A stretch of DNA of 64,000 bases from contig CAMTUG010000001.1 in NCBI GenBank assembly GCA_947084965.1, positions 409,301 to 473,300 of the forward strand, in the 5' to 3' direction. Each line of letters begins with the position of its first letter. The first letter of the stretch is position 1. Origin of the DNA: an uncultured Parcubacteria group bacterium. Lineage in GTDB: Bacteria; Patescibacteriota; Patescibacteriia; UBA9934; CAMTUG01. A program made the translations under genes and the position numbers. This document shows, piece by piece, positions 1-64,000 of this stretch. Under the pieces are notes generated by a model. That model was not told the origin of the DNA, did no database searches, and worked only from the letters and a program-made list of their open reading frames with translations.

Positions 1-651
1 CTTTCTTCAATCCGTAAGCAGTCGTATCAGCCCGCAGAAATCATCGTCGCTGATGCTCACTCGACAGATCAGACCCGAGAAATCGCCATCCAATTTGGCG
101 CGCGGGTTGTTGAAGGGGGGATGCCGGGCCCTGGCCGCAATCGTGGCGCAGAGGCCGCTAAGACGGATTATATTTTGTTTTTAGATGCGGACGTGGAACT
201 ACGCGATCCAGAGATGCTTGAGCAGATGATGGGAGAGATGTTGGAACGTAATTTAGATTTGGCGACATGCGACGTTCTGCCGCTCTCCCCAAAACGCATT
301 GATCACCTGATGCACAAATTATACAACCGCTATTCGCGTCTGTTGGCTGATAGCCGTCCGCACGCCCCGGGATTTTGTCTGCTCGTCCGACGGGCGATCC
401 ATCAGCAGATCGGCGGCTTTGATGAATCCGTCGTTTTCTGCGAAGACCATGACTATGCCCAGCGCATCGCGCGCGTCGGATCGTTTGGCGTGCTTCGCGC
501 CGCCGTTCCGGTGTCTGTGCGACGACTTGATCGTGATGGCCGGGTAAATATTGCGGTTAAATACGTCCTCGCTGAAGCGTATTTGGCGACCATCGGCCCG
601 ATTAAATCTAATCTTTTTAACTATTCCTTTGGTCATACAAAGAAACGCTAG
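1..651 (+). CDS. Glycosyltransferase family 2, 5'-partial
   Basis: The reading frame is open from base 1. The translation ...AEIIVADAHSTDQTREIA...GRNRGAEAAKTDYILFLDADV shows the GT2 DxD-type motifs. The ORF track starts it at 121, but the frame continues upstream off the window. Confidence 0.7.
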   Translation, partial: LSSIRKQSYQPAEIIVADAHSTDQTREIAIQFGARVVEGGMPGPGRNRGAEAAKTDYILFLDADVELRDPEMLEQMMGEMLERNLDLATCDVLPLSPKRIDHLMHKLYNRYSRLLADSRPHAPGFCLLVRRAIHQQIGGFDESVVFCEDHDYAQRIARVGSFGVLRAAVPVSVRRLDRDGRVNIAVKYVLAEAYLATIGPIKSNLFNYSFGHTKKR

Positions 652-652
652 T

Positions 653-1822
653 ATGATTTTGCGCTTTCTGCCCGCACTTTTCCTGCTCTTGATTCCATCC
701 TTCGCTTCGGCGACAACGGCGGATCTCGGTTTCCGCAATCAAGAGGCGATTTTTTTCTCAAAAGAAACGCTTGTCGCCGGGGACACCATACGGATTTATG
801 CCACGATCACCAACTTTGGCGATGTCGATGTTTCCGGCTATGTCGCCTTTAATCAAGGGACGATCCCGATCGGCGATTCTCAAGTTATTTCTGTGCGTGC
901 CAATGGGGCCGAAGATGAAATTTACGTCGATTTTGTGGTGCCGGATTCATCATTTAATATCCGCGCAGAGATCAAAGGGACCGATCCTGAAGACAATAAC
1001 ACAGAAAATGACATCGTCATCTCAGGATTGTTTACGCCTGTTCATGATGATGATAACGATGGGATTGAAAACGATGAGGACAACTGTCCAAACACCACAA
1101 ACGCCAATCAGCGTGATAGCGATGAGGATGGTATCGGTGATGCTTGCGATGAAGACGACGACAATGATTCACTGAATGATGATGTTGAAGACGAACTCGG
1201 AACCGATCCATTAAATCGTGACTCGGACGGCGACGGCGTAGAAGATGCTGATGATTACGCCCCGACCGATAGTTCAATTACGGTCACGCCACCAACACCA
1301 ACTCCGACATCGGCCGTGGTTTCATCATCTCCGCAAGAGGCATCAGGAGAGGATGAGACAGAGAGCCAAACTTCCGTTGTTGTAACCCCAACAGAAGAAG
1401 AGATTTCGGCAAACACGAACAACGGCGCTGAAAAAACCGGCTTGCAAGTTTCACCAAAGGCGATCTTTTCCTACGAACAGACGGAATGGAATACGTTTTT
1501 CTTCCGGGCCAAGGGATACGATGGGGTTGGCTATCGCTATGATTGGGATTTTGGTGATGGGGTTTCTTCAAGCCGCAGCGAGATCGAACACACCTTCCGC
1601 ACGTTTGGTGATTACAACGTTTCACTGACCGTCACAGATCCAGACGGGATGGTTTCGCAGGACACGGCATCGGTAAGCATCTCGTTCTTTAACCTAGAAA
1701 ATCCGTTCTTGAAAATTTTGCTCGGCGGTCTGTTCGTTCTCTTCCTGATCTCGCTTGCATTTCTCGCTCAGTCGCTCAAGAAGCGTGACTATGTTCAACC
1801 CGTTTCGGATGACGTTGAATAG
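653..1822 (+). CDS. Secreted surface protein with TSP type-3-like Ca-binding Asp repeats, a Pro/Thr linker, a PKD domain and a C-terminal TM anchor
   Basis: ATG at 653 directly follows the stop of the preceding gene. There is a signal peptide (MILRFLPALFLLLIPSFASA), DxDxDG repeats (DDDNDGIENDEDNCPN..DSDEDGIGDACDEDDDND..DSDGDGVEDADD), a PTPTPT linker, a PKD-like WDFGDG...GDYNVSLTVTD segment and a C-terminal hydrophobic helix. Confidence 0.6.
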   Translation: MILRFLPALFLLLIPSFASATTADLGFRNQEAIFFSKETLVAGDTIRIYATITNFGDVDVSGYVAFNQGTIPIGDSQVISVRANGAEDEIYVDFVVPDSSFNIRAEIKGTDPEDNNTENDIVISGLFTPVHDDDNDGIENDEDNCPNTTNANQRDSDEDGIGDACDEDDDNDSLNDDVEDELGTDPLNRDSDGDGVEDADDYAPTDSSITVTPPTPTPTSAVVSSSPQEASGEDETESQTSVVVTPTEEEISANTNNGAEKTGLQVSPKAIFSYEQTEWNTFFFRAKGYDGVGYRYDWDFGDGVSSSRSEIEHTFRTFGDYNVSLTVTDPDGMVSQDTASVSISFFNLENPFLKILLGGLFVLFLISLAFLAQSLKKRDYVQPVSDDVE

Positions 1823-3422
1823 GGAAGTGAAAACGATCGCGAGCGCGGCGACGATCGTCGCTGCGTTTTCGTTTCTTTCGCGATTCGTCGGGTTCATCCG
1901 CGATCGTATTTTGGCCGGTCATTTTGGCGCTGGCGATATTTTAGATAGTTATTACGCCGCCTTCCTCGTTCCAGATACGATCTTTAATTTGCTGGTCGTT
2001 GGGGCGCTCTCTGCCAGCTTCATCCCCCTTTTTTCCAAGCATCTTCATGGATTCGGAGGGAAACAAAAAGCCTGGGATTTTACCAACAACGTCGTGACCA
2101 TCCTTGGCATAACGATTCTGATTATTTCGGCGATCCTCTTCTTTTTTACAGGCCCACTTGCCGAAATAATCGCCCCGGGCTTCAGCGTTTCGAAGCAACG
2201 TCTTGTGGCTGAGTTTACCAGAATCATGTTTATCTCCGACTTTCTTCTGGCGATCTCAGCAGTGTTTGGTTCAGTCCTTCAGGGAATGAAGCGATTTCTC
2301 GTCTATTCGTTCGCCCCGATCCTTTATAACATCGGGATCATCACCGGTGCGCTTGTCTTCACAGATTTTCTCGGTCCTGCTGGCCTCGCTTGGGGCGTGG
2401 TCTTTGGTGCGGCGATGCATTTCGTTCTCCAACTCATTGCCACGATGTCCACCGGATATCGCTACCGGTTTCTTTTTCAGCCCAAGGACGTCGAAACAAA
2501 AGAGATGGGGCGGTTGATGCTCCCGCGGACGATGGGCGTCGCCGTCAACCAGCTGAACGCCTTCGTGATGGTGATCGTTGCCTCCACGCTTGTGGCCGGG
2601 AGTGTCACAGTTTTCAACTTTGCTTATAACATTCAGTTTTTTGTCGTCGGTATTTTTGGCGTCTCATTTGCTGTAGCCGCGTTTCCAACGCTTTCTGAAT
2701 ATGCCGCGCGTGATGATCACAAGGCGTTCGTCTCTGCATTCTCAAATACCGTTCGGCAGATGCTCTATTTCATCATCCCTTCGACTGTCCTCTTTCTTCT
2801 TGTGCGGTCCCAGATCGTTCGCGTTGTTGTTGGAGCAGGGAAGTTTGGCTGGACGGAAACGATCATGACCGCTGATACGCTCGCATTCTTTACGCTATCT
2901 TTTTTTGCTCAAGGACTCGTCTTTTTGCTTGCTCGCGCCTTCTTTGCCTACCGGGATACAGCCACGCCGTTTGTAGCCGGACTCGTCAGCGCCTGCTTTA
3001 ACGTTATCGCCGCCCTTCTTTTCACCCGCGAATTCGGGGTGATGGGCCTGGCGATGGCGTTCTCGCTTTCGTCCATCGTCAACCTCGTGCTCCTCTGGCT
3101 TCCGTTGCGCCAAAAACTTGGCTCGCTCAATGAATCGGCGATCGTGCAGTCTCTTTTTACGATCTCGATCGCCGCGATCGTGCAGGGGGTTGTGACTCAG
3201 GGACTAAAGGTGGCTCTCGGTTCACTCTTTACCTTGGATACGTTCACGAGCGTCTTTTTCCATGGATTTATCGCCGGGGGGATCGGCCTTCTTGTCTATC
3301 TCGGTATTACGCTCGCCTTAAAATCGCCGGAAGCGATCACCTTTATCGGTTCCATCCGCCGCCACATGCTCCGCTCGTTCGAGCCGTCTGAAGCGGGCGG
3401 AAAGGATCAGTCGATTCTGTAA
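1809..3422 (+). CDS. murJ: Lipid II flippase MurJ (MviN)
   Basis: The protein has the MurJ N-terminal signature ...FLSRFVGFIRDRILAGHFGAGDILDSYYAAFLVPDTIFNLL..., is multi-TM and about 540 aa. Alternative in-frame starts are at 1755 and 1791; 1809 avoids overlap with the upstream gene. Confidence 0.8.
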   Translation: MTLNREVKTIASAATIVAAFSFLSRFVGFIRDRILAGHFGAGDILDSYYAAFLVPDTIFNLLVVGALSASFIPLFSKHLHGFGGKQKAWDFTNNVVTILGITILIISAILFFFTGPLAEIIAPGFSVSKQRLVAEFTRIMFISDFLLAISAVFGSVLQGMKRFLVYSFAPILYNIGIITGALVFTDFLGPAGLAWGVVFGAAMHFVLQLIATMSTGYRYRFLFQPKDVETKEMGRLMLPRTMGVAVNQLNAFVMVIVASTLVAGSVTVFNFAYNIQFFVVGIFGVSFAVAAFPTLSEYAARDDHKAFVSAFSNTVRQMLYFIIPSTVLFLLVRSQIVRVVVGAGKFGWTETIMTADTLAFFTLSFFAQGLVFLLARAFFAYRDTATPFVAGLVSACFNVIAALLFTREFGVMGLAMAFSLSSIVNLVLLWLPLRQKLGSLNESAIVQSLFTISIAAIVQGVVTQGLKVALGSLFTLDTFTSVFFHGFIAGGIGLLVYLGITLALKSPEAITFIGSIRRHMLRSFEPSEAGGKDQSIL

Positions 3423-3481
3423 AAGATTTAAGGTACAACCATATTGAAAACCATTCACTTGTCGGGTAAGATGCCTGCATT

Positions 3482-5338
3482 ATGAATGCCCACGAAATCC
3501 GCCAGAAATATCTCGAGTTCTTCAAAGCTCACGGCCACGTGATCGTACCGTCGTCGCCGCTTGTGCCGGAAAACGACCCTTCAACGCTTTTTACTGGCTC
3601 AGGGATGCAGCCGATGGTCCCGTATCTGCTTGGGGAAACCCACCCTCAAGGCAAACGTTTAGTTGATTCCCAGAAGTGCTTCCGTTCGCAAGATATTGAA
3701 GAAGTGGGCGATAATCGTCACACCACGTTCTTTGAAATGCTCGGCAACTGGTCGCTCGGGGATTATTTCAAGACAGAGCAGATCGCCTGGATGTTTGAAT
3801 TTTTGACCAAGGTCGTTGGGCTCGATCCCAAGCGTCTGTACGTCACCGTTTTTCAAGGTAACGACGCGATCGGCATTCCGCGTGATGATGAATCGATCAA
3901 ATTGTGGCAGGAACAGTTCGCAACCGTTGGTATCGACGCTCAGGTCGGTGAAAGAATTTTCCTCTATCCAGAAAAGAAAAACTGGTGGTCGCGAGCGGGA
4001 ACACCGGACAAAATGCCCGTGGGTGAACCGGGCGGACCTGACTCAGAAATGTTCTGGGATTTTGGCGCTGACCTGAAGCTTCACGAGAACTCACCGTTCG
4101 CGGCCGAAGCCTGCCACGTGAACTGCGACTGTGGCCGCTACATGGAGATCGGCAATAACGTCTTCATGCAGTACAAAAAAACGGCCGATGGATTTGAGCA
4201 GCTTCCTCAAAAGAACGTTGACTTCGGCGGGGGATTAGAACGCATCGCTGCGGCCGCCATCGGCAGTTCAGACATGTTCATGATTGAGCTCTTTACTGGT
4301 GCTCGTCAGGCATTAGAAGTTGTCACTGGCAAGGCGTACGTCTCAGATTCTGCTGATGCCTATGCCATGCGCGTCATTCTGGATCACCTTCGCGGTGCCA
4401 CATTCTTGATTACAGATGGAATCCTCCCTTCAAATAAGGATCAGGGCTACTTCGTGCGCCGTTTGATCCGTCGTTCTGTGCGATTTGCCCATAAACTCGG
4501 AGTCAAAGAGAACTTCTGCGCTAAAATCGCCGAGGCGTATATTGAAACGTATAAAGACGTGTATCCAGAGCTGCATGACCGACGCGACGTGGTCTTGGCT
4601 GAGTTTGTCCGCGAAGAAGAAAAGTTCCGTGCCTCGCTTGAAAAGGGTTTGCGTGAATTTGAAAAGATCTTTGCAACAAACAGTGCTGTCAGTGGCGTTG
4701 ATGCTTTCAACCTGTATCAATCCTACGGCTTCCCGTGGGAACTGACCGAAGAACTCGCGCGGGAAAAAGGACAGGCCGTCGATAAATCGATCTTCGAATC
4801 TGAATTCAAAAAGCACCAGGATCTGTCGCGTACTGGATCAGAAAAGAAATTTGCCGGCGGGCTCGCTGATCACTCGGAACAATCAACGAAGTATCACACC
4901 GCTACGCATCTGCTGCACCAAGCGCTGCGTACGGTGCTCGGAACCCACGTTGAACAACGGGGAAGCAACATCACTCAAGAACGTCTCCGTTTCGATTTTT
5001 CGCACGGCGACAAGATGACCGACGAGCAGATTAAAGAGGTCGAGGCGATCGTCAACGAACAGATCAAAAAGGATTTGCCCGTACACTTTGAATTGTTGAC
5101 CGTCGACGAAGCCAAGGCTAAAGGGGCGATCGGACTGTTTGAGGATAAGTACGCCGCCCTGGGGGATAAGATTAAGGTCTACTTTGTCGGCGATGCCACG
5201 ACAGGGGTCTACTCCAGCGAGATTTGCGGCGGTCCGCACGTTGAAAAGACAGGGAAAATGGGGGTTTTCCGCATTACCAAGGAAGAGGCTTCCTCTGCTG
5301 GGGTTCGCCGAATTAAAGCCACCCTATCCGACATTTGA
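3482..5338 (+). CDS. alaS: Alanine--tRNA ligase, short form lacking the C-Ala domain
   Basis: N-terminus MNAHEIRQKYLEFFKAHGHVIVPSSPLVPENDPSTLFTGSGMQ is the class II AlaRS catalytic core. The editing-domain motif HTATHLL...CGGPHV is present. The protein is only 618 aa. Confidence 0.85.
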   Translation: MNAHEIRQKYLEFFKAHGHVIVPSSPLVPENDPSTLFTGSGMQPMVPYLLGETHPQGKRLVDSQKCFRSQDIEEVGDNRHTTFFEMLGNWSLGDYFKTEQIAWMFEFLTKVVGLDPKRLYVTVFQGNDAIGIPRDDESIKLWQEQFATVGIDAQVGERIFLYPEKKNWWSRAGTPDKMPVGEPGGPDSEMFWDFGADLKLHENSPFAAEACHVNCDCGRYMEIGNNVFMQYKKTADGFEQLPQKNVDFGGGLERIAAAAIGSSDMFMIELFTGARQALEVVTGKAYVSDSADAYAMRVILDHLRGATFLITDGILPSNKDQGYFVRRLIRRSVRFAHKLGVKENFCAKIAEAYIETYKDVYPELHDRRDVVLAEFVREEEKFRASLEKGLREFEKIFATNSAVSGVDAFNLYQSYGFPWELTEELAREKGQAVDKSIFESEFKKHQDLSRTGSEKKFAGGLADHSEQSTKYHTATHLLHQALRTVLGTHVEQRGSNITQERLRFDFSHGDKMTDEQIKEVEAIVNEQIKKDLPVHFELLTVDEAKAKGAIGLFEDKYAALGDKIKVYFVGDATTGVYSSEICGGPHVEKTGKMGVFRITKEEASSAGVRRIKATLSDI

Positions 5339-5378
5339 CACAATTAAGCCGTTTCGTTAAGATACCGGCGCATTTCAC

Positions 5379-5606
5379 ATGACAGGTCAATCAGATTCCA
5401 AACAGTTTATCGAGCTCGAAGGGGAGGTCCTAGAACTCCTCCCTTCTGCGGCTATGAAGATCCAGCTCGACAACGGGCAGATCATTACTGGTCACCTCTC
5501 TGGCAAGATGCGTTTGCATCGCATTAAGGTGTTACCCGGGGATCATGTCAAAGTGGAGATGTCCCCGTACGATCTGACCAAAGGCCGCGTAACCTACCGC
5601 AAGTAA
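5379..5606 (+). CDS. infA: Translation initiation factor IF-1
   Basis: 75 aa with the S1-like IF-1 sequence ...[54 protein letters not shown]. Confidence 0.9.
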
Positions 5607-5612
5607 CACAGT

Positions 5613-5726
5613 ATGAAAGTTCGATCCTCTGTCAAAAAAATTTGTCGCGATTGCAAAGTGCTCCGTCGCAAGGGGCGCGTCTGTGTTGTGTGCAAAACCG
5701 TGAAGCATAAACAGCGTCAAGGATAA
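5613..5726 (+). CDS. rpmJ: 50S ribosomal protein L36
   Basis: A 37-aa ORF not in the supplied track (below its 60-aa cutoff): [37 protein letters not shown], a zinc-ribbon L36. It sits at the canonical infA-rpmJ-rpsM position. Confidence 0.85.
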
Positions 5727-5727
5727 T

Positions 5728-6114
5728 ATGGCACGTATTGCAGGTGTAACCATTCCCGTCAACAAACAGGTCGGCATCGCCCTGACGTATATTTACGGCG
5801 TTGGAGATACACGCGCCGCGCAGGTGCTGAAGACTGCCGGAGTGGACCCAACCATCCGCGTCACGGACCTTTCTGAAGAACAGGTTAACGCTGTCCGTGA
5901 TTTAATTGAAAAGTCCTACCGCGTCGAAGGTGAATTGCGCCGCGACGTGCAGTCGAACATCAAGCGCTTGAAGGAAATCGGCGCCTACCGCGGAACACGT
6001 CACGCCAAGCGTTTGCCGGCACGTGGTCAGCGCACCAAAACAAATTCCCGCACCGTGCGTGGCAACGTCCGTAAGACGCAGCGCTCAGGTCGTCGTATTC
6101 TGACCAAGACCTAA
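5728..6114 (+). CDS. rpsM: 30S ribosomal protein S13
   Basis: MARIAGVTIPVNKQVGIALTYIYGVG... is the typical S13 N-terminus. Confidence 0.9.
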   Translation: MARIAGVTIPVNKQVGIALTYIYGVGDTRAAQVLKTAGVDPTIRVTDLSEEQVNAVRDLIEKSYRVEGELRRDVQSNIKRLKEIGAYRGTRHAKRLPARGQRTKTNSRTVRGNVRKTQRSGRRILTKT

Positions 6115-6115
6115 T

Positions 6116-6568
6116 ATGGATGAAGTGATTGACAAAAAGCCGGTTGAAGCCACCGCAGAGGTCGAAACCAAAGGGCAGCCCAAAGGAAAACGCGCCCCAG
6201 CCAAAAAGAAGGCGATGCGCAAAGTTTCCCAAGGTCGCGCTTATATTCAAGCTACCTACAACAACACGATCGTTACCTTGACGGATGCCAACGGCAACAC
6301 GTTAGGATGGGCCAGTGCCGGTAACTGCGGATTTAAAGGCCCGAAGAAGGCCACTCCGTACGCCGCGAGCACGGTCGTCAAATCCGTTGCTGAAAAGGTT
6401 GCGGAAACAGGGCTGCGCGATATCTCGGTGTTTGTTAAAGGAATTGGTCAGGGCCGCGACGGAGCGCTCCGTGCCTTGAATGCCAACGGATTCAACGTGC
6501 TTTCTGTTAAGGACCAAACCCCTGTGCCGCACAACGGCTGCCGCCTGGCCGGTCGCCGCCGCATCTAA
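6116..6568 (+). CDS. rpsK: 30S ribosomal protein S11
   Basis: ...RAYIQATYNNTIVTLTDANGNTLGWASAGNCGFKGPKKATPYAA is the S11 core. It has a Lys-rich N-terminal extension. Confidence 0.9.
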   Translation: MDEVIDKKPVEATAEVETKGQPKGKRAPAKKKAMRKVSQGRAYIQATYNNTIVTLTDANGNTLGWASAGNCGFKGPKKATPYAASTVVKSVAEKVAETGLRDISVFVKGIGQGRDGALRALNANGFNVLSVKDQTPVPHNGCRLAGRRRI

Positions 6569-6573
6569 AGATT

Positions 6574-7182
6574 ATGATCAAAGGAACTTGCAAACAGTGT
6601 CGTCGCGAAGGCGTGTCTCTCTGTGGACGCGATAAATGTGCGTTGAAGCGCCGTCCATTCGCGCCAGGTGTTCATGGGCCAACGGCTCGCAAGCCGCGTC
6701 TTTCTGGTTTCGGGACCCAGCTCCGCGAAAAACAGAAAGCCAAGCGCTTGTACGGAATCATGGAACGCCAGTTCCGCAACTATTTTGAAAAGGCGACCCA
6801 GAAAAAGGGTGATACCGGTGTTTTCTTAGTGCAACAGCTTGAAATGCGTCTTGACAACGTCGTCTACCGCTTGGGCTTTGCCATGACGCGCAGCCAAGCG
6901 CGTCAGATGGTCAGCCACGGGTTTTTCGATGTCAATGGGAAGAAAGTGGATATCCCATCGTATCACTGCTCGATTGGTGAGGTGATCAGCGTTCGTGAAA
7001 GCAAGAAAGCCAAGGGCTTGATGCCTTCGGTTGCTGAACGCTTGGCCAAGCACGAAGTGGCCAACTGGTTGACGCTCGAACCGGCCAAACTTTCTGGCAA
7101 GATTCTCGGCATGCCGGAAGGCGCCGATCTTGCATCCGTGTTTGATCCAAAACTTATTGTCGAATTCTACTCACGTACATAA
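6574..7182 (+). CDS. rpsD: 30S ribosomal protein S4
   Basis: MIKGTCKQCRREGVSLCGRDKCALKRRPFAPGVHG... shows the S4 zinc-finger N-terminus and S4 domain. Confidence 0.9.
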   Translation: MIKGTCKQCRREGVSLCGRDKCALKRRPFAPGVHGPTARKPRLSGFGTQLREKQKAKRLYGIMERQFRNYFEKATQKKGDTGVFLVQQLEMRLDNVVYRLGFAMTRSQARQMVSHGFFDVNGKKVDIPSYHCSIGEVISVRESKKAKGLMPSVAERLAKHEVANWLTLEPAKLSGKILGMPEGADLASVFDPKLIVEFYSRT

Positions 7183-7185
7183 CGT

Positions 7186-7875
7186 ATGGAACACATTTTG
7201 CTTCCATCCAACTTTCGGTTCGAAGAGGGGGCGACCGACCGTGAGGCCACGCTGGTCATTGAGCCGTTGTATTACGGCTACGGACGCACTATCGGAAACG
7301 CGCTCCGCCGCGTGATGTTATCGTCCTTGAACGGCGCCGCTGTGACGGCTGTTAAAATCAAGGGCGTGCCGCATGAATTCACCGCCATCCCTGGCGTGAT
7401 GGAAGATGCTGTGGAAGTGATCTTGAACCTGAAAGGTCTTCGCTTGAAGATGCACACCGAAGAACCAGTGAAGTTGACCTTAAAGAAGAAAGGGAAGGGC
7501 GATGTGACTGGTGCCGATATCGAAGCGAACGCCGAAGTCGAAATCATCAACAAAGACATGAAAATCTGCACCCTTTCCGACACCGACTCGGAAGTGGAAA
7601 TGGAAATTGTCGTTGGTCGCGGTCGTGGCTATGTGCCGACCGAAGAACGTGACCCTTCTGGTGAAATCGGTTTGATCGCTGTCGACGCCATGTACTCGCC
7701 GGTCCGCAACGTTGGGATCAAGGTGGAAATGACCCGTGTCGGCGAAATCACTAACTACGACAAGTTGGTCATGCCGATCGAAACCGATGGAACGATCACT
7801 CCAGCAGAGGCGGTCAAACAATCGCTGGCCATCCTCTTGGAACACTTTAATCTGATCGATCAGAATCTTGGCTAA
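7186..7875 (+). CDS. rpoA: DNA-directed RNA polymerase alpha subunit, NTD only (229 aa)
   Basis: ...LVIEPLYYGYGRTIGNALRRVMLSSLNGAAVTAVKIKGVPHEF is the alpha N-terminal dimerisation domain. The ORF ends before any alpha-CTD. Confidence 0.85.
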   Translation: MEHILLPSNFRFEEGATDREATLVIEPLYYGYGRTIGNALRRVMLSSLNGAAVTAVKIKGVPHEFTAIPGVMEDAVEVILNLKGLRLKMHTEEPVKLTLKKKGKGDVTGADIEANAEVEIINKDMKICTLSDTDSEVEMEIVVGRGRGYVPTEERDPSGEIGLIAVDAMYSPVRNVGIKVEMTRVGEITNYDKLVMPIETDGTITPAEAVKQSLAILLEHFNLIDQNLG

Positions 7876-7877
7876 GT

Positions 7878-8231
7878 ATGCGCCACCGCAATGCAGGAAA
7901 AGTTTTCGACCGAGTCAAAGCCCCGCGCGAGGCGATGTTAAAGTCGCTCGTCGGATCGGTTGTGATTCATGAGAAAATTCAAACAACCGAAGCGAAAGCA
8001 AAGGCGATCAAACCGTTGGTCGAAAAGTTAGTGACGCGTAGCATGGACCCATCGCTTGCTAACCGCCGCTACCTGCTTTCGTACTTCAAAGGACAGGAAT
8101 TGCCGGTCAAGAAGCTCCTCGAAGTGCTCGGACCGCGCTTTAAATCCCGCAAAGGTGGCTACTGCCGCATTACCAAAGTCGGACCGCGCAAGGGCGACGG
8201 CGGGGAAATGGCTCAGATTGAATTCGTCTAG
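7878..8231 (+). CDS. rplQ: 50S ribosomal protein L17
   Basis: MRHRNAGKVFDRVKAPREAMLKSLVGSVVIHEKIQTTEAKAKAIKPLVEKLVT matches L17. Confidence 0.9.
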   Translation: MRHRNAGKVFDRVKAPREAMLKSLVGSVVIHEKIQTTEAKAKAIKPLVEKLVTRSMDPSLANRRYLLSYFKGQELPVKKLLEVLGPRFKSRKGGYCRITKVGPRKGDGGEMAQIEFV

Positions 8232-8232
8232 T

Positions 8233-8586
8233 ATGACCATTGAACGCAAGACCATTGAAATCGACGCCACTGGCAAAGTGCCTGGTCGTTTGGCTTCCGA
8301 AATCGCTCGGTTGCTTCAGGGCAAGCACAAGGCCACCTACAGCCCGAACGTGGATATGGGCGACACCGTTATCGTCACCAACGTGGCTTTGATGAAAGTC
8401 AGTGCCAAGAAGGCGGAAGAGAAAATTTACAAACACCACAGCTTCCATCCAGGCGGACTCAAGAAGGTCAGCATGAAGGTGGTGATGGAAAAGCATCCAG
8501 AACGTGTGCTCCAGATGGCAGTCAAGAACATGTTGCCAAAGAATAAGTTGCAAACGGAGCGCATGAAGCGCCTGAAAGTTAGCTAA
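8233..8586 (+). CDS. rplM: 50S ribosomal protein L13
   Basis: In-frame ATG at 8233 inside track ORF 8056..8586. MTIERKTIEIDATGKVPGRLASEIARLLQGKHKATYSPNVDMGDTVIVTN matches L13. Confidence 0.85.
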   Translation: MTIERKTIEIDATGKVPGRLASEIARLLQGKHKATYSPNVDMGDTVIVTNVALMKVSAKKAEEKIYKHHSFHPGGLKKVSMKVVMEKHPERVLQMAVKNMLPKNKLQTERMKRLKVS

Positions 8587-8587
8587 T

Positions 8588-8995
8588 ATGGCAGAGGCAA
8601 ATTTCACCGGTAAATATACTGAAGCGGTCGGACGCCGCAAGCGCGCCATTGCTCGTGTTCGGATGTACCCAGGCAAAGGCCAGATCATCATCAACGAACG
8701 TGCGATGGAAGCATTTTTTGGTACCGCCAAGCTGCGCGAAACCGTTCGCCAGGCCCTGAAGACCGTCGGTCGTCCAGAATCCTTCGACATCTCGATCTAC
8801 GTCGTCGGTGGGGGAACCACGGGCCAGGCCGAAGCGATTCGCATGGGTATCGCCCGCTGTCTCTTGAAGGAGGACGCGGACATCAAGACCACGCTCAAGA
8901 AAGATGGACTGTTGACCCGCGACTCACGTCGCCGTGAACGCAAGAAGCCAGGGAAGCTGTCAGCACGTCGTTCGCCACAGTGGTCGAAACGTTAA
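8588..8995 (+). CDS. rpsI: 30S ribosomal protein S9
   Basis: ...GKGQIIINERAMEAFFG...YVVGGGTTGQAEAIRMGIARCLL... with the basic C-terminal tail ...RRSPQWSKR. Confidence 0.9.
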   Translation: MAEANFTGKYTEAVGRRKRAIARVRMYPGKGQIIINERAMEAFFGTAKLRETVRQALKTVGRPESFDISIYVVGGGTTGQAEAIRMGIARCLLKEDADIKTTLKKDGLLTRDSRRRERKKPGKLSARRSPQWSKR

Positions 8996-9007
8996 GCATC
9001 GATTACA

Positions 9008-10498
9008 ATGGGAGAGCTCGAAAGGGCTCTCCTTTCGGTTATGTCCACCATTGCCAAGAACACCATGCTCCTGACGCTCGCGTCGGTCGGCCAAAAGGCG
9101 ATCGCCTTTGTTTATTTTACGCTGATCGCCAACGCAATCGGCAAGGAAGCGACAGGCGATTACTTCCTCGCGCTTTCAATTACCACGATCTTTTCCGTTG
9201 TTGCCGACTGGGGTTTGACTCCGGTCTTGATCCGCGAAATCGCCAAACGACCAGGTGAAGCAGGGAAGATCCTGCGTTCAATCATGGCGCTCAAGATCCC
9301 GTTGATTCTGCTCGGTGCGGCTGGATCGATCGGTGCAGCGATGTTACTCGGTTACTCTGTCTCCGTCGTACAACTCGTTGCGGTCGCCAGTTTAGTTATG
9401 GCCGCGGATGCGATCTCGTTAACCTGTTTTGGTGTTCTGCGCGGCTTGCACAATCTGCGCTACGAATCGCTTGGAATCTTTGTTGGTCAGTCCGTCACCA
9501 CGCTCATCGGTCTTTTCTTCCTTTTTACAAATCCGTCGCTGACTCTTCTCATTATCGCTCTCCTTGCCGGAAGCACCTGGAACGCCATCTACTCCGCATC
9601 ACGTGTTGGTAAACACATTGGAGTTAAAGCACTCGTCCCATCGTTCGCTGGAGCAGAAGCAAAAAAGTGGCTCAAGCTCTCCGTGGCTTTTGTTCTCGCT
9701 GGCGCCTTTGTCAAAGTCTACTCGTACGTCGATTCGCTGATTCTGCATTCGATTCTCGGTTCCGGTGCCGTTGGGGCCTATTCCGTCGCTTATAAAATCA
9801 CCTACGCCTTTCAATTCCTCCCGATGGCATTCGTTGGTGCCTTGTACCCGCTCATGTCCACCCTTTGGGGGGAGGGGAAGAAGGCGGAGCTCGCTAAGCT
9901 CTTCGGCGACGCCATGTGGTACGTGATGCTCCTCGCCGCCCCAATCGTGTTTGGGATCTGGAGCATTGCCGATAAATTGATCCCTGCTTTTTATCCAAAC
10001 GGTTACGAAGAGTCCGTTCTTCCGCTACAGATCCTCGTTTTTGCCCTCCTCCTGCTCTTCGCCGATTTTCCGATCGGATCGCTTTTGAACGCTGCGGGCA
10101 AACAAGGGGTAAAAACAGCGATCATGGGTGGAACAATGGTCATCAATGCCGTTGCTAACATTATTTTGATCCCGCGCATTGGTCTCGAGGGGGCAGCCAT
10201 TTCGGCGGTCATCGGCGACACCTTCCTCCTGTTTGCCGGCTTGGCCATGGTTCCTCGCCTTATTGACACTTCGATGACGGGACTACTGGGCCGTATCGGT
10301 CCTATTCTCGCTAGCGGACTCCTGATGGCCGGAAGCGTGATTCTCCTCAAGCCATACCTCCATTTTGTGTTGTTGATTGGCGTTGGTGCTATCGTGTACA
10401 CGACCGTGCTCATTGCAACCAAAGCCTTAACGATTGAACACCTGCGCACGGCGTATAGAACGATGCGCGGCGGTGCTCCGGCATCTGAACCTGTATGA
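9008..10498 (+). CDS. Polysaccharide biosynthesis flippase, Wzx-like (MOP/PST family)
   Basis: 496-aa multi-TM protein. Its N-terminus NTMLLTLASVGQKAIAFVYFTLIANAIGKEATGDYFLALSITTIFSVVADWGL is typical of PST-family O-unit flippases. Confidence 0.65.
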   Translation: MGELERALLSVMSTIAKNTMLLTLASVGQKAIAFVYFTLIANAIGKEATGDYFLALSITTIFSVVADWGLTPVLIREIAKRPGEAGKILRSIMALKIPLILLGAAGSIGAAMLLGYSVSVVQLVAVASLVMAADAISLTCFGVLRGLHNLRYESLGIFVGQSVTTLIGLFFLFTNPSLTLLIIALLAGSTWNAIYSASRVGKHIGVKALVPSFAGAEAKKWLKLSVAFVLAGAFVKVYSYVDSLILHSILGSGAVGAYSVAYKITYAFQFLPMAFVGALYPLMSTLWGEGKKAELAKLFGDAMWYVMLLAAPIVFGIWSIADKLIPAFYPNGYEESVLPLQILVFALLLLFADFPIGSLLNAAGKQGVKTAIMGGTMVINAVANIILIPRIGLEGAAISAVIGDTFLLFAGLAMVPRLIDTSMTGLLGRIGPILASGLLMAGSVILLKPYLHFVLLIGVGAIVYTTVLIATKALTIEHLRTAYRTMRGGAPASEPV

Positions 10499-11538
10499 AG
10501 AATCTCGTTCTCTTCACCATTGATTATCCGCCATCGCGCGGCGGGGTCGCGCGGTATCTCTCATCGCTCGTTGCGCATTTCGGTGATCGCGTAAAGGTGA
10601 TCGCGCCGCCAGAGTATCAGTTGTTGTCTAAGATTCTCTGGCCGAAGTGGCTGCGCGCTGTGTACTTGATGCGCACAAAAACGAATCGCGACGATACGAT
10701 TTTGACAAGCCATTTGCTTCCGCTCGGACTCGCCGCCCGATTGTCTGGCCGACCGTATGTGGTGATGATGCACGGAATGGACTTTGCCTTAGCTCGAAGA
10801 AATTCCTGGAAGCGAGCGCTCACAAAGTGGATTTTGAAGAGAGCGAAGGTTGTCGTAACAAACACCGAAGCACTGGCTCGAGAGGTGAGAGGATTTGTGA
10901 AAGTGCAAGAGCTCGTCGTTGTTCATCCCTGCTTATCTGAAGAACTGTTGCGCGTTGGAGCCACACTGGATCGTCCACCAAAGTACGACGCGATTAATCT
11001 TCTAACGGTTGCGCGTTTGGTGCCTCGTAAGGGCCACAGCGTTGTCCTCGATGCCTTAGCAACGATTCGCGATCAAGGGTTTCCGGTGCCCCTCCGTTAC
11101 TACATCGTTGGTGACGGTCCACGCTATCGTGAACTGATGGAGCAGGTCAAAGCGCTCAAACTTCAAAATCAGGTGATCTTTAGCCGCAACGCCTCTGATG
11201 AACAGTTACTCGAGTATTACAAAAACGCCGACATCTTTGTGATGCCCACCGAGCACATGGGCCGCGATATCGAAGGGTTTGGAACGGTTTACATCGAAGC
11301 GGCGGCGTTTGGGGTGCCTTCCATCGCCTCGGAGCTTCCGGGCGTCGATGAGGCTGTCTTGCATGAGGAAACGGGGATCCTTGTGCCGTCCAACTCGGTC
11401 ACCGATCTGGCTGTGGCGATTCAACGCCTAGCCACAGATGCCGAATTGCGATCACGCCTCGGTGGAAATGCGCAGGCCCGCGCCCAGGCAGAGTTTCATT
11501 GCGATACCCAATTCGCCAAGCTCGACCACTTGCTATGA
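10495..11538 (+). CDS. Glycosyltransferase family 4 (GT-B)
   Basis: C-terminal EGFGTVYIEAAAFGVPSIASELPGVDEAVLHEETGILV is the E-x7-E retaining GT4 motif. The start overlaps the flippase stop by 4 nt. Confidence 0.75.
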   Translation: MKNLVLFTIDYPPSRGGVARYLSSLVAHFGDRVKVIAPPEYQLLSKILWPKWLRAVYLMRTKTNRDDTILTSHLLPLGLAARLSGRPYVVMMHGMDFALARRNSWKRALTKWILKRAKVVVTNTEALAREVRGFVKVQELVVVHPCLSEELLRVGATLDRPPKYDAINLLTVARLVPRKGHSVVLDALATIRDQGFPVPLRYYIVGDGPRYRELMEQVKALKLQNQVIFSRNASDEQLLEYYKNADIFVMPTEHMGRDIEGFGTVYIEAAAFGVPSIASELPGVDEAVLHEETGILVPSNSVTDLAVAIQRLATDAELRSRLGGNAQARAQAEFHCDTQFAKLDHLL

Positions 11539-12233
11539 TCTCCGTGATTATTCCAACCTACCAGCACGCTTCAACGCTTTCGCGTTGTCTTGAAAGTGTG
11601 TTTAAGCAGACGTTTAAAGACGTGGAAGTGATTGTGGTCGATGACGGATCGACTGACGGAACAGAGGAGGTTATAAAGCCGTACCTGGATCGCATTCAGT
11701 ACATCAAACAGGCCAATCAAGGTGCACCAGCGGCGCGCAATCGAGGATTTGATGCCTCCAAGGGCGAGGAAGTGATCTTTTGCGATGCGGATATTGTCAT
11801 GCGCGCCAATATGCTTGAGGTGTTGCACAGAACGCTTACAAACAATCCTGAGACGGCCTACGCCTACTCCGCGTTCCGCTTTGGCTGGAAAGGATTCACT
11901 TCGTATCCATTTTCTGCTGAACGTCTGCGTCAGATGAATTTTATTCATACGAGTGCACTGATTCGCCGTGCTGACTTTCCACGGTTCGATCAATCATTGC
12001 GGCGCTTTCAGGACTGGGACTTATGGCTGACAATCCTCAAACAGGGGAAGGGTGGGGTACACGTACCGCTTGAGCTCTTCCGCGTGATCGATGAGCGTGG
12101 TCGGGCCGGGATCAGCCAGTGGCGGCCGTCCCTTTGGCACAGAATCCCCTGGCAGAAGTTTGGTTGGAAACCGAAGTCCGTGAAAAAATATGATGATGCG
12201 AAGCGGGTGATTGCAGAAAAGCACGGGCTCTAA
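11535..12233 (+). CDS. Glycosyltransferase family 2
   Basis: MISVIIPTYQHASTLSRCLESVFKQTFKDVEVIVVDDGSTDGTEEV... and ...IFCDADIVM give the GT2 DxD motifs. ATG at 11535 overlaps the GT4 stop (ATGA). Confidence 0.75.
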   Translation: MISVIIPTYQHASTLSRCLESVFKQTFKDVEVIVVDDGSTDGTEEVIKPYLDRIQYIKQANQGAPAARNRGFDASKGEEVIFCDADIVMRANMLEVLHRTLTNNPETAYAYSAFRFGWKGFTSYPFSAERLRQMNFIHTSALIRRADFPRFDQSLRRFQDWDLWLTILKQGKGGVHVPLELFRVIDERGRAGISQWRPSLWHRIPWQKFGWKPKSVKKYDDAKRVIAEKHGL

Positions 12234-12251
12234 AATATTTTAGAATAGCGC

Positions 12252-12280
12252 GAACCCACCAGGAGTGTACTGGTGGGTTC
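12252..12280 (-). terminator. Intrinsic terminator hairpin shared by gene A (minus) and the GT2 gene (plus)
   Basis: GAACCCACCAG-gagtgta-CTGGTGGGTTC is an 11-bp perfect stem. It is flanked by TAAAATATTTTAGAATA on the left and a U-rich run on the minus transcript. It is paralogous to the hairpin at 49543-49569. Confidence 0.5.
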
Positions 12281-12307
12281 ATCGTGTGAGGGTCGTCGGA
12301 GTGCCGA

Positions 12308-13009
12308 CTACCTCGGGGGCGGCGGGGGTGGGGGGACCGCCACGACCTTGAGCGAGGCGGTGACGACCGGGTCCTTCGGCGTGAGCGTCAGGAGGCCGGT
12401 CATCGGGTCGCCGCGCTTGGTCTTCGGCTCGTAGAGGTCGACGCCGAGCAGGGTGAAGCCGACCTCGGTTCCGACCAGCGCCGTGGGACGGACGGAGCAG
12501 ACGAGGTCCACCCGGACCTCGCTGCCGGTCGGCGCCTTCTCGGGCGTCGGCCAGCGCAGTCCCATGCCGCCGGCGGTGTTGGGGAGGTAGCCGATCGACT
12601 TGTCGTCGCGGCCGGGGTACACCACCACGTGGCACAGCTCGAGGGTCTGCTGGGCCAGGGACTCGACCGGGGGCGCACCGGGTGGGAGCTCGGCGTTGAA
12701 GGGATCGACGATCCACTTCGCCCCGGAGCCGTCGCGGACCCACACCGCCATCTTGACATGGGGCACCGTGAAGACCTCGAACTGGTCCGCGGTGATGATC
12801 CACGTCCCGACGACGACGTTCTCGGCTCCGGGCCGGGCCTCCGCCGGCTTGTTCTCCGGCTCCTCCAGCTTGTAGGTGATGGGGACGTTGTCTTCGGCCC
12901 GGTCGTGCCAGTTGTCGCGCGCCATGTGCTTGGCGTGCCACTTGTGGAACCAGGGGCCAGCTTCTGCCGTCGGGGTGACGGCGACCATCAGGACGAGAGA
13001 CAGAATCAT
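12308..13009 (-). CDS. High-GC secreted protein of unknown function with a C-terminal poly-proline tail
   Basis: 233 aa with signal peptide MILSLVLMVAVTPTAEA and no recognisable catalytic motif. It ends ...VVAVPPPPPPPR. Third codon positions are strongly G/C. A GGAGG RBS sits 7 nt upstream of the ATG. Confidence 0.55.
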   Translation of the reverse strand: MILSLVLMVAVTPTAEAGPWFHKWHAKHMARDNWHDRAEDNVPITYKLEEPENKPAEARPGAENVVVGTWIITADQFEVFTVPHVKMAVWVRDGSGAKWIVDPFNAELPPGAPPVESLAQQTLELCHVVVYPGRDDKSIGYLPNTAGGMGLRWPTPEKAPTGSEVRVDLVCSVRPTALVGTEVGFTLLGVDLYEPKTKRGDPMTGLLTLTPKDPVVTASLKVVAVPPPPPPPR

Positions 13010-13128
13010 CGGTTCCTCCGATCTGGGTGAAGGCAGGCCTAAGGGCCCTGCAAGGGACGATCACAGCGCCGCTGTCGGCGTGGAATCTATGCCCAAAAGG
13101 CGCACATTCCATGTCGACAGGACCGTAA

Positions 13129-13157
13129 AAAGTAGCAGAAATTGGCCAAATTGTCAA
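13129..13157 (-). promoter_or_regulatory. Sigma70-like promoter of island A gene (TTGACA-17-TACTTT on the minus strand)
   Basis: The minus strand reads TTGACAatttggccaatttctgcTACTTTttac, followed by a leader of about 120 nt. It is paralogous to the island B plus-strand promoter (shared TCTGCTAyTTTTAC). Confidence 0.4.
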
Positions 13158-13200
13158 TGCCCATAGCTAAATTTAGCCAAATTTGATACATTTCTGGCGT

Positions 13201-13881
13201 ATGATGCAACGATTACAGAAGATTATCGCCGAGGCAGGGGTCGCTTCACGCCGGGCGGCTGAAGAGATGATTTTGGCTGGACGCGTAAAAGTGAACGGCC
13301 GGGTCGTGCGCGAACTGGGCACCAAGGCGGATCCGGAAACGGATCAGATCAGAATCGGAAACAAGGTTCTTTCGACGGAGAAGAAGGTATACATCAAACT
13401 CAATAAGCCGGTTGGCTACATCTCATCCAACTCAGGCGAGCAAGGCCAGAATGTTTTGAAGCTTGTGAAGGTCAAGGAACGCATCTATCCTGTCGGACGC
13501 CTGGACAAAGAAAGCGAAGGCTTAATGATTCTGACCAACGACGGGGAATACGCCCTGCAGATGATGCATCCGCGTTTTGAACACGAAAAGGAGTATCTTG
13601 TTGGGATCAGCCGGGCGATGACCCCTGAGGATTTTGAACGCATCGCTTCTGGCCCGCAGATCGACGGAGAGAAGATGCGGCCAATGAAAATTCGGGCGGC
13701 GTCCGAAGACGGTCTCACCGTTAGTATGGTGTTGAAGGAAGGGAAGAAGCGACAGATTCGCCGGGTGATGCAAAAATTTGGCTATCATGTCAATTCACTC
13801 AAGCGTGTTAGGATCGGTCGAGAATTGCTTGGTAACTTGGCGCCAGGAAAATGGGAATTCTTTACCCCGGAGACGTTTTAA
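13201..13881 (+). CDS. Pseudouridine synthase, RsuA/RluB family
   Basis: An S4 domain (...GVASRRAAEEMILAGRVKVNGRVV...) is followed by ...YIKLNKPVGYISS...YPVGRLDKESEGLMILTNDGE with the catalytic Asp. ATG at 13201; the track start at 13183 is a TTG. Confidence 0.8.
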   Translation: MMQRLQKIIAEAGVASRRAAEEMILAGRVKVNGRVVRELGTKADPETDQIRIGNKVLSTEKKVYIKLNKPVGYISSNSGEQGQNVLKLVKVKERIYPVGRLDKESEGLMILTNDGEYALQMMHPRFEHEKEYLVGISRAMTPEDFERIASGPQIDGEKMRPMKIRAASEDGLTVSMVLKEGKKRQIRRVMQKFGYHVNSLKRVRIGRELLGNLAPGKWEFFTPETF

Positions 13882-13888
13882 GTGAAGT

Positions 13889-15469
13889 ATGCTCGACCAA
13901 TTTTTAGGCAAGGCGTTTTGGGTTACCTACGGAACGTTAGCTGTAGCCTACATCGCTGGATTTTTTGCGATCAACACCTCTGTTGCCTATGCTCTCACAG
14001 GAATTACTGCACTGATCACGTTTGTGGTATCGGTCAGACGCCTCGAATTTGGCCTCCTGATCGCGTTTGCAGAGTTAATCGCCACTTCCCACGGTCATCT
14101 CTTTCCCTACGGCCGTATGGCGATTTTTGCTGCCGTGATGCTCGCTTGGGGAATCCACCAACTTCTCCCCTCATCCAGATACCGGCTTCTGAAGCCGGTA
14201 TCAAGATTTGGTGAAATCCTGATGCCATTCGGCCTTCTGCTTGTCGCTGTTGCTTGGGGGATCTTCATGGGACTGCGTTTCGGAAATGAACAAGGAAACG
14301 TCATCAACGACGCCAATGGGTATCTCTATATCCTCTACCTTTTGCCAATTCTTAGTGTTGAATGGACGAGCGCAGCCAAGCGCCTGCTCCTCCAGGTCTT
14401 TGCTGGGGCTGCAGGATTCGTCATCGACCTCACACTGCTCATCCTTTACCTCTTCACCCATCTTTCCGAGCCGGTTCAGCGGGCGATGTACACCTTCTTC
14501 CGCGACGCCCGGATCGCCGAGCTCACCCGCGTGGTCGACGATATTTTCCGTGTTTTCCTTCAAGCTCAATTTTTCCCGATGATCTTGCTCTTTATCGCTC
14601 TCAGCGCCATCTTTTGGTTCTGGAAATCACGCCGCGATCAGAACGCAATCGCGATCGTCATTATCGGCGCACTTTCGACGATGATCATCTCCATGTCGCG
14701 CAGTTTCTGGGTCGGGATGATCGTGGCTTTTGTTGTCATTATCGGATCCGTATTTGTGGTCAAACGACCGAGCATCAAGGAGAGTATAAGGCTCTCGTCT
14801 GCCGGTGTACTGATGCTCGTCACCTCTGTCGCCACGCTCTGGTTTGTTTTGGCCTTCCCGTTCCCGCAAGCCCGCAACGTCAGTGGTTTCGGCTCGTTCC
14901 TCTCTGACCGCGTCAGCTCGAGTGATGCGGCGATCAGTTCGCGCTGGAATTTGTTGCCAGAGATGAATCGCGAGATCGCAGAACACACGATCTTTGGAAG
15001 TGGTTTTGGCACAATCATCGCTTTTGAATCGGACGATCCACGAGTGCGCGAAATGTATCCAGATGGGAAGTGGCGCACGTACGCCTTTGAATGGGGGTGG
15101 CATGATGCCCTCATTAAAATGGGGATTCTTGGACCACTCGCATTCCTTTGGATCGGGTACGTTCTTGGCGCTGGACTCCTGCGTGGATTTAAAAAGGAAA
15201 CAGGCTGGCTTTCGATTGGCCTCTTTGCTGGCCTCATCGCCCTGTACGCCACGCACGCCTTCAGTCCGTACCTCAATCACCCGATCGGGCTCGGGTATCT
15301 GCTGTTCTTGATCCCGTTTCTCACCCCAAAAACACAAAAAGCTTCCGAAGAAGCCATGGTGCCTGTGGCCGACATTATCCGCGCAGAGTTCCGTACCCCC
15401 GTTCAAACTCCGGTGTCGTCATCGGTTTCTTCCCTTCAGGTTGAACCATCTGATTCGGAAGGAGCTTAA
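13889..15469 (+). CDS. O-antigen ligase/polymerase-like membrane protein (Wzy_C family)
   Basis: 526-aa polytopic protein. The ...GALSTMIISMSRSFWVGMIVAF... segment resembles the Wzy_C motif. It contains the in-frame palindromic insert at 14178-14205. Confidence 0.55.
   Translation: MLDQFLGKAFWVTYGTLAVAYIAGFFAINTSVAYALTGITALITFVVSVRRLEFGLLIAFAELIATSHGHLFPYGRMAIFAAVMLAWGIHQLLPSSRYRLLKPVSRFGEILMPFGLLLVAVAWGIFMGLRFGNEQGNVINDANGYLYILYLLPILSVEWTSAAKRLLLQVFAGAAGFVIDLTLLILYLFTHLSEPVQRAMYTFFRDARIAELTRVVDDIFRVFLQAQFFPMILLFIALSAIFWFWKSRRDQNAIAIVIIGALSTMIISMSRSFWVGMIVAFVVIIGSVFVVKRPSIKESIRLSSAGVLMLVTSVATLWFVLAFPFPQARNVSGFGSFLSDRVSSSDAAISSRWNLLPEMNREIAEHTIFGSGFGTIIAFESDDPRVREMYPDGKWRTYAFEWGWHDALIKMGILGPLAFLWIGYVLGAGLLRGFKKETGWLSIGLFAGLIALYATHAFSPYLNHPIGLGYLLFLIPFLTPKTQKASEEAMVPVADIIRAEFRTPVQTPVSSSVSSLQVEPSDSEGA
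14178..14205. repeat. In-frame palindromic insert, copy 1 (GATACCGGCTTCTGAAGCCGGTATCAAG)
   Basis: A 10-bp arm palindrome inside the ligase-like CDS, encoding RYRLLKPVS. Confidence 0.65.
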
Positions 15470-16208
15470 CGCGTAGCGGCGCGCCGTTGTGCTGAACGAT
15501 CGTATAGCACCCTGGCCAAGGGTGATAGGCACGGATCTTTCGATCGATCGTTTCAGGCGATTCAGTAAAATCGATCTTACCTGATTCTCGATCGAGGAGC
15601 GTGGTAATGGTCGCTCTGCTGTCATCCTGAGGGATCGGCTGAAGGGCGCCAGAAGCATACCCGCGCAGAACGTCGACCAGAAATGGACCCCCGACTTCCT
15701 GCAAACGCGAAGCGAGCGTTGCATAGGTATCATCTGTTTTTACTTCAACGGTCTTTTGACCAAGGATAGGACCGGTATCCATGCCAGCATCAAGCAGCAT
15801 GATCGAGATAGCTGTTTGCGTGTCGCCGTTTGCGATCGCCGCTTGGATAGGCGATGGACCGCGATAGTTTGGAAGTAAAGAAGGATGGACGTTGACGCAG
15901 CCGAGGCGTGGGATGTCGAGGATCTCTTGAGGGATCAATTTTCCATAAGCAACGACGACGAATACATCGGCACCGAGCGCTTTGAGTGTCTCAGGTGCCT
16001 CCGATTTTCGAAGGGAAGGGAATTGCAAAACAGGAATACTCGCCTCGATCGCACGAACTTTTACTGCAGGTGGTGTAAGAATTCGATCGCGCCCGACCGG
16101 TTTATCTGGTTGTGTCACAACAGCCAAAACCTCGAGGTCTTTTTCCTCGAGCAGGGCGCTCAGAAATGGAGCAGAAAAATCTGGTGTACCAAAGAATACT
16201 AACTTCAC
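15375..16208 (-). CDS. fmt: Methionyl-tRNA formyltransferase
   Basis: KLVFFGTPDFSAPFL...VVAYGKLIPQEILDIPRLGCVNVHPSLLPNYRGPSPIQAAI matches Fmt. A GTG start at 16208 (MKLVFFGTPDF) is preferred; the upstream ATG at 16268 would be encoded by the R1 hairpin repeat. Confidence 0.8.
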   Translation of the reverse strand: MKLVFFGTPDFSAPFLSALLEEKDLEVLAVVTQPDKPVGRDRILTPPAVKVRAIEASIPVLQFPSLRKSEAPETLKALGADVFVVVAYGKLIPQEILDIPRLGCVNVHPSLLPNYRGPSPIQAAIANGDTQTAISIMLLDAGMDTGPILGQKTVEVKTDDTYATLASRLQEVGGPFLVDVLRGYASGALQPIPQDDSRATITTLLDRESGKIDFTESPETIDRKIRAYHPWPGCYTIVQHNGAPLRVKLLPNQMVQPEGKKPMTTPEFERGYGTLRG

Positions 16209-16220
16209 AGCAAGAAAATT

Positions 16221-16283
16221 GGTAAGTGGTAAATAGAAAGCTGAGACACGAGCGTCTCCACTTACCACTTACTGCTTACTCTG
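16221..16283. repeat. Hairpin repeat, GTAAGYGG/GAGACAC family (R1)
   Basis: GGTAAGTGGTAA...GAGACACGAGCGTCTCC-ACTTACCACTTAC in the def-fmt intergenic region. Confidence 0.6.
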
Positions 16284-16286
16284 AAT

Positions 16287-16757
16287 CTAAAGTCTCGGAG
16301 GATTGGTAAACTGCTCAACTTTATCGATGAACAACACGCCGTCTAGGTGATCGATTTCATGTTGGAAGATCACAGAAAGTAGGCCGCTTCCCTTGACCGT
16401 CACCTTTTTGCCGTGTCGATCAAGCGCCTTGACCGTCACCGAGCGATAACGATGGACAAAGCCCCAGACACCGGGGACTGAGAGGCAGCCTTCTTCAAAA
16501 TCAAATTTACGGAAACTCTTCGCGGTGATGCGCGGGTTAATATACTCACGCGCCCCTTTACCTTCGTCCACGACGATGATTCGCTTGTTGACGCCAACCT
16601 GCGGTGCAGCCAAGCCCACACCATTAGCATTACGCATCTCAACGAACATTTCATCAATCAGCGTCTGCGTTTCTTCAGAACGCAAATCATCGAGTGAAAT
16701 CTCTACAGACTTCACGCGCAATCGGTCGTCCGGTTCGTGGAGAATCTCTAGTGACAT
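16287..16757 (-). CDS. def: Peptide deformylase
   Basis: GVGLAAPQVG...EGCLSVPG...HEIDHLDG are the three Def motifs. Confidence 0.9.
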   Translation of the reverse strand: MSLEILHEPDDRLRVKSVEISLDDLRSEETQTLIDEMFVEMRNANGVGLAAPQVGVNKRIIVVDEGKGAREYINPRITAKSFRKFDFEEGCLSVPGVWGFVHRYRSVTVKALDRHGKKVTVKGSGLLSVIFQHEIDHLDGVLFIDKVEQFTNPPRL

Positions 16758-18127
16758 ACCTTGATAATTATATCGTCATCGAGCATTTTGAGCGAGGATT
16801 TTTGTTGTTCAAACTCTGTGCGCGATATCCGCTTCTCTTCCGAACCAACGGTCAGGAGAACACCGAACGGCGGATAATTGAGTGCTTTTCGCGCCTCAAG
16901 TTCACTCGCGAGCAACGCTCTAGGGTCTTGCATGATCCGCTGAATCAGCGCTCCATCGTATGTCTGCACAATAAACGGGGTCTGCAAGCGCGCGGCGATC
17001 CCGCGTAGTTCATACAGACGAATGATCGCTTGTTCAATCGCGTCGTATTCGCCGCCATGAAGTCCGATATCCGCCTGTAGATCGACGATCAGTCCAAGGT
17101 TTGGTGGATCAAGCGGCTGATAGATGCTTTCCGTAAAGTAGCGCGTCGTAAGGAGGATCGCAGGTTCGGTCGGTAACGTCGCCTCAAACCCTTTTTCGAT
17201 GTGCAAAATGGGATTGCCGGGAAAGTATTCACGAAGTGTCCGATCTACCTCCTGCTCTCTACGGTTATACGAAAGTAGCACAGATTTTCCGCTCTGTAAA
17301 GCCTTATTGGCCGCTTCTAACGTCTTTTCTGAAAGAAGTTTTACCATGTCCCCACGCTTGGATTCGGCTCGAAGATCAACGACGTCGACAGGAGCTCTCG
17401 GTACCGGCTCCTGAAGCCGGTACCAGAGGGGGACTTCTCGAACACGAGGCGTGACGTCAGCGTAGACAACTCTGGTGCCGTAGATCTCAGACGCTAACTC
17501 AGCAAAATCACGCACATCATAGCGTGGATTACGGTCGTACGATGCGTGTTCTGGGCAACCGGAGCGGAGGATCACGATCGTGTCCGGCTTTTCAGCGCTT
17601 GCAAGAACGTCCATGCGGGTCATCGCCTGGGGGACCGTTAACGCATCGTGATGATGAGGCACAACGACCCACGTGATCCCTTGAATTGACTTGCGGATTC
17701 CTTCAGCCAAGGCTGCCCCTTGAACCAGATCCAGGATTTCGATGAACGTCTTTGGTTGTGTTTTGATCAGTGCAATGACCGAACGCAGATACGGTACCTC
17801 GGCGTGCTTGATACGGGCAGAGCTTATGGCGGGGAGAATCACCTTGCGTTTCGGCTTTTTTTGTAACGCAATATGCAACAGGGACGCCGTCGATTGAATC
17901 AGATCACTCGCCAAGCGTTCGAAGATCGTCAAACGATCCGAGCTGATGACGTTCGACTCAAGAAGAGAGATGATCGGCTTAATTTTTTTGCTTGGTACAC
18001 TGTCACTGACCGCTAACACAACTCCGCGAAGGATAGAGGAACGAAAGGGGATCTCGACAAGGTTGCCACGCGATACGACCATATCATCAGGCACAGCGTA
18101 ATCAAAAAAATCGAAGCGTCGAGGCAT
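16748..18127 (-). CDS. Primosomal protein N' (PriA)-like, apparently lacking helicase motif I
   Basis: N-terminal 3'BD-like ...DYAVPDDMVVSRGNLVEIPFRSSILRGVVL; PriA-like ...GKSVLLSYNRREQE... and C-terminal ...ELEARKALNYPPFGVLLTV. No GxGKT Walker A or Cys-rich zinc region is seen. ATG at 18127; the track start at 18157 is a GTG. Confidence 0.5.
   Translation of the reverse strand: MPRRFDFFDYAVPDDMVVSRGNLVEIPFRSSILRGVVLAVSDSVPSKKIKPIISLLESNVISSDRLTIFERLASDLIQSTASLLHIALQKKPKRKVILPAISSARIKHAEVPYLRSVIALIKTQPKTFIEILDLVQGAALAEGIRKSIQGITWVVVPHHHDALTVPQAMTRMDVLASAEKPDTIVILRSGCPEHASYDRNPRYDVRDFAELASEIYGTRVVYADVTPRVREVPLWYRLQEPVPRAPVDVVDLRAESKRGDMVKLLSEKTLEAANKALQSGKSVLLSYNRREQEVDRTLREYFPGNPILHIEKGFEATLPTEPAILLTTRYFTESIYQPLDPPNLGLIVDLQADIGLHGGEYDAIEQAIIRLYELRGIAARLQTPFIVQTYDGALIQRIMQDPRALLASELEARKALNYPPFGVLLTVGSEEKRISRTEFEQQKSSLKMLDDDIIIKVCH
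17400..17424. repeat. In-frame palindromic insert, copy 2 (GGTACCGGCTCCTGAAGCCGGTACC)
   Basis: A 10-bp inverted-arm palindrome inside the priA-like CDS, coding (W)YRLQEPVP on the minus strand. Homologous to the copies at 14178 and 61180. Confidence 0.6.
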
Positions 18128-18170
18128 GCGGCGAAGTGGGGCAACGTGAGCGATCACAGAAGGGCACCAG

Positions 18171-19016
18171 CTAGGTCAGTTCAAAATGCACGACAAGATA
18201 TCCGACACCAAAAGGAGATTCGTAAGAATGAACGACGGGCGTGTAGTTCACCCTCTCTAGTACACCAAGAAGCATGAGCAGTGGTCGATACGAGCACTCC
18301 TTGGCCTTGGCAAGTTTCTTCGCGTCCATCTTCAGAAGCGCTGCTGTGTTCATATTGGTAATACAGCGTTGAACGACTGCATCGTATTCCACACCCTCCT
18401 TGGCGTAGCCAGCTGGGGCGTCAGATGTCAGGGTATGCGATTGATCGCCCGTTGCGATAACCGCCACGCGTTTCTGCTCATTCATGATGACATCTTTTAA
18501 CGCGTCGCCAAAAGCGAAGTGCTCTTTGGGTGAGAGGCCCGAATAGGAGATCGGAACGATCTTGATTTGCGGAAGTTTTGGTGCCAAAAGCAAAAGGGGG
18601 ACCGCCGCCCCATAATCAAGCTTGGCATCAGAGGAAAGAGTTAGCTTGATCTGCTTCTTGCGCAACGAGCGCTGAATGCGATCGATCAGCATCAGATCTG
18701 GAGCGAAGTGTTTTTGGGTAGACAGGTCACCAAACTCGTTGAGATCAACAGAAAATTCGTCATGCAGATTGATGGAAAATGCTTCATCAAACATCGTCGC
18801 GTGCGAAGAGATAATCACGATCGTGTCCGGCCGCGCGCTGTACAACTCTCCGGCCAATAGCTCCATCGCCTTGCGCGTCTCCGCGACCTTATTCAACTGC
18901 TCCTTGTTTACAGAAGGCAGCAGTAAAGGGGAGTGCGGGGTAAGAGCGGCAAATACGAGCACAGATTGGGAATGGAGTAAGCGGCAATTAGTAAGCGGAG
19001 ACACTGACAAGGTCAT
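18171..19016 (-). CDS. Extradiol ring-cleavage dioxygenase class III-like protein (LigB/DODA/YgiD family)
   Basis: ...VLVFAALTPHSPLL...TIVIISSHATMF...HDEFSVDLNEFG... parallels YgiD ALFLGHGSP/IVVVSAHW/HDFGGFP, and the His residues are retained. The start is uncertain: ATG at 19016 (its first 15 codons lie in repeat R2) or GTG at 18962. Confidence 0.4.
   Translation of the reverse strand: MTLSVSPLTNCRLLHSQSVLVFAALTPHSPLLLPSVNKEQLNKVAETRKAMELLAGELYSARPDTIVIISSHATMFDEAFSINLHDEFSVDLNEFGDLSTQKHFAPDLMLIDRIQRSLRKKQIKLTLSSDAKLDYGAAVPLLLLAPKLPQIKIVPISYSGLSPKEHFAFGDALKDVIMNEQKRVAVIATGDQSHTLTSDAPAGYAKEGVEYDAVVQRCITNMNTAALLKMDAKKLAKAKECSYRPLLMLLGVLERVNYTPVVHSYESPFGVGYLVVHFELT
18974..19004. repeat. Half-copy of the GTAAGYGG/GAGACAC repeat (R2)
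   Basis: GGAGTAAGCGGCAATTAGTAAGCGGAGACAC overlaps the stop and last codons (..VSVSAY*) of gene 18988..20391. Confidence 0.45.
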
Positions 19017-20391
19017 CCTCGACAACTTCGATTTCAATCGATTCGCCGAGTTCATGTAAATTGACCGTTTTGGCGTCAGTGACGACGATATTTTCCCACG
19101 AATATCCGAGCGTCTCAAAAACCTCGCCAGAGAGGATCGGACGGCGCTTGCTATCCGAAATCACATAAACCGCGGGGGTATCGTCCGCCTTCACCAGCGT
19201 CCCTTCGGCGAGCTTCACCGGATCACCTGTTTCGTACGTCTCAAGCAATTCCGGGGCGGTCGGGACGATCGCCCAGTCCTTAAAGTTCAGATCAAGGATG
19301 GTGCGCGAAAGAAGTGGGTGTTTAATACCATCAGCAACGAAGTACACACCACCGGTCGTTGAATTTTGGAGGAGGTGGCCTTTCGGATCTGCCGATTCTT
19401 CCGTGATTGAGGCGCCGACATCGTAGGCGTCCAGATCCTCATCCGTGACATCGATCACCTCGTCTTCGTTGAACCCAATGGCGCGGAAAGCCTCCATGGA
19501 TCGAATCCAGCGACGCTCATCGTCAACGATCAGATAAATTTTGCCCTCCTCGTTGCGCAGCAGCGAATAGTTCGGGAAGGCGATCGGATCACCGATGTCA
19601 TATTGCAGGAGGGTGGAGGCATCAACCTGGATGATATTGTCCGGATTGTAGCGTGAAACAAGAGCTGCTCGACTGGTAATCGGTCGGCGTTCGCCGTACT
19701 TGATTAACCAAACACCGTCTTCGCCTCTGGCTTGAAGAAGCGAGCCGCTCGGATAGTTCTGCGTGAAATAGTTGGTCCAAAGGGCAACAAAATTTTCATT
19801 GCCATGGAGATGCGGAGTGTAGGTATAGAGGGCAGCCGTGGCGGCATTTTGAGGGGTCACGTGTACGTCATCGATCGTTGTACGAATGCCTGGACCGTAG
19901 CCAGCTACCGTTTTTCCATACGCTTCGATGTCGGCGAGATAGCCATCACGAAACTGCATCGCTGCAGAATTCACCTGCTTCCCAAATCCTTTCCAGCGTT
20001 GTGCTGATTCTGTCGTTGTCGTGCAGACATCGCAAATGCCGTAGCCTGTCGCCCAATCAAGCTGTTTTTGCGTTGGATCATCATCTTCAATCAACGACTG
20101 CTCTTTTTGAAGCAGGACGAGCAAAAATCTCGGAGACATTTGATGAGCGATCGCCGCATCGTAAATAATCTCCGCCGCGGTCTTTTCTTCACCCTCGTGA
20201 TTTTCCGTTTCGTATTCGCCGAGGTATCCACGCCGCAAGAACGTTTCGATATCACGAAGGGACATCGCCGTTGCGTCGGTTAATTCTTCGTCCGAGATTA
20301 GATAATTCGGATTAAAAGCCAAAAGTGGAAAGATCGATGGGAAGAGGACTCCGAGAAGGGCAAGTGCGACAATCGGCTTAGAACGTTTCAT
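18988..20391 (-). CDS. Secreted hypothetical protein (467 aa)
   Basis: Signal peptide MKRSKPIVALALLGVLFPSIFPLLA. No motif is recognised by eye. The start overlaps the upstream gene stop (ATGA). Confidence 0.4.
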   Translation of the reverse strand: MKRSKPIVALALLGVLFPSIFPLLAFNPNYLISDEELTDATAMSLRDIETFLRRGYLGEYETENHEGEEKTAAEIIYDAAIAHQMSPRFLLVLLQKEQSLIEDDDPTQKQLDWATGYGICDVCTTTTESAQRWKGFGKQVNSAAMQFRDGYLADIEAYGKTVAGYGPGIRTTIDDVHVTPQNAATAALYTYTPHLHGNENFVALWTNYFTQNYPSGSLLQARGEDGVWLIKYGERRPITSRAALVSRYNPDNIIQVDASTLLQYDIGDPIAFPNYSLLRNEEGKIYLIVDDERRWIRSMEAFRAIGFNEDEVIDVTDEDLDAYDVGASITEESADPKGHLLQNSTTGGVYFVADGIKHPLLSRTILDLNFKDWAIVPTAPELLETYETGDPVKLAEGTLVKADDTPAVYVISDSKRRPILSGEVFETLGYSWENIVVTDAKTVNLHELGESIEIEVVEDDLVSVSAY

Positions 20392-20789
20392 AACTGTCGT
20401 TTGAAATAGGTAAAGGCGGCAGTAGCACCGATGAAGTCCATCACAAGGTCGAGCATCGTGTCACCCAGGGAGAGTTGTGATCGGTCCCAGTTCCACCAGA
20501 TCGCTGCCGTATTGTCGAGAACGTATTCGTGAAACTCCCAAGCGACGCCGATGAGCATCACCAATCCAACAACGAAGGTAAAATGGTACCACGCCGGAAT
20601 ACTCGGTGTGCGGTGATGTTCAACCATTTTATGATGAATAGCGATCGCTAACATGCCGATGACAAAGCCTCCGGCGAAGTGCATCAGGATGTCGATGTCA
20701 CCGATGCGGCTATAAGTCCCGAGAACCAAAAAGATGATGTGGACAACTATCACCAGAAGAATGGCCCGAAAAGCCCTTTTAAACGTCAT
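20388..20789 (-). CDS. VanZ-like family membrane protein
   Basis: 133 aa, 4 TM. ...GDIDILMHFAGGFVIGMLAIA... and ...LDLVMDFIGATAAF resemble VanZ motifs. Confidence 0.4.
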   Translation of the reverse strand: MTFKRAFRAILLVIVVHIIFLVLGTYSRIGDIDILMHFAGGFVIGMLAIAIHHKMVEHHRTPSIPAWYHFTFVVGLVMLIGVAWEFHEYVLDNTAAIWWNWDRSQLSLGDTMLDLVMDFIGATAAFTYFKRQL

Positions 20790-20820
20790 AGTAAGGGCAT
20801 TTTAGCACGTTTTGCGTGGC

Positions 20821-20860
20821 TTGACACCTCGAATTAGCAGTCGTATTATGTGAGTGCTAA
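20821..20860 (+). promoter_or_regulatory. clpB promoter (TTGACA-17-TATTAT) overlapped by a CIRCE/HrcA operator
   Basis: TTGACAcctcgaaTTAGCAGTCgTATTATgtGAGTGCTAA. The inverted repeat TTAGCAGTC-N9-GAGTGCTAA is one mismatch from the CIRCE consensus TTAGCACTC-N9-GAGTGCTAA, and the -10 lies inside it. clpB starts about 125 nt downstream. Confidence 0.6.
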
Positions 20861-20983
20861 CAGGCGACGGCGGAGGTTCGAGCTGACGAGTTCTCTTTTC
20901 GCGCGCAGCCCTTATCCTTTCTTCGGGGTCGAGCACGAAAAGAGTGTCAGCGAGACCGAGTACGGCGCCTCAGTAAAAACTTT

Positions 20984-23626
20984 ATGCTGCCAAACAACTT
21001 CACCAACAGAGCCCAAGAAGCGATTCAAGCCGCGCATGTTATCGCGGACGAAAATGGCCAGCCTGCGCTCGAACCGATCCACCTGCTCGGCGCGCTTTTG
21101 GCCCAACCGGACGGGTTGATTCCAGCCGCGCTCAACAAGATGGGGATCGATCTAAACGGCCTGATCGTCAAACTTGGGAGTATCCTCGAAACGTTGCCAA
21201 AACAGCTTGAGCGTCAGATGGCCGGAGGGGTCGGCCAGGTATTTCTTTCCCCGTCGATGGCCAAGCTTATTCAAGCCGCAAGCAAAGTGAGCAAGCAGTT
21301 CGGTGATGAGTTTATTTCCACCGAGCATCTTTTTTTGGCACTCCTTTCGGATAAAGCGGTCGGGCGACTACTGGCTCAATTTAAAATCGACGCCGATCCG
21401 TTCTTGAAAGTCCTAAAAGAGATCCGTGGCACCCAAAAGATCGACTCTCCGGAACCAGAAGGGAAGATGCAGGTTCTTGAAAAGTACGCCATGAATTTGA
21501 CGGAGCAGGCGCGCCGCGAAAAGCTCGACCCGGTCATCGGTCGCGATGCGGAAATTCGTCGGGTGATGCAAGTCTTGTCGCGACGCCGCAAAAATAATCC
21601 GGTGTTGATTGGGGAGGCGGGCGTTGGTAAAACGGCGATCATCGAAGGACTTGCTCAACGGATCGTGGCCAAGGACGTCCCTGAATTGCTTATGGATAAG
21701 GAGCTCGTCGCCCTCGACCTGGGGGCCATGGTCGCCGGGACAAAGTATCGTGGGGAATTTGAAGATCGCCTGAAAGCGGTGTTAAAGGAGATCGAAGCCT
21801 CGGCCGGCAAATACATTTTGTTCGTAGACGAACTACATACGTTGGTAGGGGCAGGCACCAGTGAAGGGAGCCCGCTCGACGCCAGCAACATGCTGAAACC
21901 GGCGCTCGCTCGCGGGGAGCTGCGTTGCATCGGCGCGACGACGCTCAAGGAATATCAGAAGCATATTGAAAAAGACGCCGCCCTTGAACGTCGGTTTCAG
22001 CCGATCGTCGTCGACGAGCCCACGGTTGAAGACACGATCGCCATTCTGCGCGGAATCAAGGAAAAATACGAACTCCATCACGGTGTGCGCATCGCCGATC
22101 ACGCCATCGTCGCGGCGACGGAACTTTCTGCCCGCTATGTGACAGATCGCCAGCTACCGGACAAGGCGATCGATCTGATCGATGAAGCGGCCTCAGCGCT
22201 ACGCATGCAGATCGATTCGATGCCAGAGGAATTGGACACCAAAAAGCGAGCTCTGATGCGCCTTGAGATTGAGCGTCAGGCCTTGCTGAAGGAAGAAGAC
22301 ACCAGTTCAAAAGAGCGGCTATCGGTGGCGGAACGACAGATCGCCGACCTCAAGGAGGCCGTTGGTGGGATTGAAACGAAGTGGATGAATGAGAAAGAAA
22401 AGATCGGGGAGATTCGAGCGATCAAGAAGACGATCGATGAGCTGCGCGCCAACTCTGAAATCGAAGAGCGCAAAGGTGACTTGCAGAAGGTTGCTGAGAT
22501 TCGCTATGGCCAGATTCCGGCCGAACAAGAAAAGTTGAAAAAGGCAGAAGAGGCGCTCACAGCGCTCCAGCGCGAGCGCGGCATTTTGAAAGAGGTCGTT
22601 TCGGAGGAAGAAATCGCCGCCATCGTTTCGCGCTGGACGGGAATTCCTGTTGCTAAAATGCTGGAGACAGAGACACAGAAGCTCGTGGTGATGGAATCCG
22701 AGCTTGGCAAGCGGGTGATCGGACAAAAAAAGGCGATCGAGGCGGTGTCTAACGCCCTTCGTCGTTCACGCGCGGGAATCGGCGAAGAGAAGCGGCCGAT
22801 CGGCTCTTTTATCTTCCTCGGTCCGACCGGGGTAGGGAAGACCGAACTCGCCCGAGCGCTCGCTGAATTCATGTTTAACGACGAACAGTCCTTGATTCGG
22901 GTGGACATGTCGGAATTCATGGAGAAACACGCCGTCTCCAAAATCATCGGCTCGCCGCCGGGGTACGTTGGATTTGATGAAGGTGGGCAGTTGACCGAAA
23001 AGGTTCGCCGCCGCCCCTATTCCGTCATTCTGTTTGATGAGATCGAAAAAGCCCACCCAGACGTCTTCAACATTCTGCTACAAGTTCTCGATGACGGACA
23101 TCTGACCGACGCCAAAGGCCGCAAAGTGAACTTCAAAAACACGATCATCGTCATGACCAGCAATATCGGTTCAGACATGATCCTCAGCATGTCGACGAGC
23201 AAGTCGATCGGGTTTGCTGACGGCAACGGAAAAGATGACAACGTGCGCGACCGCGAAGAGATGGAAACGCGGGTCACCGACATGCTCAAGGAGCAGTTCC
23301 GGCCTGAGTTTTTGAACCGCATCGACGATATCATTATCTTTGATTCGCTGGGGGAAAAAGATATGGTAGAGATCGTTGAGCTGCAGCTCGCGCTGATGGT
23401 CAAGCGCCTCAAGGACAATAAGCGCATCAGCGTCACGATTGACGCTCCAGCCAAAAAGCTTCTTGCCAAAAAGGGGTACGATCCACTCTTTGGCGCACGG
23501 CCGCTCAAGCGTGTCATTCAACGCGACATTCTCGACGCCCTGGCGCTCAAAATCATCAAGGGTGAGGTCGAGGAAGGCGGGAGTATCAAGATTACGGGAG
23601 CAAAAGATCAGATTGTGATAAAATAG
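20984..23626 (+). CDS. clpB: Chaperone ClpB (AAA+ disaggregase)
   Basis: 880 aa with an N-domain, two AAA+ modules ([21 protein letters not shown]) and a long middle coiled coil. Confidence 0.9.
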
Positions 23627-23632
23627 CGCCGT

Positions 23633-24373
23633 ATGCTCGGCGTGCGGATTGATCCAGTTAACCCAAAGGAACTCGAGGAAAAGCTCCTCGGGTTTCTTCA
23701 GGATGGGGAACAGCACGCCATTTTCACGCCGAATCCAGAAATTTTACTCCTAGCCCACAAAGATAAGGGGTATCGACACCTTTTGAATCAAAGCGCGCTG
23801 AATATCCCGGATGGCACCGGCTTGGTCTTGGCCTCGCTCTTTCTCGGCGAGGATAACGTGCGCCATCGCATTACTGGGGTCGATACGCTTGGGCTCCTAG
23901 CAAAAATCGCTGCCCATGAACACAAAAAGTGTTACTTGTTAGGTGGCGATCCAAGGATCGCGGAACAGACAGCAGCAGTCCTCAACGTGAAGTATCCCGA
24001 GCTTGAAATCTATGCCGATGAAGGTGGGCCGATCGACTATCACGATGGCCACTGGCACATGAATCCAGCGATTATTGCATCCATTCAAGATAAAAAACCG
24101 GACATTCTTGCCGTCGCCCTTGGCCAAGGCAAACAGGAACAATGGATCCACGACCACCTCAAGCTCCTGCCCAGTGTCTCCATCGCCATCGGCGTTGGCG
24201 GCGCCTTTGACTACATTTCTGGTTCAGTCGCCCGGGCACCGGAATGGATGCGTAATCTCGGTCTCGAATGGCTCTTCCGCTTGATCCTTCAACCAGGCCG
24301 GATTCGTCGGATTTTTAAAGCCGTTGTGGTATTCCCAATCGTTGTTATTTGGGATAAGATGAAGGCCTTATGA
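23633..24373 (+). CDS. WecB/TagA/CpsF family glycosyltransferase
   Basis: ...AIFTPNPEILLLA...LNIPDGTGLVLAS...IGVGGAFDYISG... are the family motifs. Confidence 0.75.
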   Translation: MLGVRIDPVNPKELEEKLLGFLQDGEQHAIFTPNPEILLLAHKDKGYRHLLNQSALNIPDGTGLVLASLFLGEDNVRHRITGVDTLGLLAKIAAHEHKKCYLLGGDPRIAEQTAAVLNVKYPELEIYADEGGPIDYHDGHWHMNPAIIASIQDKKPDILAVALGQGKQEQWIHDHLKLLPSVSIAIGVGGAFDYISGSVARAPEWMRNLGLEWLFRLILQPGRIRRIFKAVVVFPIVVIWDKMKAL

Positions 24374-25824
24374 TTCGTGTTCGTTTCGCCCCATCTCCAA
24401 CCGGATATCTGCACATCGGCGGTCTTCGGACGGCCTTGTATAACTATCTTTTTGCCCGCAAAAACAATGGCGCTTTTTTGTTGCGCATCGAAGACACCGA
24501 CCGCGAGCGTTTTGTGGAAGGAGCGACCGAATCGCTCTTGCACATCTTTCCGCGCGTCGGTTTGAATTATGATGAAGGGCCAAAACTTATTGATGGAAAG
24601 CTCGAGCAGGCAGGGAACGTCGGTCCGTACATTCAGTCCTTGCGCTTAAATCTGTACAAAACGCATGTCATGGAGCTGATCGAGAAGGGCCATGCGTATT
24701 ACTGTTTCTGTTCAAGCGACGAGCTTGCTTCGCAGCGCAAGGAGCAAGAGATGCTCAAACTTCCGACAAAATATAATCGCCACTGCCTGAAGCTGACAAA
24801 AGAAGAGATCGCCAGAAAACTCGAGCTGAATGAGCCTCATGTCATCCGCATGCAGGTGCCAGAAGGGGAGTCATCTTTCAACGACGTCGTTCGTGGCAAA
24901 ATCACGATCAATCATGCAGAAGTGGACGACCAAATCCTTCTCAAATCAGACGGATTCCCGACCTACCATCTCGCCAATGTCGTTGATGATCATCTGATGA
25001 ACATCACACATGTCATCCGCGCCGAAGAATGGATTTCGTCTACACCAAAACACGTTTTGCTCTACCAGATGTTTGGCTGGAACGCCCCGGAATTCGCCCA
25101 CCTGCCTTTGCTTTTAAACTCCGATCGTTCAAAGCTCAGTAAGCGTCAGGGCGATGTTGCTACAGAGGATTACCTTGAAAAGGGATATCTTCCAGAAGCC
25201 CTAATCAACTTTGTCGCCTTAATGGGCCACAACCCGAAAGGGGACCAGGAACTCTATACGCTTAATGAGCTCGTTGAATTATTTGATCTGACCAAAGTAA
25301 ATCCTTCTGGTGCGGTTGTAAACTTCGAAAAGCTCGATTGGATGAACGCTCAGCACATGAAGCGCAAAACTGCGAACGAGCTTGCCGATCTCTGCCAGCC
25401 ATTTTTGGATCGGGCAGGGAAGAGCGTGGATCGTTCCGTTCTGGAGCGCGTACTGAAAGTGGAAGTCGAGCGGATGACGACCCTCGCGGATATTGTCGAC
25501 CGCGTTGAAATGTACATCGCCCAACCAGAATACGATGCCCAGCTTCTCGTTTGGAAGAAGGCAGACGAAGCCGATGCCAAAGCGCAGCTAACAGGTGTAC
25601 AATCGATCATGGAGGCGCTTCAGGACACGACAAAAGAGGGGATTGAGGCTACAATCAAGGCACATATTGAACAGAACGGCTTAAGTAATGGGAACGTTCT
25701 TTGGCCGTTACGGGTAGCGCTTTCCGGACAGAGCCAATCGCCAGGGCCGTTTGAACTTGCTGAAGCGTTAGGGAAGGAAGAAGTTTTACGACGCATTGCC
25801 GTGGCGATCGCCAAATTGTCCTAA
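24370..25824 (+). CDS. gltX: Glutamate--tRNA ligase
   Basis: MIRVRFAPSPTGYLHIGGLRTALYNY... (HIGG) and ...KLSKRQG (KMSKS). Confidence 0.9.
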   Translation: MIRVRFAPSPTGYLHIGGLRTALYNYLFARKNNGAFLLRIEDTDRERFVEGATESLLHIFPRVGLNYDEGPKLIDGKLEQAGNVGPYIQSLRLNLYKTHVMELIEKGHAYYCFCSSDELASQRKEQEMLKLPTKYNRHCLKLTKEEIARKLELNEPHVIRMQVPEGESSFNDVVRGKITINHAEVDDQILLKSDGFPTYHLANVVDDHLMNITHVIRAEEWISSTPKHVLLYQMFGWNAPEFAHLPLLLNSDRSKLSKRQGDVATEDYLEKGYLPEALINFVALMGHNPKGDQELYTLNELVELFDLTKVNPSGAVVNFEKLDWMNAQHMKRKTANELADLCQPFLDRAGKSVDRSVLERVLKVEVERMTTLADIVDRVEMYIAQPEYDAQLLVWKKADEADAKAQLTGVQSIMEALQDTTKEGIEATIKAHIEQNGLSNGNVLWPLRVALSGQSQSPGPFELAEALGKEEVLRRIAVAIAKLS

Positions 25825-25835
25825 CAACGTTCGTT

Positions 25836-27053
25836 ATGCGGAGGAATTTACAACAGATTGCAGTCATAGTGATCCTTGGAGCGCTGCTTTTTGGATTGTC
25901 TGATCGCGCCGTGGTGGCAGAGGAGGCAACAACGGAGCAGATCAATGAACTGAATGATGATATCGCCGAAAAGCGCGCGAGATTAGAACAATTGGATTCG
26001 AAACTCGAGCAATATACCAGCATCATTAGGCAGAAGGAGGCCCAGGCAGATTCGTTAACAAACGAGCTTGAAATCCTTGATAACAAGATCGCCAAACTTC
26101 AGCTCGATCTTGAATCAACGAAGCTGGAGATTGATGCTACAGACAGCGAAGTGCGGTTGCTTGATCTGGAAATTGCGGAGCAGTCCAAAAATCTTGAAAA
26201 CCAGAAGCAGATCATCGCCGGGGTGTTGCGCGAGATGCAAGTTGAAACCGACGTCTCGCTCCTCGAACTTGTCTTCGGTAATAGTAACTTTTCCGCCCTC
26301 TTTGACGAATTATCACGGCTGGAATCAATCAACAGCGACCTGCGCCAGATTCTTACTGATACCCGACAAACACGTGCAGTTCTCGAGTCAAAGCGCGGAT
26401 CAAAAGAAGAAAAGCTGGCTAATCTCGAAACACTTGAACGTGACCTAGCCAGACAAAAATCTCAAGCAGAGGACGCCCAAGGGGCTAAAACGGTTCTCGT
26501 TTCTGAAACACAACAGAGCGAGGCACAGTACCGCGCCCTTGTGTACGAATTGCGCGAAGAACAACAATATATCGACGCCCAAGTGCTGACCTTACAGCGG
26601 CAGATTGAACAACGGATCCTCGATTCTGACGAACTTGGTGATTCCTCGCTTTTGACCTGGCCGGTTACCGGATACCGCATCACCACGCTCTACCACGATC
26701 CAACGTATCCGTTCCGCTATCTCTTTGAACACTCCGGCCTTGACCTTGCTATTCCGCAGGGAAGTCCGGTTGTCGCTGCCGCTCCTGGTTACGTCGCCTT
26801 CGCCCGCACAGGCCGGATGTACGGCAACTACATTATGGTGATTCATGGCGGTGGCAAGGCGACGCTCTACGCCCACTTGTCGCAGATGCTCGTTGAGCCA
26901 GATCAGTTCGTCGCTCGAGGGGAGGTGATCGCTAAATCTGGTGGGTTGCCAGGGACAGCTGGCGCTGGATTTTCCACCGGCCCGCACTTGCACTTTGAAG
27001 TTCGTTCCGACGGGATTCCGGTTGATCCGTTCGGATACTTAGTTTCGCTATAG
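25836..27053 (+). CDS. M23 family metallopeptidase with N-terminal coiled coil (EnvC-like)
   Basis: Signal/TM, a long heptad-repeat region, then C-terminal ...HSGLDLAIPQGSPVVAAAPGYV...GGLPGTAGAGFSTGPHLHFEV (LytM/M23). Confidence 0.75.
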   Translation: MRRNLQQIAVIVILGALLFGLSDRAVVAEEATTEQINELNDDIAEKRARLEQLDSKLEQYTSIIRQKEAQADSLTNELEILDNKIAKLQLDLESTKLEIDATDSEVRLLDLEIAEQSKNLENQKQIIAGVLREMQVETDVSLLELVFGNSNFSALFDELSRLESINSDLRQILTDTRQTRAVLESKRGSKEEKLANLETLERDLARQKSQAEDAQGAKTVLVSETQQSEAQYRALVYELREEQQYIDAQVLTLQRQIEQRILDSDELGDSSLLTWPVTGYRITTLYHDPTYPFRYLFEHSGLDLAIPQGSPVVAAAPGYVAFARTGRMYGNYIMVIHGGGKATLYAHLSQMLVEPDQFVARGEVIAKSGGLPGTAGAGFSTGPHLHFEVRSDGIPVDPFGYLVSL

Positions 27054-27094
27054 GGAAGGAGCCGGAAGAGCGTTATTGAGGGTCGCACAATATA

Positions 27095-27127
27095 CCTTTC
27101 ACGACACTGGATCGGTGTCGTGAAAGG
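27095..27127 (+). terminator. Hairpin downstream of the M23 gene
   Basis: CCTTTCACGACAC-tggatcg-GTGTCGTGAAAGG is a 13-bp perfect stem. Confidence 0.45.
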
Positions 27128-27433
27128 TGGCAGTATTTTGCAACACATTAAATGCGGCTTATAAATGTGTCGCAAGAATACTGCTCAACTAATCGCAAAT
27201 GAAAAAGCCCTGGCGTTAAAGCCTGGGCCTTTTCATACACGTTTGGTTAGGCAGCGGCTTCGGTAGCTGCTTCTTCGGCCGGAGCGGCTTCTGGAGCGGT
27301 CTCTTCAGCCGGAGCGGCTGTGGTTTCGTCGTCGAAGAACATAAGCTTCTTCTTATGAGTAATGGTGCCCAAACGGGCCACGTCAAGTATACACAGATAT
27401 CTATGGATCGTCAACCCAAATTCTCATCTGCCG

Positions 27434-28357
27434 TTAGCGTAATTTATAGTATACGTGAGATCCAAATCGGACATCAATATACTCAAGCGCCGATCTGTCG
27501 GAAATCTCATTTTGAAGGACTGTAAGGGTGTTCCCGATCTGCTCTTCAACGTCCTGTTTAGTGTCGTACAATATATAGAATCCTTCGTTCGTATAGGCAC
27601 GAACCCATGGACCAGCACTCCGCTCAGCCTCAGACCGAGTAATCACAACCCCGCGCTCTCGCATCGCCCGAACGAACGCAAGAACCGACCTTACATCGCC
27701 GTCCTTGAGGACCTTCTTCCCCACCTCGACATCGGCCTTGGTGTCATCAATAATCAATGGGAGCGAATTGAGGTATAAGAGGAGCGGGAATGGCCCAAGG
27801 AGCGGCTCATCCCCTAGCAACGGTGTTGGTAGCCCGCGGTAGGTAAAGTAACCAAGTTCTTCAGGCGGCAGCGATCGAATGACTGTCCCAGATTCGTCGA
27901 CATAGTAGACGTAGGCATCTGATCGCCACAACAGTTGCGAAATGCGCTCTTTCACCGTTATGACAACAACGCTCTGTTCGATTGAGACATCCAGTGTCTC
28001 GAAGGAATACTTTTCGCCGATCAATCCAGTGAGTTTGTCCTGATCATAAAATAGACGATTCGATTGCGGAAAGATGAGAAATCGTCGACGCGCCAGCTGA
28101 TCCTCCGCCAGCTGCTTGATCTCTGCTCCGCTCATGAACTGCAGTCCGTCAACGCGCACGCCCTGAATGGTCCAAAGCGGAATAAAGCCGATGAGATAGA
28201 TGCACAGGCAGATGACCGCAGCGACGCCTGCACCGATAGCGTAGGACTTCCAGTGCCGCTCGGGCTTTGACTGGCGCGTAAAATATGGATTACGAAATGG
28301 GCGCGCCTCGCGGCGGTGCATCTGATAACGACGAAGGTAGTCTTTTTTCTCCGCCAT
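27434..28357 (-). CDS. ftsQ: Cell division protein FtsQ/DivIB-like
   Basis: Basic N-terminus, one TM (AIGAGVAAVICLCIYLIGFIPLW), then a POTRA-like IQGVRVDGLQFMSGAEIKQLAE. It lies in a division/wall cluster with alr. Confidence 0.55.
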   Translation of the reverse strand: MAEKKDYLRRYQMHRREARPFRNPYFTRQSKPERHWKSYAIGAGVAAVICLCIYLIGFIPLWTIQGVRVDGLQFMSGAEIKQLAEDQLARRRFLIFPQSNRLFYDQDKLTGLIGEKYSFETLDVSIEQSVVVITVKERISQLLWRSDAYVYYVDESGTVIRSLPPEELGYFTYRGLPTPLLGDEPLLGPFPLLLYLNSLPLIIDDTKADVEVGKKVLKDGDVRSVLAFVRAMRERGVVITRSEAERSAGPWVRAYTNEGFYILYDTKQDVEEQIGNTLTVLQNEISDRSALEYIDVRFGSHVYYKLR

Positions 28358-28358
28358 A

Positions 28359-29513
28359 TTATGTAACGATCCGCGGGATCAGCGGATGGATGCGCGTCGT
28401 TACTTCATAGGCAATTGTTCCCGTGCGGTCTGCGATATCCTCAGCGCGCATCCGATTCTTACTTGAACGGCCGATCAAAACAACTTCGTCTTCAATCATG
28501 ATTTTCGGAATTTCGGTGACGTCGACGATGATCATGTTCATGCAGACCCGGCCTAAAACTCGACACAGCTGTCCGCGAATAATAACTTCACCGACCGAGC
28601 TGAGGCGACGATCGTAGCCATCATAGTACCCCACCGGAATGATAGCGACTTTTGAGTGGCGTCGCAGCACTTCGGAGCAACCAAAACCGATCGGCGTGCC
28701 CATAGGGGCATCTTTTATTTGGGCCACCCGCGTTTTCCAGGACATCACCGGTTCTAATTCAATACGACGATTGAGCAATCTCGCCGCGTGCCGCGCTTGG
28801 CGGGAGGGCCAAAAGCCGTAGGTTGAAACTCCTGGTCGCACGAGTGTTCCATGCGTTTGTGGGTACAAGATGACGGCTGCAGAGCAGGCCAAGTGAATCC
28901 ACGGCGGATGAAAGCCTTCGTCCCTTAGAATGTTGCAGGCGAGCCAAAACCGTTCGGTCTGATATTCGGCAAAGGCCTGACTCTCGGCTTCATCCACATT
29001 GGCATAATGTGTAGAAACTCCGACCAACTCAACGTTACGCAAGGGGGCGATCATCTGCGCGATCGCCGCCACCTGTTCAGGCCAGATCCCCTGCCGCATC
29101 GTTCCGGTTTCAATCTTCAAGTGAAGCTTGGCCGTCCGCCCCGCCTTTGCAGCGACGTCGTTTAACATCTGAATTGTTTCCGGATCATACACCGTCTGTT
29201 GCGCTTCAATCTCCACAACATCGGCCAGGCGATCATGCAAGGTGTAACCAAGAATAATGATCGTCGCTGAGGGGGCAAGCGCGCGCACCAGGATCGCCTC
29301 ATCAATACTGTCTACACAAAAAACGGCCACGCCATCATCACGCATGATCGGGACAATCTGACTGAGGCCGTGTCCGTAGGCATTGGATTTCACCACCCCG
29401 GCGTAGGTTACCCCTTCAGACAACAAAGAACGAAGCGCCGCGATGTTGGATCGAAGCGCTTGCGCGTTAATTTCTACCCACGTTTTCGCCCCTTGCATAC
29501 GTTCATTTGACAA
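28359..29513 (-). CDS. alr: Alanine racemase
   Basis: ...GVVKSNAYGHGL... is the PLP-lysine motif; the C-terminal domain is conserved. Confidence 0.85.
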   Translation of the reverse strand: MSNERMQGAKTWVEINAQALRSNIAALRSLLSEGVTYAGVVKSNAYGHGLSQIVPIMRDDGVAVFCVDSIDEAILVRALAPSATIIILGYTLHDRLADVVEIEAQQTVYDPETIQMLNDVAAKAGRTAKLHLKIETGTMRQGIWPEQVAAIAQMIAPLRNVELVGVSTHYANVDEAESQAFAEYQTERFWLACNILRDEGFHPPWIHLACSAAVILYPQTHGTLVRPGVSTYGFWPSRQARHAARLLNRRIELEPVMSWKTRVAQIKDAPMGTPIGFGCSEVLRRHSKVAIIPVGYYDGYDRRLSSVGEVIIRGQLCRVLGRVCMNMIIVDVTEIPKIMIEDEVVLIGRSSKNRMRAEDIADRTGTIAYEVTTRIHPLIPRIVT

Positions 29514-30774
29514 CCGTTCTGCCGCCCATGAATGGACGGAGCACTTCAGGAATCATCACGCTCCCGTCTTCTTGCTGATAGTTTTCCAAAATGGCAACAA
29601 GCGTGCGTCCAGCAAACGCCGTGGCGTCGTTCATGTGCACCAGTTGATTCTTGCCGTCAATCTTCACCTTCGTATTTAATCGCCGTGCCTGATAATCGCT
29701 CATGTAATCCGCCGAGTGCGTCTCGCGGTACTTCCCTTCCCCGGGCATCCACGTTTCGATATCGATATGACGCGCGTCAGGATCCCCCTGATCACCGGTG
29801 CAAGTCATCACCACTTGATACGCAAGTCCGAGCTGCTGATTTATATGCTCTTCGATCGCCACAAAAAAATCTTGCTCGGCAATCCCCTGCTCGGCGGTAG
29901 TGAACGACTCCATCTCTAATTTTTGGAATTGATGCAGGCGCAATAATCCGTGCGTATCTTTGCCATAGGAACCCGCTTCTCGACGGAAGGCCGGCGTAAA
30001 CGCGGCATAGCGTCGGGGGAGATCTTCTGCCTTGAACGTTTCGTCCATGTGGAGCGGCCCGAGGGTGTGTTCAGCAGAGCCGATCAAATAAAGGTCGTCA
30101 GACGGGATGTGATAACGCTCGTCCGTTGGATGCAACCGGGCCATCTTTTCAAAAACGTCCGGCTTGATCATCATCGGCGGCATAACAGGGATAAAGGCTG
30201 TTGGCTGCACGTCGAGCCCGGCCTTTTCGGCAATGGACTTCAGTGCGAGCTCATCGGTCAGAATAGAGAGGACGTACTGCACCATCGCCTGCTCGAGCAA
30301 TACGAGCCCCCCGAGCATATAAGCAAAGCGAGCGCCGGACACGTTTGAAGCCGCCTCTTTGTTGACAATGCCAAGTTTTACCCCGAGTGTTTCGTGATCA
30401 AGAGGCTTAAAGGAAAATTCCGGGCGCGTGCCCCACTGACGTAAAACAACGTTTGCCGATTCATCTTTTCCAACCGGAGTGTCATCGCTCGGCAGATTGG
30501 GGACTTTCCAAAGAAGGTCTTTCAGCGTCTCTTCAAGGACTGCCAGCTCCGGCTCTAGAAGTGCTGACTCAACTTTAAGTGCCTTCCCCTGTTCAATATT
30601 CTTCTCTTTTGCCGCTTCGTTGCGCAGACGATTTAACTCATCAAGCTTGCCCTGTACTTCGCGCTTGCGGCTGTCTAACCGCAAGATTTCGTCGATATCG
30701 ACGCTGCTGTTCTTGCTCTTGCAAGCGGCTTTAACGCGATCGGTCTGTTCGCGAATGATGGTAATGTCAATCAT
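29503..30774 (-). CDS. serS: Serine--tRNA ligase
   Basis: N-terminal coiled-coil arm, then class II motifs ...FRREAGSYGKDTHGLLRLHQFQKLE... The start MIDITII is at 30774; the track ORF is extended upstream. Confidence 0.9.
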   Translation of the reverse strand: MIDITIIREQTDRVKAACKSKNSSVDIDEILRLDSRKREVQGKLDELNRLRNEAAKEKNIEQGKALKVESALLEPELAVLEETLKDLLWKVPNLPSDDTPVGKDESANVVLRQWGTRPEFSFKPLDHETLGVKLGIVNKEAASNVSGARFAYMLGGLVLLEQAMVQYVLSILTDELALKSIAEKAGLDVQPTAFIPVMPPMMIKPDVFEKMARLHPTDERYHIPSDDLYLIGSAEHTLGPLHMDETFKAEDLPRRYAAFTPAFRREAGSYGKDTHGLLRLHQFQKLEMESFTTAEQGIAEQDFFVAIEEHINQQLGLAYQVVMTCTGDQGDPDARHIDIETWMPGEGKYRETHSADYMSDYQARRLNTKVKIDGKNQLVHMNDATAFAGRTLVAILENYQQEDGSVMIPEVLRPFMGGRTVVK

Positions 30775-30775
30775 A

Positions 30776-31213
30776 TTAAGCTGAGGCGCGGCCGGAACGA
30801 TCACCGGCAGGCGGCGGGATAAGGGAGGATTTGTACAGATCCGGACGGTGGGAGGAGATCGTCACCGTTTCAATCTTCAGCCCATGCGCGGCGATCCACG
30901 CTTCGATCTCTTCTTTTAGGGCTGTTTGATCGTAGCCGAGGGCGATCAGATCCGGTTTGACCTCTTCAAGAATCTTCCAGCTTCCGAGCTCGCGATCCCC
31001 ATAGAACACTTCGTCCACGACGGTGCATTCCGCCAGCGCCTCACGCCGTTCAATTTCAGGCCTCTTTGGCTGATGGCCTTTTAATTCTACAACAACGGAA
31101 TCTCGGGCGATACAGACAACCAGACGACCCCCGAGCTTCTTTGCTTCTTCGAGAAAATACTCATGTCCTGGGTGCACACCGTCAAACGTTCCGAAGACCA
31201 TCACTGTTTTCAT
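30776..31213 (-). CDS. Cytidylyltransferase-like nucleotidyltransferase (TagD/RibL-like)
   Basis: MKTVMVFGTFDGVHPGHEYFLEEAKKLG..LVVCIARD carries the (H/T)xGH nucleotidyltransferase motif. Confidence 0.5.
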   Translation of the reverse strand: MKTVMVFGTFDGVHPGHEYFLEEAKKLGGRLVVCIARDSVVVELKGHQPKRPEIERREALAECTVVDEVFYGDRELGSWKILEEVKPDLIALGYDQTALKEEIEAWIAAHGLKIETVTISSHRPDLYKSSLIPPPAGDRSGRASA

Positions 31214-31214
31214 A

Positions 31215-33197
31215 CTATTCTGCCGCATCCACTTCCTCTGGTGATTCAGCGATCAGGTAATCAGCAAGATTCATGCGGATCGAATCGGTCAGACTCCCGG
31301 CATTGAAGAAGATCTCTTCGTTTTCTTTAAGCCGTTGATCCATGTGCGTGACGAGGCCGAGCACGGACCCGAATGGAGGAACAGATCCCGGAACGCAGGA
31401 GGTCACCTCAATCACCTCTTCTGGAGAGGCAAAACTGAAGCGTTCACCGATGATCTTCCCGACTTTTTTCTGATCAAGTTTGCAATCGTCCGGTAAAACG
31501 AAATGGTAAAACTTCCCCGTTTTCTTTCCTTTGACAATGATCGCTTTCGCCCCTTGATGGTGCGGACGCTTCGCTGGATCAAACCCAAGCGCTTCGTCCG
31601 AATCCTCCGGGCGCGAACCGTGATGCTTGGTGATATAGGCGATTTTTTTCTCTTCCAACCGCTGTTTAATCGCCCCAAAAACATCGTCGGTTTTCTCGCG
31701 TTTCATGGACACAGATTCGTCGACAGGTGCTTCTGGCTTAAGCGTCGGAAAGAGAATAACCTCCTTAATGCTGTGATTGCCTGAGAGAATAGCGCAAAGA
31801 CGATCGATACCCATGCCATAACCAGCTGCCGGTGGCATACCGATCTTCAGCGCTTCGATGTAGTCATGATCAACACGATGCGCATCTTCGCTCCCCTGCT
31901 CGCGGAACGCTTCCTGTTCTTCGAACCGTTCAAGCTGTTCGAGTGGATCGTTTAATTCGCTCCAACCATTAATCACTTCCATCCCCTTCACCAGGAGCTG
32001 AACGTTCTCGGCCTTTTCTGGATCATCTTTCGAACGCTTGGCGAGCGGCTTCATCGCTGACGGATATTCAAAAACAAAGGTCGGTTGAATGATATTCACA
32101 CGGACACGTTTTTTCCAAACCTCATCGCAGAGCTCGCCGAATCCAACAATCCCCTCTTCGTTAATCTGACAACGCTTCATCTCTGCACGCAATGCTTCTT
32201 CTGTATTCGCCACTGAAAGATTAATTCCTGTATCTTTTAGAACAAGATCATAAAAGGAAGCACGAGCGATCTTTGAGAAATCGAGCAGATCTTCGCCGTG
32301 GGTAATTTGCATTGCTCCACCAGTTGCTGCTTTGACACAAGCCATCAACAATCCTTCCAGATGATCGATCATTTGATCACGATCAGTGTATGCCGAGTAA
32401 CACTCGACTTGAGTGAATTCCGGATTGTGCTGAAAGCTGATTCCTTCGTTGCGGAAACAACGTGCAAGTTCAAAAACCTTTTCAAATCCTCCGACCATGC
32501 AGCGCTTTAAATACAGCTCAGGAGCAATACGCAAGTAAAGATCGGCATCGAGGGCATTATGATGGGTCACAAACGGACGCGCCTCCGCACCACCAGCAAG
32601 CGGCTGAAGAATCGGCGTTTCAACTTCCATGAACCCTTCGTCATGCAAAAATGTACGGACCGCATGCACAACACGCGAACGCATTTTAAAAACTTCGCGC
32701 ACCGTCGGGTTGCTGGCCATATCGAGATAGCGCTTTCGATAGCGCACCTCGGTGTCCGACAAGCCGTGCCACTTTTCTGGTAGGGGTAACAATGTTTTGG
32801 TTAATAGGCGGACTTCGGAAACCAAAACGGTCGGCTCCTCCGTTTTCGTCAGATAAGCGACCCCGCGCACTTCTATAAAATCCCCATGATCGAAATGATC
32901 ATGGAAAAATTGATAACGTTCTTCACCGATGTCATCCCGTTTGAGGGCGATCTGCGTGCCACCGAAATCGTCTTCCAGCGAAACAAAGGTCATCCCACCA
33001 TGTTTACGCACAGCGAGCATGCGTCCAACGAGCGTCAACGGCTGCTGAGAATCGACAAGATCACGAAAAACGGCATTGAATTGCGCTGTTGTGTGCGTGC
33101 GCACTGCTGACGTCGGGTAAGGATTGATTCCTTTGGCCCGCAGGTCTGCAAGCCGCGCCCGTCGTGCGCCTTCTTCTTCGATCATATTATTCAACAC
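31215..33197 (-). CDS. lysS: Lysine--tRNA ligase (class II) fused to a C-terminal YbaK/ProX-like deacylase domain
   Basis: The LysRS core (...FRNEGISFQHNPEFTQVECY...GMGIDRLCAIL...ILFPTLKP) is followed by a ~185-aa extension ...KAIIVKGKKTGKFYHFVLPDDCKLDQKKVGKIIG...SCVPGSVPPFGSVLGLV...FFNAGSLTDSI that matches the YbaK pattern (LDLKK..G...GGISPLG...SGG.RG). Confidence 0.85.
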   Translation of the reverse strand: MLNNMIEEEGARRARLADLRAKGINPYPTSAVRTHTTAQFNAVFRDLVDSQQPLTLVGRMLAVRKHGGMTFVSLEDDFGGTQIALKRDDIGEERYQFFHDHFDHGDFIEVRGVAYLTKTEEPTVLVSEVRLLTKTLLPLPEKWHGLSDTEVRYRKRYLDMASNPTVREVFKMRSRVVHAVRTFLHDEGFMEVETPILQPLAGGAEARPFVTHHNALDADLYLRIAPELYLKRCMVGGFEKVFELARCFRNEGISFQHNPEFTQVECYSAYTDRDQMIDHLEGLLMACVKAATGGAMQITHGEDLLDFSKIARASFYDLVLKDTGINLSVANTEEALRAEMKRCQINEEGIVGFGELCDEVWKKRVRVNIIQPTFVFEYPSAMKPLAKRSKDDPEKAENVQLLVKGMEVINGWSELNDPLEQLERFEEQEAFREQGSEDAHRVDHDYIEALKIGMPPAAGYGMGIDRLCAILSGNHSIKEVILFPTLKPEAPVDESVSMKREKTDDVFGAIKQRLEEKKIAYITKHHGSRPEDSDEALGFDPAKRPHHQGAKAIIVKGKKTGKFYHFVLPDDCKLDQKKVGKIIGERFSFASPEEVIEVTSCVPGSVPPFGSVLGLVTHMDQRLKENEEIFFNAGSLTDSIRMNLADYLIAESPEEVDAAE

Positions 33198-33645
33198 TCA
33201 AAATCTTGTAACTCATCTTACCAGACGGGACGGTTACCTCAACGGTGTCGCCTGCCTCCTTACCAACAAACGATACGCCGATCGGCGATTCATTGCTGAT
33301 CTTCCCCGCGAGCGGATCGGCCTCCGTCGCACCGACCATCTGAAACGTTTTCTCCACGCCGCCGACCTTCACCTGAAAGGTGCTCCCGAGGTTAATCTTT
33401 CCTCCGGATTTTTTCACAACAACGCTGGCGTTGCGAATCATATCTTCCAGATCAAGAATGCGTGACTCATTCTGTGCCTGATCGTCCTTGGCAACATGAT
33501 ATTCAAAATTCTCGGAAAGATCGCCGAGTTCCTTGGCGGAAGCGATGCGCGAAGTGATCTCCAGCCGATTGACCGTCTTGCGCATGGCGAGCTCATCTTT
33601 GAGCTGCTGCAGACCTTCTTCTGAAACGTACGTCACTTGACTCAT
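33187..33645 (-). CDS. greA: Transcription elongation factor GreA
   Basis: MSQVTYVSEEGLQQLKDELAMRKTVNRLEITSRIASAKELGDLSENFEYHVAKDDQA... The track ORF is extended upstream of the real start. Confidence 0.85.
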   Translation of the reverse strand: MSQVTYVSEEGLQQLKDELAMRKTVNRLEITSRIASAKELGDLSENFEYHVAKDDQAQNESRILDLEDMIRNASVVVKKSGGKINLGSTFQVKVGGVEKTFQMVGATEADPLAGKISNESPIGVSFVGKEAGDTVEVTVPSGKMSYKILSVE

Positions 33646-33679
33646 AAAACCTATGCTTTGAACAGAAGAGACCAGCCCA

Positions 33680-35737
33680 TCAGACGGGCCGGTCAGCATC
33701 ATTAGATCCATCGTAATTCGCTGGAAGATTCGCGTCAAGTGGATTCTCCACAGGGGTGGGGGTGGGTGCAGGTGGCGGTGAAGCGATCTCAAATTGTGTA
33801 AACCACCAAGCCAGAATCTCCTGGGCAATCGGAACAGCGACAGCATCACCGGCCCCACCCTCTTCTATCAATACGGTGATCACCACCTGCGGATCCTCAA
33901 ATGGCGCGAACCCGGTAAACCAGGCGTGGGTTTTGTAGAGGCTTGACCACTGGGCGGTACCGGTCTTCCCCGCCGACGTCACCGGCAGAGAGAGCAATCT
34001 ACGAGCACTACCTGAAGTAACGGCTTGGCGCATCCCGTCGCGCACAATCGCAATTGTCTGAGCATCGACGACCTGTTCGCTCTGAACGATCGGCTCGGCC
34101 AGAGCCTCCCCCGCCTCACTTTCGAGAGCGTGCATCACCCGCGGCTGGTAGAGCGTTCCCCCGTTTGCCACCGTCGATGTCATGGAAGCGATCTGCAGAG
34201 GGGTAACGAGCAAATCTCCTTGACCGATGGAAACGTTGTACGTGTCCCCGATATACCAACGCTCGCCCTTCGCCTCTTCCTTCCACACCTTACTTGGTAA
34301 AAACCCACTCGCTTCATTTGGCAGATCAACCCCAAGAACCGTTCCGAATCCGAACCGAGCCGCGTACGTCATGATCCGCTCAACACCGAGTCCAACAAAT
34401 CCGTCATAGCCGCCACCGATGTAGTAAAAAAAGGTATTAATGGATTCGGCCAGAGCACGCGTCACATTTGTTATCCCATGACCGCCTAGGTTCCAATCAT
34501 AAAAACTCCAAATTCCAACATGGATCGAGCCGGTTGAGAGAAAGCTTGTGGAGCGATTGATCAACCCCTCGGCAAGGGCAGCCGCGGCTACGACTGGCTT
34601 AAACGTAGAGCCCGAAGGAAACTGACCTGAGATCGCGCGATTAAAAAGGGGGCGATTCACATCTTCAAGAAGGGCGGTGTACGTTTTCTGATCAATCCCC
34701 TCCGCAAATTTATTGCTATCGAAGGCCGGCGTTGAGACGAGGGATAAGATCTCTCCCGTGGTCGGGTCCATCATGACGACCGCCGCCCGAGCCGATGTTC
34801 CCAAATGCCCCTCGAGCACCTGTTCAATCTTAGCGGTCAGTGTGGCGTCAATGGACAAGATGACGTTTTGGCCATCGATCGGGTCTTCTTTGGTGATGAT
34901 CGCAGCAGCACGCCCGAGCGCGTCCACTTCCACAATCTTGCGTCCGTACGTCCCACGCAAAACAGACTCATAGGATTCCTCCACCCCAAGCTTGCCGATA
35001 TTATCGATCATCCGATATCCGCTTTCGTCCAGCCGATCGTATTCTTCGGCGCTGATCCGCCCTGTGTAGCCGAGAACGTGTGAGAGCGTTGGAATCTCAT
35101 CCGTCTTATACGTGCGAATTGTTGCCGATTCCACTTGCACCCCAGGAAAGCGATCCATTTGTGTCATGAGCGAAAGGGCTGCGTCGTACGAAAGCGCTTC
35201 ATTTAGTACAACCGGATCTTTTTCGTTGGCAGCACTTCCGAGAATGGAGAGCATCTGCGGGACAGGTGTACCGGTCACTTCAGCCAGTTCCTCCAAAAAA
35301 GCCACACGCTGATCGATCACTTTTGGAATCGTGGCCGGCGTCGCCACCAGCCGAAAGGTCGAAGCGTTTTCCGCGAGCGGAGTGCGATTGCGGTCGTAAA
35401 TAATCCCCCGCTTTGAGGGGATCATTTCAATTCGCACGCGATTGCCTTCCGCCTCGGTGCGAAACTCATCCCCAAGGACGACTTGTAAATGAGCGGCCTT
35501 GGCCAAAAATAATCCAAATACCGTTGTTAAAACGATCGCGCCGATACGCAAACGGCGATCGGAAAGGGTCACCCCAATAAATTGGCGCGTCGGAGGATCA
35601 TCGCGCAGACGTGCCGACTCGGCTAATGATTCGTCAAAAAAAGAACCGGCCGCATATTCGCGCACCACCCCAAGCGTCGGATCATCTCCGAGCAAAAAAA
35701 CGGCGCTCTCCGGTTTTTTTCGACGAAAGAAGTTCAT
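33680..35737 (-). CDS. mrdA: Penicillin-binding protein 2 (peptidoglycan D,D-transpeptidase)
   Basis: Motifs STFKP, SGS and KTGTA. It lies immediately downstream of mreBCD. Confidence 0.8.
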   Translation of the reverse strand: MNFFRRKKPESAVFLLGDDPTLGVVREYAAGSFFDESLAESARLRDDPPTRQFIGVTLSDRRLRIGAIVLTTVFGLFLAKAAHLQVVLGDEFRTEAEGNRVRIEMIPSKRGIIYDRNRTPLAENASTFRLVATPATIPKVIDQRVAFLEELAEVTGTPVPQMLSILGSAANEKDPVVLNEALSYDAALSLMTQMDRFPGVQVESATIRTYKTDEIPTLSHVLGYTGRISAEEYDRLDESGYRMIDNIGKLGVEESYESVLRGTYGRKIVEVDALGRAAAIITKEDPIDGQNVILSIDATLTAKIEQVLEGHLGTSARAAVVMMDPTTGEILSLVSTPAFDSNKFAEGIDQKTYTALLEDVNRPLFNRAISGQFPSGSTFKPVVAAAALAEGLINRSTSFLSTGSIHVGIWSFYDWNLGGHGITNVTRALAESINTFFYYIGGGYDGFVGLGVERIMTYAARFGFGTVLGVDLPNEASGFLPSKVWKEEAKGERWYIGDTYNVSIGQGDLLVTPLQIASMTSTVANGGTLYQPRVMHALESEAGEALAEPIVQSEQVVDAQTIAIVRDGMRQAVTSGSARRLLSLPVTSAGKTGTAQWSSLYKTHAWFTGFAPFEDPQVVITVLIEEGGAGDAVAVPIAQEILAWWFTQFEIASPPPAPTPTPVENPLDANLPANYDGSNDADRPV

Positions 35738-36234
35738 GAAGTACGAATCAGGAAGAGTGATTGCAGGAGACGCGACAGGCGCCGACTAACGATAAAGGTA
35801 AGTGCGAGAACAAAGGCAAAGAGAAAAACTTGTATCAGAGGAGCACGTAGTTGTAGTTCTGAAGGATCAATAATTAGCAGGACGGCACCGTTCGCAAGAT
35901 GCAGAGCGAGATCCATGGATAAACCTAATCCCATCATGGCATAGAACGATCGATTGGTGAACACCTTTTTCTGAAGAAGAACGCCCGTTAAACCGGCACT
36001 ACTGTAGGCAAAGGTGATCAGGTGTCCAGGCGTACCCATCAGATCAAGCAGGATCCCCCCAATAATCATCCAGATACAGCCGACATTTGGACGCACAAAG
36101 TGAGCGATCAGGACCCCAAAGAGCAGAACGAGCGGAAAAGATCTGATCGGCTCCGGAAAAGAGGCAAGAAACGAGAGCTCTGTTGTGACTACCCCTATCA
36201 GCAACAAAAAGCTAAGGAAGGCCTGGAGGATCAT
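35734..36234 (-). CDS. mreD: Rod shape-determining protein MreD
   Basis: 166-aa polytopic membrane protein between mreC and pbp2. Confidence 0.55.
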   Translation of the reverse strand: MILQAFLSFLLLIGVVTTELSFLASFPEPIRSFPLVLLFGVLIAHFVRPNVGCIWMIIGGILLDLMGTPGHLITFAYSSAGLTGVLLQKKVFTNRSFYAMMGLGLSMDLALHLANGAVLLIIDPSELQLRAPLIQVFLFAFVLALTFIVSRRLSRLLQSLFLIRTS

Positions 36235-37022
36235 AAAATTTCAACAACGCTCAGATGCTCAAGGTCGATCAGCGGTTCGACAAGTACGGCCTGAAACGGA
36301 TCATGCTCATCCTTAAGCACTTCGCGCACAACACCGATTACGAGCCCGGGAGGGATTTGCGGATCGAGCCCTGACGTTGCCAAAAGCTGATCAATGGCGA
36401 CGTCCGCTGACTGCGGAATAAAGGAAACCTTAAGTAGAACGCCCCCCTGTCCTTCAGCAATCCCGATCGTTTCGGTCGCATTCATGAGCTTCGCTCCCAC
36501 ATTACTTGATTCGTCAATCAGGAGTCTGACCACAGAAGCGTGTGGTTCGACGGCAACCACCACCCCAACAAACATCCCGTCACCAGAAATGACCGCCGCA
36601 CCGACCCGACTCCCCTCCTCCGACCCTTGGTCCACTAACAAAGTATCACCTTCAATTTCGCCGCTACGTCCCATGACCTGAGCGAGCAGTCCGTTCCTAT
36701 CGGACGTCTGCATGTAGTTCAGCAGGGCCTGCAGCTCTTTGACCTGGCCCTGCAGCTCCTGATAGTCAACCCGGTCAATAGCAAGCGCAGTTAACTGTCG
36801 CTTCAACTCCGTGTTCTCCTCTTCGAGCTTCAGACGTGAATAAAAAATGTCGTCAGTGAAGCGAGAAATACTTGTTCCAGCCGAAAACAGTCCAGCCCGA
36901 AGGGTGTGAAAAGCTACAACAACCGGGGTCGTGTTCCGCAATAAAAGAACGAGCAAGAAAAACCCGGCGATCACCGCCGCAAACGTGAGCAATCGACCGT
37001 GACGAAGGACACGTACGCGCAT
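36231..37022 (-). CDS. mreC: Rod shape-determining protein MreC
   Basis: N-terminal TM, coiled coil (...TELKRQLTALAIDRVDYQELQGQVKELQALL...), beta-rich C-terminus. Confidence 0.65.
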   Translation of the reverse strand: MRVRVLRHGRLLTFAAVIAGFFLLVLLLRNTTPVVVAFHTLRAGLFSAGTSISRFTDDIFYSRLKLEEENTELKRQLTALAIDRVDYQELQGQVKELQALLNYMQTSDRNGLLAQVMGRSGEIEGDTLLVDQGSEEGSRVGAAVISGDGMFVGVVVAVEPHASVVRLLIDESSNVGAKLMNATETIGIAEGQGGVLLKVSFIPQSADVAIDQLLATSGLDPQIPPGLVIGVVREVLKDEHDPFQAVLVEPLIDLEHLSVVEIL

Positions 37023-37025
37023 AGA

Positions 37026-38075
37026 CTAAGATCCATGGCCTGTAGCAGAAGGAAGTTGAACTTCGTTTAGTAACGTTTCATCATCCAGCAAAACACCTGC
37101 GCCACGAACAACGGCTGTCAGTGGGTCTTCGATAATTCTGACAGGGATCGCCGTTTCCTTGGCGATGACTTCATCGAGTCCACGCAACAAGGCCCCACCG
37201 CCAACAAGCGCGATCCCCCGCTCATAAATGTCGGCAACCAGCTCCGGAGGGGTGACTTCAAGCGTTGCTTTTATGTTATCAACAATAACCCGGATGGAAC
37301 GATAGATCGCTTCGCGAATCTGTCCGTCATTGACGATAATCTGTTTCGGTAATCCAGAAATCAGATCGCGGCCACGCATCTCTGTTTGCAGAACTTCTTT
37401 TTGTGGAGCGGCAGATCCAATAGCAATCTTGACCTCTTCAGCCACACGTTCCCCGAGCAATAAATTAAAGGTATCACGGGCGTATTGCACGATATTTTTG
37501 TTCAGTTCGTCCCCGGCTATAGCCAAGGCCTTCCAGGTCACGACCCCAGAGAGGGAGAGCACAGCGATCTCGGTCGTGCCACCGCCGATGTCTACGATCA
37601 TATGACCGACGGATTCCGTGATCGGAATGCGGCCGCCGAGAGCGGCGAGGATCGGCTCTTCTACCAAATACACTTTGCGCGCTCCCGCAGAAAGCACTGC
37701 GTCTTCCACCGCCTTGCGCTCCACTTCCGTAATCTCAAGCGGCACGCCGATCACGACGCGCGGACGCGGAACGATCGTGAACGTTTCTTCATGCACCTTA
37801 TCGATGAAATACTTGAGCATCTTTTCGGTCACCTCGAAATCTGAAATGACCCCTTTTTGTAACGGCTTGACCGTGATGATGTGCGGTGGCGTTTTGCCAA
37901 GCATGTCCTTGGCATCATGCCCAACCGCCAAAATTTGATCGGTACGTGTGTTGATCGCAACAATAGAGGGCTCGTTAATAACGATCCCCTTTTCTTTGAC
38001 ATAGACCAAGGTGTTGGCCGTTCCAAGGTCAATCCCGATATCCTTTGAGAACTGACCAAAAAATTTGTTCAACAT
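37026..38075 (-). CDS. mreB: Rod shape-determining protein MreB
   Basis: ...IGIDLGTANTLVYV... is the actin-fold ATPase motif; 349 aa. Confidence 0.9.
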   Translation of the reverse strand: MLNKFFGQFSKDIGIDLGTANTLVYVKEKGIVINEPSIVAINTRTDQILAVGHDAKDMLGKTPPHIITVKPLQKGVISDFEVTEKMLKYFIDKVHEETFTIVPRPRVVIGVPLEITEVERKAVEDAVLSAGARKVYLVEEPILAALGGRIPITESVGHMIVDIGGGTTEIAVLSLSGVVTWKALAIAGDELNKNIVQYARDTFNLLLGERVAEEVKIAIGSAAPQKEVLQTEMRGRDLISGLPKQIIVNDGQIREAIYRSIRVIVDNIKATLEVTPPELVADIYERGIALVGGGALLRGLDEVIAKETAIPVRIIEDPLTAVVRGAGVLLDDETLLNEVQLPSATGHGS

Positions 38076-38132
38076 ATCAACCGCCCTCCATTAAGGACTC
38101 TATTGTACCACTTAGTCCCTCCTAGGCAAGGC

Positions 38133-38259
38133 GGCCGAGACCTCTAAAATTGATGAGATGTCGGTGCACGGGGTGACGTCGAACGAGACGTACAACTGGT
38201 ACGTTGAGGAGACGTTGGGGCCCCGTAAACCGACAGATCGCAATTTTAGAGGTCTCGGG
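38133..38259. repeat. About 127-nt imperfect palindrome with 18-bp perfect terminal arms
   Basis: GGCCGAGACCTCTAAAATTG...CAATTTTAGAGGTCTCGG. The interior is self-complementary (ACGTCgaacgaGACGT, GGGGCCCC, central GTACaactgGTAC). It lies between mreB and the upstream membrane-protein gene. Confidence 0.45.
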
Positions 38260-38632
38260 GTCGGGAGGTTTGAACAAAGGCCTCCAGAAAGGCAAAAAAG
38301 AGGATCACGAGCCCGATCGACCACCAACGCAGATAGCCAAAGACCGCCATGGTCAAAGCGGCGAGAATAATGAGGGAAAAAAAGAGTGCTTGGCGAAAAG
38401 CGCGATGGACTTCGCGCGACACAAGCTCACTCTTATGGATAACCAGCACACGAAGGACCGTTCCGATCATGGTCAGAAGACCGACGAGCGCAACAAATAA
38501 GGTTGCAAAAAAGGCGGCTTTTGGAACAACCCCCGAGCTCGTCGGATCAATCAAGAATAAAACAACGAGCCAAGCACTGATGGCGGCGAGCGTTCCGATG
38601 CTCATGAAAAGTAAGTACTGTTTAAAGCTCAT
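38246..38632 (-). CDS. Small polytopic membrane protein, unknown function
   Basis: 128 aa, four hydrophobic helices, no motif. Confidence 0.35.
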   Translation of the reverse strand: MSFKQYLLFMSIGTLAAISAWLVVLFLIDPTSSGVVPKAAFFATLFVALVGLLTMIGTVLRVLVIHKSELVSREVHRAFRQALFFSLIILAALTMAVFGYLRWWSIGLVILFFAFLEAFVQTSRPRDL

Positions 38633-38936
38633 ACTCCTCCATCGAACGAATCTGAACCAGGATTGTTTTCACGTCCGCGCGCGGATCCATCGTGATAATC
38701 GCTTCACGGATACCTGGCTCGAGTAACGTTACCTCGTGTGCAGCAACACTATTCTTACAAGCAATTCTCAACAACCCCTGATGAAACGAGACAACGCGTA
38801 CCATCCCCTGCATCTCTTTTACCAGGGCTGCCTGCAAAAACTGTCGTGCGGTCATCACCGCCGAACTGGCCGAAATCTGTCGCGTGAGTCCGGCGCGACC
38901 GATCGCTTTCTGCAGCATCGATTTAAGTTCGAGCAT
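38622..38936 (-). CDS. DUF721/DciA-like small protein (tentative)
   Basis: MLELKSMLQKAIGRAGLTRQISASSAVMTARQFLQAALVKEMQGMVRVVSFHQGLLRIACKNSVAAHEVTLLEP has a DUF721-like pattern. It lies downstream of the helicase. Confidence 0.3.
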   Translation of the reverse strand: MLELKSMLQKAIGRAGLTRQISASSAVMTARQFLQAALVKEMQGMVRVVSFHQGLLRIACKNSVAAHEVTLLEPGIREAIITMDPRADVKTILVQIRSMEEYEL

Positions 38937-38937
38937 A

Positions 38938-41901
38938 TTAGAGTTGGCGGAATTCGCAAATCTCTTTAAAGTCGCACCAGTTGCACATGAATCCCGGGGT
39001 TGGTTTGAAGTCCGAGGTGCGGATCGCCTGGGCCGTTTCAACGATGTCCTCGGCGAGCGCCGCTAACTCCTCTTCCGTTGCTAAGAACGAAACACGGGCG
39101 TTATTTTCAAGATAGTGATACGTCAATTTCACTGGCTTAAGCGGCGGGTTGAAGCACTGGACAGCAGCGATCTGATAGAGCATCAACTGACGCTTATCAT
39201 CAGAAGAGAGCTCTTCTTTTGGCGTCCCTGTCTTGTAATCAATGATCTCTACCCCGCCCTCAATCGTATCAACGCGGTCAATTCTACCACGAACGACGAC
39301 GTCCCCAAACTTGACTGTGAACCCCTTTTCGAGAAAAAGTGGCGACGGGCGATCTGCCTTGATCTGACCGTAATAGTCCATCAACGCCTTACGCCCTTTG
39401 GCTCGATAGTTCTCGCGAGCAACGTCGTTTTCATACCACTCATCGATCCAGGATGCGTCGTAGAGATCAGAGAGCTCTTCAATCGTCACCGGGATCGCGT
39501 CTCTGTTTTCCTCTTTCCTCTTTCCTCTTCCCTCGAACAGCGAAACTTGCTTGACACTCGTCCGCTCAATCCACAATTCGAAAAACTTCTGCAAGGTGTT
39601 GTGCATTGTTTTTCCGAATGATAACGAGTGCCGACCAAACACCGGCACGTGCAAGATGTGGGCAAACTTATACTGCAATGGACAGGTGGTGAACGCGGCG
39701 ATCTGCGTGAAGCTAAAGGACTTCGGAGGCAGGATGTGGGCGTTGGTGAGGTCGTAGCGATGCGGTGGAGCTACGCTCTCAATACTATTCATTGTTACGG
39801 GGCTTAACAGACTTTCGCTTGCAGCGACGTCTGTCACTCCGTAGCCAAGTTCAACAAGAAACCGCGAAAGTTTTTTCTTGCGCGCCCCGCCGTAATCTTC
39901 GGCTGAAGTGAGATAAACGGCATCCTTCGCGCGCGTCAAAGCGACGTACATCAACCGCCGTTCTTCTTCGAGGTGCACGTCCCCTTCCGGGATCTTCTCT
40001 TTAATCAAGGCGTCTGAGAGCGGAATGGCGTCGTGCTTTTCGCTCGTCGGAAATCGACGATCCACCATGCTCACGATAAACACATGACCGAACTCGAGGC
40101 CTTTTGATCCGTGAACGGTCATGATCTTCACTGTCTCTGGCCCTTCTTCGGGATCCATCTTCAACGCCCCTTCGTCACCAGACGATTGTTCGTGTTCCAG
40201 CTCTTCCAGGAACCGATGCAGCGTCGTATCCGCCGTGATCGATTCAAAGGACTTCATCCGTTCGTAAAACTGCTGAAGCAGACGAAACTCCTCTTGCTGA
40301 ATGCGTTCCGGACTCATCTTTACAAACCCGAGTAATCCAGATTCTTTTATCACATCCACAAACAACTCGCTCACCGGCTTGCGCTTAGCCGCATCGCGCC
40401 AGCGGGCAACAAGCGTCAACAAATGCGCCGACTGCTCAACGGTTTCGCGATCAACACCACGGATGGCGGTCGGATGTTCAAGAATCTGATTCAACGCCTT
40501 CCCTGCCCGATACGATTCATGGGTGATCTTCACTAACTCCTCTGGCTTCACCCCCAGCGTTTCATGCGACAAAATGCGATACCAACTTTGCGAGTGGAAC
40601 GGATGATCGATCACACGCAGCAGAGCGAGTGCGTCTAAGATTAACGGCTTGCGATACAAGCCACGCAACGCCATAAACTGATACGGCACAGCTTGGCGCT
40701 CCAGATGCCGGATGAACGGTTCGGCTGTATCGTTGGCACGGACCAAAATGGCGATTTCAGACAAGGCGACGCCTCCTTTATGGAGCGCCAAGATTCGATC
40801 AACAACGGCTTTGGCTTCATCCTCAAGCGCGTGGCAGTGAATGTGCTCGATCGTTCCTGTCGCCTCGCGCCCAGAGGTCAGTCGCTTGGAAAGTCCTTCG
40901 CCGAGCTGAGCCTCAAGGCGATTGGGGTTATTCTGTTTAATAAACTCATACGCACAATCCAAAATCGCCTGGCCGCTACGATAGTTTTCTGTGAGGATCA
41001 CTTTCTTGGAGTTTGGGTAGTCAGAATCAAACTGCAAAATATTTGACAGCGCCGCGCCACGGAACTTGTAGACAGACTGATCATCATCCCCAACGACCGT
41101 CAGATTATTCTTCGGCGCACTGAGCATCTTCACTAATTCATACTGCGCCCAGTTGGTATCCTGAAACTCATCAACCAACACATATTTGAACTGCCCCTGG
41201 TATTCGGCCAGAATCTTCGGTCGCGTTTTAAACAGCTTTAACGTGTAGGCGATGAGATCTCCAAAATCAAGCGCGCTGTTTTCGAGTAACATCTGCTGAT
41301 AGACGTGGTAGGCATTGGCGATCTCCTCAAGCCGCGAAAGCTCCGTGGCATCAATTCCCCCGGCTTGGGTCGAGTCCTTGTCTGCTTTTCGTCCTTCAAC
41401 GTAGGCGAGATATTCGTCCGGCGTGATGTTTTCGTCCTTGGCGCGTGAGAAATGCTGCAAGAGCGCATGAATAAACTTTGTCGGATTTCCTGCTGGGCGA
41501 TAATAATCCAAGTTGAAACGATCGAAGTTCTGGCGGACGAGGAGCCAAGCGTCGGTCTGATTCAGTAATTTGAAATCATTCGGCACACCGATATCAAGAG
41601 CGTGCGCTTTTAAAATGCGTTCGCAAAAGGAGTGAAAGGTCGAAATCCAAAGGTCCACATACCCGATTGGCAGCAAACGATCGACACGTTCTTCCATTTC
41701 CGCCGCCGCCTTTTCGGTAAAGGTGAGGGCGAGGATCTCATCGGGCTTTGCTTTCCCCTGCTCAATCAAATAAGCGATACGATGGGTAATGACCGTTGTT
41801 TTGCCCGTCCCAGCCCCAGCAATAATCATCAGCGGGCCCTGGTCGTGCATGACCGCCTCAAGCTGGGCCTTATTCAGTTTTTCAAGGAGGTTGTCTTGCA
41901 T
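38938..41901 (-). CDS. UvrD/PcrA-family helicase fused to a C-terminal RecB/Cas4-like PD-(D/E)xK Fe-S nuclease (AddA/AdnB-like)
   Basis: Walker A ...IIAGAGTGKTTVI... plus UvrD motifs. The C-terminal nuclease has ..RIDRVD...IIDYKTG.. and a four-Cys cluster (CPLQY...CNWCDFKEIC). ATG at 41901 (MQDNLLEKLNKAQLEAV). Confidence 0.8.
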   Translation of the reverse strand: MQDNLLEKLNKAQLEAVMHDQGPLMIIAGAGTGKTTVITHRIAYLIEQGKAKPDEILALTFTEKAAAEMEERVDRLLPIGYVDLWISTFHSFCERILKAHALDIGVPNDFKLLNQTDAWLLVRQNFDRFNLDYYRPAGNPTKFIHALLQHFSRAKDENITPDEYLAYVEGRKADKDSTQAGGIDATELSRLEEIANAYHVYQQMLLENSALDFGDLIAYTLKLFKTRPKILAEYQGQFKYVLVDEFQDTNWAQYELVKMLSAPKNNLTVVGDDDQSVYKFRGAALSNILQFDSDYPNSKKVILTENYRSGQAILDCAYEFIKQNNPNRLEAQLGEGLSKRLTSGREATGTIEHIHCHALEDEAKAVVDRILALHKGGVALSEIAILVRANDTAEPFIRHLERQAVPYQFMALRGLYRKPLILDALALLRVIDHPFHSQSWYRILSHETLGVKPEELVKITHESYRAGKALNQILEHPTAIRGVDRETVEQSAHLLTLVARWRDAAKRKPVSELFVDVIKESGLLGFVKMSPERIQQEEFRLLQQFYERMKSFESITADTTLHRFLEELEHEQSSGDEGALKMDPEEGPETVKIMTVHGSKGLEFGHVFIVSMVDRRFPTSEKHDAIPLSDALIKEKIPEGDVHLEEERRLMYVALTRAKDAVYLTSAEDYGGARKKKLSRFLVELGYGVTDVAASESLLSPVTMNSIESVAPPHRYDLTNAHILPPKSFSFTQIAAFTTCPLQYKFAHILHVPVFGRHSLSFGKTMHNTLQKFFELWIERTSVKQVSLFEGRGKRKEENRDAIPVTIEELSDLYDASWIDEWYENDVARENYRAKGRKALMDYYGQIKADRPSPLFLEKGFTVKFGDVVVRGRIDRVDTIEGGVEIIDYKTGTPKEELSSDDKRQLMLYQIAAVQCFNPPLKPVKLTYHYLENNARVSFLATEEELAALAEDIVETAQAIRTSDFKPTPGFMCNWCDFKEICEFRQL

Positions 41902-41947
41902 AGATCTTCTGTATGGTATACGATTTCGGGCCACCCGTGGAGGCCCC

Positions 41948-42592
41948 ATGAGCTACAGCACCTTGTTGAGCGGAACGCACCGGCTCCTCGATGCCCTGCA
42001 GGCGCACGACCCCGCGACGCGAGAGCACAGCGAGCGAACGGGTGTCCTCGCCGCGGCCCTGGCAGCCGAGCTCAGACTCTCCCTGCGCGACCAGGCGATC
42101 CTGCGCCTCGGCGGAGCCTTGCACGATGTCGGCAAGCGCTCTGTTCCACGGGAGATCCTGACTGGCGACATGCGCTTCGTTCGCACCGATCCCCTGTTCA
42201 TCGAGCACATCATCCCCCACCCGACCGCCGGGGCGTACCTGTGCAGCCTCGAACGGATCGATGATGAAGTGATTCAAGTGATCGTCGAGCACCATGAACG
42301 ACTGGACGGTCTCGGCTACCCCTTCCGGATGAAGGCAGGTCAGATCAACTGGCGGTCGATGTTCGTCTCGATCGCCGACATGTTCGACGCCATGACCGAC
42401 ACAACCCGCATCTACCGACGGCCGAAGACCGGCGATGAAGCGATCACTGTCCTGCGGGATGCCGTCGGCAACGGCGAGATCCCCGAGCATCCCGTGCGCG
42501 CCCTTCTCGCCATTCACGAACGCGGCGAAATCGCTATCCTCCACGAACGCGCCGAGCCGCTCGAAGAGATCATTCGGTACCTCTCCACCTAA
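41948..42592 (+). CDS. HD-GYP domain protein (putative c-di-GMP phosphodiesterase), high-GC island C
   Basis: ...HSERTGVLAAALAAEL...LGGALHDVGK...HHERLDGLGYP are the HD and GYP motifs. 214 aa. GC3-rich at about 64% GC versus ~50% in neighbours. GGAGG RBS. Confidence 0.7.
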   Translation: MSYSTLLSGTHRLLDALQAHDPATREHSERTGVLAAALAAELRLSLRDQAILRLGGALHDVGKRSVPREILTGDMRFVRTDPLFIEHIIPHPTAGAYLCSLERIDDEVIQVIVEHHERLDGLGYPFRMKAGQINWRSMFVSIADMFDAMTDTTRIYRRPKTGDEAITVLRDAVGNGEIPEHPVRALLAIHERGEIAILHERAEPLEEIIRYLST

Positions 42593-42607
42593 ACACCTCT
42601 CAAGACA

Positions 42608-42640
42608 AGCGCCGCCGGGGGAACTCCCCGAGCGGCGTCG
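42608..42640. terminator. Hairpin between convergent HD-GYP and atpC
   Basis: CGCCGGGGGaactCCCCGAGCGGCG followed by TCATTTC. Confidence 0.4.
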
Positions 42641-42646
42641 TCATTT

Positions 42647-43099
42647 CTAGATTTCACGATCGGGCTGAGCCGTCGTTGTTCGACCTCGTGCCCGCTTGCT
42701 AGCCACTTTAAACCGAGCCAGTTCACGCTCCATCGCTGCTGCGGCATGAGCAAAGGCCTCGGCATCCTCGTGACGCTTTTCCGTGAGGATGACCCGTGCC
42801 CGTTCACGCGCCTCTTCGATCGTTTTCAGATCAAGTTCTTCGGCACGCTCCGCCGTATCTGCCAAAATCACCACTTCGTTCCCTGGGCGCACTTCGACGA
42901 ACCCGGTCGAAACGGCTAACAACGTCTCTTCTTTCCCTGTGCGAGTCAGCACTTCACCAGCGCGCAACGTCGAAACGAGCGGGATATGATCTTTCATGAT
43001 CGTGATCTCGCCCGCGGTGGTTGGCAACGTCACTGAATCAACGGTGTCTTCGTAGACCACGCGCTCAGGAGTGACAATTTTGAGATTGATTTTTGGCAT
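42647..43099 (-). CDS. atpC: ATP synthase epsilon subunit
   Basis: MPKINLKIVTPERVVYEDTVDSVTLPTTAGEITIMKDHIPLVSTLRAGEV... Confidence 0.85.
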   Translation of the reverse strand: MPKINLKIVTPERVVYEDTVDSVTLPTTAGEITIMKDHIPLVSTLRAGEVLTRTGKEETLLAVSTGFVEVRPGNEVVILADTAERAEELDLKTIEEARERARVILTEKRHEDAEAFAHAAAAMERELARFKVASKRARGRTTTAQPDREI

Positions 43100-43107
43100 A
43101 GGAAATT

Positions 43108-44541
<1,434 letters not shown>

Positions 44542-44547
44542 TTAAAT

Positions 44548-44654
44548 CCGAAAACCGAAATTCGAAATTCGAAACAAATTCGAATCAGAAAAGATTACTA
44601 TATTTTCTCCTTTCCCTATTTCCGTTTGTTTCGAATTTCGATTTTCGAATTTCG
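44548..44654. repeat. Inverted repeat of GAAATTCG-type tandem units in the atpG-atpD intergenic region
   Basis: Left arm CCGAAAACCGAAATTCGAAATTCGAAACAAATTCG; right arm CGTTTGTTTCGAATTTCGATTTTCGAATTTCG; about 40-nt AT-rich spacer. Confidence 0.5.
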
Positions 44655-44665
44655 TATTTTTCATA

Positions 44666-45562
44666 TTACTCAAGTGCCGCTTTACCCGCGCTAATCTCCG
44701 CAATTTCGCGGGTGATGCCGGCTTGGCGAATCTGGTTAAAGGTGAAGGTCAAGTTATCGATCATCTCTCCGGCCGCGTCGCTCGCGCTTCTCATCGCCAT
44801 CATGCGGGCGCTGTGTTCCGATGCAGCAGATTCGAGGAGCGCTTGCCAGACCATCGTTTCGACGATCCGCGGCAGGATCGCGTCGAGGACTTCTTTCGGC
44901 GAAGGTTCGAATCTGTACTCCGCTTGCTTCTCCTCTTTCCTTGTTCCTCTTTCCTCTTCACCTATCTCACCGATCTCTTCATCCGGCTTCAGCGGCAGGA
45001 GGTCGATCACTCTCGGGGTCTGGGTGATCGCACTCCGGAAGTCCGTGTAAGCGATCGCCACCTTGTCGTACTTCCCTTCTGCATAATCCTGCAACACGAG
45101 CTTGCTGATCGGGAGAGTATCTGTAAACTTCGGAGTATTGGTTAGGTCTGTGAATGAAGCGATGATGTTCTTTTGAATTCTACGCATGGCGTCCGCCCCA
45201 CGGCGACCGACCGTAATCGTATCGACTTCCACCTCGTGATAAACCCCGAGCGCCTTGGTCGCCTCCTTAATCATGCGCACATTGAATCCGCCGCACAGGC
45301 CGCGATCAGAAGTGAAAAGGACAAACAAAACGCGTTTGACCTCCGTGCGCGGAGCAAGCAAGGGATGCGTCGCTGGATCCGTTACCTTGGCGATCGCCCG
45401 CACCGTTTCCCAAGCGAGCTGGGTGAACGGTCGCGTACCCACCACCGCCGCGGTCGCTTTGCGCATCTTCGAAGCAGCCACAAGCTCCATCGCTTTGGTG
45501 ATCTTCTTCGTATTCTTGACCGACTTGATGCGGCGTTTAATTGTGCGAGTATTTGCGGGCAT
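44666..45562 (-). CDS. atpG: ATP synthase gamma subunit
   Basis: MPANTRTIKRRIKSVKNTKKITKAMELVAASKMRKA... Confidence 0.9.
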   Translation of the reverse strand: MPANTRTIKRRIKSVKNTKKITKAMELVAASKMRKATAAVVGTRPFTQLAWETVRAIAKVTDPATHPLLAPRTEVKRVLFVLFTSDRGLCGGFNVRMIKEATKALGVYHEVEVDTITVGRRGADAMRRIQKNIIASFTDLTNTPKFTDTLPISKLVLQDYAEGKYDKVAIAYTDFRSAITQTPRVIDLLPLKPDEEIGEIGEEERGTRKEEKQAEYRFEPSPKEVLDAILPRIVETMVWQALLESAASEHSARMMAMRSASDAAGEMIDNLTFTFNQIRQAGITREIAEISAGKAALE

Positions 45563-45585
45563 AGCCGGAAATTCAGGGCTTCATA

Positions 45586-45620
45586 GATCTGCCTCTCGAG
45601 AGGCAAATCTTTCAGAGGCA
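45586..45620. repeat. Palindrome TGCCTCTCGAGAGGCA element, copy 1
   Basis: gatcTGCCTCTCGAGAGGCAaatctttcagagg lies immediately after the atpA stop. A copy is at 56171-56203. Confidence 0.5.
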
Positions 45621-47123
45621 TTATTTTTCGAAGGTCCCGTTAAACTCTTCAACGACCGCTTTCATCATCTCAACCGTCGCATCTTCCAACTTACCAGATT
45701 CCCTGATCGTCTTTAGAAGGTCCTCCTTCTGCGAACGAGCAAAGTGCAAGAACCCTGCTTCCCAGTCGCGAATCTTCTCAGGCGCAATGGCGTCGAGCAT
45801 GCCGTTCGTCACCGCCCAAATCACCACCACCTGTTCTTCGAACGGCATTGGTGAGTACTGGCCCTGCTTCAAAAGTTCGACGGTGCGGCGACCGCGTTCA
45901 ATCTGCTTGCGTGTTCCTTCATCCAAGTCCGTGGCGAACTGAGCAAACGCTTCCAGTTCGCGGAACTGCGCCAAGTCCAAGCGCATCTTTCCAGAAACTT
46001 TCTTCATCGCTTTGGTTTGAGCGGCCGAACCGACACGCGAAACAGACAACCCGACGTTCAACGCAGGACGAATGCCGCGATAGAAGAGATCGGTTTCAAG
46101 ATAAATCTGACCGTCGGTGATCGAAATCACGTTGGTTGGAATGTACGCCGAGACGTCGCCGGCTTGCGTTTCAATAATTGGCAATGCGGTGAGCGATCCC
46201 CCACCATGTTCCTTGCTCAAGCGAGCCGCGCGTTCCAAAAGACGCGAGTGCAGGTAGAAGACGTCCCCTGGGTACGCCTCACGGCCCGGAGGGCGGCGAA
46301 GCAAAAGTGAAACTTCTCGGTAAGCCCAGGCGTGCTTGGACAAGTCGTCGTAAATGACGAGCGCGTCTTCGCCCTTTTCCATAAAATATTCACCGATGGT
46401 GCAACCGACGTATGGCGCGATGTAGCTCATCGAAGCCGGGTCAGAAGCGCCAGCCACCACGATCGTGGTGTACTCCATCGCTCCCGCCTCTTCGAGTTTG
46501 GCAACGATTTTCGCCACTTTCGATTCTTTCTGTCCGATGGCGACGTAAATACACTTCACTCCCAACCCTTTTTGGTTGATGATCGTGTCGACAGCCACAG
46601 CGGTCTTCCCTGTTTGACGGTCTCCAATAATCAATTCACGTTGTCCACGGCCGATCGGAATCATGGCGTCGATCGCTTTGATCCCAGTTTGCATCGGGGT
46701 GTCGACTGGCTGGCGGGCCATGACGCCCGGAGCCACGCGCTCGACGTTCATGCGTGTCTTGCCTTTGATTGCCCCTTTGCCATCGATCGGCTGGCCGAGT
46801 CCATTCAAGACGCGACCGACGACATCGTCGCCAACTTCGATCGACAAAATCTGACCGGTCGATTTGACCGTGTCCCCTTCACGGATGGCGCTGGCATCCC
46901 CGAAAATAATGGCGCCGACCGTTTCCTCTTCTAAGTTCAAGACCACACCCATCACGCCGCCCGGGAATTCAAGCATTTCGGCAGACTGCGCTCTAGACAA
47001 CCCACTCAAACGAGCGATGCCGTCGCCGACCGAAATAACGGTGCCGACCGTTTCTTTTTGGGCGCCGCGTTCGAAGTCCGCAACGGACTTCTGGAGGGAT
47101 TCGATGATGTCGGATTTAGGCAT
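45621..47123 (-). CDS. atpA: ATP synthase alpha subunit
   Basis: [11 protein letters not shown] Walker A; 500 aa. Confidence 0.95.
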
Positions 47124-47124
47124 A

Positions 47125-47508
47125 TTATTGTGTCATTTCGTTTTGCAATCGTTTGAGCTGTCCGGCGATCGATCCGTCGTACAAGGCGTCGTCGACTTGG
47201 AGGATCGCACCGCCCATCAGTTTGTCGTCCACACTGTGGGTGACGTCTGCGTTGGGGTAGGCATCGTGCACCTCGTCGAGAAACTTTTTGGTTGGATCAT
47301 GTGCTGTCGTTACATGGACGTTCGCTGATCCGTATTCGCGCCGCCACAAGTTATCGAACGCCCTGACGATCTCTCGCCAGCGCGTTAACTCATGCCTAGC
47401 GCCGAGCTTCTTCACAAAGGCATCGGTCGCCTTGCTCAAATCACGCCCAGATAAGTCCTTGGTGAGTTTGAACAAGACGCTGGCGTATTGTGCAGAAGTC
47501 ATCTTCAT
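47125..47508 (-). CDS. atpH: ATP synthase delta subunit (short, 127 aa)
   Basis: Identified by operon position between atpF and atpA. OSCP-like C-terminus ...[25 protein letters not shown]. Confidence 0.7.
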
Positions 47509-47511
47509 ACG

Positions 47512-48057
47512 TTAGGTCATTTTGCGCACGACCTCTTCAGCTAACGAATGCGACTTTTTTTCGTTGATCTCATCACCGATGATCTTTTTGGTCGCCGAAA
47601 GAGCGATCTCAATCAGATCCTTGCGTGCTTCACGGATCATTGCTTCACGCTCCGCAACAAGCTGTGTCTTCCCTTGCGAGATAACACGTTCCACTTCGCG
47701 CTTGGTCTTTTCGACCATTTCGACTTTGCGTTCTTCGGCCACGGCCATAGCGTCGTCGATCACTTTTTGCGCCTGTGCCTTGGCGTCACGAAGCATCTCT
47801 TCCTGCTCCGTTTCCACACGACTCATGCGCGCTTCGATCTCTTCAGCGCTCTTCACGCTCTGCGCGATCTTCTTTTCGCGCTCTTCGAGTAAACGCACGA
47901 TCGGCTTGTAGGCCCATTTCCAGAGCACCAAAAGGACGATCGTGAAGTTCACGAGCTGAGCGACGAAAATCTTTGCATTGATTCCCAAGGCGGCGATGCC
48001 ACCCGTGGCTTCAACAGCTTCGGCTGTTCCTTGAATTGCTTCTGCTTCCACGGACAT
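47512..48057 (-). CDS. atpF: ATP synthase B subunit
   Basis: N-terminal TM helix then a long charged coiled coil; operon position. Confidence 0.75.
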   Translation of the reverse strand: MSVEAEAIQGTAEAVEATGGIAALGINAKIFVAQLVNFTIVLLVLWKWAYKPIVRLLEEREKKIAQSVKSAEEIEARMSRVETEQEEMLRDAKAQAQKVIDDAMAVAEERKVEMVEKTKREVERVISQGKTQLVAEREAMIREARKDLIEIALSATKKIIGDEINEKKSHSLAEEVVRKMT

Positions 48058-48068
48058 AGCCCGTTAGA

Positions 48069-48293
<225 letters not shown>

Positions 48294-48302
48294 TTAGATA
48301 TT

Positions 48303-48360
48303 AGTAAGTAGTAAGTGGTAATTGGAGACAGCTGTCTCTACTTACCGCTTACCAATTACC
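48303..48360. repeat. Hairpin repeat, GTAAGYGG/GAGACAC family (R4)
   Basis: AGTAAGTAGTAAGTGGTAATTGGAGACAGCTGTCTCTACTTACCGCTTACCAATTACC in the atpB-atpE intergenic region. Confidence 0.6.
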
Positions 48361-48364
48361 AATT

Positions 48365-49195
48365 TCAATGCGCGTGCGCCATCTTTGCTTCATGATTCCC
48401 CTCCTCGTGCTCCTCTCCGTGTGCTTCGGTAGCAACGGTCAGATATGCGAGCGTGAGCATCGCAAAGACCGTCGCTTGAATCACCGCGACGAGAAGTTCG
48501 AGGAAGATGAATGGCAGAGGGAGGAAGTAGGCGAAGATTCCGAGAACGATCGTAATCAACACTTCGCCGGCAAAGATATTTCCAAAGAGACGCAAGGAGA
48601 GCGAAAGGACTTTGGCAATTTCTGAAACAATTTCGATCAACCCAACACCAAATTCAATGATCGCCACAATGACCGCCATTGGCCCTTTCGGAATCGCTTT
48701 GAAGATTCCGCGGATGTTGACGAATTTGGAAAGATGGGCGATCGGGCCAAGCTTTACTAATCCAAAGAGGTGCGAAGCGAGAACGGCCACCGCGGCGATC
48801 GCAAGCGTCATGTTCAGGTCGCTCGTTGCGGGACGCAGGAGCGGGATAAGGGCCATCTCACCATGGATGACTTCGCGGACCCCAATCGATCCCGTGCCCG
48901 GCATCTGGCCAAGCAAATTGGAGACGAGCACGAATAAGAAGATCGTTCCAACGATCGGCAAGAACTTTTTGGCGCGCTCGCGATCTTCCGTCACCTTTTG
49001 TGATTCCGTGAGCATGAATTCCACGATCGCTTCGAAGATATTGTGAATCCCTTTTGGCACGAGCCCCACGCGACGGCGGGCAATCGCCGCGACGACAACA
49101 AAAAAGATCACAGCGATCCAGGCGTTCACCATGGAGTTTGTGATCGGCAATGCGGCGATATGAGCGATTGGTTCAGCGGCGAGGGATACGGACAT
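48365..49195 (-). CDS. atpB: ATP synthase a subunit
   Basis: ...LSLSLRLFGNIFAGEVL... carries the conserved Arg helix; polytopic. Confidence 0.9.
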   Translation of the reverse strand: MSVSLAAEPIAHIAALPITNSMVNAWIAVIFFVVVAAIARRRVGLVPKGIHNIFEAIVEFMLTESQKVTEDRERAKKFLPIVGTIFLFVLVSNLLGQMPGTGSIGVREVIHGEMALIPLLRPATSDLNMTLAIAAVAVLASHLFGLVKLGPIAHLSKFVNIRGIFKAIPKGPMAVIVAIIEFGVGLIEIVSEIAKVLSLSLRLFGNIFAGEVLITIVLGIFAYFLPLPFIFLELLVAVIQATVFAMLTLAYLTVATEAHGEEHEEGNHEAKMAHAH

Positions 49196-49200
49196 ACATT

Positions 49201-49458
49201 CTATTTTCCCTTTTCCTTGCCTCCGCTTTCAAAGATCCTCTGATATTCCTTCCCATATTCCTTTGCAATTCTGGCCACGTGGATAGCGGTCAGGACAAAG
49301 GCGAGCACAAGAAGGCCGATCAGGAACCAGGGAGAGGTGTTGAAACGCGTGTCCAGCCACTTTCCGGCTAAGGCCGCCAAAACGGCCGGGACAGCGATCG
49401 CAACCCCGAAATTCCCAAGGATTTTGAAGGCGAAGAGGTACAAGGAGCGGTCGTTCAT
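49201..49458 (-). CDS. AtpI/AtpZ-like small membrane protein preceding atpB
   Basis: MNDRSLYLFAFKILGNFGVAIAVPAVLAALAGKWLDTRF...; two TM helices. The track start at 49497 is a TTG that coincides with the operon -35. Confidence 0.4.
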   Translation of the reverse strand: MNDRSLYLFAFKILGNFGVAIAVPAVLAALAGKWLDTRFNTSPWFLIGLLVLAFVLTAIHVARIAKEYGKEYQRIFESGGKEKGK

Positions 49459-49468
49459 AAGCGCGGAT

Positions 49469-49497
49469 AGTATAGCCGAATGGCTGTAGTAGGTCAA
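49469..49497 (-). promoter_or_regulatory. Putative ATP synthase operon promoter (TTGACC-17-TATACT, minus strand)
   Basis: The minus strand reads TTGACCtactacagccattcggcTATACT, about 10 nt before the ATG at 49458. Confidence 0.45.
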
Positions 49498-49542
49498 GGC
49501 AATTTGTCATTTTTGAAAGTCATTTATCCCCATAAATCGCGA

Positions 49543-49569
49543 AACCCACCTGAAGTGCTCAGGTGGGCT
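49543..49569 (-). terminator. Terminator hairpin of island B minus-strand gene, paralogous to 12252-12280
   Basis: AACCCACCTGA-agtgc-TCAGGTGGGCT. It has compensatory base changes relative to the island A hairpin (AG/CT versus TGA/TCA). The flanking sequence shares CGCGAA...TCGTG.G.G...GGAGTGCC..CTAC with island A. Confidence 0.5.
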
Positions 49570-49594
49570 CGACGTGGGTGAAGCAGGGAGTGCC

Positions 49595-50479
49595 CTACTT
49601 CGTCTGGGTGGTGGGGATCGGTTGCATCTCTGGGCCGGAGACGCCGCCGAACTTGGCGAAGCCGCAGCAGCCGCAGAACAGGACGAGGAGGAACCCGACG
49701 ATGATGATCAGCGGCAAGTTGCCCGCGATCGCGCCGCTGATGGTCGGCTGGGTCGGGGTGCCGGTGGCGCTCGTCGCCTTCCCTGCTTCCTCGCGACCCT
49801 TCTTGGCGGCGTCCTTCCGCTTCTTGCGCTCCTCCGCGCGTTCGTCCCGCGCGGCCTGCTGATCGGCCGTCGGGTTGGCCCAACGGTCCCGGGCCCGAGC
49901 GACGGCGGCGTCCTGGCGAGCACGCGCCGCGGCAGCTTCCGCCGCACGCGCGACCTCGGCTTCGTGGGCCGCGGCGGCCGCCTTGGCTTCGGCGGCCTTG
50001 CGATCGTCCTCGGCCTTCTTCGCGGCGGCGCCAGGGTCGACGGGCTTCACGGTCTCGGCCGGCGTCTCGGGCGCGCCAGCCTTCTTCGCGGCAAGGGCAG
50101 CGGCTGCTGCGGCTCCGGCTGCGCCAGCGGCGACCTCCTCGTCGAGGTCCGGGATGCCGTCCCCGTCTTCTTCGACGACCGCCTCCTCGGGCTCCTCCTC
50201 TTCCTCGCTCGGCTTCTCGGCCTTGACGCCGGTCAGCTTCTCGAGGATCGGGTGGACGACCTCGGCCATGGCGCCGATCACGCTGCCCAGCGTGCCGGCC
50301 TCCTTGGCGTCGAGGAGCTCGGTGAGGAGCTTCTGCGAGGGCTCGTCGAGCACGTCGGCCATTTCGTCGGCCTTGACGGCGTCCGCGGTCCAGGCGGCGC
50401 TGAGGTCCGACCACTCCTGGTCGGTGAGCTCCTCGCCATCCAGACACTTCTTCAACAGGGCCTTGATCTTCGGGTCCAT
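49595..50479 (-). CDS. High-GC tail-anchored membrane protein of unknown function (294 aa)
   Basis: ATG at 50479 (MDPKIKALLKKCLDGEELTDQEW...) with a GGAG RBS. It has an acidic linker (EEEEEPEE), an Ala-rich helix (AEAKAAAAAHEAEVARAAEAAAARARQDAAVARARD), a single C-terminal TM (LPLIIIVGFLLVLFCGCCGF) and a short tail. The track start at 50635 is upstream of the promoter. Confidence 0.55.
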   Translation of the reverse strand: MDPKIKALLKKCLDGEELTDQEWSDLSAAWTADAVKADEMADVLDEPSQKLLTELLDAKEAGTLGSVIGAMAEVVHPILEKLTGVKAEKPSEEEEEPEEAVVEEDGDGIPDLDEEVAAGAAGAAAAAALAAKKAGAPETPAETVKPVDPGAAAKKAEDDRKAAEAKAAAAAHEAEVARAAEAAAARARQDAAVARARDRWANPTADQQAARDERAEERKKRKDAAKKGREEAGKATSATGTPTQPTISGAIAGNLPLIIIVGFLLVLFCGCCGFAKFGGVSGPEMQPIPTTQTK

Positions 50480-50564
50480 TCGGTACTCCGTGGGTGGGGG
50501 TAGATGTCCTGACTGCGGGATCCTTGACGCCTGAAGCGTCGGAACGGGAGAAATCCAGCCGCCA

Positions 50565-50593
50565 AATATAGCATAAAAAACCGATTTTGTCAA
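50565..50593 (-). promoter_or_regulatory. Sigma70-like promoter for island B minus gene (TTGACA-17-TATATT)
   Basis: The minus strand reads TTGACAaaatcggttttttatgcTATATT; the leader of about 85 nt contains the hairpin GACGCttcagGCGTC. Confidence 0.45.
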
Positions 50594-50657
50594 TCCAGCC
50601 CAACAATAAGGGCAAAAAGCGAAAAAGAGGCACAAATAAAGCCAAAATCTTATCTAG

Positions 50658-50693
50658 GCAGACTTGACAAAATCAAAAAAGTCTGCTATTTTA
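50658..50693 (+). promoter_or_regulatory. Sigma70-like promoter for island B plus gene (TTGACA-16-TATTTT), with -35 inside an 8-bp inverted repeat GCAGACTT-N13-AAGTCTGC
   Basis: gGCAGACTTGACAAAATCAAAAAAGTCTGCTATTTTAcaagg; leader of about 120 nt with a GGAG RBS. Confidence 0.5.
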
Positions 50694-50812
50694 CAAGGCT
50701 GTGCAGGACCCTAAAAGAGAGGGCTGGCAGTGGTTTTCCCCGACAGCGGGGCTGATCGAGAGAGAAAGGACACAACACCCAAACGGCGGCCAACCCGCCA
50801 ACGGAGCACACC

Positions 50813-52408
50813 ATGGCGACCCTCGCCGAACAGCTCGCCGCGCAAGCGGCCAACGCCAGCAAGAAGAACGACAAGGGCAACAAGAAGGGCGGTCTCGCGG
50901 CGCAGGCCGCGGCCGGCAACAAGCCCGACGCCAAGGCGCAGCAGGAGGCCCGGGCGGCGGCGTTCGCCGACGCGCAGAACGACCTGGCCGCCGACGCGGT
51001 GATGAAGATCGGGGAGCTCGCCCAGGGCAACCGCCGCGCCCAGGCGGACCTGATCTCCCGCATCGTCCGCAACGGAGAGAAGCTCGCCATCTTCGAGGTC
51101 AGCCCCCGGCAGGAGGAGGGACGGCACGGCGAGGGCCTCAAGTGGGTCGGCGACACCACGATCGACGGCGTCGGGGAGACGGTCGGCTTCACCAGCCACA
51201 TCATCCTCTTCGACCTGGTCGCCGGGAAGAAGGTGTGGTGCTGCCTCGTGCAGGACAAGAAGCGCAAGGACAGCTACAGCGCCTTCCCCCTCGGCCTCTG
51301 CGAGGTGTCCCTCATCAACAACTGGAACGGGAACCGTTCGAAGGAGGACCCGACCATCACCGTCATCACCGGCTCGATCCGCGACGCCCACCGCAGCGTC
51401 AAGCTGACGGTCCGCGAGATCGTCGAGCTGCGTGGGCGGGGCGGGGGTCAGCACCTCGCCTGGCTCAAGGGCTTCCGCCTGGTGAAGCACGAGCGGTGCC
51501 AGCCCTTCGCGCTCAACGTCAAGTCCGTGTTCAAGATCGAGCTGGGCGAGCGCGGCGCCACCCTCCGGTTCGTCTCCACGGCCGAGGCCTTCCAGGGCTT
51601 CGATCACAAGGCGATCGCGATCGGCGGGGCCTCGAGCAAGCCGGTCGATCCGCTCGCGGCGGTCGGCAAGGTGACGATCGAGGAGGTCAACCCGGACATC
51701 GTCCACGGGCTGATCAACAAGCTGAAGGGAGAGAAGAAGACGGACGAGCACCCCACCGTGAAGGCGATGAAGGCGGCCGGGCGCAAGGTGTCGGACGACA
51801 TGGCCGGGCGCGAGGGCCCCATCAACTCGGTCCTGGAGAAGGAGGTCAAGCCGGCGCTCCTCGAGGCGCTGGACGTGGAGATCGAGAAGCGCGAGAAGCT
51901 CCTCGGCGACCTCCCCACCCTGCGCGTGTTCCTGGGGCTCACCACCTCGGACGACATGCGCAGCACCCACCGCAACATCAGCAACCGGCGCGACGCGCCG
52001 AAGGAGGGCAAGGACTCGCCCGCCGAGTTCATCGCCGAGAAGACCAAGATCCCGTTCACCTGGTCCCTCTTCGGCCGCTACTTCCGGGCCGGACTCCTCG
52101 CCAAGATCGCCCAGGCGGAGGAGAGCCACGATCTGGCCGTCAAGATCGTGGTGCTCGAGAAGGAGGTCGAGGTCAACGCCGAGGACATGCTCGGGTGGCC
52201 CGACTGGACCAAGGAAGGGATCGCCGCCCGACTCGAGGCGATCGAGAAGGGCGACGTGCGCGGGGCCGTCTGGGTGGTGAACCAGGCGCTCCGGCAGCAC
52301 AAGGTGGAGATCGACCTCGGCAAGGAGGGCCACCTCGACATCGTGAAGGCTGCGGTGAAGACCGTCGCCGACGCGGTGATCGCCAAGATCACGCCCGCCG
52401 CCAGCTAG
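50813..52408 (+). CDS. High-GC 531-aa soluble protein of unknown function
   Basis: ATG at 50813. The N-terminal ~60 aa are A/Q/K-rich low complexity (MATLAEQLAAQAANASKKNDKGNKKGGLAAQAAAGNKPDAKAQQEARAAAF...). No P-loop, HTH or catalytic motif is recognised by eye. Strong GC3 bias. Confidence 0.6.
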   Translation: MATLAEQLAAQAANASKKNDKGNKKGGLAAQAAAGNKPDAKAQQEARAAAFADAQNDLAADAVMKIGELAQGNRRAQADLISRIVRNGEKLAIFEVSPRQEEGRHGEGLKWVGDTTIDGVGETVGFTSHIILFDLVAGKKVWCCLVQDKKRKDSYSAFPLGLCEVSLINNWNGNRSKEDPTITVITGSIRDAHRSVKLTVREIVELRGRGGGQHLAWLKGFRLVKHERCQPFALNVKSVFKIELGERGATLRFVSTAEAFQGFDHKAIAIGGASSKPVDPLAAVGKVTIEEVNPDIVHGLINKLKGEKKTDEHPTVKAMKAAGRKVSDDMAGREGPINSVLEKEVKPALLEALDVEIEKREKLLGDLPTLRVFLGLTTSDDMRSTHRNISNRRDAPKEGKDSPAEFIAEKTKIPFTWSLFGRYFRAGLLAKIAQAEESHDLAVKIVVLEKEVEVNAEDMLGWPDWTKEGIAARLEAIEKGDVRGAVWVVNQALRQHKVEIDLGKEGHLDIVKAAVKTVADAVIAKITPAAS

Positions 52409-52488
52409 AGGAAGCTGGACTTCAAGAGAAGGGCTAGAGGTAGCAGATGAATCAGTCTACCTCGCCCAACTCATCCTCACTCACGAGC

Positions 52489-52517
52489 GACACCCACGGA
52501 AAACTTCCGTGGGTGTC
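52489..52517 (+). terminator. Terminator hairpin of island B plus gene
   Basis: GACACCCACGGAA-aac-TTCCGTGGGTGTC is a 13-bp stem in the ACCCAC family. A second hairpin, TAGACGGGGCgcagtgGCCCCGTCTA (52526-52551), abuts the tatD stop. Confidence 0.5.
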
Positions 52518-52551
52518 ATCGCGTTTAGACGGGGCGCAGTGGCCCCGTCTA

Positions 52552-53394
52552 TTAAATTCCAAAGAGCTTTTCGGCGTTTGCCGTCGTAACACGATCAACT
52601 TCTTCAACCGTGATCCCTTTAAGCACCGCGACTTTGGCCGCTACAAATTCGACCATCCACGGTTCATTGCGCTCCCCGCGATGCGGTTCAGGAGTTAAAT
52701 ACGGTGCGTCGGTTTCGAGCATCATCATTTCGAGCGGACAATCACGCACTACTTGTTGCAGCGCAGAAATTGCCCCTTCCGATTTACGTGGCGGAAAGGT
52801 GATGATCCCGGTGAAGCTGGTGAGGAATCCGATTGCGTGATAGGCGCGAGCTTCTTCAATCGTTCCCGTAAAACAATGTACAACTCCGCGACGTTTCATC
52901 CGTCCCGCTTCGATGTATTCTTTCAAAATAGCCACCTGATCGGCGTGCGCGTCACGACAGTGAATGACCACAGGCAGATTCAGCTCATCCGCCAGATCAA
53001 ACTGCTTGCGCACTTCCACCTTCTGCTTTTCAATCAACGTCGCACGATCCACCTCCGGCGGGATGCGATAGTAATCCAGCCCACACTCCCCGATCGCCAC
53101 CACCTTTGGATGCTTGGCAAGATCACGGTAATACTCCATGTCAAAACTTTCACAGCGCGTCTTGATCTCTTCCAAATCATCTTGAAAATGCTGTTCGCAC
53201 GTATGATTCGGATGTAGACCGATCGTGGTGTAGACGCCGTCGTACTGTTCCGCAACTCCAATCCCCTTCTTACTTGTTGTTGACTGCGTCCCAACGGTCA
53301 CCATGCGCACCCCTTTTTCAAGAGTACGCGTGATCACGGCGTCCATGTCATCTTTGTACGCCTGAAAGTGGACGTGGCAATGCGTGTCGATCAT
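52552..53394 (-). CDS. tatD: TatD family hydrolase (DNase)
   Basis: MIDTHCHVHFQAY... plus the TatD His/Glu/Asp motifs. Confidence 0.85.
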   Translation of the reverse strand: MIDTHCHVHFQAYKDDMDAVITRTLEKGVRMVTVGTQSTTSKKGIGVAEQYDGVYTTIGLHPNHTCEQHFQDDLEEIKTRCESFDMEYYRDLAKHPKVVAIGECGLDYYRIPPEVDRATLIEKQKVEVRKQFDLADELNLPVVIHCRDAHADQVAILKEYIEAGRMKRRGVVHCFTGTIEEARAYHAIGFLTSFTGIITFPPRKSEGAISALQQVVRDCPLEMMMLETDAPYLTPEPHRGERNEPWMVEFVAAKVAVLKGITVEEVDRVTTANAEKLFGI

Positions 53395-53903
53395 ACGGTT
53401 GGAATTCTGGCACGTAACGTTTCCGGGAGGAGACCAACAAAGATCGTGAAGAGACCCATCAGATAGGTCGCTACTTTTGAACTATCGATCACTTCAACGA
53501 CCGTGGCTTCAGGAAACAGAAGTTTGGCGATGTACACGACCGAAGCGACGACCACAAGTCCTTCAAGGAATCCAAGGAATCCGCCAAGCAGTCGATTAGC
53601 CGTTTTCAAAAACGGAATGATTGAGATGATGTTAAACGCTTTTTCTACGACCCAGAAAATAAGACCGACGAGGCGCGAAACGATCAGAAAGACGAGGATG
53701 AACGAAAGGATCGTTGGCAAGACTTCGGCGCCTGTTACTTCGGAAAGCCACGCCCCGAACGGCACGGCGGCGCGTGAGGCGACGAAAATTCCAGCGACCG
53801 TGCCGACCAACGCCCCGAGCGTCTGGATAAATCCAAGAAACGCACCAACAAGACCGAAGGAAAAGACGATCAGAATCAAGATGACGTCGAGGAGAGAGAA
53901 CAT
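53391..53903 (-). CDS. cvpA: CvpA family membrane protein
   Basis: MFSLLDVILILIVFSFGLVGAFLGFIQTLGALVGTVAGIFVA... is a CvpA-like N-terminus; 4 TM. Confidence 0.6.
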   Translation of the reverse strand: MFSLLDVILILIVFSFGLVGAFLGFIQTLGALVGTVAGIFVASRAAVPFGAWLSEVTGAEVLPTILSFILVFLIVSRLVGLIFWVVEKAFNIISIIPFLKTANRLLGGFLGFLEGLVVVASVVYIAKLLFPEATVVEVIDSSKVATYLMGLFTIFVGLLPETLRARIPTV

Positions 53904-53939
53904 AGGAAAAGGAAAGAGGTGAGAGGTAGAGAAGAGGTG

Positions 53940-55439
53940 CTAGGGGCGACGGGGGAAGAGAGGGTCTGATTTTTGCAGGACGTGTCCAGGTTCAAGCCCG
54001 CCCCACACCCAAGCCGATTCCGCAGACTGCGTGAATTCTTTTGGCGTTTCTAATCCGAGTTGGGCGAGCATTTTTTCGGCCGTCTCTGGCATGAATGGCA
54101 ACAGCATCCACGCGATGTGACGCAACGTTTCGAGCAGAACGTACATTGTCTGATCGATCATCTTCTGCTCCCCTAACTTGGCGAGCTTCCATGGCGCCTG
54201 CTGATCAATGAACTGATTGCTTTCGCGTACTAGTTTCCACGTTACTTCGAGGGCGTCGAGGAAGCGCACCTCTTCCATTGCTAACTGATACGCTGGCCAA
54301 GCCCCGGCCAAAAATCCGTCGGCGCGTTCTGGAACTTTTCCATCGCAAAACTTTTCGGCCATCGTAATCACCCGACTCAACAAGTTTCCAAGCTCGCTCG
54401 CCAGATCGCTGTCATAGCGTTGCTCCATGCGTGCCAGGGCAAAATCCCCATCTTCGCCGTACTTGATTTCGCGCAGCAAGAAATAACGCAGCACGTCATT
54501 GCCAAAGTTTTGTGCCAATTCGATCGGATCGATGGCGTTGCCGAGCGACTTAGAAATTTTATCGCCATTGATCGTAAAAAACCCGTTCGCAAAGACCCGC
54601 GTCGGCAGCGGCAGTCCGGCTGACAAAAGCATCGCCGGCCACAGAGCGCAGTGGAACTTGATGATATCCTTTCCAACCAAATGCACATCTGCCGGCCAAT
54701 ACTTGGCGAACATCGCCTCATCGCTCCCGTAGCCGACAGCAGTCAGATAGTTGATCAGCGCGTCGAACCAAACGTAGATACGCTGGGAGTCATCGCCAGG
54801 CACAGGAATACCGCACTTCACCGTTTCGCGCGAAATACTGACGTCGGTCATGAACTTATCGATGTACGAACGAATTTCATTGCGACGCGAAGTTGGCTGC
54901 ACGAACTCTGGATGCTCATCAATTAACTTCAGCAACGCCTCACGATACTTCGTCAGACGGAAAAAGTAATTCTTTTCAGAAAGTCGATCTGGCTCTCGTT
55001 TATGCAACGGACATTTGCCGTCGACCAAATCATCTTCTGTTTTATACGACTCACACCCGACACAGTACAGACCTTCGTACTGCCCTTCGTAAATGTCGCC
55101 ATTTTCAAACGACGCTTTCCAAAACTTCTCAACCGCCTTCACGTGTCGCTCCTCCGTCGTACGGATAAAAGCGTTGTTGGTGATCCCAAGCGAGTCCCAT
55201 GTTGATTGCCAGGTGGCACTCATCTGGTCCAGATACTTGGTGAGATCCGCCTCCCCCGCCTTCTTTGCCGCCTCAACGTTCTTCTGCGAATTTTCGTCTG
55301 TGCCAGTCACGAAAAAAACATCATGCCCGAGCATGCGATGATAACGCGCCAACACATCCGCCGCGATCGTCGTATAGGCATGCCCAACGTGCGGTTTGTC
55401 GTTGACGTAGTAGATGGGGGTAGTGATGTAGAACTTCAT
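53940..55439 (-). CDS. metG: Methionine--tRNA ligase (minimal form)
   Basis: MKFYITTPIYYVNDKPHVGHAYTTIAAD... (HVGH) and ...KISKSLGN (KMSKS); CxxC...CxxC knuckle. ATG at 55439; the track ORF is extended to 55508. Confidence 0.9.
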   Translation of the reverse strand: MKFYITTPIYYVNDKPHVGHAYTTIAADVLARYHRMLGHDVFFVTGTDENSQKNVEAAKKAGEADLTKYLDQMSATWQSTWDSLGITNNAFIRTTEERHVKAVEKFWKASFENGDIYEGQYEGLYCVGCESYKTEDDLVDGKCPLHKREPDRLSEKNYFFRLTKYREALLKLIDEHPEFVQPTSRRNEIRSYIDKFMTDVSISRETVKCGIPVPGDDSQRIYVWFDALINYLTAVGYGSDEAMFAKYWPADVHLVGKDIIKFHCALWPAMLLSAGLPLPTRVFANGFFTINGDKISKSLGNAIDPIELAQNFGNDVLRYFLLREIKYGEDGDFALARMEQRYDSDLASELGNLLSRVITMAEKFCDGKVPERADGFLAGAWPAYQLAMEEVRFLDALEVTWKLVRESNQFIDQQAPWKLAKLGEQKMIDQTMYVLLETLRHIAWMLLPFMPETAEKMLAQLGLETPKEFTQSAESAWVWGGLEPGHVLQKSDPLFPRRP

Positions 55440-55457
55440 ACGGTAGAAAGCGGAAAG

Positions 55458-55480
55458 CAGTAAGTGGTAAATTGAGACAC
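55458..55480. repeat. Half-copy of the GTAAGYGG/GAGACAC repeat (R5)
   Basis: CAGTAAGTGGTAAATTGAGACAC in the rsmI-metG intergenic region. Confidence 0.4.
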
Positions 55481-56148
55481 TAGCGGATTGGAGCGAGTAC
55501 CACCACAAATTCTCCTTTAATACTAGCTTTTTTCAAGGCTTCTGTCACTTGGGTAGGCGTGCCGCGATACGTCGTTTCAAACATCTTAGTCAATTCACGA
55601 CAGACGACGATCTTGCGGTCACCGATGCGTTTCTCAAGTTCAGCCAAGGACTTGATGATGCGATGCGTGGATTCGTAAAAGACGACCGTCGATTCAATGC
55701 TCGCCGCGCGATCAAAAAACTTCTGCCTCCCGTTTTTGTGCGGAGGGAATCCCATGAACAAAAATTCATCAGCCGGGAATCCACTAATGGAAAGGGCGGC
55801 GATGACTGCGGATGGTCCAGGGATAGGAACGATCTTCACATCGTCGCCAAATCGCACGACGACTTCTTCAACCAATTTTCCTCCGGGATCGGAAATGCCC
55901 GGAGTGCCGGCGTCTGTGACGAGTGCAAGGTTCTTCCCCTCTGCGAGCATCTCGAGGGCCTGTGTCGTTTGGGAGTGTTGGTGATAACTGACAAGTGGGC
56001 GCTTGATTCCAATCAGAGAGAGCATCTTCCCCGTGACGCGTGTGTCTTCGCAAAGAACGGCGTCAACTGAGGAAAGCGTTGTCTTGGCGCGCTCGGTTAA
56101 ATCAGAGAGATTGCCGATCGGTGTGGCAACGATAAAGAGTTGGGGCAT
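55480..56148 (-). CDS. rsmI: 16S rRNA (cytidine1402-2'-O)-methyltransferase RsmI
   Basis: MPQLFIVATPIGNLSDLTERAKTTLSSVDAVLCEDTRVTGKML... is the tetrapyrrole-methylase-fold RsmI N-terminus. Confidence 0.85.
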   Translation of the reverse strand: MPQLFIVATPIGNLSDLTERAKTTLSSVDAVLCEDTRVTGKMLSLIGIKRPLVSYHQHSQTTQALEMLAEGKNLALVTDAGTPGISDPGGKLVEEVVVRFGDDVKIVPIPGPSAVIAALSISGFPADEFLFMGFPPHKNGRQKFFDRAASIESTVVFYESTHRIIKSLAELEKRIGDRKIVVCRELTKMFETTYRGTPTQVTEALKKASIKGEFVVVLAPIR

Positions 56149-56170
56149 ACCGAAATTTTTACCTCAGTAG

Positions 56171-56203
56171 GAATTTGCCTCTCGAGAAGCAAATCTCTCA
56201 AGG
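56171..56203. repeat. Palindrome TGCCTCTCGAGARGCA element, copy 2
   Basis: gaatTTGCCTCTCGAGAAGCAAatctctcaagg between the DUF3179 gene stop and the rsmI start. Confidence 0.5.
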
Positions 56204-56211
56204 GGTTCTTT

Positions 56212-57075
56212 TTAGAGATCCCCTGCCGTGATCTGCGTATCCGGATACATCGCCACCCATGCAAACCAGTAGGCATAGATGTATTGCTCCGGCACAAAAC
56301 CATCTTCAACGAACGGTACAGCGAGCGGCGTTCCATTGTTGATCACCCCGTAGACCAACGCCTTGGGAGGCAAGCGGTCATCCAGATTTGAAAGGGGAAA
56401 CCAGATATCCGTCGGAGCGAGATGATACTCGGCATACGGATCCGTGGTGTAATCGCGGATCGCTCCTGTTTTACGCGAAAGCACTTGCGCACTCGGATAA
56501 TCTGAACGGAAATCCGCCCACGTCGTGACGGTATACGGATAGCTGCGCAGGGAGACGTCCGCTCGCTCACCGACCACGCCCTTGCCCAGAATCTGCGACC
56601 ACAACGATTCTGTTTCACGGTCGTACATCAGCAGATTGTTGTTATAAAGTTTTCCGGAAACGCCAAATTCAACTACGGTCTCCCCTACGCGACGATCAAA
56701 AACGGCCACGCTTTGTGTAAGCGGGCTGTAGGTGACAGCAAGAGGGGTTCCTTCGATCACATCATTGACAATCTCGTGCCAAACCAAAATTTGGAACGGA
56801 TAAAAGCGACGTGTGTTTCCGATCTTCAGGTTGATTCCTGAGCCTGTATCCGAAAGATACACGTCTGCCACCTGAACCGATTCAAATTGCGGAGCATCGA
56901 TCGATGGGATCCCGTCCTTCCCCGGACCACCGCTTACGATCGCATCTACGACCTGCTTTTCTTGTTGGGCGATCTGTTCTGACAACGGCTGAAGATCAAA
57001 AAAACGCTCCAGTCCGTAATAGATACCGGACAGGACGAGCAGACTGATGATCGCCACGATGTAGGGATTTTTCAT
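56212..57075 (-). CDS. DUF3179 domain protein (membrane-anchored)
   Basis: N-terminal TM, then ...GPGKDGIPSIDAPQF...YPFQILVWHEIVND...LLMYDRETESLWSQ... Confidence 0.5.
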   Translation of the reverse strand: MKNPYIVAIISLLVLSGIYYGLERFFDLQPLSEQIAQQEKQVVDAIVSGGPGKDGIPSIDAPQFESVQVADVYLSDTGSGINLKIGNTRRFYPFQILVWHEIVNDVIEGTPLAVTYSPLTQSVAVFDRRVGETVVEFGVSGKLYNNNLLMYDRETESLWSQILGKGVVGERADVSLRSYPYTVTTWADFRSDYPSAQVLSRKTGAIRDYTTDPYAEYHLAPTDIWFPLSNLDDRLPPKALVYGVINNGTPLAVPFVEDGFVPEQYIYAYWFAWVAMYPDTQITAGDL

Positions 57076-57130
57076 ATGGACATTCGGGCGCGATCAGGAT
57101 AACATCGAAAGGCGAAATTAACAACGCACT

Positions 57131-57709
57131 ATGGCTTACGAAGCAAAGAATTATGACCACTTGCTCGGGCTTGAAGGCATGAGCGAAACGTTGCTCAAAA
57201 ACCACTTCACGCTCTACCAGGGGTACGTCAAAAACGCCAACGGATTACTCGAAAAGCTCGATACACTTGAAGTCGGCAGCGCAGAGTATGGCGAATTACA
57301 ACGTCGATTTGGGTGGGAGTGGAACGGGATGCGCTTACATGAGTTTTATTTCTCAAATCTTAAATCTGGCGGCTCCGAGTGTGCCGGACCGATCAAAGAG
57401 AAGATCGAATCCATTTACGGAAGCATAGAAAATTGGCGCAAAAACTTTGTGGGCGTCGGAACGATGCGCGGAATCGGTTGGGTCATTCTTTACCTTGATG
57501 TCGCCAGTGGAGAACTCTTTAACACCTGGATAAACGAGCATGACGTTGGTCACCTCTCTGGCGCCATGCCGCTCCTCGTGATGGATGTTTTCGAACACGC
57601 CTACATGGTCGACTATGGCTTGAAGAAAGCGGACTATATCGAAGCGTTTATGCATGCGATCGACTGGGACGAAGTAAACCGTCGCCTCGCCCTCGTTACT
57701 CATCTATAA
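57131..57709 (+). CDS. Fe/Mn superoxide dismutase family protein (divergent N-terminal His pattern)
   Basis: C-terminal ...FEHAYMVDYGLKKADYIEAFMHAIDWDEV matches the SOD W-E-H-A-Y region. The N-terminal helix retains only one of the usual His pair. Confidence 0.65.
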   Translation: MAYEAKNYDHLLGLEGMSETLLKNHFTLYQGYVKNANGLLEKLDTLEVGSAEYGELQRRFGWEWNGMRLHEFYFSNLKSGGSECAGPIKEKIESIYGSIENWRKNFVGVGTMRGIGWVILYLDVASGELFNTWINEHDVGHLSGAMPLLVMDVFEHAYMVDYGLKKADYIEAFMHAIDWDEVNRRLALVTHL

Positions 57710-57720
57710 TCTATCCTCCT

Positions 57721-58245
57721 ATGATCCACGTTGGACAACCGGCCCCGGACTTTAGCAACGTCACCGCATATCACAAAGGCGAATTCCACAGCGTCTCCTT
57801 AGCGGACTACAAAGGCAAGTGGCTCGTTCTCTTCTTCTACCCGCGCGACTTCACCTTTATCTGCCCAACGGAAATTAAAGGATTCGGCGCGCACAAAGCG
57901 GAGTTTGAAAAGTTAAATGCGGAAGTCGTTGGGGCTTCCACCGACTCGGAGTGGTCACACAAAAACTGGTTCGAGCGTGATCTCAAAGAAGTAGAGTACC
58001 CGGTCTTGGCCGATGTGACCCACGAGGTGTCCAAAGCGTACGATGTGTTTAACGCCAAAGAGGGCTTGGCAGAACGCGGACTGTTCATCATCGATCCAGA
58101 AGGGATCGTGAAGTATGCGCTGGTCAGTGCCGGATCGGTCGGCCGCTCGGTCAAAGAAACCCTACGCGTCCTCGAGGCGCTGCAATCCGGCGAGCTCTGT
58201 CAGATGGAATGGGAACCGGGATCGGAAGGGTTAGGAAAGGCGTAG
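57721..58245 (+). CDS. Peroxiredoxin (AhpC/TSA family)
   Basis: ...FFYPRDFTFICPTEI... contains the peroxidatic Cys. Confidence 0.85.
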   Translation: MIHVGQPAPDFSNVTAYHKGEFHSVSLADYKGKWLVLFFYPRDFTFICPTEIKGFGAHKAEFEKLNAEVVGASTDSEWSHKNWFERDLKEVEYPVLADVTHEVSKAYDVFNAKEGLAERGLFIIDPEGIVKYALVSAGSVGRSVKETLRVLEALQSGELCQMEWEPGSEGLGKA

Positions 58246-58250
58246 AAAAA

Positions 58251-58320
58251 CAGTAAGCAGTAATTGGAAAGTGGAGACGCTCAATGAGTGTCTCCACTTA
58301 CTACTTACCAATTACCGCTT
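58251..58320. repeat. Hairpin repeat, GTAAGYGG/GAGACAC family (R6); bidirectional terminator between convergent prx and pepA
   Basis: CAGTAAGCAGTAATTGGAAAGTGGAGACGCTCaatGAGTGTCTCCACTTACTACTTACCAATTACCGC. Confidence 0.6.
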
Positions 58321-58321
58321 T

Positions 58322-59857
58322 CTACAGCCCCCGAACTAATTCCATCAACGTTCTGACGCCGACCCCTGTACCACCCTTGCCGGTGTAGGCGTTGATCGGG
58401 CGCTCGGCAAACGATGGACCAGCGATGTCCAGATGGGCCCACGGAATGTTATCGACGAATTCTTGCAGAAATAATCCGGCCGTTAACGCGCCGCCGTAGC
58501 GCCCGGCGAGATTTTTTAGATCTGCCACTTCCGACTTCAACTCGCGTTTGTAATTCTTCTCAAGTGGCAGTGACCACATCTTTTCTCCAACCGCTCCTGA
58601 GGCGGCCAAAATCCTGTTCTCTAACTTTGCGTCGTTGCTCATCACCCCGGTGATCTCTTCCCCAAGCGCGACCACGCAGGCACCGGTCAACGTTGCAAGA
58701 TCAACGATCATGTCCGGCTTTTGACGTACAGCATAGGACAAGGTGTCGGCCAGAGTGACGCGACCCTCAGCATCGGTGTGCAACACTTCAATCGTTGTAC
58801 CGTTCATGGCGGTCACCACGTCGCCCGGGCGAATCGCTTTGCCGGACGGCATGTTTTCACAAGCGCCAAAAATCCCTTCGACGATCACGTTCGGCTTGAG
58901 TTCTTTGATCACCGAGAAGAGTCCGAGGACCGCAGCCGCGCCAGCCATGTCGAGTTTCATTGTGTACATCCCTTCTGCCGGTTTGATCGAAAGTCCACCT
59001 GAGTCAAAGGTGATCGCCTTTCCAACAATCGCGATGCGCTTCCGCGTTTCGGTTTTTCTGTTTTTCTGTTTTTCTGTTTTTCGTATGTAGGTCATCTGCA
59101 CCATCGCTGGTGGATGATCCGCCCCTTGGGCGATGCCGAGCAATCCGCCCGCGCCCATCTTTTCCAGCGCGGCCTTATCCATCACCTTCACCTTGATCAC
59201 TCCTTTGCTCGCCTTGCCAATTTCGAGGGCTTTGGCGACCAACTCCGCCGGCTGCATGTGACCGGACGGCGTATTGACCAAGTCGCGGGCATACATCGTT
59301 CCGGCAACACCCAAATTTCCGAGCGTAATTCCGGCTTCAGCTTGCTTCACGGCTCGACCATCGTTGGTCATGATCGTGAACGTCTGCACACTCGGCTTGT
59401 TCTTCTTTTTCTTATACTTATCAAACTTGTATACCGCCAGCTGGGCCCCTTCCGTGATCGCCCGAGCGCATTCCTTAGGCGCAAGCTTCCCTGCCCCAGC
59501 GCCGTGTAAAATCGAAACGACGCTCTTTGCACCAAGTTTCTCCGCACACTGAGCAGAAAGAGCCGCCGCCTCGCGGACATTCTCAATGGTAAAGTCTTCT
59601 TTTTTTCCAAGGCCGACGAGCAAGATGCGCTTGGCTCCAAACTTCGACGATGGCCGAACAAGTAACGTTTCATTCACACCCCCCTTAAATCGATCCTCTT
59701 TGGCAACGCTCATCAATTCACCCCCCAGAACAGCATCAACATCCGCTGTCGCCCCACCAAACTTCTCGAATCCTTCAAACGCATTGAGAACAAGCAGATC
59801 AGCTTTCACCGCTGTGAGATCCCCTTTTTGAACAGAAAACATCATACACATTTGCAT
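58322..59857 (-). CDS. pepA: Leucyl aminopeptidase (M17)
   Basis: ...HTDAEGRVTLADTL... (NTDAEGR motif) and a conserved C-terminal catalytic domain. The first ATG is at 59857; in-frame alternatives are at 59851, 59845 and 59842. Confidence 0.85.
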   Translation of the reverse strand: MQMCMMFSVQKGDLTAVKADLLVLNAFEGFEKFGGATADVDAVLGGELMSVAKEDRFKGGVNETLLVRPSSKFGAKRILLVGLGKKEDFTIENVREAAALSAQCAEKLGAKSVVSILHGAGAGKLAPKECARAITEGAQLAVYKFDKYKKKKNKPSVQTFTIMTNDGRAVKQAEAGITLGNLGVAGTMYARDLVNTPSGHMQPAELVAKALEIGKASKGVIKVKVMDKAALEKMGAGGLLGIAQGADHPPAMVQMTYIRKTEKQKNRKTETRKRIAIVGKAITFDSGGLSIKPAEGMYTMKLDMAGAAAVLGLFSVIKELKPNVIVEGIFGACENMPSGKAIRPGDVVTAMNGTTIEVLHTDAEGRVTLADTLSYAVRQKPDMIVDLATLTGACVVALGEEITGVMSNDAKLENRILAASGAVGEKMWSLPLEKNYKRELKSEVADLKNLAGRYGGALTAGLFLQEFVDNIPWAHLDIAGPSFAERPINAYTGKGGTGVGVRTLMELVRGL

Positions 59858-59904
59858 TAAGTCTTAAGATTCGATACCATGTGGATACAAATTAATCAAG
59901 GTTT

Positions 59905-60018
59905 ATGGGGATGCGAAAAGTAGGACGCAATGCCTGGAAGGCGAATCGCAAAGTCGAAAAGGCCGGTCGACGCAAAAAGGCAGCGATCCGTCACAAAAAG
60001 GCGGCGGCGAAAAAGTAA
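59905..60018 (+). CDS. Small basic protein (37 aa), possibly ribosome- or nucleic-acid-associated
   Basis: MGMRKVGRNAWKANRKVEKAGRRKKAAIRHKKAAAKK. It is followed immediately by a clean intrinsic terminator. Not in the ORF track (below its 60-aa cutoff). Confidence 0.35.
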   Translation: MGMRKVGRNAWKANRKVEKAGRRKKAAIRHKKAAAKK

Positions 60019-60026
60019 ATCAAAAA

Positions 60027-60057
60027 CGACCCTTTCAGGGGTCGCTTTGATTTTGTT
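60027..60057. terminator. Bidirectional intrinsic terminator
   Basis: CGACCCtttcaGGGGTCG followed by CTTTGATTTTGTT; the reverse complement also ends in a T-run. It abuts the stop of the minus-strand gene at 60056. Confidence 0.6.
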
Positions 60058-60874
60058 AACTGATTTGCACTTCGTCTTCGACGTTCGGAATGAACCCGTA
60101 CTGCTCCTTAATGTACAGACGTGCGCCGGGCAATCCGACGATACCCGTGCGACGGGCGATCTCGAGGCCTTTGTGCGCAAAACTCGATCCAGTAATAAGC
60201 CCAAGTTCGCCTGGGGCGAGGAGCGTCAATTTTTCGCGATAGATAAGCTTCATCTCTCCGAGATGCTTACCGTCCCGGATTAAGCGCACGGTATATTCCT
60301 TTCCGACTTCCAGCGGACGCTGGGAAGCGAGTTTCATATTATCGAACGAATCGATCCAAGCCACGCGATCGGTCGCAACAGACGGAATCGGATAGCTGGC
60401 TACAGGATGAGTGACATACAACGTGTCGCGCTCTCCATCGGCTGTTGCCACAAATTCCCCGGCGGCCTTTGGGAATACATAGGCCGAACGGAACTGCGAT
60501 CCGCTGGTGTTCCCGTCATCTGTCCGTTTGGTATAAATCGTTTCGATCTGATCTTTTATTAACGTCAGCGAGTATCCTTCGTTTGGGCCGACGAGCAGAC
60601 CGCCCGTTTTCACCTTCACAAAAACCATTTCGCCGGCGCGGTTCCCTTCTAACTTTTCCGTGGCGTTGCGCGGTGCGGCGTTAAACAGCACCACGTCCCC
60701 TTCCGAGAATTCTGCTTCCGCTAACAAAAAACTGAGCGAGAGCGTCGCGAATGGTTCGGCGGCGTAGAACGTTGTTGGGACACCGGGAAACGCCTGAGCA
60801 ACCTGCGCTTCAATGCGCAAGCGAGCATTGGCGTCAGAACAGTCATTGATGATGATGATACGCTTAGCTTCCAT
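60056..60874 (-). CDS. SAM hydroxide adenosyltransferase-like (DUF62) protein, divergent
   Basis: MEAKRIIIINDCSDANARLRIEAQV... and C-terminal ...AWIDSFDNMKL resemble DUF62 TDFG.../IDHFGN, but the DFG motif is replaced by DCS. The track ORF is extended upstream. Confidence 0.4.
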   Translation of the reverse strand: MEAKRIIIINDCSDANARLRIEAQVAQAFPGVPTTFYAAEPFATLSLSFLLAEAEFSEGDVVLFNAAPRNATEKLEGNRAGEMVFVKVKTGGLLVGPNEGYSLTLIKDQIETIYTKRTDDGNTSGSQFRSAYVFPKAAGEFVATADGERDTLYVTHPVASYPIPSVATDRVAWIDSFDNMKLASQRPLEVGKEYTVRLIRDGKHLGEMKLIYREKLTLLAPGELGLITGSSFAHKGLEIARRTGIVGLPGARLYIKEQYGFIPNVEDEVQIS

Positions 60875-60902
60875 AATGATTGTGATGCTATCATGTGAGC
60901 GT

Positions 60903-61793
60903 ATGAAAATCAAACGGAAGTTATTGATTTGGTATAAAAAGAACGGGCGCGATCTGCCATGGCGCAAAACGCGCGATCCGTACAAAATTTTAGTCTCCGA
61001 GGTGATGCTCCAACAAACCCAGGTACCGCGCGTGCTCCTGTACTACAAAAAGTGGCTGAAACGATTTCCGAACTGGTCAGCGCTGGCCAGAGCGACAAAC
61101 GCTGACGTGATCCGCGAATGGGCAGGACTCGGATATAACCGCCGAGCGCTCGCCCTCCGCGATATTGCTAAAAACTTCCGATACCGGCTTCTGAAGCCGG
61201 TATCAAGTCAGGATTGGCAAACATTCAAAGGGATTGGCCCGTACACGGCCGCGGCCCTGGCCGTGTTCACTCGTACCGAGCGCGTTATGCCGATTGATAC
61301 AAATATTCGCCGCGTCCTTGGGCGGCTGTTGCTCGGGAATCCATGGCCTGATCCCAAGCTCGACGAGAAACTTCAGGCCCGCGCCGAGCCGATGATTCGA
61401 GGAAAAAACTTTGATCTCATCCCCCAAGCCCTGTTTGATCTCGCGACCTCGATCTGTAAAAAAGTTCCTGATTGCGCTCTTTGCCCCCTTCGCAACGACT
61501 GCCCTGCGGCAAAAACGTTCCTCTCAGGTACAATGAAAACACCGAACGCGCTGATCAAAAAATCAAATGAAAATATTCACCGCAACAAAAAGTTTCCTGA
61601 CCGCATTTACCGCGGGCGCATTTTGCGGCTCGTGCAGGAATCTTCGCGAGCGCTTCGTGTTTCTCAGATCGGCTCAATGATCGATACCACCTTCGATTCT
61701 TCACTCGATCAGCCTTGGCTCGAAGCGATGATCGGTCGACTCGAGGCAGATCAATTCATTAAACGACAAGGACGAACGATCAGGCTCTACTGA
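60903..61793 (+). CDS. mutY: A/G-specific adenine glycosylase MutY-like (HhH-GPD with 4Fe-4S)
   Basis: ...LPWRKTRDPYKILVSEVMLQQTQV... and ...CKKVPDCALCPLRNDC. It contains the in-frame palindromic insert at 61180-61207. Confidence 0.8.
   Translation: MKIKRKLLIWYKKNGRDLPWRKTRDPYKILVSEVMLQQTQVPRVLLYYKKWLKRFPNWSALARATNADVIREWAGLGYNRRALALRDIAKNFRYRLLKPVSSQDWQTFKGIGPYTAAALAVFTRTERVMPIDTNIRRVLGRLLLGNPWPDPKLDEKLQARAEPMIRGKNFDLIPQALFDLATSICKKVPDCALCPLRNDCPAAKTFLSGTMKTPNALIKKSNENIHRNKKFPDRIYRGRILRLVQESSRALRVSQIGSMIDTTFDSSLDQPWLEAMIGRLEADQFIKRQGRTIRLY
61180..61207. repeat. In-frame palindromic insert, copy 3 (GATACCGGCTTCTGAAGCCGGTATCAAG)
   Basis: Identical 28-mer to 14178-14205; encodes RYRLLKPVS inside mutY. 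Confidence 0.65.
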
Positions 61794-62434
61794 TCATCCC
61801 AAGTCACCTGGCCGTTGCCGGTGATCGGGATCGGTTCACCGAGGTAGGTCGACGAAGGCTTCAAGATTAAATCTTTAGTCGCTTTAATGCGGGCCAAAAG
61901 TTCGCGGGCAGAAAACTGAAGCTGCTTCACGTATCGCTGGCGGTCGGCAACAACACCCGTCGCTTCAATCCCTAGGATGCGAGCGGTCATGACGGCACGT
62001 GGGAGGTGAAACTTCTGGGTAACCACGATCGCGTCTTCAACGTGAAAAACAAATCGCGCGCGGTACATCGTGTCGTACGTATCAAAACCAGCGTGATCAA
62101 GAAAAAGATCATCCGGCTCAACGCCGTACTCGAGCAGAAAGTCACGCATCGCCATAACTTCGTCGTAGCTCTCTGTGCCGTGATCGCCAGAGAGAAGGAC
62201 TTTGTCGACGTTACCATTCTGATACAACTCAAAAGCCGTGATCAGACGATCCGCCAAAACATCTGACGGATTTCCATCAGCATTCACCTTCGCCCCGAGC
62301 ACAATCGCCACCGTCGCACTCGGCGCCTCGTTGCGATCAAAGGTGTGCGGGGCCGCCAGGACCAAAAAAGCTAACTGAATTCCTATAAAGACGGTGGCGG
62401 CCGCAATGATAGCTGTAGAAAATATTTTCTTCAT
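61787..62434 (-). CDS. SanA/YdcF (DUF218) family protein
   Basis: N-terminal TM, then ...VAIVLGAKVNADGNPSDVLADRLITAFELYQNGNVDKVLLSGDHG... Confidence 0.55.
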   Translation of the reverse strand: MKKIFSTAIIAAATVFIGIQLAFLVLAAPHTFDRNEAPSATVAIVLGAKVNADGNPSDVLADRLITAFELYQNGNVDKVLLSGDHGTESYDEVMAMRDFLLEYGVEPDDLFLDHAGFDTYDTMYRARFVFHVEDAIVVTQKFHLPRAVMTARILGIEATGVVADRQRYVKQLQFSARELLARIKATKDLILKPSSTYLGEPIPITGNGQVTWDDQ

Positions 62435-62524
62435 ACGTTTTGATGGCCGATGGACTTCCCAGGTACCTCAAAATACAACTTTTCAATTCGTTTGAGCAAA
62501 TAATGTAGTCAAACGAAGTGTAAC

Positions 62525-63682
62525 CTATGCTTTTGAGACACCCGCTGCAGCCGCGACAGCGCGAGCGACCGCCAGAGCCACGTTCTTATCTAATGGATCC
62601 GGAATGATCTTATCAACCGTCGGTTCACCAACATACTCAGCAAGGGCACGGGCGGCGGCGAGCTTCATCTCTTCAGTGATCTTTTTCGCCCCCGCATCGA
62701 GTGCACCGCGAAAGACCCCTGGAAACGCCAAAACATTATTGATCTGATTCGGATAATCACTTCGACCAGTAGCGATAATCTTTGCTCCAGCCAACTTGGC
62801 GAGATCGGGCATAATCTCTGGCACAGGATTGGCCATCGCAAATACGATCGGATCAGGAGTCATCGAACGCACCATTTCTTCCGTCAAAACTCCAGCCGCA
62901 CTGACGCCAATAAAAACGTCCGCCCCTTTGATCGCATCAATCAACGTACCGTCGATCTTTTCTGGATTGGTGAGCGCGAGCAATCGCTGTTTGGATTCGT
63001 TTAAATCCGTGCGCGTCGGGGAGATGATCCCTTTGCTATCAACCGCAACGACATTCGTAGCCCCTTGCGACAATAGAATCTTGGCGATCGCCACACCGGC
63101 CGCGCCCGCGCCACTGATCACCATCTTCACACTTGCAAAATCACGACCCGTCAACTTCAGCGCATTGATCAGTCCTGCAAGGACAACGATCGCCGTGCCG
63201 TGCTGATCATCATGCCAAAGAGGAATGTCGAGTTCGGCTTTGAGTCGTTCTTCAATCTCAAAACAACGTGGAGCAGAGATATCTTCCAAATTAATCCCCC
63301 CAAAAGAAATCGCCATGTGTTTGACCGTGGCGACAAATTCTTCAACATCTTGTGTATCAATCAAGATCGGAAAAGCATCAACACCACCGAATTCTTTGAA
63401 CAACACCGCCTTCCCTTCCATCACCGGCAGTCCAGCGAGCGGCCCAATATCTCCGAGACCTAAAACTGCGGATCCATCTGTGATCACCGCCACCCAATTG
63501 CGTCGCGACGTCAGCTCCCAGACTAATTCCGGGTCTTTGGCGATCGCCAAACACGGCGCGGCAACCCCCGGCGTGTAAGCCCAAGATAAATCTTCGCGTG
63601 TATGAATGTGGACCTTTGGCTCAAGCGCAATCTTCCCTTTTAATTGACGGTGCATCTCCATTGACTTTTCATTAAAATCCAT
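62525..63682 (-). CDS. NAD(P)-dependent malic enzyme (short form)
   Basis: ...YTPGVAAPC...VISGAGAAGVAIAKILL... ATG at 63682 (MDFNEKSMEMHRQLKGK); the track start at 63697 is a TTG. Confidence 0.8.
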   Translation of the reverse strand: MDFNEKSMEMHRQLKGKIALEPKVHIHTREDLSWAYTPGVAAPCLAIAKDPELVWELTSRRNWVAVITDGSAVLGLGDIGPLAGLPVMEGKAVLFKEFGGVDAFPILIDTQDVEEFVATVKHMAISFGGINLEDISAPRCFEIEERLKAELDIPLWHDDQHGTAIVVLAGLINALKLTGRDFASVKMVISGAGAAGVAIAKILLSQGATNVVAVDSKGIISPTRTDLNESKQRLLALTNPEKIDGTLIDAIKGADVFIGVSAAGVLTEEMVRSMTPDPIVFAMANPVPEIMPDLAKLAGAKIIATGRSDYPNQINNVLAFPGVFRGALDAGAKKITEEMKLAAARALAEYVGEPTVDKIIPDPLDKNVALAVARAVAAAAGVSKA

Positions 63683-63690
63683 ATATTTGC

Positions 63691-63719
63691 TTGACAAAAC
63701 AAGATTTTTATGATATCAT
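63691..63719 (+). promoter_or_regulatory. Sigma70-like promoter (TTGACA-17-TATCAT) for the small Cys-rich ORF
   Basis: TTGACAaaacaagatttttatgaTATCAT lies about 28 nt before the ATG at 63748. Confidence 0.4.
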
Positions 63720-63747
63720 GGCGCTATAAATAAGTAACGTCTCTTGT

Positions 63748-63843
63748 ATGGAAACATGCACGACGTGCGGAATGGAAATGGAGGGCGACACCTGTCCAGG
63801 ATGTGGAAAAGCGGTCGCTGAGTGTACCTGCGAACACGTTTAA
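63748..63843 (+). CDS. Small Cys-rich (zinc-ribbon-like) protein, 31 aa
   Basis: METCTTCGMEMEGDTCPGCGKAVAECTCEHV has six Cys in CxxC/CxGC spacing. It has its own promoter and is followed by a perfect intrinsic terminator. Confidence 0.4.
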   Translation: METCTTCGMEMEGDTCPGCGKAVAECTCEHV

Positions 63844-63850
63844 ATAACAC

Positions 63851-63886
63851 AAAACCGCTCCGAGCTTACTCGGAGCGGTTTTGATT
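63851..63886. terminator. Bidirectional intrinsic terminator
   Basis: AAAACCGCTCCGAGcttaCTCGGAGCGGTTTT. Confidence 0.65.
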
Positions 63887-63890
63887 TGAC

Positions 63891-64000
63891 TTACTTTTTC
63901 ATCACGCGATATTTTCCTGGAGCGATATAGGCCGCGGCAAGGGAGGCGAGCAGAAGCATCGCTTCGTATTCGTATCCGCCAGCAAATCCTTTGGACCACT
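63891..64000 (-). CDS. 3'-terminal fragment of a membrane protein gene (partial at window end)
   Basis: The minus-strand frame is open to the window edge and ends ...WSKGFAGGYEYEAMLLLASLAAAYIAPGKYRVMKK*. Confidence 0.3.
   Translation of the reverse strand, partial: WSKGFAGGYEYEAMLLLASLAAAYIAPGKYRVMKK

What the first reader, a model, noticed from the sequence alone, without database searches (positions are those of the whole stretch)
31215..33197. Lysyl-tRNA synthetase carrying a C-terminal YbaK/ProX-like trans-editing domain
After the normal class II LysRS C-terminus (...ILFPTLKP) the ORF continues for about 185 aa. The pattern of the extension (KAIIVKGKKTGKFYHFVLPDDCKLDQKKVGKIIG...GSVPPFGSVLGLV...FFNAGSLTD) mirrors YbaK/ProX aminoacyl-tRNA deacylases (LDLKKVAKALG...GGISPLGQ...SGGKRG). 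A cis-fused editing module on LysRS is not part of the canonical enzyme. It may compensate for missing free-standing editing factors in a reduced genome.
Basis: partly seen in the sequence, partly recalled or inferred. Interest (0 to 1): 0.6.

Follow-up and report, generated by a model that had tools for sequence, protein, structure and literature searches.

The report
LysRS fused to YeaK-like editing domain
A Patescibacteria lysyl-tRNA synthetase really does carry a tethered, apparently active proofreading domain of the YeaK/ProXp-ST1 type; lysyl-tRNA synthetases have no such domain in the reviews I read or the solved structures I compared, and the fusion predicts that it removes wrong amino acids from tRNA-Lys.

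Summary
One uninterrupted ORF on the minus strand (31215-33197, 660 aa; probable true start ATG 33185, 656 aa) encodes a bona fide class II LysRS (residues 1-488). A 17-residue flexible linker follows, then a 155-residue INS/YbaK-superfamily domain (Pfam tRNA_edit, E 6e-21).

The fusion is not an artefact. The same protein occurs in two public assemblies. Eight other fusions, only 45-70% identical in the LysRS part, keep the open frame, the catalytic Lys (K551) and the GXXXP loop (G604-P608).

The module is not YbaK or ProX proper. Among the families I could test, it is closest to E. coli YeaK (ProXp-ST1), a Ser/Thr-tRNA deacylase whose reported substrates include mischarged tRNA-Lys.

Its free-standing relatives sit in the hrcA-grpE-dnaK-dnaJ operon of Patescibacteria. 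One paralog ("type A") was moved to the 3' end of lysS. Fused and unfused LysRSs interleave on the tree, so the architecture is evolutionarily unstable.

I found no description of this fusion in the literature. Best reading: a tethered post-transfer editing domain for LysRS errors (inferred, untested). I rate it a new variant of a known kind and moderately interesting.

The parts
31215..33197 (-). Whole fused ORF (660 aa from GTG 33197; probable real start ATG 33185 = 656 aa; stop TAG 31215-31217)
32802..33035 (-). LysRS N-terminal OB-fold anticodon-binding domain (residues 55-132)
   Evidence: Pfam PF01336, E 7e-11; AF2 pLDDT >95
31740..32753 (-). LysRS class II catalytic core (residues 149-486), with motif 2 FRNEG (248-252) and motif 3 GIDR (463-466) invariant in all fusions
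   Evidence: Pfam PF00152, E 2e-87; NCBIfam lysS above cut-off; Foldseek to solved LysRS, TM 0.9; invariants in A3
31683..31733 (-). Linker, residues 489-505 (EAPVDESVSMKREKTDD): predicted disordered, variable in sequence and length (15-23 aa) among fusions, never interrupted by a stop
   Evidence: pLDDT <50 for residues 493-499
31704..31706 (-). In-frame internal ATG (Met498) inside the linker; present only in this fusion; no SD-like motif upstream
31218..31682 (-). YeaK/ProXp-ST1-like INS-superfamily deacylase module (residues 506-660); the Pfam tRNA_edit match covers residues 543-647 (31257-31571)
31545..31547 (-). Codon of Lys551, the conserved catalytic lysine of the INS superfamily (motif GAKA)
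   Evidence: invariant in 6 fusions; >=90% in 114 family members; aligns with the K of YeaK QGAKAL and YbaK YKTL
31374..31388 (-). GXXXP substrate-binding loop, G604-S-V-P-P608
   Evidence: G and P invariant in family alignment A1 and fusion alignment A3
31557..31619 (-). Type-A-specific segment before the catalytic Lys (residues 527-547, GSRPEDSDEALGFDPAKRPHH), 8-9 residues longer than in type B paralogs and YeaK
   Evidence: alignment; sequences
33187..33699 (-). greA, the conserved upstream neighbour (context, not part of the fusion)
   Evidence: gene calls on L001-L005
30776..31213 (-). Downstream nucleotidyltransferase (CTP_transf_like). Its ATG lies 1 nt after the fusion's stop (TAG-T-ATG), the same spacing as after unfused lysS in relatives

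Best explanation
The gene encodes the housekeeping class II lysyl-tRNA synthetase of a Patescibacteria (Uhrbacteria-like) bacterium. A YeaK/ProXp-ST1-like aminoacyl-tRNA deacylase has been permanently tethered to its C-terminus by a flexible 17-residue linker. Proposed mechanism: LysRS occasionally charges tRNA-Lys with near-cognate small amino acids (Thr, Ser or Ala). The tethered module, kept at high local concentration beside the acceptor end of the departing tRNA, hydrolyses these mischarged esters using Lys551 and the G604-P608 loop. Correct Lys-tRNA-Lys would be excluded by the pocket or protected by the synthetase. In effect this gives LysRS a post-transfer editing step that the canonical enzyme lacks. 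Shown here: the architecture, the fold, conservation of both catalytic centres, the YeaK-like affinity, recurrence in divergent genomes, and the origin from a free-standing dnaK-operon gene. Inferred, not shown: catalytic activity, amino-acid and tRNA specificity, and whether the module acts in cis on the same enzyme's product.
For: (1) A single ORF carries a full LysRS above the NCBIfam cut-offs plus a tRNA_edit domain. (2) AF2: both parts fold confidently (module pLDDT 94; full length 91), and only the linker is disordered. (3) The module has the YbaK/ProX fold (Foldseek TM 0.72-0.80). (4) The two features that define active INS-superfamily deacylases (PMC11286415), the conserved Lys and the GXXXP loop, are invariant in the six aligned fusions and conserved across 114 relatives. 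LysRS motifs 2 and 3 are invariant too. (5) The module family matches E. coli YeaK/ProXp-ST1 at hhalign 99.5%, E 1.3e-22, and BLASTP 42% identity over 114 aa, against 67%, E 5e-5 and 26% for YbaK. (6) Reviews state that ProXp-ST1/ST2 hydrolyse Ser/Thr-tRNAs including tRNA-Lys mischarged by LysRS (PMC11295145, PMC7373986, PMC11415595). LysRS mischarges tRNA-Lys with Thr, Ala and Ser and has only pre-transfer editing (PMC4173786, PMC7373986). (7) Nine distinct fusions from independent samples sit in the same greA-lysS-...-serS synteny. Their LysRS cores are only 45-70% identical, and their linkers vary but are never interrupted. That indicates purifying selection on the fused state. (8) The same INS-like family is repeatedly linked to class IIb synthetases: C-terminal AspRS fusions and an aspS-edit-asnS cluster.
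Against: There is no biochemical evidence. Specificity cannot be read from sequence; INS members with similar pockets differ in substrate. Automated JGI annotation calls the free-standing relatives Ala-tRNA(Pro) deacylase. ProXp-ST2 and ProXp-7/8/9 could not be compared, so YeaK may not be the nearest family. The fusion is rare: six 90% clusters among 8000 scored LysRS candidates, plus three GTDB genomes. Close relatives manage without it (P0122 at 79% identity), so it is dispensable. The fused LysRS cores show no convergent active-site changes that would suggest relaxed specificity. In this genome alone, an internal Met498 could allow separate translation of the module.
Confidence: 0.55

Rival explanations
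1. The module is an active but general trans-editing factor, as free YeaK-like proteins are, with broad tRNA range or an Ala-tRNA-Pro target. The fusion to LysRS would then only provide co-expression, stoichiometry or localisation near the translation machinery, not dedicated editing of tRNA-Lys.
For: ProXp-ST1 and YbaK lack strict tRNA specificity (PMC11295145, PMC11415595). The free-standing relatives lie in the dnaK operon, which suggests a general proteostasis role. The fusion is gained or lost without visible change in the LysRS core. JGI labels the relatives Ala-tRNA(Pro) deacylase.
Against: Fusion-bearing genomes already keep a free-standing paralog (type B) for general duty. Only the type A paralog is ever found fused, and always to LysRS at the same position. 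Tethering is known to restrict promiscuous INS-like deacylases (T. brucei MCP3; PMC11286415).
Confidence: 0.25
2. In this genome the fused ORF is translated both as a fusion and, from the internal Met498, as a separate protein of about 163 aa. The functional unit would then still be a free-standing factor, and the read-through product would be incidental.
For: The in-frame ATG at 31704-31706 lies just upstream of where free-standing homologues begin; the homologues are 158-165 aa, against 163 aa from Met498. Most genes in the window lack SD motifs anyway (7 of 47).
Against: None of the other eight fusions has a Met at the equivalent position. There is no stop codon and no SD-like motif upstream of the ATG. 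The unfused relatives have no such gene at this position.
Confidence: 0.08
3. The module is no longer a hydrolase and serves as an extra tRNA-binding, dimerisation or scaffolding domain for LysRS.
For: Appended domains on synthetases often act in tRNA binding or complex assembly (PMC7373986; the plant ProXp-ala C-terminal domain, PMC9425024). Several linkers are Lys-rich.
Against: The catalytic Lys and the GXXXP loop are invariant in all fusions examined, as are most residues shared with YeaK. The module is more conserved than the LysRS core among fusions (55-81% vs 45-70%).
Confidence: 0.07
4. The fusion is an assembly or gene-calling artefact, or a very recent neutral loss of a stop codon.
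For: The linker is short, and the module equals a whole free-standing gene in size. Raw reads were not inspected.
Against: The identical ORF occurs in two public assemblies. There are eight other fusions from different samples and three GTDB genomes. Relatives have no free-standing gene next to lysS from which read-through could arise. There are no homopolymers at the junction.
Confidence: 0.03

Closest known systems
E. coli YeaK (ProXp-ST1), a free-standing Ser/Thr-tRNA deacylase of the INS superfamily
   Same: Closest characterised relative I could test: hhalign 99.5%, E 1e-22; 42% identity over 114 aa. It shares the motifs QGAKA(L/I)V, TGCxxG(S/A)(V/I)PPF, FNAGxLxxS and DY(L/I)xxxxPExV. Its reported substrates include Ser/Thr-tRNA-Lys made by LysRS (PMC11295145).
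   Different: YeaK is a single-domain protein acting in trans on many tRNAs. Here the domain is covalently tethered to LysRS and carries an 8-9-residue type-A insertion before the catalytic Lys. Activity is untested.
INS editing domain of bacterial ProRS
   Same: Same superfamily and fold, with the same catalytic Lys and GXXXP loop, and acting in cis within a class II synthetase.
   Different: INS is inserted between motifs 2 and 3 of a class IIa enzyme and edits Ala-tRNA-Pro. Here the domain is appended to the C-terminus of a class IIb enzyme. Sequence similarity is low (Foldseek 10-16% identity).
N-terminal ProXp-ala-ProRS fusions of Plasmodium and Trypanosoma, and T. brucei MCP3
   Same: An INS-like deacylase is joined to, or assembled with, a synthetase through a disordered linker, and tethering limits promiscuous deacylation (PMC11286415, PMC11295145).
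   Different: Those are eukaryotic, involve ProRS, belong to the ProXp-ala or ProXp-7 clusters and are N-terminal. This one is bacterial, involves LysRS, is YeaK-like and is C-terminal.
lpg1207 of Legionella pneumophila (PDB 3op6), uncharacterised
   Same: Best solved-structure relative by profile (E 6e-21, full length) and a top Foldseek hit.
   Different: It is free-standing and of unknown function; I found no paper citing the entry.
LysX (MprF-LysRS fusion) of mycobacteria
   Same: Another natural LysRS fusion protein (NCBIfam PRK02983; PMC5388404).
   Different: There the partner is N-terminal and uses Lys-tRNA-Lys for lipid lysinylation. It has no editing function, and the window protein scores below that model's cut-off (484 vs 742).

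Membership tests
Class II lysyl-tRNA synthetase (LysS) | Scores above the curated cut-offs of the lysS models | tested here: met
   NF001756 578 bits vs 468; TIGR00499 533 vs 428; residues 8-489
Class II lysyl-tRNA synthetase (LysS) | OB anticodon-binding domain plus class II core with motifs 2 and 3; LysRS fold | tested here: met
   Pfam; FRNEG and GIDR invariant; Foldseek TM 0.88-0.93 to solved LysRS, 38-42% identity
Class II lysyl-tRNA synthetase (LysS) | Occupies the housekeeping lysS locus | tested here: met
   greA-lysS-nucleotidyltransferase-serS-alr synteny is shared with unfused orthologues
INS (YbaK/ProX) superfamily of aminoacyl-tRNA deacylases | tRNA_edit (PF04073) domain and YbaK fold | tested here: met
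   E 6e-21; AF2 pLDDT 94 and Foldseek TM 0.72-0.80 to 2cx5, 3op6, 1dbu, 1wdv
INS (YbaK/ProX) superfamily of aminoacyl-tRNA deacylases | Strictly conserved catalytic lysine and GXXXP loop (PMC11286415) | tested here: met
   K551 and G604-S-V-P-P608 are invariant in the fusions and conserved in 114 relatives
INS (YbaK/ProX) superfamily of aminoacyl-tRNA deacylases | Hydrolysis of mischarged aminoacyl-tRNA | not testable with these tools
   Needs deacylation assays
ProXp-ST1 (YeaK) | Groups with E. coli YeaK rather than with other INS families | tested here: inconclusive
   Clearly closer to YeaK than to YbaK, ProXp-x or ProXp-ala. No sequences of ProXp-ST2, -7, -8 or -9 were available, and no similarity network was built.
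ProXp-ST1 (YeaK) | Single-domain, free-standing protein | tested here: not met
   Here it is fused to LysRS. Its nearest relatives in other genomes are free-standing.
ProXp-ST1 (YeaK) | Ser/Thr-tRNA deacylase with broad tRNA range | not testable with these tools
   Known only from the literature on YeaK (PMC11295145)
YbaK (Cys-tRNA-Pro deacylase) | Meets the YbaK_EbsC / PRK10670 equivalog models | tested here: not met
   38.5 bits vs cut-off 153; 14.5 vs 243; hhalign to E. coli YbaK only 67%, E 5e-5
[quoted passage not shown] | Groups with C. crescentus ProXp-ala (5VXB) | tested here: not met
   Profile E 5e-5, 26 bits, against 78 bits for 3op6. The JGI label on relatives is automated. tRNA-Pro recognition residues were not examined.
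ProXp-x (T. thermophilus TTHA1699, 2CX5) | Groups with 2CX5 | tested here: not met
   Top Foldseek fold match, but only 22% identity; profile E 7e-7, 33 bits

The most novel reading that the evidence does not exclude
This is the first natural class IIb synthetase with a genuine post-transfer editing domain. Type A YeaK-like modules would be dedicated proofreaders of LysRS errors (Thr/Ser/Ala-tRNA-Lys), acting in cis. The parallel AspRS fusions and the aspS-edit-asnS clusters would then mean that an uncharacterised branch of the INS superfamily is a general editing partner of class IIb synthetases (Lys, Asp, Asn), enzymes generally described as having no editing domain.
Probability: 0.35. Interest if true: 0.75.

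Novelty: new variant of a known kind. Interest (0 to 1): 0.6.

Why it matters
In the reviews I read, class II LysRS has only active-site pre-transfer editing and no post-transfer editing domain. A 2024 review also states that INS-superfamily members other than the ProRS insertion are single-domain proteins. A naturally fused LysRS-YeaK-like enzyme, conserved across divergent genomes, is evidence of the "Rosetta stone" kind that mischarging by LysRS matters in vivo. It also suggests that this branch of YeaK-like factors works on LysRS products. This gives a concrete, easily expressed protein in which cis against trans editing, tRNA-Lys specificity and protection of the cognate product can be measured. 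It also points to functions for the many uncharacterised YeaK-like genes in Patescibacteria chaperone operons and for the AspRS fusions. The caveats are that the architecture is rare, dispensable in close relatives, known only from uncultivated organisms, and built from well-known parts.

Tried and rejected
(1) The search with the C-terminal 185 aa listed only free-standing proteins, which at first suggested a unique or artefactual fusion. It failed to list even the 100% identical P0121, so the absence of fusions there was a limitation of the word-index search, not a finding.

(2) Simple read-through into a neighbouring gene: rejected. Unfused relatives have no YbaK-like gene after lysS.

(3) "Deletion scar" in the tails of unfused sister LysRSs. 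I first rejected this because acidic tails after KPE are common. I reopened it after the DNA comparison. The score test was suggestive but weak, so it remains unresolved.

(4) Convergent substitutions in fused LysRS cores that would indicate relaxed specificity: none convincing.

(5) tRNA genes or Rfam families in the window, looking for tRNA-Lys features: none found.

(6) The primary papers (Liu 2015 PNAS; Vargas-Rodriguez 2013 JBC) and Kuzmishin Nagy 2020 are not held, so family definitions come from reviews.

(7) The AFDB Foldseek library was unavailable. Model coordinates are not exposed, so the reach of the module to the active site could not be measured.

(8) A Shine-Dalgarno test for the internal Met was uninformative, because the genome rarely uses SD motifs.
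Full report
OBSERVATION. Pfam finds the OB anticodon-binding domain (residues 55-132), the class II D/K/N core (149-486, E 2e-87) and an aminoacyl-tRNA editing domain, PF04073 (543-647, E 6e-21, 75 bits against a cut-off of 25.5). NCBIfam places residues 8-489 in lysS above the curated cut-offs (578 vs 468 and 533 vs 428). The public gene call for the same protein (P0121, 656 aa) and the orthologues start at MIEEEG, so the real start is probably ATG 33185. I number residues from the 660-aa ORF.

The junction reads ...I481-L-F-P-T-L-K-P488 / E489-APVDESVS-M498-KREKTDD505 / V506-FGAIKQ... It has no stop, no frameshift and no homopolymer longer than 5. The extension after P488 is 172 aa.

IS IT REAL? 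Three lines of evidence say it is.

(i) The identical protein is called on two public contigs, one from NCBI (476,519 bp) and one from an independent Logan assembly of run ERR3478686 (22,983 bp).

(ii) A full-length search found five more LysRS+tRNA_edit proteins (P0124, P0127, P0128, P0130, P0134; 626-668 aa; 53-57% identical overall). A scan of GTDB species representatives found three more continuous fused ORFs (L009, L010, L011). LysRS cores among the nine are only 45-70% identical. The linkers differ in sequence and length (15-23 aa), but none contains a stop.

(iii) The fusions examined keep the same neighbourhood, PBP2-greA-lysS::edit-...-serS.

I could not inspect reads. A profile of the fusions retrieved only the same six clusters as full-length matches (1091-1216 bits) before dropping to unfused LysRS (824 bits or less) among 8000 candidates. 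The architecture is therefore real but rare. None of the six clusters carries a source name, and none is held by UniRef.

WHERE THE MODULE CAME FROM. The closest unfused LysRSs (P0122 at 79% and P0125 at 70% identity) have identical synteny and no YbaK-like gene after lysS. The nucleotidyltransferase gene follows 1 nt after the lysS stop, and the fused ORF has exactly the same TAG-T-ATG arrangement. So this is not read-through into a neighbouring gene.

The nearest free-standing relatives of the module (158-165 aa, 57-66% identical) lie elsewhere. They sit between dnaK and dnaJ in the hrcA-grpE-dnaK-dnaJ operon, and so do about 45 of the Patescibacteria loci returned from GTDB.

Neighbour-joining trees with 200 bootstraps define a "type A" clade with 98% support. 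It contains all nine fused modules plus free-standing dnaK-operon proteins. Eight fused modules form one subclade (74%; 96% for the five in the first analysis). P0134's module groups with free-standing P0015 (92-94%), which may be a second origin. The more common 152-aa "type B" paralog is never found fused. In L006 both types lie in tandem in the dnaK operon.

The three GTDB MAGs with a fusion also keep a second, free-standing copy in their dnaK operon (L017, L021, L035); L017 and L021 look type B by identity, while L035 is ambiguous. The simplest history is that the type A copy moved from the chaperone operon to the 3' end of lysS.

On the LysRS tree, fused and unfused enzymes interleave at the tips with strong support. 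Ours groups with unfused P0122/P0123 at 100%. L009 groups with unfused P0126 at 100%. P0127/P0130 group with unfused P0150/P0154 at 90%. Module identities among fusions (55-81%) exceed core identities (45-70%), and P0128 is a mosaic (N-domain 64%, catalytic core 47%, module 81% relative to ours). So the fusion has been lost repeatedly, spread by recombination, or both.

One lead favours loss. The unfused sister LysRSs all end "KPE + 6 residues", like the module's own "xPE + 6 residues". P0126 ends KPE-TTDAAE, and our module ends SPE-EVDAAE. Eighteen nucleotides around the stop are identical between the window and unfused L003. A score matrix built only from free-standing module ends ranks these LysRS tails 1, 2, 7, 20, 37 and 58 of 133. 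However, the scores are low and the six sequences are one clade. I leave this unresolved.

WHAT THE MODULE IS. AlphaFold2 with 114 homologues gives a confident model (pLDDT 94.3). It superposes on T. thermophilus ProX (2cx5/2z0k), lpg1207 (3op6), H. influenzae and E. coli YbaK, and APE2540 at TM 0.72-0.80, and more weakly on the ProRS INS domain. The full-length model (pLDDT 91) has two well-folded parts joined by a low-confidence linker, with residues 493-499 below 50. In the Foldseek PDB listing, alignments to solved LysRS structures stop at about 490-511 columns, so none of the matches shown covers the module.

The two features that define catalytically competent INS-superfamily members are a conserved lysine and the GXXXP loop (PMC11286415). 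Both are present: K551 and G604-S-V-P-P608. They are invariant in the six aligned fusions and conserved in the family (G and P invariant, K in at least 90%).

The subfamily assignment is as follows. The module fails the YbaK equivalog models. A family profile hits lpg1207 (3op6, uncharacterised) at E 6e-21, well ahead of Atu3699 (1e-8), ProXp-x 2cx5 (7e-7), YbaK (7e-7) and ProXp-ala 5vxb (5e-5). I then fetched E. coli yeaK (b1787, "mischarged aminoacyl-tRNA deacylase", ProXp-ST1) and ybaK for a like-for-like comparison.

- Family profile against YeaK: hhalign probability 99.5%, E 1.3e-22, 32% identity over 150 columns.
- Family profile against YbaK: probability 67%, E 5e-5, 22% identity.
- The window module against YeaK by BLASTP: 42% identity over 114 aa, 67 bits.
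- The window module against YbaK by BLASTP: 26% identity, 31 bits.

Type B, type A and the fused modules all behave this way (median 80, 63 and 60 bits to YeaK, about 30 to YbaK). They share the motifs QGAKA(L/I)V, TGCxxG(S/A)(V/I)PPF, FNAGxLxxS and DY(L/I)xxxxPExV. Type A adds 8-9 residues (…PEDSDEALGFDPAKRPHH…) just before the catalytic Lys.

So the module is YeaK/ProXp-ST1-like. I could not compare it with ProXp-ST2 or ProXp-7/8/9, for which I had no sequences, so membership in ProXp-ST1 proper is inconclusive.

HOW IT MOST LIKELY WORKS. Established knowledge from the papers I read:
- LysRS mischarges tRNA-Lys with Thr (the best non-cognate substrate for the E. coli enzyme), Ala (best for the pneumococcal enzyme) and Ser (PMC4173786).
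- ProXp-ST1/ST2 hydrolyse Ser- and Thr-tRNAs, including tRNA-Lys. INS-family factors "correct mistakes emanating from" LysRS, among others (PMC11295145, PMC11415595).

Putting a YeaK-like deacylase on a flexible 17-residue tether at the C-terminus of LysRS therefore most plausibly gives the enzyme a post-transfer editing step for Thr-, Ser- or Ala-tRNA-Lys. High local concentration would supply the tRNA selectivity that free YeaK- and YbaK-type factors lack. A similar logic is documented for YbaK with ProRS and for T. brucei MCP3 in the multi-synthetase complex.

The architecture, fold, conserved catalytic residues, family affinity and selective maintenance are shown here. Activity, substrate and cis action are inferred. 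I give this reading 0.55.

The rivals are:
- a general trans-editing factor merely co-expressed with LysRS (0.25);
- separate translation from Met498 in this genome only (0.08; no other fusion has that Met);
- a non-catalytic tRNA-binding role (0.07; argued against by the invariant catalytic residues);
- an artefact (0.03).

It is not supported by what I could see. The fused module is a relocated copy of a normally free-standing gene, and other fusion-bearing MAGs retain a second free-standing paralog. The window itself has no paralog, no dnaK operon, no tRNA genes and no Rfam hits. The rest of its genome was out of reach.

BROADER CONTEXT FOUND ON THE WAY. An exhaustive HMMER search with the module, followed by Pfam and NCBIfam scans, showed that AspRS also occurs with a C-terminal YeaK-like tRNA_edit domain.
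- P0405 and P0452 are bacterial-type AspRS without the GAD insertion.
- P0423 is the archaeal, non-discriminating type.
- P0394, P0391 and P0456 are fragments of bacterial-type AspRS; P0394 and P0391 retain the GAD domain.

In P0405's contig a second class IIb synthetase follows 1.2 kb downstream. A MAG labelled Nanoarchaeota has gatE-aspS(ND)-[151-aa module]-asnS with 3- and 9-nt spacers. This INS branch is thus repeatedly linked to class IIb synthetases.

NOVELTY. Searches of 8 million open papers and preprints found no description of a LysRS or AspRS fused to a YbaK/INS-type domain. [quoted passage not shown] The parts are well known and the combination is new, so I rate it a new variant of a known kind. 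Interest is 0.6. An aaRS specialist would find a class IIb synthetase with an appended editing domain noteworthy, and it makes LysRS proofreading directly testable. But it is rare, dispensable in close relatives, and unproven biochemically.

Noticed in passing
L006 1-7600; L007; L008; about 45 of L012-L072: In Patescibacteria the free-standing YeaK-like editing genes sit inside the heat-shock operon hrcA-grpE-dnaK-[tRNA_edit]-dnaJ. L006 has two in tandem (152 aa at 5030-5488, 160 aa at 5490-5972), plus a PF08915 tRNA-Thr_ED protein (1292-1705) between grpE and dnaK. Aminoacyl-tRNA proofreading appears to be co-regulated with chaperones.
   Followed up: partly
P0405 (L091 5001-6878), P0452, P0423 (L092 5001-6788), P0394, P0391, P0456: Aspartyl-tRNA synthetases (bacterial type with or without GAD, and archaeal non-discriminating type) carry a C-terminal YeaK-like tRNA_edit domain. 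In L091 a second class IIb synthetase (440 aa, 8128-9450) follows 1.2 kb downstream. I found no description of this in the literature.
   Followed up: partly
L053 1150-5776 (MAG labelled Nanoarchaeota); L061: Tight cluster gatE - aspS(ND) 2690-3994 - 151-aa tRNA_edit 3998-4453 - asnS 4463-5776, with 3- and 9-nt spacers. This is an unfused version of the class IIb synthetase/editing-module association.
   Followed up: partly
P0314, P0318, P0447, P0320: Other architectures of the same module family: three tRNA_edit domains in one 448-aa protein, two in a 303-aa protein, tRNA_edit fused to a GNAT acetyltransferase, and GmrSD_N fused to tRNA_edit.
   Followed up: no
P0128 and L010 compared with window 31215-33197: Mosaic LysRS. 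Relative to the window protein, P0128 is 64% identical in the anticodon-binding domain, only 47% in the catalytic core and 81% in the editing module. This suggests recombination within lysS or replacement of the core.
   Followed up: partly
window 31215-31250 vs L003 6450-6490 and L002 6450-6490: Unfused sister LysRSs end KPE + 6 aa, resembling the module's own xPE + 6 aa terminus (P0126 KPETTDAAE vs module SPEEVDAAE). Eighteen nucleotides around the stop are identical between the window and L003. This may be a scar of in-frame loss of the module; the statistical support is weak.
   Followed up: partly
window 49500-52450: GC-rich island (65.7% GC at 50-52 kb, against about 52% elsewhere) with long ORFs in several frames. 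The plausible genes are 49595-50635 (-), a 346-aa Ala/Glu/Lys-rich protein with a hydrophobic C-terminal segment, and 50813-52408 (+), 531 aa with no obvious family.
   Followed up: no
window 29503-30774 (-), 53940-55508 (-): The window holds two more synthetase genes: serS, two genes downstream of lysS in the same conserved cluster, and a MetRS-like ORF (KISKS motif). atpB/atpF-like ORFs lie at 47512-49195.
   Followed up: no
(tool behaviour): The word-index protein search with the 185-aa C-terminus did not return any fusion, not even the 100% identical P0121. Also, many GTDB records with typical Patescibacteria operons are titled 'uncultured Gammaproteobacteria bacterium', so those titles are unreliable for taxonomy.
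   Followed up: no

Follow-up and report, generated by a model that had tools for sequence, protein, structure and literature searches.

A stand-alone HD-GYP domain protein of 214 amino acids, an ordinary if divergent member of its family, is encoded between atpC and a helicase-nuclease gene in the window analysed here, a 64-kb stretch of a Patescibacteria contig (Table 1). We estimate a probability of roughly 60% that this protein is a sensor-less HD-GYP phosphodiesterase, with c-di-GMP as the likeliest substrate, and that its gene stems from a single old gain in the slot between atpC and the helicase gene.

Table 1. Features of the HD-GYP locus in window coordinates
Feature	Position	Strand	Remarks
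UvrD-type helicase fused to PD-(D/E)XK nuclease, 987 aa, core gene	38938..41901	-	Pfam UvrD-helicase, UvrD_C and PDDEXK_1; divergent from the HD-GYP gene
Divergent spacer, 46 nt, helicase ATG to HD-GYP ATG	41902..41947	.	Contains Shine-Dalgarno GGAGG and palindromic GTATAC (41916-41921)
HD-GYP CDS, 214 aa	41948..42592	+	ATG 41948, stop TAA 42590-42592; from ORF list and sequence
Codons A23-T-R-E-H27 (HSERTG region holds H27)	42014..42028	+	H27 = PmGH H189, invariant in alignments A1 and A3
HDVGK (H59, D60, K63), HD metal-binding dyad	42122..42136	+	Aligned to PmGH H221/D222
Residues 72-84, lineage-specific loop	42161..42199	+	Takes the place of KPGxLTxxE; 3 residues longer
H91, metal ligand	42218..42220	+	= PmGH H250; nearly invariant column
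HHERLDGLGYP, residues 115-125 (ligands H115/H116, Tyr124 of GYP)	42290..42322	+	Six-frame motif scan
D144 (last metal ligand) to R154-I-Y-R157	42377..42418	+	Aligned with PmGH D305, R314 and K317
GC-rich hairpin between the stops of HD-GYP (42592) and atpC (42647)	42604..42642	.	RNA fold -28.1 kcal/mol
atpC (F1 epsilon), last atp operon gene, core	42647..43099	-	Pfam ATP-synt_DE_N; convergent with the HD-GYP gene

Fold and metal-binding residues of the HD-GYP protein

The protein scored 76.2 bits against Pfam HD_5 (cut-off 27.2, E=3.3e-21) and 51.3 bits against Pfam HD (cut-off 22, E=1.7e-13), which bears out the stand-alone HD-GYP gene that an earlier note had called from the sequence. The domain is that of class II c-di-GMP phosphodiesterases (PROSITE PS51832). 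The HD-GYP match covers residues 15-174 of the 214, and a second Pfam domain is absent; Pfam thus found no N-terminal receiver (REC) domain of the RpfG-type REC-HD-GYP architecture. The start codon is supported by the orthologue P0127, which can be aligned from Met1, and a Shine-Dalgarno sequence (GGAGG, 41939-41943) lies 4 nt upstream of the ATG. A search of 1.84 billion representatives yielded 82,495 homologues at E<=1e-3. The phmmer hits in the PDB were PmGH from Persephonella marina (4mcw, E=3e-17), V-cGAP3 from Vibrio cholerae (5Z7C, E=1.4e-14) and PA4781 from Pseudomonas aeruginosa (4R8Z, about 4e-09). The AlphaFold model (pLDDT 95.7, pTM 0.92) consists of 13 helices and reproduces the all-helical HD-GYP fold, with the C-terminal helices in place. 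Its top 11 Foldseek matches in the PDB were HD-GYP structures only, with TM scores of 0.73-0.77 to DvhD, PmGH and PA4781. A phage or defence origin was rejected, as a PHROGs search gave 0 matches, the PADLOC matches were limited to a weak, generic likeness to Cas3-HD (E>=1e-6), and the neighbours are housekeeping genes.

Residue conservation was read from alignments A1 and A3 (49 sequences in the latter), with PmGH numbering taken from the HMMER alignment to 4mcw. Of the eight metal ligands of PmGH, seven are aligned and present in the 214-aa protein. They are H27, H59, D60, H91, H115, H116 and D144, which correspond to PmGH H189, H221, D222, H250, H276, H277 and D305, and all seven columns are invariant or nearly so in both alignments. 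H59, D60, G62 and K63 are invariant across the 49 sequences. The HHExh(D/N)GxGYP motif is present with its GYP tyrosine in invariant or nearly invariant columns, and the copy in P0127 is identical except for L to T. R154-I-Y-R157 matches the RxY[K/R] guanine-1 motif and is aligned with PmGH R314...K317, with a one-residue insertion (AMTDTTR) ahead of it in A3; the corresponding residues in P0127 are R-L-F-R. The GYP tyrosine and the RxY[K/R] motif serve in ring-phosphate and Gua1 binding and in c-di-GMP specificity (Galperin & Chou 2021). The HD and GYP motifs had been described as complete, and HSERTG, HDVGK and HHERLDGLGYP are indeed there together with the seven binuclear ligands, but the KPG loop and the equivalent of PmGH E185 have been lost. 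All seven ligands and the GYP tyrosine are also retained in P0127 although it is only 45% identical. The active site has probably been kept under selection since the gene was acquired.

In the trinuclear (E/D-T-G) subgroup, with PmGH, TM0186 and PA4108, the third metal is bridged by an acidic side chain at the position of PmGH E185 (Galperin & Chou 2021; Bellini et al. 2014). PmGH (PDB 4MCW/4MDZ), the reference active c-di-GMP phosphodiesterase and the best PDB sequence match (TM 0.75), shares with the 214-aa protein the aligned ligands, the GYP tyrosine and the R...K/R pair. However, PmGH begins with a GAF-like domain, and its iron centre is trinuclear and uses E185, where the 214-aa protein has Ala23 (A-T-R); P0127 bears an Asp at this position (D-T-H). 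The centre of the 214-aa protein is thus probably of the binuclear type. PA4781, of the binuclear subgroup, likewise has neither Glu nor Asp as a third-metal ligand and would be expected to hold two metals; it also shares the fold (TM 0.74; sequence E=3.7e-09). The identity between the two is only about 24%, however, and PA4781 has an N-terminal REC domain, whereas the 214-aa protein has no sensor domain, no KPG motif and a loop that is 3 residues longer.

The top structural match was DvhD from Desulfovibrio vulgaris (PDB 9RBZ, TM 0.77), a c-di-GMP-binding HD-GYP that acts as a receptor. A catalytically silent protein that acts as a receptor for a nucleotide or as a module for protein interaction would agree with this match, with the absence of KPG and E185 as determinants of substrate or metal binding, and with the fact that inactive HD-GYPs are common (Bellini et al. 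2014, among others); DvhD, Bd1817, X. campestris RpfG and HnoD have been reported as silent. However, the aligned DvhD lacks the HD dyad, with LSQVGK for HDxGK and NEHPDG for HHExDG, and Bd1817 lacks the GYP tyrosine, whereas the 214-aa protein retains the seven binuclear ligands, Tyr124 and RxYR. The catalytic residues are also kept in the 45%-identical orthologue, and the protein has neither a partner domain nor a conserved partner gene apart from its housekeeping neighbours. We therefore regard a silent protein as improbable.

The KPG loop and the predicted substrate

The most divergent part of the site is the loop at residues 72-84 (TGDMRFVRTDPLF), which was modelled by AlphaFold as a loop with a pLDDT of about 88. 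G73-D74-M75 align with PmGH K235-P-G237 and are followed by the 3-residue insertion, and the columns of K73, L77 and E81, nearly invariant in other HD-GYPs, are changed (A1, A3). P0127 shares the replacement, as SPEHFRRCDPVF. In the remaining 47 aligned HD-GYPs, by contrast, the Leu-Lys spacing is conserved and K-P-G is present in most. Short stand-alone HD-GYPs of 190-225 aa from metagenomes and MAGs, such as P0007, P0035, P0075 (Phycisphaerales) and P0339 (Pyrinomonadaceae), have the same single-domain architecture and are 33-42% identical to the 214-aa protein. However, most of them still have the Y-T-R and K-P-G/GTQFDP motifs, which the 214-aa protein has lost along with P0127, and the atpC-helicase slot is not known to hold any of them. 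The main chain of the KPG motif contacts the second guanine, Gua2, and flexibility at this loop is associated with cGAMP use (Galperin & Chou 2021). Since the loop is lost or re-modelled in both orthologues, the substrate specificity is uncertain and may differ from c-di-GMP.

Genes for GGDEF, EAL and PilZ proteins were absent from the window in a six-frame motif scan, and also by Pfam on 40 window ORFs and in the precomputed Pfam annotation of Logan contigs. A tblastn search of the window and 1.31 Mb of related loci with one GGDEF seed (P0093) gave no hits either, which is a weak negative. These searches agree with the earlier note, which had seen no GGDEF/EAL genes in the window. Overall, the 64-kb window, ~3 kb beyond it and 1.3 Mb of related loci yielded neither a cyclase (GGDEF, CD-NTase) nor a c-di-GMP receptor; the inspection covered only about 14% of the contig of at least 476 kb. 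A literature search found no paper specifically on c-di-GMP or HD-GYP in Patescibacteria. The further statement that c-di-GMP machinery would be unexpected here was overstated, as diguanylate cyclase genes have been reported from ultra-small groundwater MAGs (PMC9938205).

The same fold and chemistry could serve another substrate, such as 3'3'-cGAMP, a linear dinucleotide (pGpG, pApG) or cyclic (oligo)nucleotides that come from a host or a phage. In an episymbiont that does not make c-di-GMP, such an enzyme would act in nucleotide salvage, on which CPR bacteria rely, or in protection from cyclic-nucleotide immunity. The replaced and lengthened loop shared by the two orthologues, the role of the KPG main-chain atoms in Gua2 binding and the lack of GGDEF in the DNA examined all point in this direction. 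V-cGAP3, the 3'3'-cGAMP-specific enzyme that was the second-best PDB sequence match, shows that HD-GYPs can act on another cyclic dinucleotide (Galperin & Chou 2021). V-cGAP3 has tandem HD-GYP modules, and its structural likeness is lower (Foldseek E=1e-3). However, both arginines of RxY[K/R] are kept as RxYR in the 214-aa protein, as opposed to the RxxQ/N, with Gln or Asn as the second residue, of cGAMP-preferring HD-GYPs (Galperin & Chou 2021). The limited share of the contig inspected for cyclases and the diguanylate cyclases of other ultra-small MAGs also weigh against another substrate, as do the lack of a signal peptide, the lack of defence-system neighbours and the merely generic PADLOC similarity. 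Another substrate is possible but, on balance, unlikely.

Composition, neighbourhood and history of the slot

The HD-GYP gene has a GC content of 63.6% (GC1/GC2/GC3 = 0.68/0.43/0.80), compared to 52.5 ± 1.8% and a GC3 of 0.595 ± 0.040 in the 49 other window genes, giving z-scores of +6.2 for GC and +5.2 for GC3. The GC bias described from the sequence alone was thus confirmed. The step in GC is abrupt and spans about 650 bp. HD-GYP genes in unexpected MAGs are often contaminants (Galperin & Chou 2021), and such a step would also fit a GC-rich bacterial fragment joined into the Patescibacteria contig. However, the gene is contig-internal, its host neighbours begin or end at distances of 46 and 54 nt, and the Logan assembly of run ERR3478686 equals window positions 31948-43920 with 0 mismatches over both junctions, so the junctions are not an artefact of one assembly pipeline. 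Another lineage, from another sample, shows this arrangement too. A chimera is thereby effectively refuted.

The 46-nt distance to the divergent helicase gene given in the earlier note is correct with the helicase ATG at 41901 (MQDNLLEKL...). This is the gene-caller start on the Logan contig and also agrees with how the 73%-identical orthologue from the relative L002 begins, although the longest ORF would begin at 41949. The helicase-nuclease has 584 relatives in Patescibacteria genomes. The atpC orthologues in L002 and in a further relative, L082, are 73% identical. A sigma-70 consensus scan found no HD-GYP promoter, so the 46-nt spacer is a putative promoter region at most. GTATAC is the sole element that it has in common with the 45-nt spacer of L082, where it reads ATATAC. 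The hairpin behind the gene (GCGCCGCCGGGG...CCCCGAGCGGCG) has a z-score of -4.3, with 0 of 200 shuffles equally stable, and no U-tract; a terminator consensus scan at the locus was negative. The hairpin may serve as an insulator or as a terminator in both directions. At the same place, L082 has a 13-bp hairpin of other sequence (-30.3 kcal/mol, z = -4.4). The hairpin differs from the ACCCACC...GGTGGGT hairpins beside two other GC-rich islands (A and B), and only chance 10-12-mers were common to the flanks of the HD-GYP gene and the islands, in line with the earlier note's view that the gene lacks the modules of the islands.

P0127 was the only close homologue among the 1.84 billion representatives (45% identity, 152 bits); other single-domain homologues scored at most about 105 bits, and higher totals came from multi-stretch proteins. 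When 5.8 billion clusters were searched with a profile, the score fell from 385 to 132 bits past P0127. Neither these clusters nor JGI metagenome contigs, the latter scanned with the two-sequence alignment, gave a further orthologue, with identities of at most 39-42%. P0127 comes from L082, another Uhrbacteria-like lineage from a different sample. Its gene occupies the identical atpC-helicase slot and runs in the same direction, with 45 nt between it and the helicase start and a similar hairpin behind it. L002, the third member of the clade, has no HD-GYP and bears a different GC-rich ORF in the slot. At least 10 further syntenic relatives also have no HD-GYP, and their slot is empty or filled by other genes. 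In the host tree (distance method, 300 bootstraps), the window genome, L002 and L082 were monophyletic in 300/300 replicates, and L002 and L082 were sisters in 295/300 with the window genome outside. Given this branching and the position of P0127 in the same slot, a gain before the lineages split is indicated. The simplest history would be a single gain ahead of the clade's split, with the gene later replaced in L002, a history drawn from two HD-GYP-bearing genomes only. The gene is thus probably an old clade-specific accessory acquisition in a variable slot. The searches point to no particular donor lineage, as the best matches outside the clade share 33-42% identity and the few that carry names come from scattered taxa (Streptomyces, Phycisphaerales, Gemmataceae, Pyrinomonadaceae, Bacillota).

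Independent acquisition had been suggested for this gene; it stands out in composition, but it is not a recent acquisition confined to this genome. A recent transfer from a GC-rich donor that reached only this genome, or a variant in which recombination with a GC-richer relative replaced an older copy, would account for the strong compositional anomaly. It would also fit the three further ORFs with a GC3 of 0.83-0.97 in the same genome, the existence of GC-rich (67%) Patescibacteria-like relatives such as L012, and the variability of the slot among relatives. The GC3 is 0.80 in the window copy and 0.70 in P0127, and at conserved four-fold sites the values are 0.82 and 0.62; this gap appears at odds with simple vertical descent and amelioration. 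The strict version, however, is contradicted by the L082 orthologue with its same slot and geometry, by unique shared derived characters and by synonymous saturation. Furthermore, the 5.8 billion clusters, the 1.84 billion representatives and the metagenome contigs contained no donor-like sequence of >45% identity, and no mobile-element gene, repeat or tRNA flanks the gene. We consider a recent transfer very unlikely as a whole, though the replacement variant is conceivable. Four-fold sites are saturated between the window and L082 lineages, and relatives carry GC-rich accessory ORFs at equivalent positions, so that high GC is no simple mark of recency.

It is also conceivable, though rather unlikely, that the window protein and P0127 form a Patescibacteria-specific HD-GYP lineage in which the re-modelled second-base pocket brought a shift from c-di-GMP to degrading cyclic di- or oligonucleotides of the host cell or of cyclic-nucleotide immune signalling. 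In an episymbiont without its own cyclase, the purpose could be guanine or adenine nucleotide salvage or the blunting of immune signalling. The persistently GC-rich accessory ORFs beside the atp operon of this clade would then mark recombination hot spots supplied from a GC-rich gene pool.

Proposed function and significance

The reading that we favour is an active, sensor-less phosphodiesterase. The protein would be a cytoplasmic metallo-phosphodiesterase with a binuclear (Fe/Mn-type) centre. Its substrate, predicted from residue conservation, is most probably a 3'3' cyclic dinucleotide, and the likeliest reaction would convert c-di-GMP to pGpG, and perhaps to GMP. The gene may be transcribed singly from the divergent spacer that it has in common with the helicase gene, and the strong hairpin would set it apart from the convergent atp operon. 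A single insertion into the variable slot could have taken place in an Uhrbacteria-like Patescibacteria ancestor, after which the gene would have been retained under selection on its active site and replaced in one sister lineage.

These findings leave the current understanding of the HD-GYP family unchanged. The strong GC and GC3 anomaly alone is no proof of recent transfer, since an orthologue occupies the same slot in a lineage that diverged past synonymous saturation. If the enzyme is active, at least one small Uhrbacteria-like clade of ultra-small bacteria has long kept a cyclic-dinucleotide-degrading enzyme despite its reduced genome, which would imply c-di-GMP signalling or the use of a nucleotide that these organisms do not make. 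The loss of KPG in an otherwise intact site provides a natural test case for second-base recognition by HD-GYP proteins.

Active site and predicted activity of the HD-GYP protein

The stand-alone protein matched Pfam HD_5 over residues 15-174 with 76 bits (cut-off 27) and Pfam HD with 51 bits; in NCBIfam it showed only partial, domain-level similarity to response-regulator c-di-GMP phosphodiesterase and HDIG. The closest solved structures by sequence were the active reference HD-GYP PmGH (4MCW, 3e-17), V-cGAP3 (5Z7C), DvhD (9RBZ), PA4781 (4R8Z) and Bd1817. An AlphaFold model built with 49 homologues as input was all-helical (pLDDT 95.7, pTM 0.92), and its best PDB matches were exclusively HD-GYP structures (TM 0.73-0.77). 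No second domain, signal peptide-like N-terminus or transmembrane segment was found in the model. Stand-alone HD-GYPs are said to be rare, but the same architecture recurs in many metagenomic proteins of 190-225 aa, so that the stand-alone form alone is not unusual.

Alignment to PmGH, whose residue roles have been described (Galperin & Chou 2021; Bellini et al. 2014), showed that seven of the eight metal ligands are kept: H27 (PmGH H189), the HD dyad H59 and D60 (H221, D222), H91 (H250), H115 and H116 (H276, H277) and D144 (D305). The GYP tyrosine Y124 (Y285) and the RxY[K/R] pair for Gua1, R154-I-Y-R157 (R314...K317), are also kept, and the columns of these residues were invariant or nearly so in two alignments of ~50 homologues each. 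Two features are lost. E185, which bridges the third metal, is replaced by Ala23, and the protein therefore falls in the predicted binuclear class. The KPG main chain that holds the second guanine (K235-P-G237) is replaced by G73-D74-M75 with a three-residue insertion (TGDMRFVRTDPLF). The earlier note had called the motifs complete, which holds for these seven ligands, Y124 and RxYR, and not for the E185 position and the KPG loop.

With a probability of roughly 0.6, the protein is an active binuclear HD-GYP phosphodiesterase that lacks a sensor domain and cleaves a 3'3' cyclic dinucleotide; the intact RxYR and GYP tyrosine favour c-di-GMP as the most likely substrate. Altered specificity, suggested by the re-modelled second-base loop, is a serious, if less probable, rival. 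A role as a silent receptor is unlikely given the complete and conserved catalytic set. No GGDEF, EAL or PilZ gene was found in the window and ~3 kb beyond it (~14% of the contig of at least 476 kb) or in 1.3 Mb of related loci, in agreement with the earlier note on GGDEF and EAL in the window. Its view that c-di-GMP machinery would be unexpected here is weakened by the diguanylate cyclase genes reported from ultra-small groundwater MAGs, where they are said to be enriched in attached populations (PMC9938205).

The gene and its flanking elements

The HD-GYP gene has a GGAGG Shine-Dalgarno sequence 4 nt 5' of its ATG. It is divergent from the helicase gene, whose ATG lies 46 nt off, and convergent with atpC, whose stop is 54 nt away; this 54-nt gap folds as a strong hairpin rich in GC (-28.1 kcal/mol, z = -4.3). 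Simple consensus scans revealed no sigma-70 promoter or U-tract terminator. Long ORFs also occur on the opposite strand and in the other frames, since high GC yields such ORFs by chance, and the family match was in the + frame only. Positions 31948-43920 showed 0 mismatches to the Logan assembly of run ERR3478686; a second assembler thus reproduces both junctions of the gene.

Features of the window and of related loci in other genomes (L numbers)
Sequence	Feature	Coordinates	Strand	Remarks
Window	HD-GYP ORF	41948-42592	+	214 codons, ATG start, TAA stop
Window	UvrD-type helicase fused to PD-(D/E)XK nuclease	38938-41901	-	987 aa, core gene
Window	atpC	42647-43099	-	core gene, last in atp operon
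Window	weak DciA-family ORF	38622-38936	-	E=1.3e-4, under curated Pfam cut-off
Window	membrane ORF	38246-38632	-	128 aa
Window	class II aminoacyl-tRNA synthetase	31215-33197	-	tRNA-synt_2, OB anticodon domain, C-terminal YbaK/ProX-type tRNA_edit
Window	TATA-like box region	41902-41991		GTATAC
L082	TATA-like box region	9956-10045		ATATAC
Window	island A ORF	12308-13009	-	233 aa, signal-peptide-like N-terminus, C-terminal PPPPPPPR, GC 69.5%, GC3 0.94
Window	island A hairpin	~12255-12285		ACCCACC...GGTGGGT type, after ORF
Window	island B ORF	49595-50635	-	346 aa, Ala/Glu/Lys-rich, C-terminal membrane anchor, GC3 0.83
Window	island B ORF	50813-52408	+	531 aa, GC3 0.97
Window	island A-like hairpins near island B	~49540, ~52490		
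L002	slot ORF	8899-9837	+	312 aa, Asp/Thr-rich, GC 61%, GC3 0.85
L002	membrane-anchored ORF	771-1979	+	402 aa, Ala/Pro-rich, local GC 0.67-0.76, just 5' of atpI
L005	recurrent post-atpC gene	702-1109		
L007	recurrent post-atpC gene	8678-9082		
L040	recurrent post-atpC gene	8569-8979		
L054	recurrent post-atpC gene	3722-4087		
L078	recurrent post-atpC gene	4353-4826		

The TATA-like box, ~20 nt before the helicase ATG, is the sole conserved element there in both HD-GYP-bearing lineages, and any -35 region would fall within the HD-GYP 5' end. The helicase upstream region differs in L002, which lacks the HD-GYP gene, and has TGTAAAAT. The DciA-family and 128-aa ORFs, overlapping by a few bases, follow the helicase-nuclease gene, and this trio is conserved beside mreBCD-pbp2 in many related loci. 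The tRNA_edit fusion to the class II aminoacyl-tRNA synthetase is unusual.

In line with the earlier note, no sequence module of islands A and B, the window's other GC-rich ORF groups with hairpins of the ACCCACC...GGTGGGT type, recurs beside the HD-GYP gene. The island A ORF matched nothing in Pfam, PHROG or PADLOC and had no homologue in 82 related loci, and neither island B ORF matched any family. Island B sits between atpI and tatD; this gap is only ~800 bp in L009, so island B is an insertion.

Conservation of the gene in a variable slot

The flanking helicase retrieved 584 relatives, all from Patescibacteria-type MAGs irrespective of record title; the closest was 73% identical (L002), followed by 51-57%, and several were labelled Candidatus Uhrbacteria. 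Many contigs whose gene order is clearly that of Patescibacteria and whose helicases are 50-73% identical bear titles such as 'uncultured Gammaproteobacteria bacterium' or 'Candidatus Binatia' (L002, L003, L007, L008, L010, L012 and others), probably taxonomic mislabels of MAGs. The order atpD-atpC-[slot]-helicase-dciA-orf128-mreB was conserved in at least 12 relatives, and HD-GYP was absent throughout their fetched DNA. The slot itself is variable: ~124 bp without a gene in L006, a recurrent gene of ~134 aa in several relatives, an unrelated ORF in L009, several kilobases in others and a different ORF in L002. In several more distant Patescibacteria, a recurrent ~121-157-aa gene with an N-terminus like MHxCxALIIxCMDxRL lies directly 3' of atpC.

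Among 5.8 billion clusters, a word-indexed search gave no protein above 42% identity to the HD-GYP protein. Exhaustive phmmer against 1.84 billion representatives gave a single clearly closer one, P0127 (196 aa, 45% identity, 152 bits, versus at most ~105 bits for other single-domain matches), encoded in L082, a Logan contig of run SRR28842990. L082 reads lysS-greA-pbp2-mreD-mreC-mreB-orf128-dciA-helicase, a 45-nt spacer, HD-GYP on the opposite strand, a hairpin (13-bp stem, -30.3 kcal/mol, z = -4.4; sequence unlike the window's) and atpC; slot, orientation and geometry all agree with those of the window. Unlike all other HD-GYPs, the two proteins share derived characters: KPG is gone, three extra residues lengthen the loop, which contains F-x-R-x-D-P-[LV]-F, and G-[NR]-G-E-[IL]-P stands where others have 'GTQFDP'. 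A two-sequence profile found no third member, scores falling from 385 to 132 bits, and none was found in JGI metagenome contigs.

In a neighbour-joining tree of helicase, MreB and PBP2 (1,850 ungapped columns), the window genome, L002 and L082 formed a clade in 300/300 bootstraps, with L002 and L082 as sisters in 295/300. Of the three, the window genome and L082 carry HD-GYP and L002 does not. This is most simply read as a single insertion that predates the three-lineage split and was later replaced in L002; with only two carriers in the clade, two gains or a transfer within it could also produce this pattern. The lineages are old: their core proteins are 13-58% different, and at conserved residues the four-fold degenerate sites show only 28-42% identity, which is essentially saturation. 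HD-GYP is down to 45% identity between lineages with every catalytic and Gua1-binding residue kept, as would be expected of a working enzyme and not of an import in decay. The independent acquisition proposed earlier, in a strict form that is recent and private to this genome, is contradicted by P0127 in the identical slot; the gene is clade-conserved, not privately acquired.

GC-richness beside the atp operon

The HD-GYP gene has 63.6% GC (GC1/GC2/GC3 = 0.68/0.43/0.80), compared with 52.5 +/- 1.8% and GC3 0.595 +/- 0.040 for 49 other window genes (z = +6.2 and +5.2), and is the compositional outlier that the earlier note described. Its high GC is no clean sign of recent transfer, because the L082 orthologue (60.1% versus 51.4% for the locus; GC3 0.70 versus 0.48-0.63 for neighbours), the L002 slot ORF and the GC-rich, Ala-rich, membrane-anchored ORFs directly upstream of atpI in L002 and the window are GC-rich too. 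The 402-aa ORF of L002 matches the window's 346-aa ORF in slot and orientation. L002, the closest GTDB relative, has a GC-rich ORF at each end of its atp operon, and such flanking genes therefore look like a clade trait.

GC at conserved four-fold sites was 0.82 in the window HD-GYP gene versus 0.62 in the L082 orthologue. Three other ORFs of the window genome had GC3 of 0.83-0.97; none of them matched Pfam, PHROG or PADLOC or had a homologue among the relatives fetched. The GC-richness may reflect continued exchange with GC-rich relatives or local recombination-linked bias at hot spots; one Patescibacteria-like locus, L012, has 67% GC.

All factual points of the earlier note on the gene (ORF, motifs, GC and 46-nt spacing) hold. 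The gene is real and was correctly recognised, and it belongs to a well-known family as one of its divergent members.

Follow-up and report, generated by a model that had tools for sequence, protein, structure and literature searches.

Genes whose base composition departs from that of the surrounding chromosome can be compared with several described systems. Horizontally acquired islands have an atypical GC content, as treated in the amelioration framework of Lawrence and Ochman. Translational selection leads to extreme codon bias in very highly expressed bacterial genes. Defence-island cassettes, such as those in the PADLOC catalogue, occupy variable slots, diverge rapidly and form self-contained modules that encode orphan proteins. 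At the protein level, TolA-like and ATP-synthase-b-like coiled-coil proteins combine one membrane anchor with a long Ala/Glu/Lys/Arg-rich helix. The gene pair described here, A and B, has something in common with each of these and differs from each.

The pair was found in a 64-kb stretch of DNA, referred to as the window, from the genome of a tiny, uncultured Patescibacterium close to Candidatus Uhrbacteria. It occupies a slot between metG-cvpA-tatD and the atpI-atp operon, and its neighbours are housekeeping genes only. The original prediction had described a divergent, GC-rich two-gene cassette at this place; its coordinates, its proteins and their motifs are as described, and the pair is indeed a self-contained, divergently transcribed module with regulatory signals of its own (Table 1).

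Table 1. Features of the A/B slot and of a third, similar unit in the 64-kb window.
Feature	Position	Strand	Details
atpI-atp operon promoter	49469..49497	-	TTGACC-17-TATACT; downstream boundary of the slot
3' hairpin of A	49545..49567	-	CCCACCTGA-loop-TCAGGTGGG, then UUUCGCGAUUUAU
Gene A	49595-50479	-	294 aa, GC3 0.89
5' UTR of A (inferred from promoter position)	50480..50558	-	GC 0.61
Promoter of A	50565..50593	-	TTGACA-17-TATATT, 11/12 matches, TG before -10
TTGACAAAATC in promoter of A	50583-50593		
Promoter of B	50664..50692	+	TTGACA-17-TATTTT, 10/12 matches, TG before -10
TTGACAAAATC in promoter of B	50664-50674		
5' UTR of B (inferred)	50699..50812	+	~114 nt, GC 0.61, GGAG ahead of ATG
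Gene B	50813-52408	+	531 aa, GC3 0.97
3' hairpin of B	52491..52515	+	CACCCACGGAA-loop-TTCCGTGGGTG, then UCAUCGCGUUU
Second hairpin	52521..52544		AGACGGGGC-loop-GCCCCGUCU, between convergent B and tatD
Third unit of the same style	12255..13157	-	promoter TTGACA-17-TACTTT (13157-13129), 5' UTR GC 0.62
CDS of third unit	12308-13009	-	233 aa, signal peptide, poly-Pro C-terminus, GC3 0.94
Hairpin of third unit	12255-12277	-	CCCACCAG..CTGGTGGG

Each gene is monocistronic; it has its own promoter, close to consensus, its own Shine-Dalgarno site (in A, GGAG placed 8-9 nt ahead of the ATG) and a stable 3' hairpin. As had been proposed, the two promoters lie close together, with their -35 hexamers 70 bp apart, and share a motif: TTGACAAAATC has exactly two copies in the window, one at each promoter, and these form an inverted repeat. 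Neither 5' UTR has a significant fold (z = +0.75 for A and 0.09 for B), and that of B has no match in Rfam. The predicted hairpin terminators stood in part. The hairpins are strong (-31.1 kcal/mol and z = -3.7 for A; -46 kcal/mol and z = -7.7 for B when folded jointly with the second hairpin, which could serve either B or tatD), while the canonical U-tract is lacking and a terminator scan did not detect them, that of A being missed because its U-tract is weak. Hairpins of the form CCCAC..GTGGG occur three times in the window, against 0.37 expected, each just 3' of a GC3-saturated gene.

The product of A is a tail-anchored membrane protein. An acidic helical N-terminal domain (net charge -10) is followed by an EEEEEPEE linker (-14), an Ala/Glu/Lys/Arg-rich helix, a C-terminal transmembrane segment and a 19-residue tail; residues 255-275 form the single strong hydrophobic segment. 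According to the positive-inside rule, the acidic domain and the long charged helix would face the cytoplasm. In TolA-like and ATP-synthase-b-like proteins the anchor is N-terminal, whereas in A it is C-terminal, and the acidic domain of A, unlike these proteins, matches no known family. A match to the TolA model is weak and compositional, with E values far below the cut-off both for A (0.45) and for its orthologue in the relative L082 (6.6e-4), and A matches neither kind of protein at the family threshold. A loose likeness of the N-terminal domain to anti-sigma factors, also suggested, was not borne out, as Pfam and NCBIfam returned no anti-sigma domain match. An anti-sigma/sigma pair was likewise rejected, since neither A nor B has a match in these collections to the anti-sigma domain or to sigma-70 r2 and r4.

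The product of B is a mildly basic soluble protein (pI 8.8) whose C-terminal half is helical and preceded by a beta-rich region. Its first 62 residues are rich in Ala, Gln and Lys, as had been noted, but their net charge is merely +1, which corrects the earlier description. No conserved catalytic-looking motif set is seen in the alignment of B, and both structure models are too poor for use (pLDDT 37). Searches of Pfam, NCBIfam, PHROGs, PADLOC and PDB sequences returned no match for A or B, in line with the statement that neither has a recognisable family; no P-loop or HTH, no domain of a nuclease or other enzyme, and no effector or sensor domain (NTPase, TIR, SIR2 or protease, for example) was seen with Pfam and NCBIfam in either protein. 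A type II toxin-antitoxin system was rejected because the genes diverge from promoters of their own, their products are 294 and 531 aa long and no family match exists. The pair cannot be recognised as a defence, toxin-antitoxin or anti-sigma module.

The GC-rich block with its strong third-position bias was confirmed by windowed GC, GC3 and the effective number of codons. GC content reaches 0.68-0.74 between 49.5 and 50.5 kb and 0.66-0.69 between 50.75 and 52.25 kb, against 0.51-0.55 in the flanks. The values for the three codon positions (GC1/GC2/GC3) are 0.73/0.50/0.89 in A and 0.66/0.41/0.97 in B; GC1 and GC2 are slightly raised. GC3 is 0.56-0.69 in the flanking genes and 0.45-0.69 in ordinary genes across the window, and its distribution is bimodal, not graded. 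The effective number of codons is 29-32 in A and B and 46-52 in native genes. The 5' and 3' UTRs have a GC content of 0.54-0.64 and the promoter core of 0.36, compared with 0.50 in pooled intergenic DNA. The high GC is a saturation of synonymous sites confined to the two coding sequences.

GC-biased gene conversion, in which a recombination hotspot drives weakly constrained sites to G/C, would agree with the turnover of slot content among relatives, the somewhat GC-enriched UTRs and the slightly raised GC1 and GC2. However, the excess does not fade gradually into the flanks: the GC3 of tatD drops to 0.45-0.50 in its last 80 codons, where it abuts B at 0.93-1.0. Conversion tracts should start in the conserved flanks, yet these are unaffected, and the UTRs are far from saturation while fourfold sites reach ~0.97. 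The preference for C-ending over G-ending codons also looks codon-level rather than base-level. Gene conversion is thus considered quite improbable.

One relative from another sample, L082, is the sole clear relative and the only other genome with the full pair. Its order is metG-cvpA-tatD, then B-like (+) and A-like (-) genes, then atpI-atpB; the pair, which might have proved never to be co-conserved, is thus kept together with its synteny. The A orthologue lies at 6022-7221 in L082 (phmmer E = 4.5e-11, 31% identity), and among 1.84 billion representative proteins the one relative of B is P0003 of L082 (35% identity, E = 8.6e-66). The flanking proteins of the two genomes share 64-85% identity, compared with 31% for A and 34-36% for B; A and B thus change far more rapidly than their neighbours. 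The atpI-atp promoter has identical hexamers at an identical relative position, and a promoter block of ~30 nt is kept with both TTGACAAAATC copies, which in L082 form an inverted pair only 24 nt apart. At conserved residues, the fourfold-site difference is 0.62-0.69 in flanking genes, where 0.73-0.75 is expected for independent sequences, and 0.51 within B, where 0.53 is expected; synonymous divergence in the flanking housekeeping genes is close to saturated. Nevertheless, GC3 in the L082 pair is 0.81 and 0.91, against 0.55-0.62 in its flanks. Since a diverged relative keeps the pair with the same GC3 oddity, this is not an ordinary foreign island.

The same comparison bears on the assembly. 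The abrupt change in composition is the sole support for a chimera in which DNA of a high-GC organism was joined to a Patescibacteria contig. In a separate assembly of the same run (ERR3478686), both junctions lie within a 6.7-kb contig of identical sequence, and the architecture recurs, with diverged sequence, in the different sample. In addition, the change in composition falls exactly on start and stop codons, and the promoters between them are typical of the lineage. With a second assembly and a second sample, a chimera is effectively refuted.

The content of the slot varies across Patescibacteria. It is empty in L003, L043 and L004-L006, and holds different orphan genes in other close relatives. 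In L002 and L025, the slot encodes B-sized proteins that match B in pairwise BLASTP (6e-5 and 2e-5) and were the sole non-self matches in non-circular HMM tests against 3,763 ORFs (E = 0.004 and 0.07); by these matches they are probable remote homologues of B, at marginal strength. The partner proteins of L002 and L025 have no detectable homology to A. In L025, the probable B homologue is duplicated, as, separately, is the partner gene of the L002/L025 type. The motif TTGACAAAATC also stands upstream of minus-strand slot genes in L002 and L007, the latter being a 363-aa orphan with a GC3 of 0.82. In L014, a genome of 41% GC, the slot holds a 136-aa membrane-anchored orphan with a perfect promoter (TTGACA-17-TG-TATAAT) and GC1/GC2/GC3 of 0.45/0.40/0.96. 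In our view, this is not the native composition of any genome.

A variable slot of this kind, together with the rapid divergence of A and B relative to their flanks, the duplications in L025 and a module with its own regulatory signals, recalls a novel two-component defence or conflict system undergoing arms-race evolution, with a membrane anchor and a large effector. A defence, signalling or conflict role had been put forward for the cassette. Unlike the catalogued cassettes, though, the pair has no defence match and no recognisable effector domain, and the genes around it are housekeeping genes without defence or mobility functions; PADLOC, Pfam, NCBIfam and PHROGs were also blank for the relatives of A and B and for the other slot orphans. 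No catalytic-looking motifs support it, and it would leave the GC3 saturation unexplained. We regard a defence role as improbable.

Like an acquired genomic island, the pair is a discrete block in a variable slot, with GC content and codon usage far from those of its host. It differs from an island in several respects. Firstly, its deviation is almost purely synonymous, is restricted to coding sequences and persists in the orthologue after near-saturating synonymous divergence. Secondly, it has no mobility genes or att repeats, and its promoters are lineage-typical: no integrase was found, the window contains no tRNA, flanking repeats around the pair do not exceed a chance-like level, and no A/B homologue was found in the IMG/VR, JGI metagenome, phage or plasmid collections. 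Thirdly, an island is absent from the same site in relatives, while this pair is present in L082, with probable B homologues in L002 and L025. The proposal of an accessory element from outside is not supported by these results.

A subtler form of import is harder to dismiss. The pair, or the whole slot, might have come recently from an unsampled high-GC relative with the same tatD|atp synteny, GC3 being the signature of the donor; this would have happened independently in the window and L082 lineages, by recombination near the conserved flanks. The bimodal GC3 of the window and the differing slot content of close relatives would agree with this. Some Patescibacteria are rich in GC and have similar GC1 and GC2 values (L043, 63% GC, with 0.66/0.42/0.88 in atpA; L011, 60% GC), so the GC1 and GC2 of B are in themselves not decisive against such a donor, and the all-codon usage of A and B correlates with that of these genomes (r = 0.87-0.91). 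Moreover, an HD-domain gene in the same window (41948-42592; K/(K+R) 0.12) looks like an ordinary high-GC import.

Against this, two independent arrivals of 35%-diverged versions in the same slot and orientation are needed, or else a single ancestral version that resisted amelioration through near-saturating synonymous change. The 1.84 billion representative proteins gave only the L082 syntenic orthologue and no plausible donor-lineage homologue, nor was a donor found in the metagenome, viral and plasmid collections. The GC3 of B (0.97) exceeds the 0.83-0.88 of sampled high-GC relatives, and the choice among G/C-ending codons differs: A and B favour C-ending codons (CCC 0.46-0.54, AGC 0.45-0.50, ACC 0.67), whereas L043, L011 and L081 prefer CCG, ACG, GCG and TCG. 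The amino-acid composition of B appears native (FYMINK 0.23, GARP 0.30 and K/(K+R) 0.61, compared with 0.25, 0.27 and 0.52 in native genes). Such a composition and the C-ending codon choice would be unusual for a typical high-GC donor, although the atpA of high-GC Patescibacteria has similar GC1 and GC2. The boundaries of the block are those of coding sequences, with UTRs at ~0.6 and a promoter block common to low-GC relatives, and the L014 gene would be left unexplained. Import of this kind is rather unlikely, but it is a serious rival and deserves more weight than gene conversion or defence.

In several features the pair also resembles very highly expressed genes: its effective number of codons is very low (29-33), its promoters are close to consensus, its Shine-Dalgarno sites are good, its 3' hairpins are stable, and C-ending codons are preferred in NNY boxes. 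Promoters, codon number and hairpin z scores (-3.7 to -7.7) would be consistent with strong expression. However, the codon preferences of the native atp and ribosomal-protein genes (GAA, TTG and GGT favoured; CGG, CTG and CCC avoided) are reversed in A and B, which have GAG in place of GAA and no TTG, and use CGG, CTG and CCC. The overall correlation with the native high-expression bias is only 0.57, driven by the preference for C over T. This is a pattern of GC maximisation, unlike adaptation to tRNA supply, and because it opposes the genome's own high-expression bias, simple translational selection fails as an explanation.

The explanation we favour, tentatively and at somewhat less than an even chance, is that A and B are a vertically kept, fast-evolving and lineage-restricted stand-alone pair of chromosomal genes in a variable tatD|atp slot, whose synonymous sites are held GC-rich. 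Chromosomal inheritance is indicated by the synteny of L082, the conserved promoter block, TTGACAAAATC in L002 and L007, and the B-like genes of L002 and L025. That the GC excess is codon-level and ongoing is suggested by the high GC3 in L082 too, the unsaturated UTRs and the sharp boundary with tatD. The GC3-saturated slot orphans of L014 and L007 suggest that the phenomenon recurs. The excess would then be kept in place by a codon-level force and not be the decaying trace left by a recent import; its likeliest cause would be selection tied to the stability of the mRNA, or to expression that is very high or condition-specific. The weakest step is the proposed function, in which A and B may be abundant proteins with a structural or scaffolding role that they share on the cytoplasmic side of the membrane.

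The window contains a third unit of the same style (Table 1), whose 233-aa product is a singleton with no family match. Together with the A/B pair and the genes that fill the slot in L082, L007 and L014, this gene may belong to a small class of orphans in Uhrbacteria-related Patescibacteria that are self-contained, have strong promoters and are actively held at synonymous G/C saturation; the existence of such a class is possible but doubtful. If it exists, saturation would be held against both the base composition of the genome and its own preferred codons, and would survive complete synonymous turnover. Such a pattern would suggest a selective force not recognised so far, for example extreme transcript stability in ultra-small cells, or alternatively translation in which the tRNA regime or the cellular context differs.

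Genes A and B form a divergent pair of orphans in the interval between tatD and atpI (the slot), where GC content rises to 0.68-0.74 over A and 0.66-0.69 over B, versus 0.51-0.55 in the flanks. GC at codon positions 1, 2 and 3 (GC1/GC2/GC3) is 0.73/0.50/0.89 in A and 0.66/0.41/0.97 in B. The adjoining genes have a GC3 of 0.56-0.69, and all other called genes in the 64-kb window, ribosomal-protein genes included, one of 0.45-0.68. By effective number of codons, A stands at 31.9 and B at 29.4, with native genes at 46-52. These three measures bear out the high-GC, GC3-biased block of the original prediction, and the protein sequences recovered at the same coordinates are the predicted ones. Long ORFs are also open in alternative frames over A and B, with a GC1 of 0.81-0.95. 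They were rejected as genes: they are shadow ORFs, arising because the real genes lack A or T at third positions (GC3 near 1), and could mislead gene callers.

Coordinates of the gene pair, associated elements and compositionally unusual genes in the window and in other Patescibacteria atp loci
Feature	Sequence	Position	Strand	Description
Gene A	window	49595-50479	minus	294 aa
Gene B	window	50813-52408	plus	531 aa
Inverted repeat of TTGACAAAATC	window	50583-50600 / 50657-50674		arms 56 nt apart
Shadow ORF	window	50701-52437	plus	578 aa
Shadow ORF	window	50711-52333	minus	540 aa
Shadow ORF	window	49524-50645	minus	373 aa
12.3-kb unit	window	12255-13157 (CDS 12308-13009)	minus	third GC3-saturated stand-alone unit; 233-aa singleton without family, GC3 0.94
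HD_5-domain gene	window	41948-42592	plus	Pfam E = 3e-21; between UvrD-like helicase gene and atpC
Inverted repeat of TTGACAAAATC	L082	7310-7320 / 7344-7354		arms 24 nt apart
GC3-rich orphan	L014	7595-8005	minus	136 aa, membrane-anchored, tatD-atpI slot; GC1/GC2/GC3 0.45/0.40/0.96 in a 41% GC genome
GC-rich orphan	L007	7577-8668	minus	363 aa, 66% GC, GC3 0.82, TTGACAAAATC promoter; 45-47% GC genome
Divergent mate of GC-rich orphan	L007	8934-9572	plus	212-aa orphan, normal GC, tatD-atpI slot
Duplicated module	L025	1724-6925	both	probable B homologue present as two paralogues, 504 aa (plus) and 648 aa (minus); likewise the acidic partner

Protein A has a single strong hydrophobic segment (residues 255-275), and its N-terminal domain and linker carry net charges of -10 and -14, respectively. 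A Lys/Arg cluster lies immediately N-terminal to the membrane segment, so the bulk of A should be cytoplasmic. TolA-like and ATP-synthase-b-like anchored coiled coils resemble A in composition only. Protein B (pI 8.8) is without a hydrophobic segment. Its N-terminus is Ala/Gln/Lys-rich, and pairing of a basic tail with the acidic linker of A was rejected, since the net charge of this tail is only +1. The amino-acid composition of B looks native-like (FYMINK 0.23, GARP 0.30 and K/(K+R) 0.61, versus 0.25, 0.27 and 0.52 in native proteins).

As predicted, neither protein belongs to a recognisable family: significant matches to Pfam, NCBIfam, PHROGs, PADLOC and PDB sequences were absent for A and B, for their relatives and for the remaining orphans of the slot. 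When 5.8 billion proteins were searched by word index, with a profile search included, only the queries came back, and A, B and the 233-aa product of the 12.3-kb gene are each a singleton cluster. Across 1.84 billion representative proteins, a complete HMMER search identified a single relative of B, the 553-aa protein P0003 (35% identity, E = 8.6e-66). No relative of B was found in IMG/VR or in phage and plasmid collections (tblastn), nor in two scans of JGI metagenomes, one protein-based and one using a hand-made degenerate DNA motif. AlphaFold2 models of B alone and of B aligned with P0003 were unusable (pLDDT 37). A and B currently define families without any annotation, and the pair is outside every catalogued defence, toxin-antitoxin or anti-sigma family.

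The A/B block is not an assembly artefact. A chimera is effectively excluded, given that a separate assembly of run ERR3478686 contains an identical 6.7-kb contig across both junctions, and that the same architecture, with diverged sequence, recurs in run SRR28842990. The latter is the source of L082, a genome from another sample in which P0003 is encoded in exactly the slot of B. A 399-aa minus-strand gene lies divergently upstream; its product is homologous to A (phmmer E = 4.5e-11) and shares the N-terminal domain, acidic linker, charged helix and membrane segment. The predicted cassette is thus conserved as a syntenic pair, and withstands the co-conservation check that came with the original prediction. 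Flanking proteins are 64-85% identical between the window and L082, compared with 31% for A and 34-36% for B, which indicates that the pair evolves fast.

Remote homologues of B are probably encoded in the slots of two further Patescibacteria atp loci, L002 and L025, judging by profile comparison. Their slot proteins (504-648 aa) are clearly related to each other (E = 5e-73), and marginally to B by pairwise BLASTP (6e-5 and 2e-5). With an HMM built from these proteins only, B was the single non-self match among 3,763 ORFs (E = 0.004), and the reverse test from the B side gave E = 0.07; an HMM seeded with all four B-type proteins is circular for this question and was set aside. The divergent partners of these B-like genes are acidic soluble proteins, for which homology to A was rejected (hhalign probability <1%, both for full-length proteins and for N-terminal domains). 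Paired paralogues in L025 indicate that the module has been duplicated in that genome.

The ATP synthase a-subunit of the window has 60-64% identity to its counterparts in genomes of Candidatus Uhrbacteria and other Patescibacteria, and the gene order metG-cvpA-tatD-(slot)-atpI-atpB-E-F-H-A is kept in the Uhrbacteria-related group. The taxonomic labels of many fetched Patescibacteria-like atp loci look inconsistent with their closest relatives. Those apparently mislabelled include L081 (Chloroflexota, 70% GC) and several Gammaproteobacteria, Bdellovibrionales and Saccharibacteria loci, and record titles in the genome collection used are not to be trusted as they stand. In the 47 fetched loci where tatD precedes the atp operon, the distance from tatD to atpI/atpB is below 800 bp in 30 and at least 1.5 kb in 15. 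The closest relatives carry orphan genes in the slot. A general Patescibacteria insertion hotspot was rejected, since distant lineages carry ordinary genes there (RmuC-like, ABC-transporter and two-component). As a two-gene module, A and B are chromosomal, restricted to a lineage and fast-evolving, and their slot is conserved. Variable slot content and rapid evolution would suit the novel defence or conflict system originally proposed; however, PADLOC is empty, positive evidence is lacking and the composition would be left unexplained. This proposal is unproven and, in our view, unlikely.

An abrupt island of GC content and codon usage is the usual sign of recent horizontal transfer. The A/B block superficially resembles a foreign genomic island, but fails to show donor homologues, mobility hallmarks or absence from related genomes. 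Its GC excess is synonymous and ends at the boundaries of the coding sequences, and the force raising GC is limited to codons: GC is 0.54-0.64 in the UTRs, 0.36 in the promoter core between A and B, and 0.50 in pooled intergenic DNA, and the GC3 of tatD drops to 0.45-0.50 at its border with B (0.93-1.0). GC-biased gene conversion is contradicted by these sharp boundaries and by the unsaturated UTRs, which makes it very improbable as the source of the excess.

The same anomaly is found in L082, where GC3 is 0.81 in the A-like and 0.91 in the B-like gene, compared with 0.55-0.62 in the flanks. Between the window and L082, fourfold sites of flanking housekeeping genes differ at a frequency of 0.62-0.69, versus 0.73-0.75 expected if independent, meaning that synonymous divergence of the flanks is almost saturated; within B, the frequency is 0.51 versus 0.53 expected. 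Had there been a single ancestral import, amelioration would be expected by this stage. Retention of GC3 despite near-saturated divergence implies either independent imports of diverged versions or active maintenance of GC3.

Import of the pair from an unsampled high-GC relative would fit the bimodal distribution of GC3. High-GC Patescibacteria exist, such as the source of locus L043 (63% GC; atpA GC1/GC2/GC3 of 0.66/0.42/0.88), so the GC1 and GC2 of B alone are compatible with such a donor. However, this explanation requires two parallel events and an unseen donor, and does not account for the orphan gene in L014, another atp locus; we consider it possible but doubtful. A, B, the 12.3-kb gene and the L082 pair have a common codon usage, with AAG at about 100%, GAG at 77-95%, CCC at 0.46-0.59, AGC at about 0.5, ACC at about 0.67 and almost no TTG. 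The high-GC loci L043, L011 and L081, unlike these genes, favour the G-ending codons CCG, ACG, GCG and TCG. In native atp and ribosomal-protein genes the preferred codons are GAA, TTG and GGT, with CGG, CTG and CCC avoided, and the overall correlation with the usage of A and B is r 0.57. A and B are similar to highly expressed genes in the strength of their codon bias but not in its direction, and simple translational selection was rejected because their codon choice is not an extension of the native high-expression bias.

GC3-rich orphans recur in this group. A scan of Patescibacteria atp loci (1.29 Mb in all) for ORFs whose GC3 exceeds the median of their locus by at least 0.28 found B, the 12.3-kb gene, the B-like gene of L082, and the GC-rich orphans of L007 and L014, leaving aside shadow ORFs and a handful of short ORFs with GC3 close to 0.71. 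A and its L082 counterpart are equally GC3-rich; for these two, the scan reported shadow ORFs only, since its rule for start codons carries their ORFs on into low-GC upstream sequence. For the L014 orphan, the promoter matches the extended consensus perfectly (TTGACA-17-TG-TATAAT), the 5' UTR is about 125 nt long and the terminator is a hairpin with a U-tract. In our judgement no genome has the composition of this gene as its own, and a gene-specific process must therefore exist in this group. The L007 slot also holds a purA-like gene and a second copy of tatD. No gene in the L002 or L025 locus exceeds the probable B homologue in GC3 (0.34 versus a median of 0.23, and 0.50 versus 0.38). Within the window, the product of the 12.3-kb gene has a signal peptide and a PPPPPPPR C-terminus. 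The HD_5-domain gene (GC3 0.80) is Arg-rich and Lys-poor, with a K/(K+R) of 0.12 and, unlike A and B, has the appearance of a usual acquisition from a high-GC source. The start of this gene overlaps the region annotated as the start of the helicase ORF.

The regulatory elements of these genes are also alike. The two near-consensus sigma70 promoters with a common motif that had been predicted were recovered by promoter scan and motif count: A has TTGACA-17-TATATT and B has TTGACA-17-TATTTT, among four sites in the 4-kb region versus 0.5 in shuffles, and the only two exact copies of TTGACAAAATC in the window form an inverted pair at these promoters. From its arrangement, the inverted pair could be a shared operator for a dimeric regulator, beyond two -35 regions. 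Copies of TTGACAAAATC are located at the -35 regions of A and B, of both L082 genes, of the partner gene in L002 and of the GC-rich gene in L007, with near variants in L025 and at the 12.3-kb gene. The 12.3-kb unit has the promoter TTGACA-17-TACTTT and a 5' UTR of 0.62 GC. Neither significant folding nor conservation that could be aligned was seen in the 5' UTRs, and Rfam searches of the window and region gave no matches.

A stable 12-13 bp hairpin lies 3' of A (z = -3.7) and of B (z = -7.7). The strong terminators originally predicted thus hold as stem-loops, but the U-tracts are weak and the terminator scan consequently did not call them. Only three CCCAC..GTGGG hairpins occur in the window (0.37 expected), each directly 3' of a GC3-saturated gene and followed by a UCGCG-containing tail; that of the 12.3-kb unit is of the same CCCAC..GTGGG-UUCGCG type as those at A and B. 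GGCACTCC directly follows the stop codons of the 12.3-kb gene and of A. The GC3-saturated units thus have one design in common, in which a consensus-like promoter is followed by a UTR with a GC content near 0.6, a saturated CDS and a stable 3' stem-loop.

Taken together, A and B are a compositionally atypical orphan module whose anomaly appears to be maintained rather than inherited from a donor. With moderate confidence, we propose that a codon-level force linked to expression or mRNA stability keeps up their GC3 in place and, with similar confidence, that this GC3 is not the signature of a fading import. Much more tentatively, their sequence features would suit a tail-anchored, cytoplasm-facing membrane protein (A) and its soluble partner (B), both perhaps abundant and with a structural or scaffold role.

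Saturation of GC3 in particular genes is unusual, and in literature searches neither this phenomenon nor runs ERR3478686 and SRR28842990 were found described. For A and B, the horizontal-transfer reading of a GC island may be wrong. This is suggested by an anomaly that is purely synonymous, bounded by coding sequences and common to a 35%-identical orthologue past near-saturated synonymous divergence, and by its recurrence in unrelated slot orphans of other Patescibacteria. Whether synonymous GC in bacteria is set by selection, or by mutation or gene conversion, is a long-standing question. If GC3 is indeed kept up in place, A, B and the genes like them offer a natural control, inside one genome, for the source of synonymous GC, and their composition would flag the orphan proteins that matter most to these uncultured, host-dependent cells.
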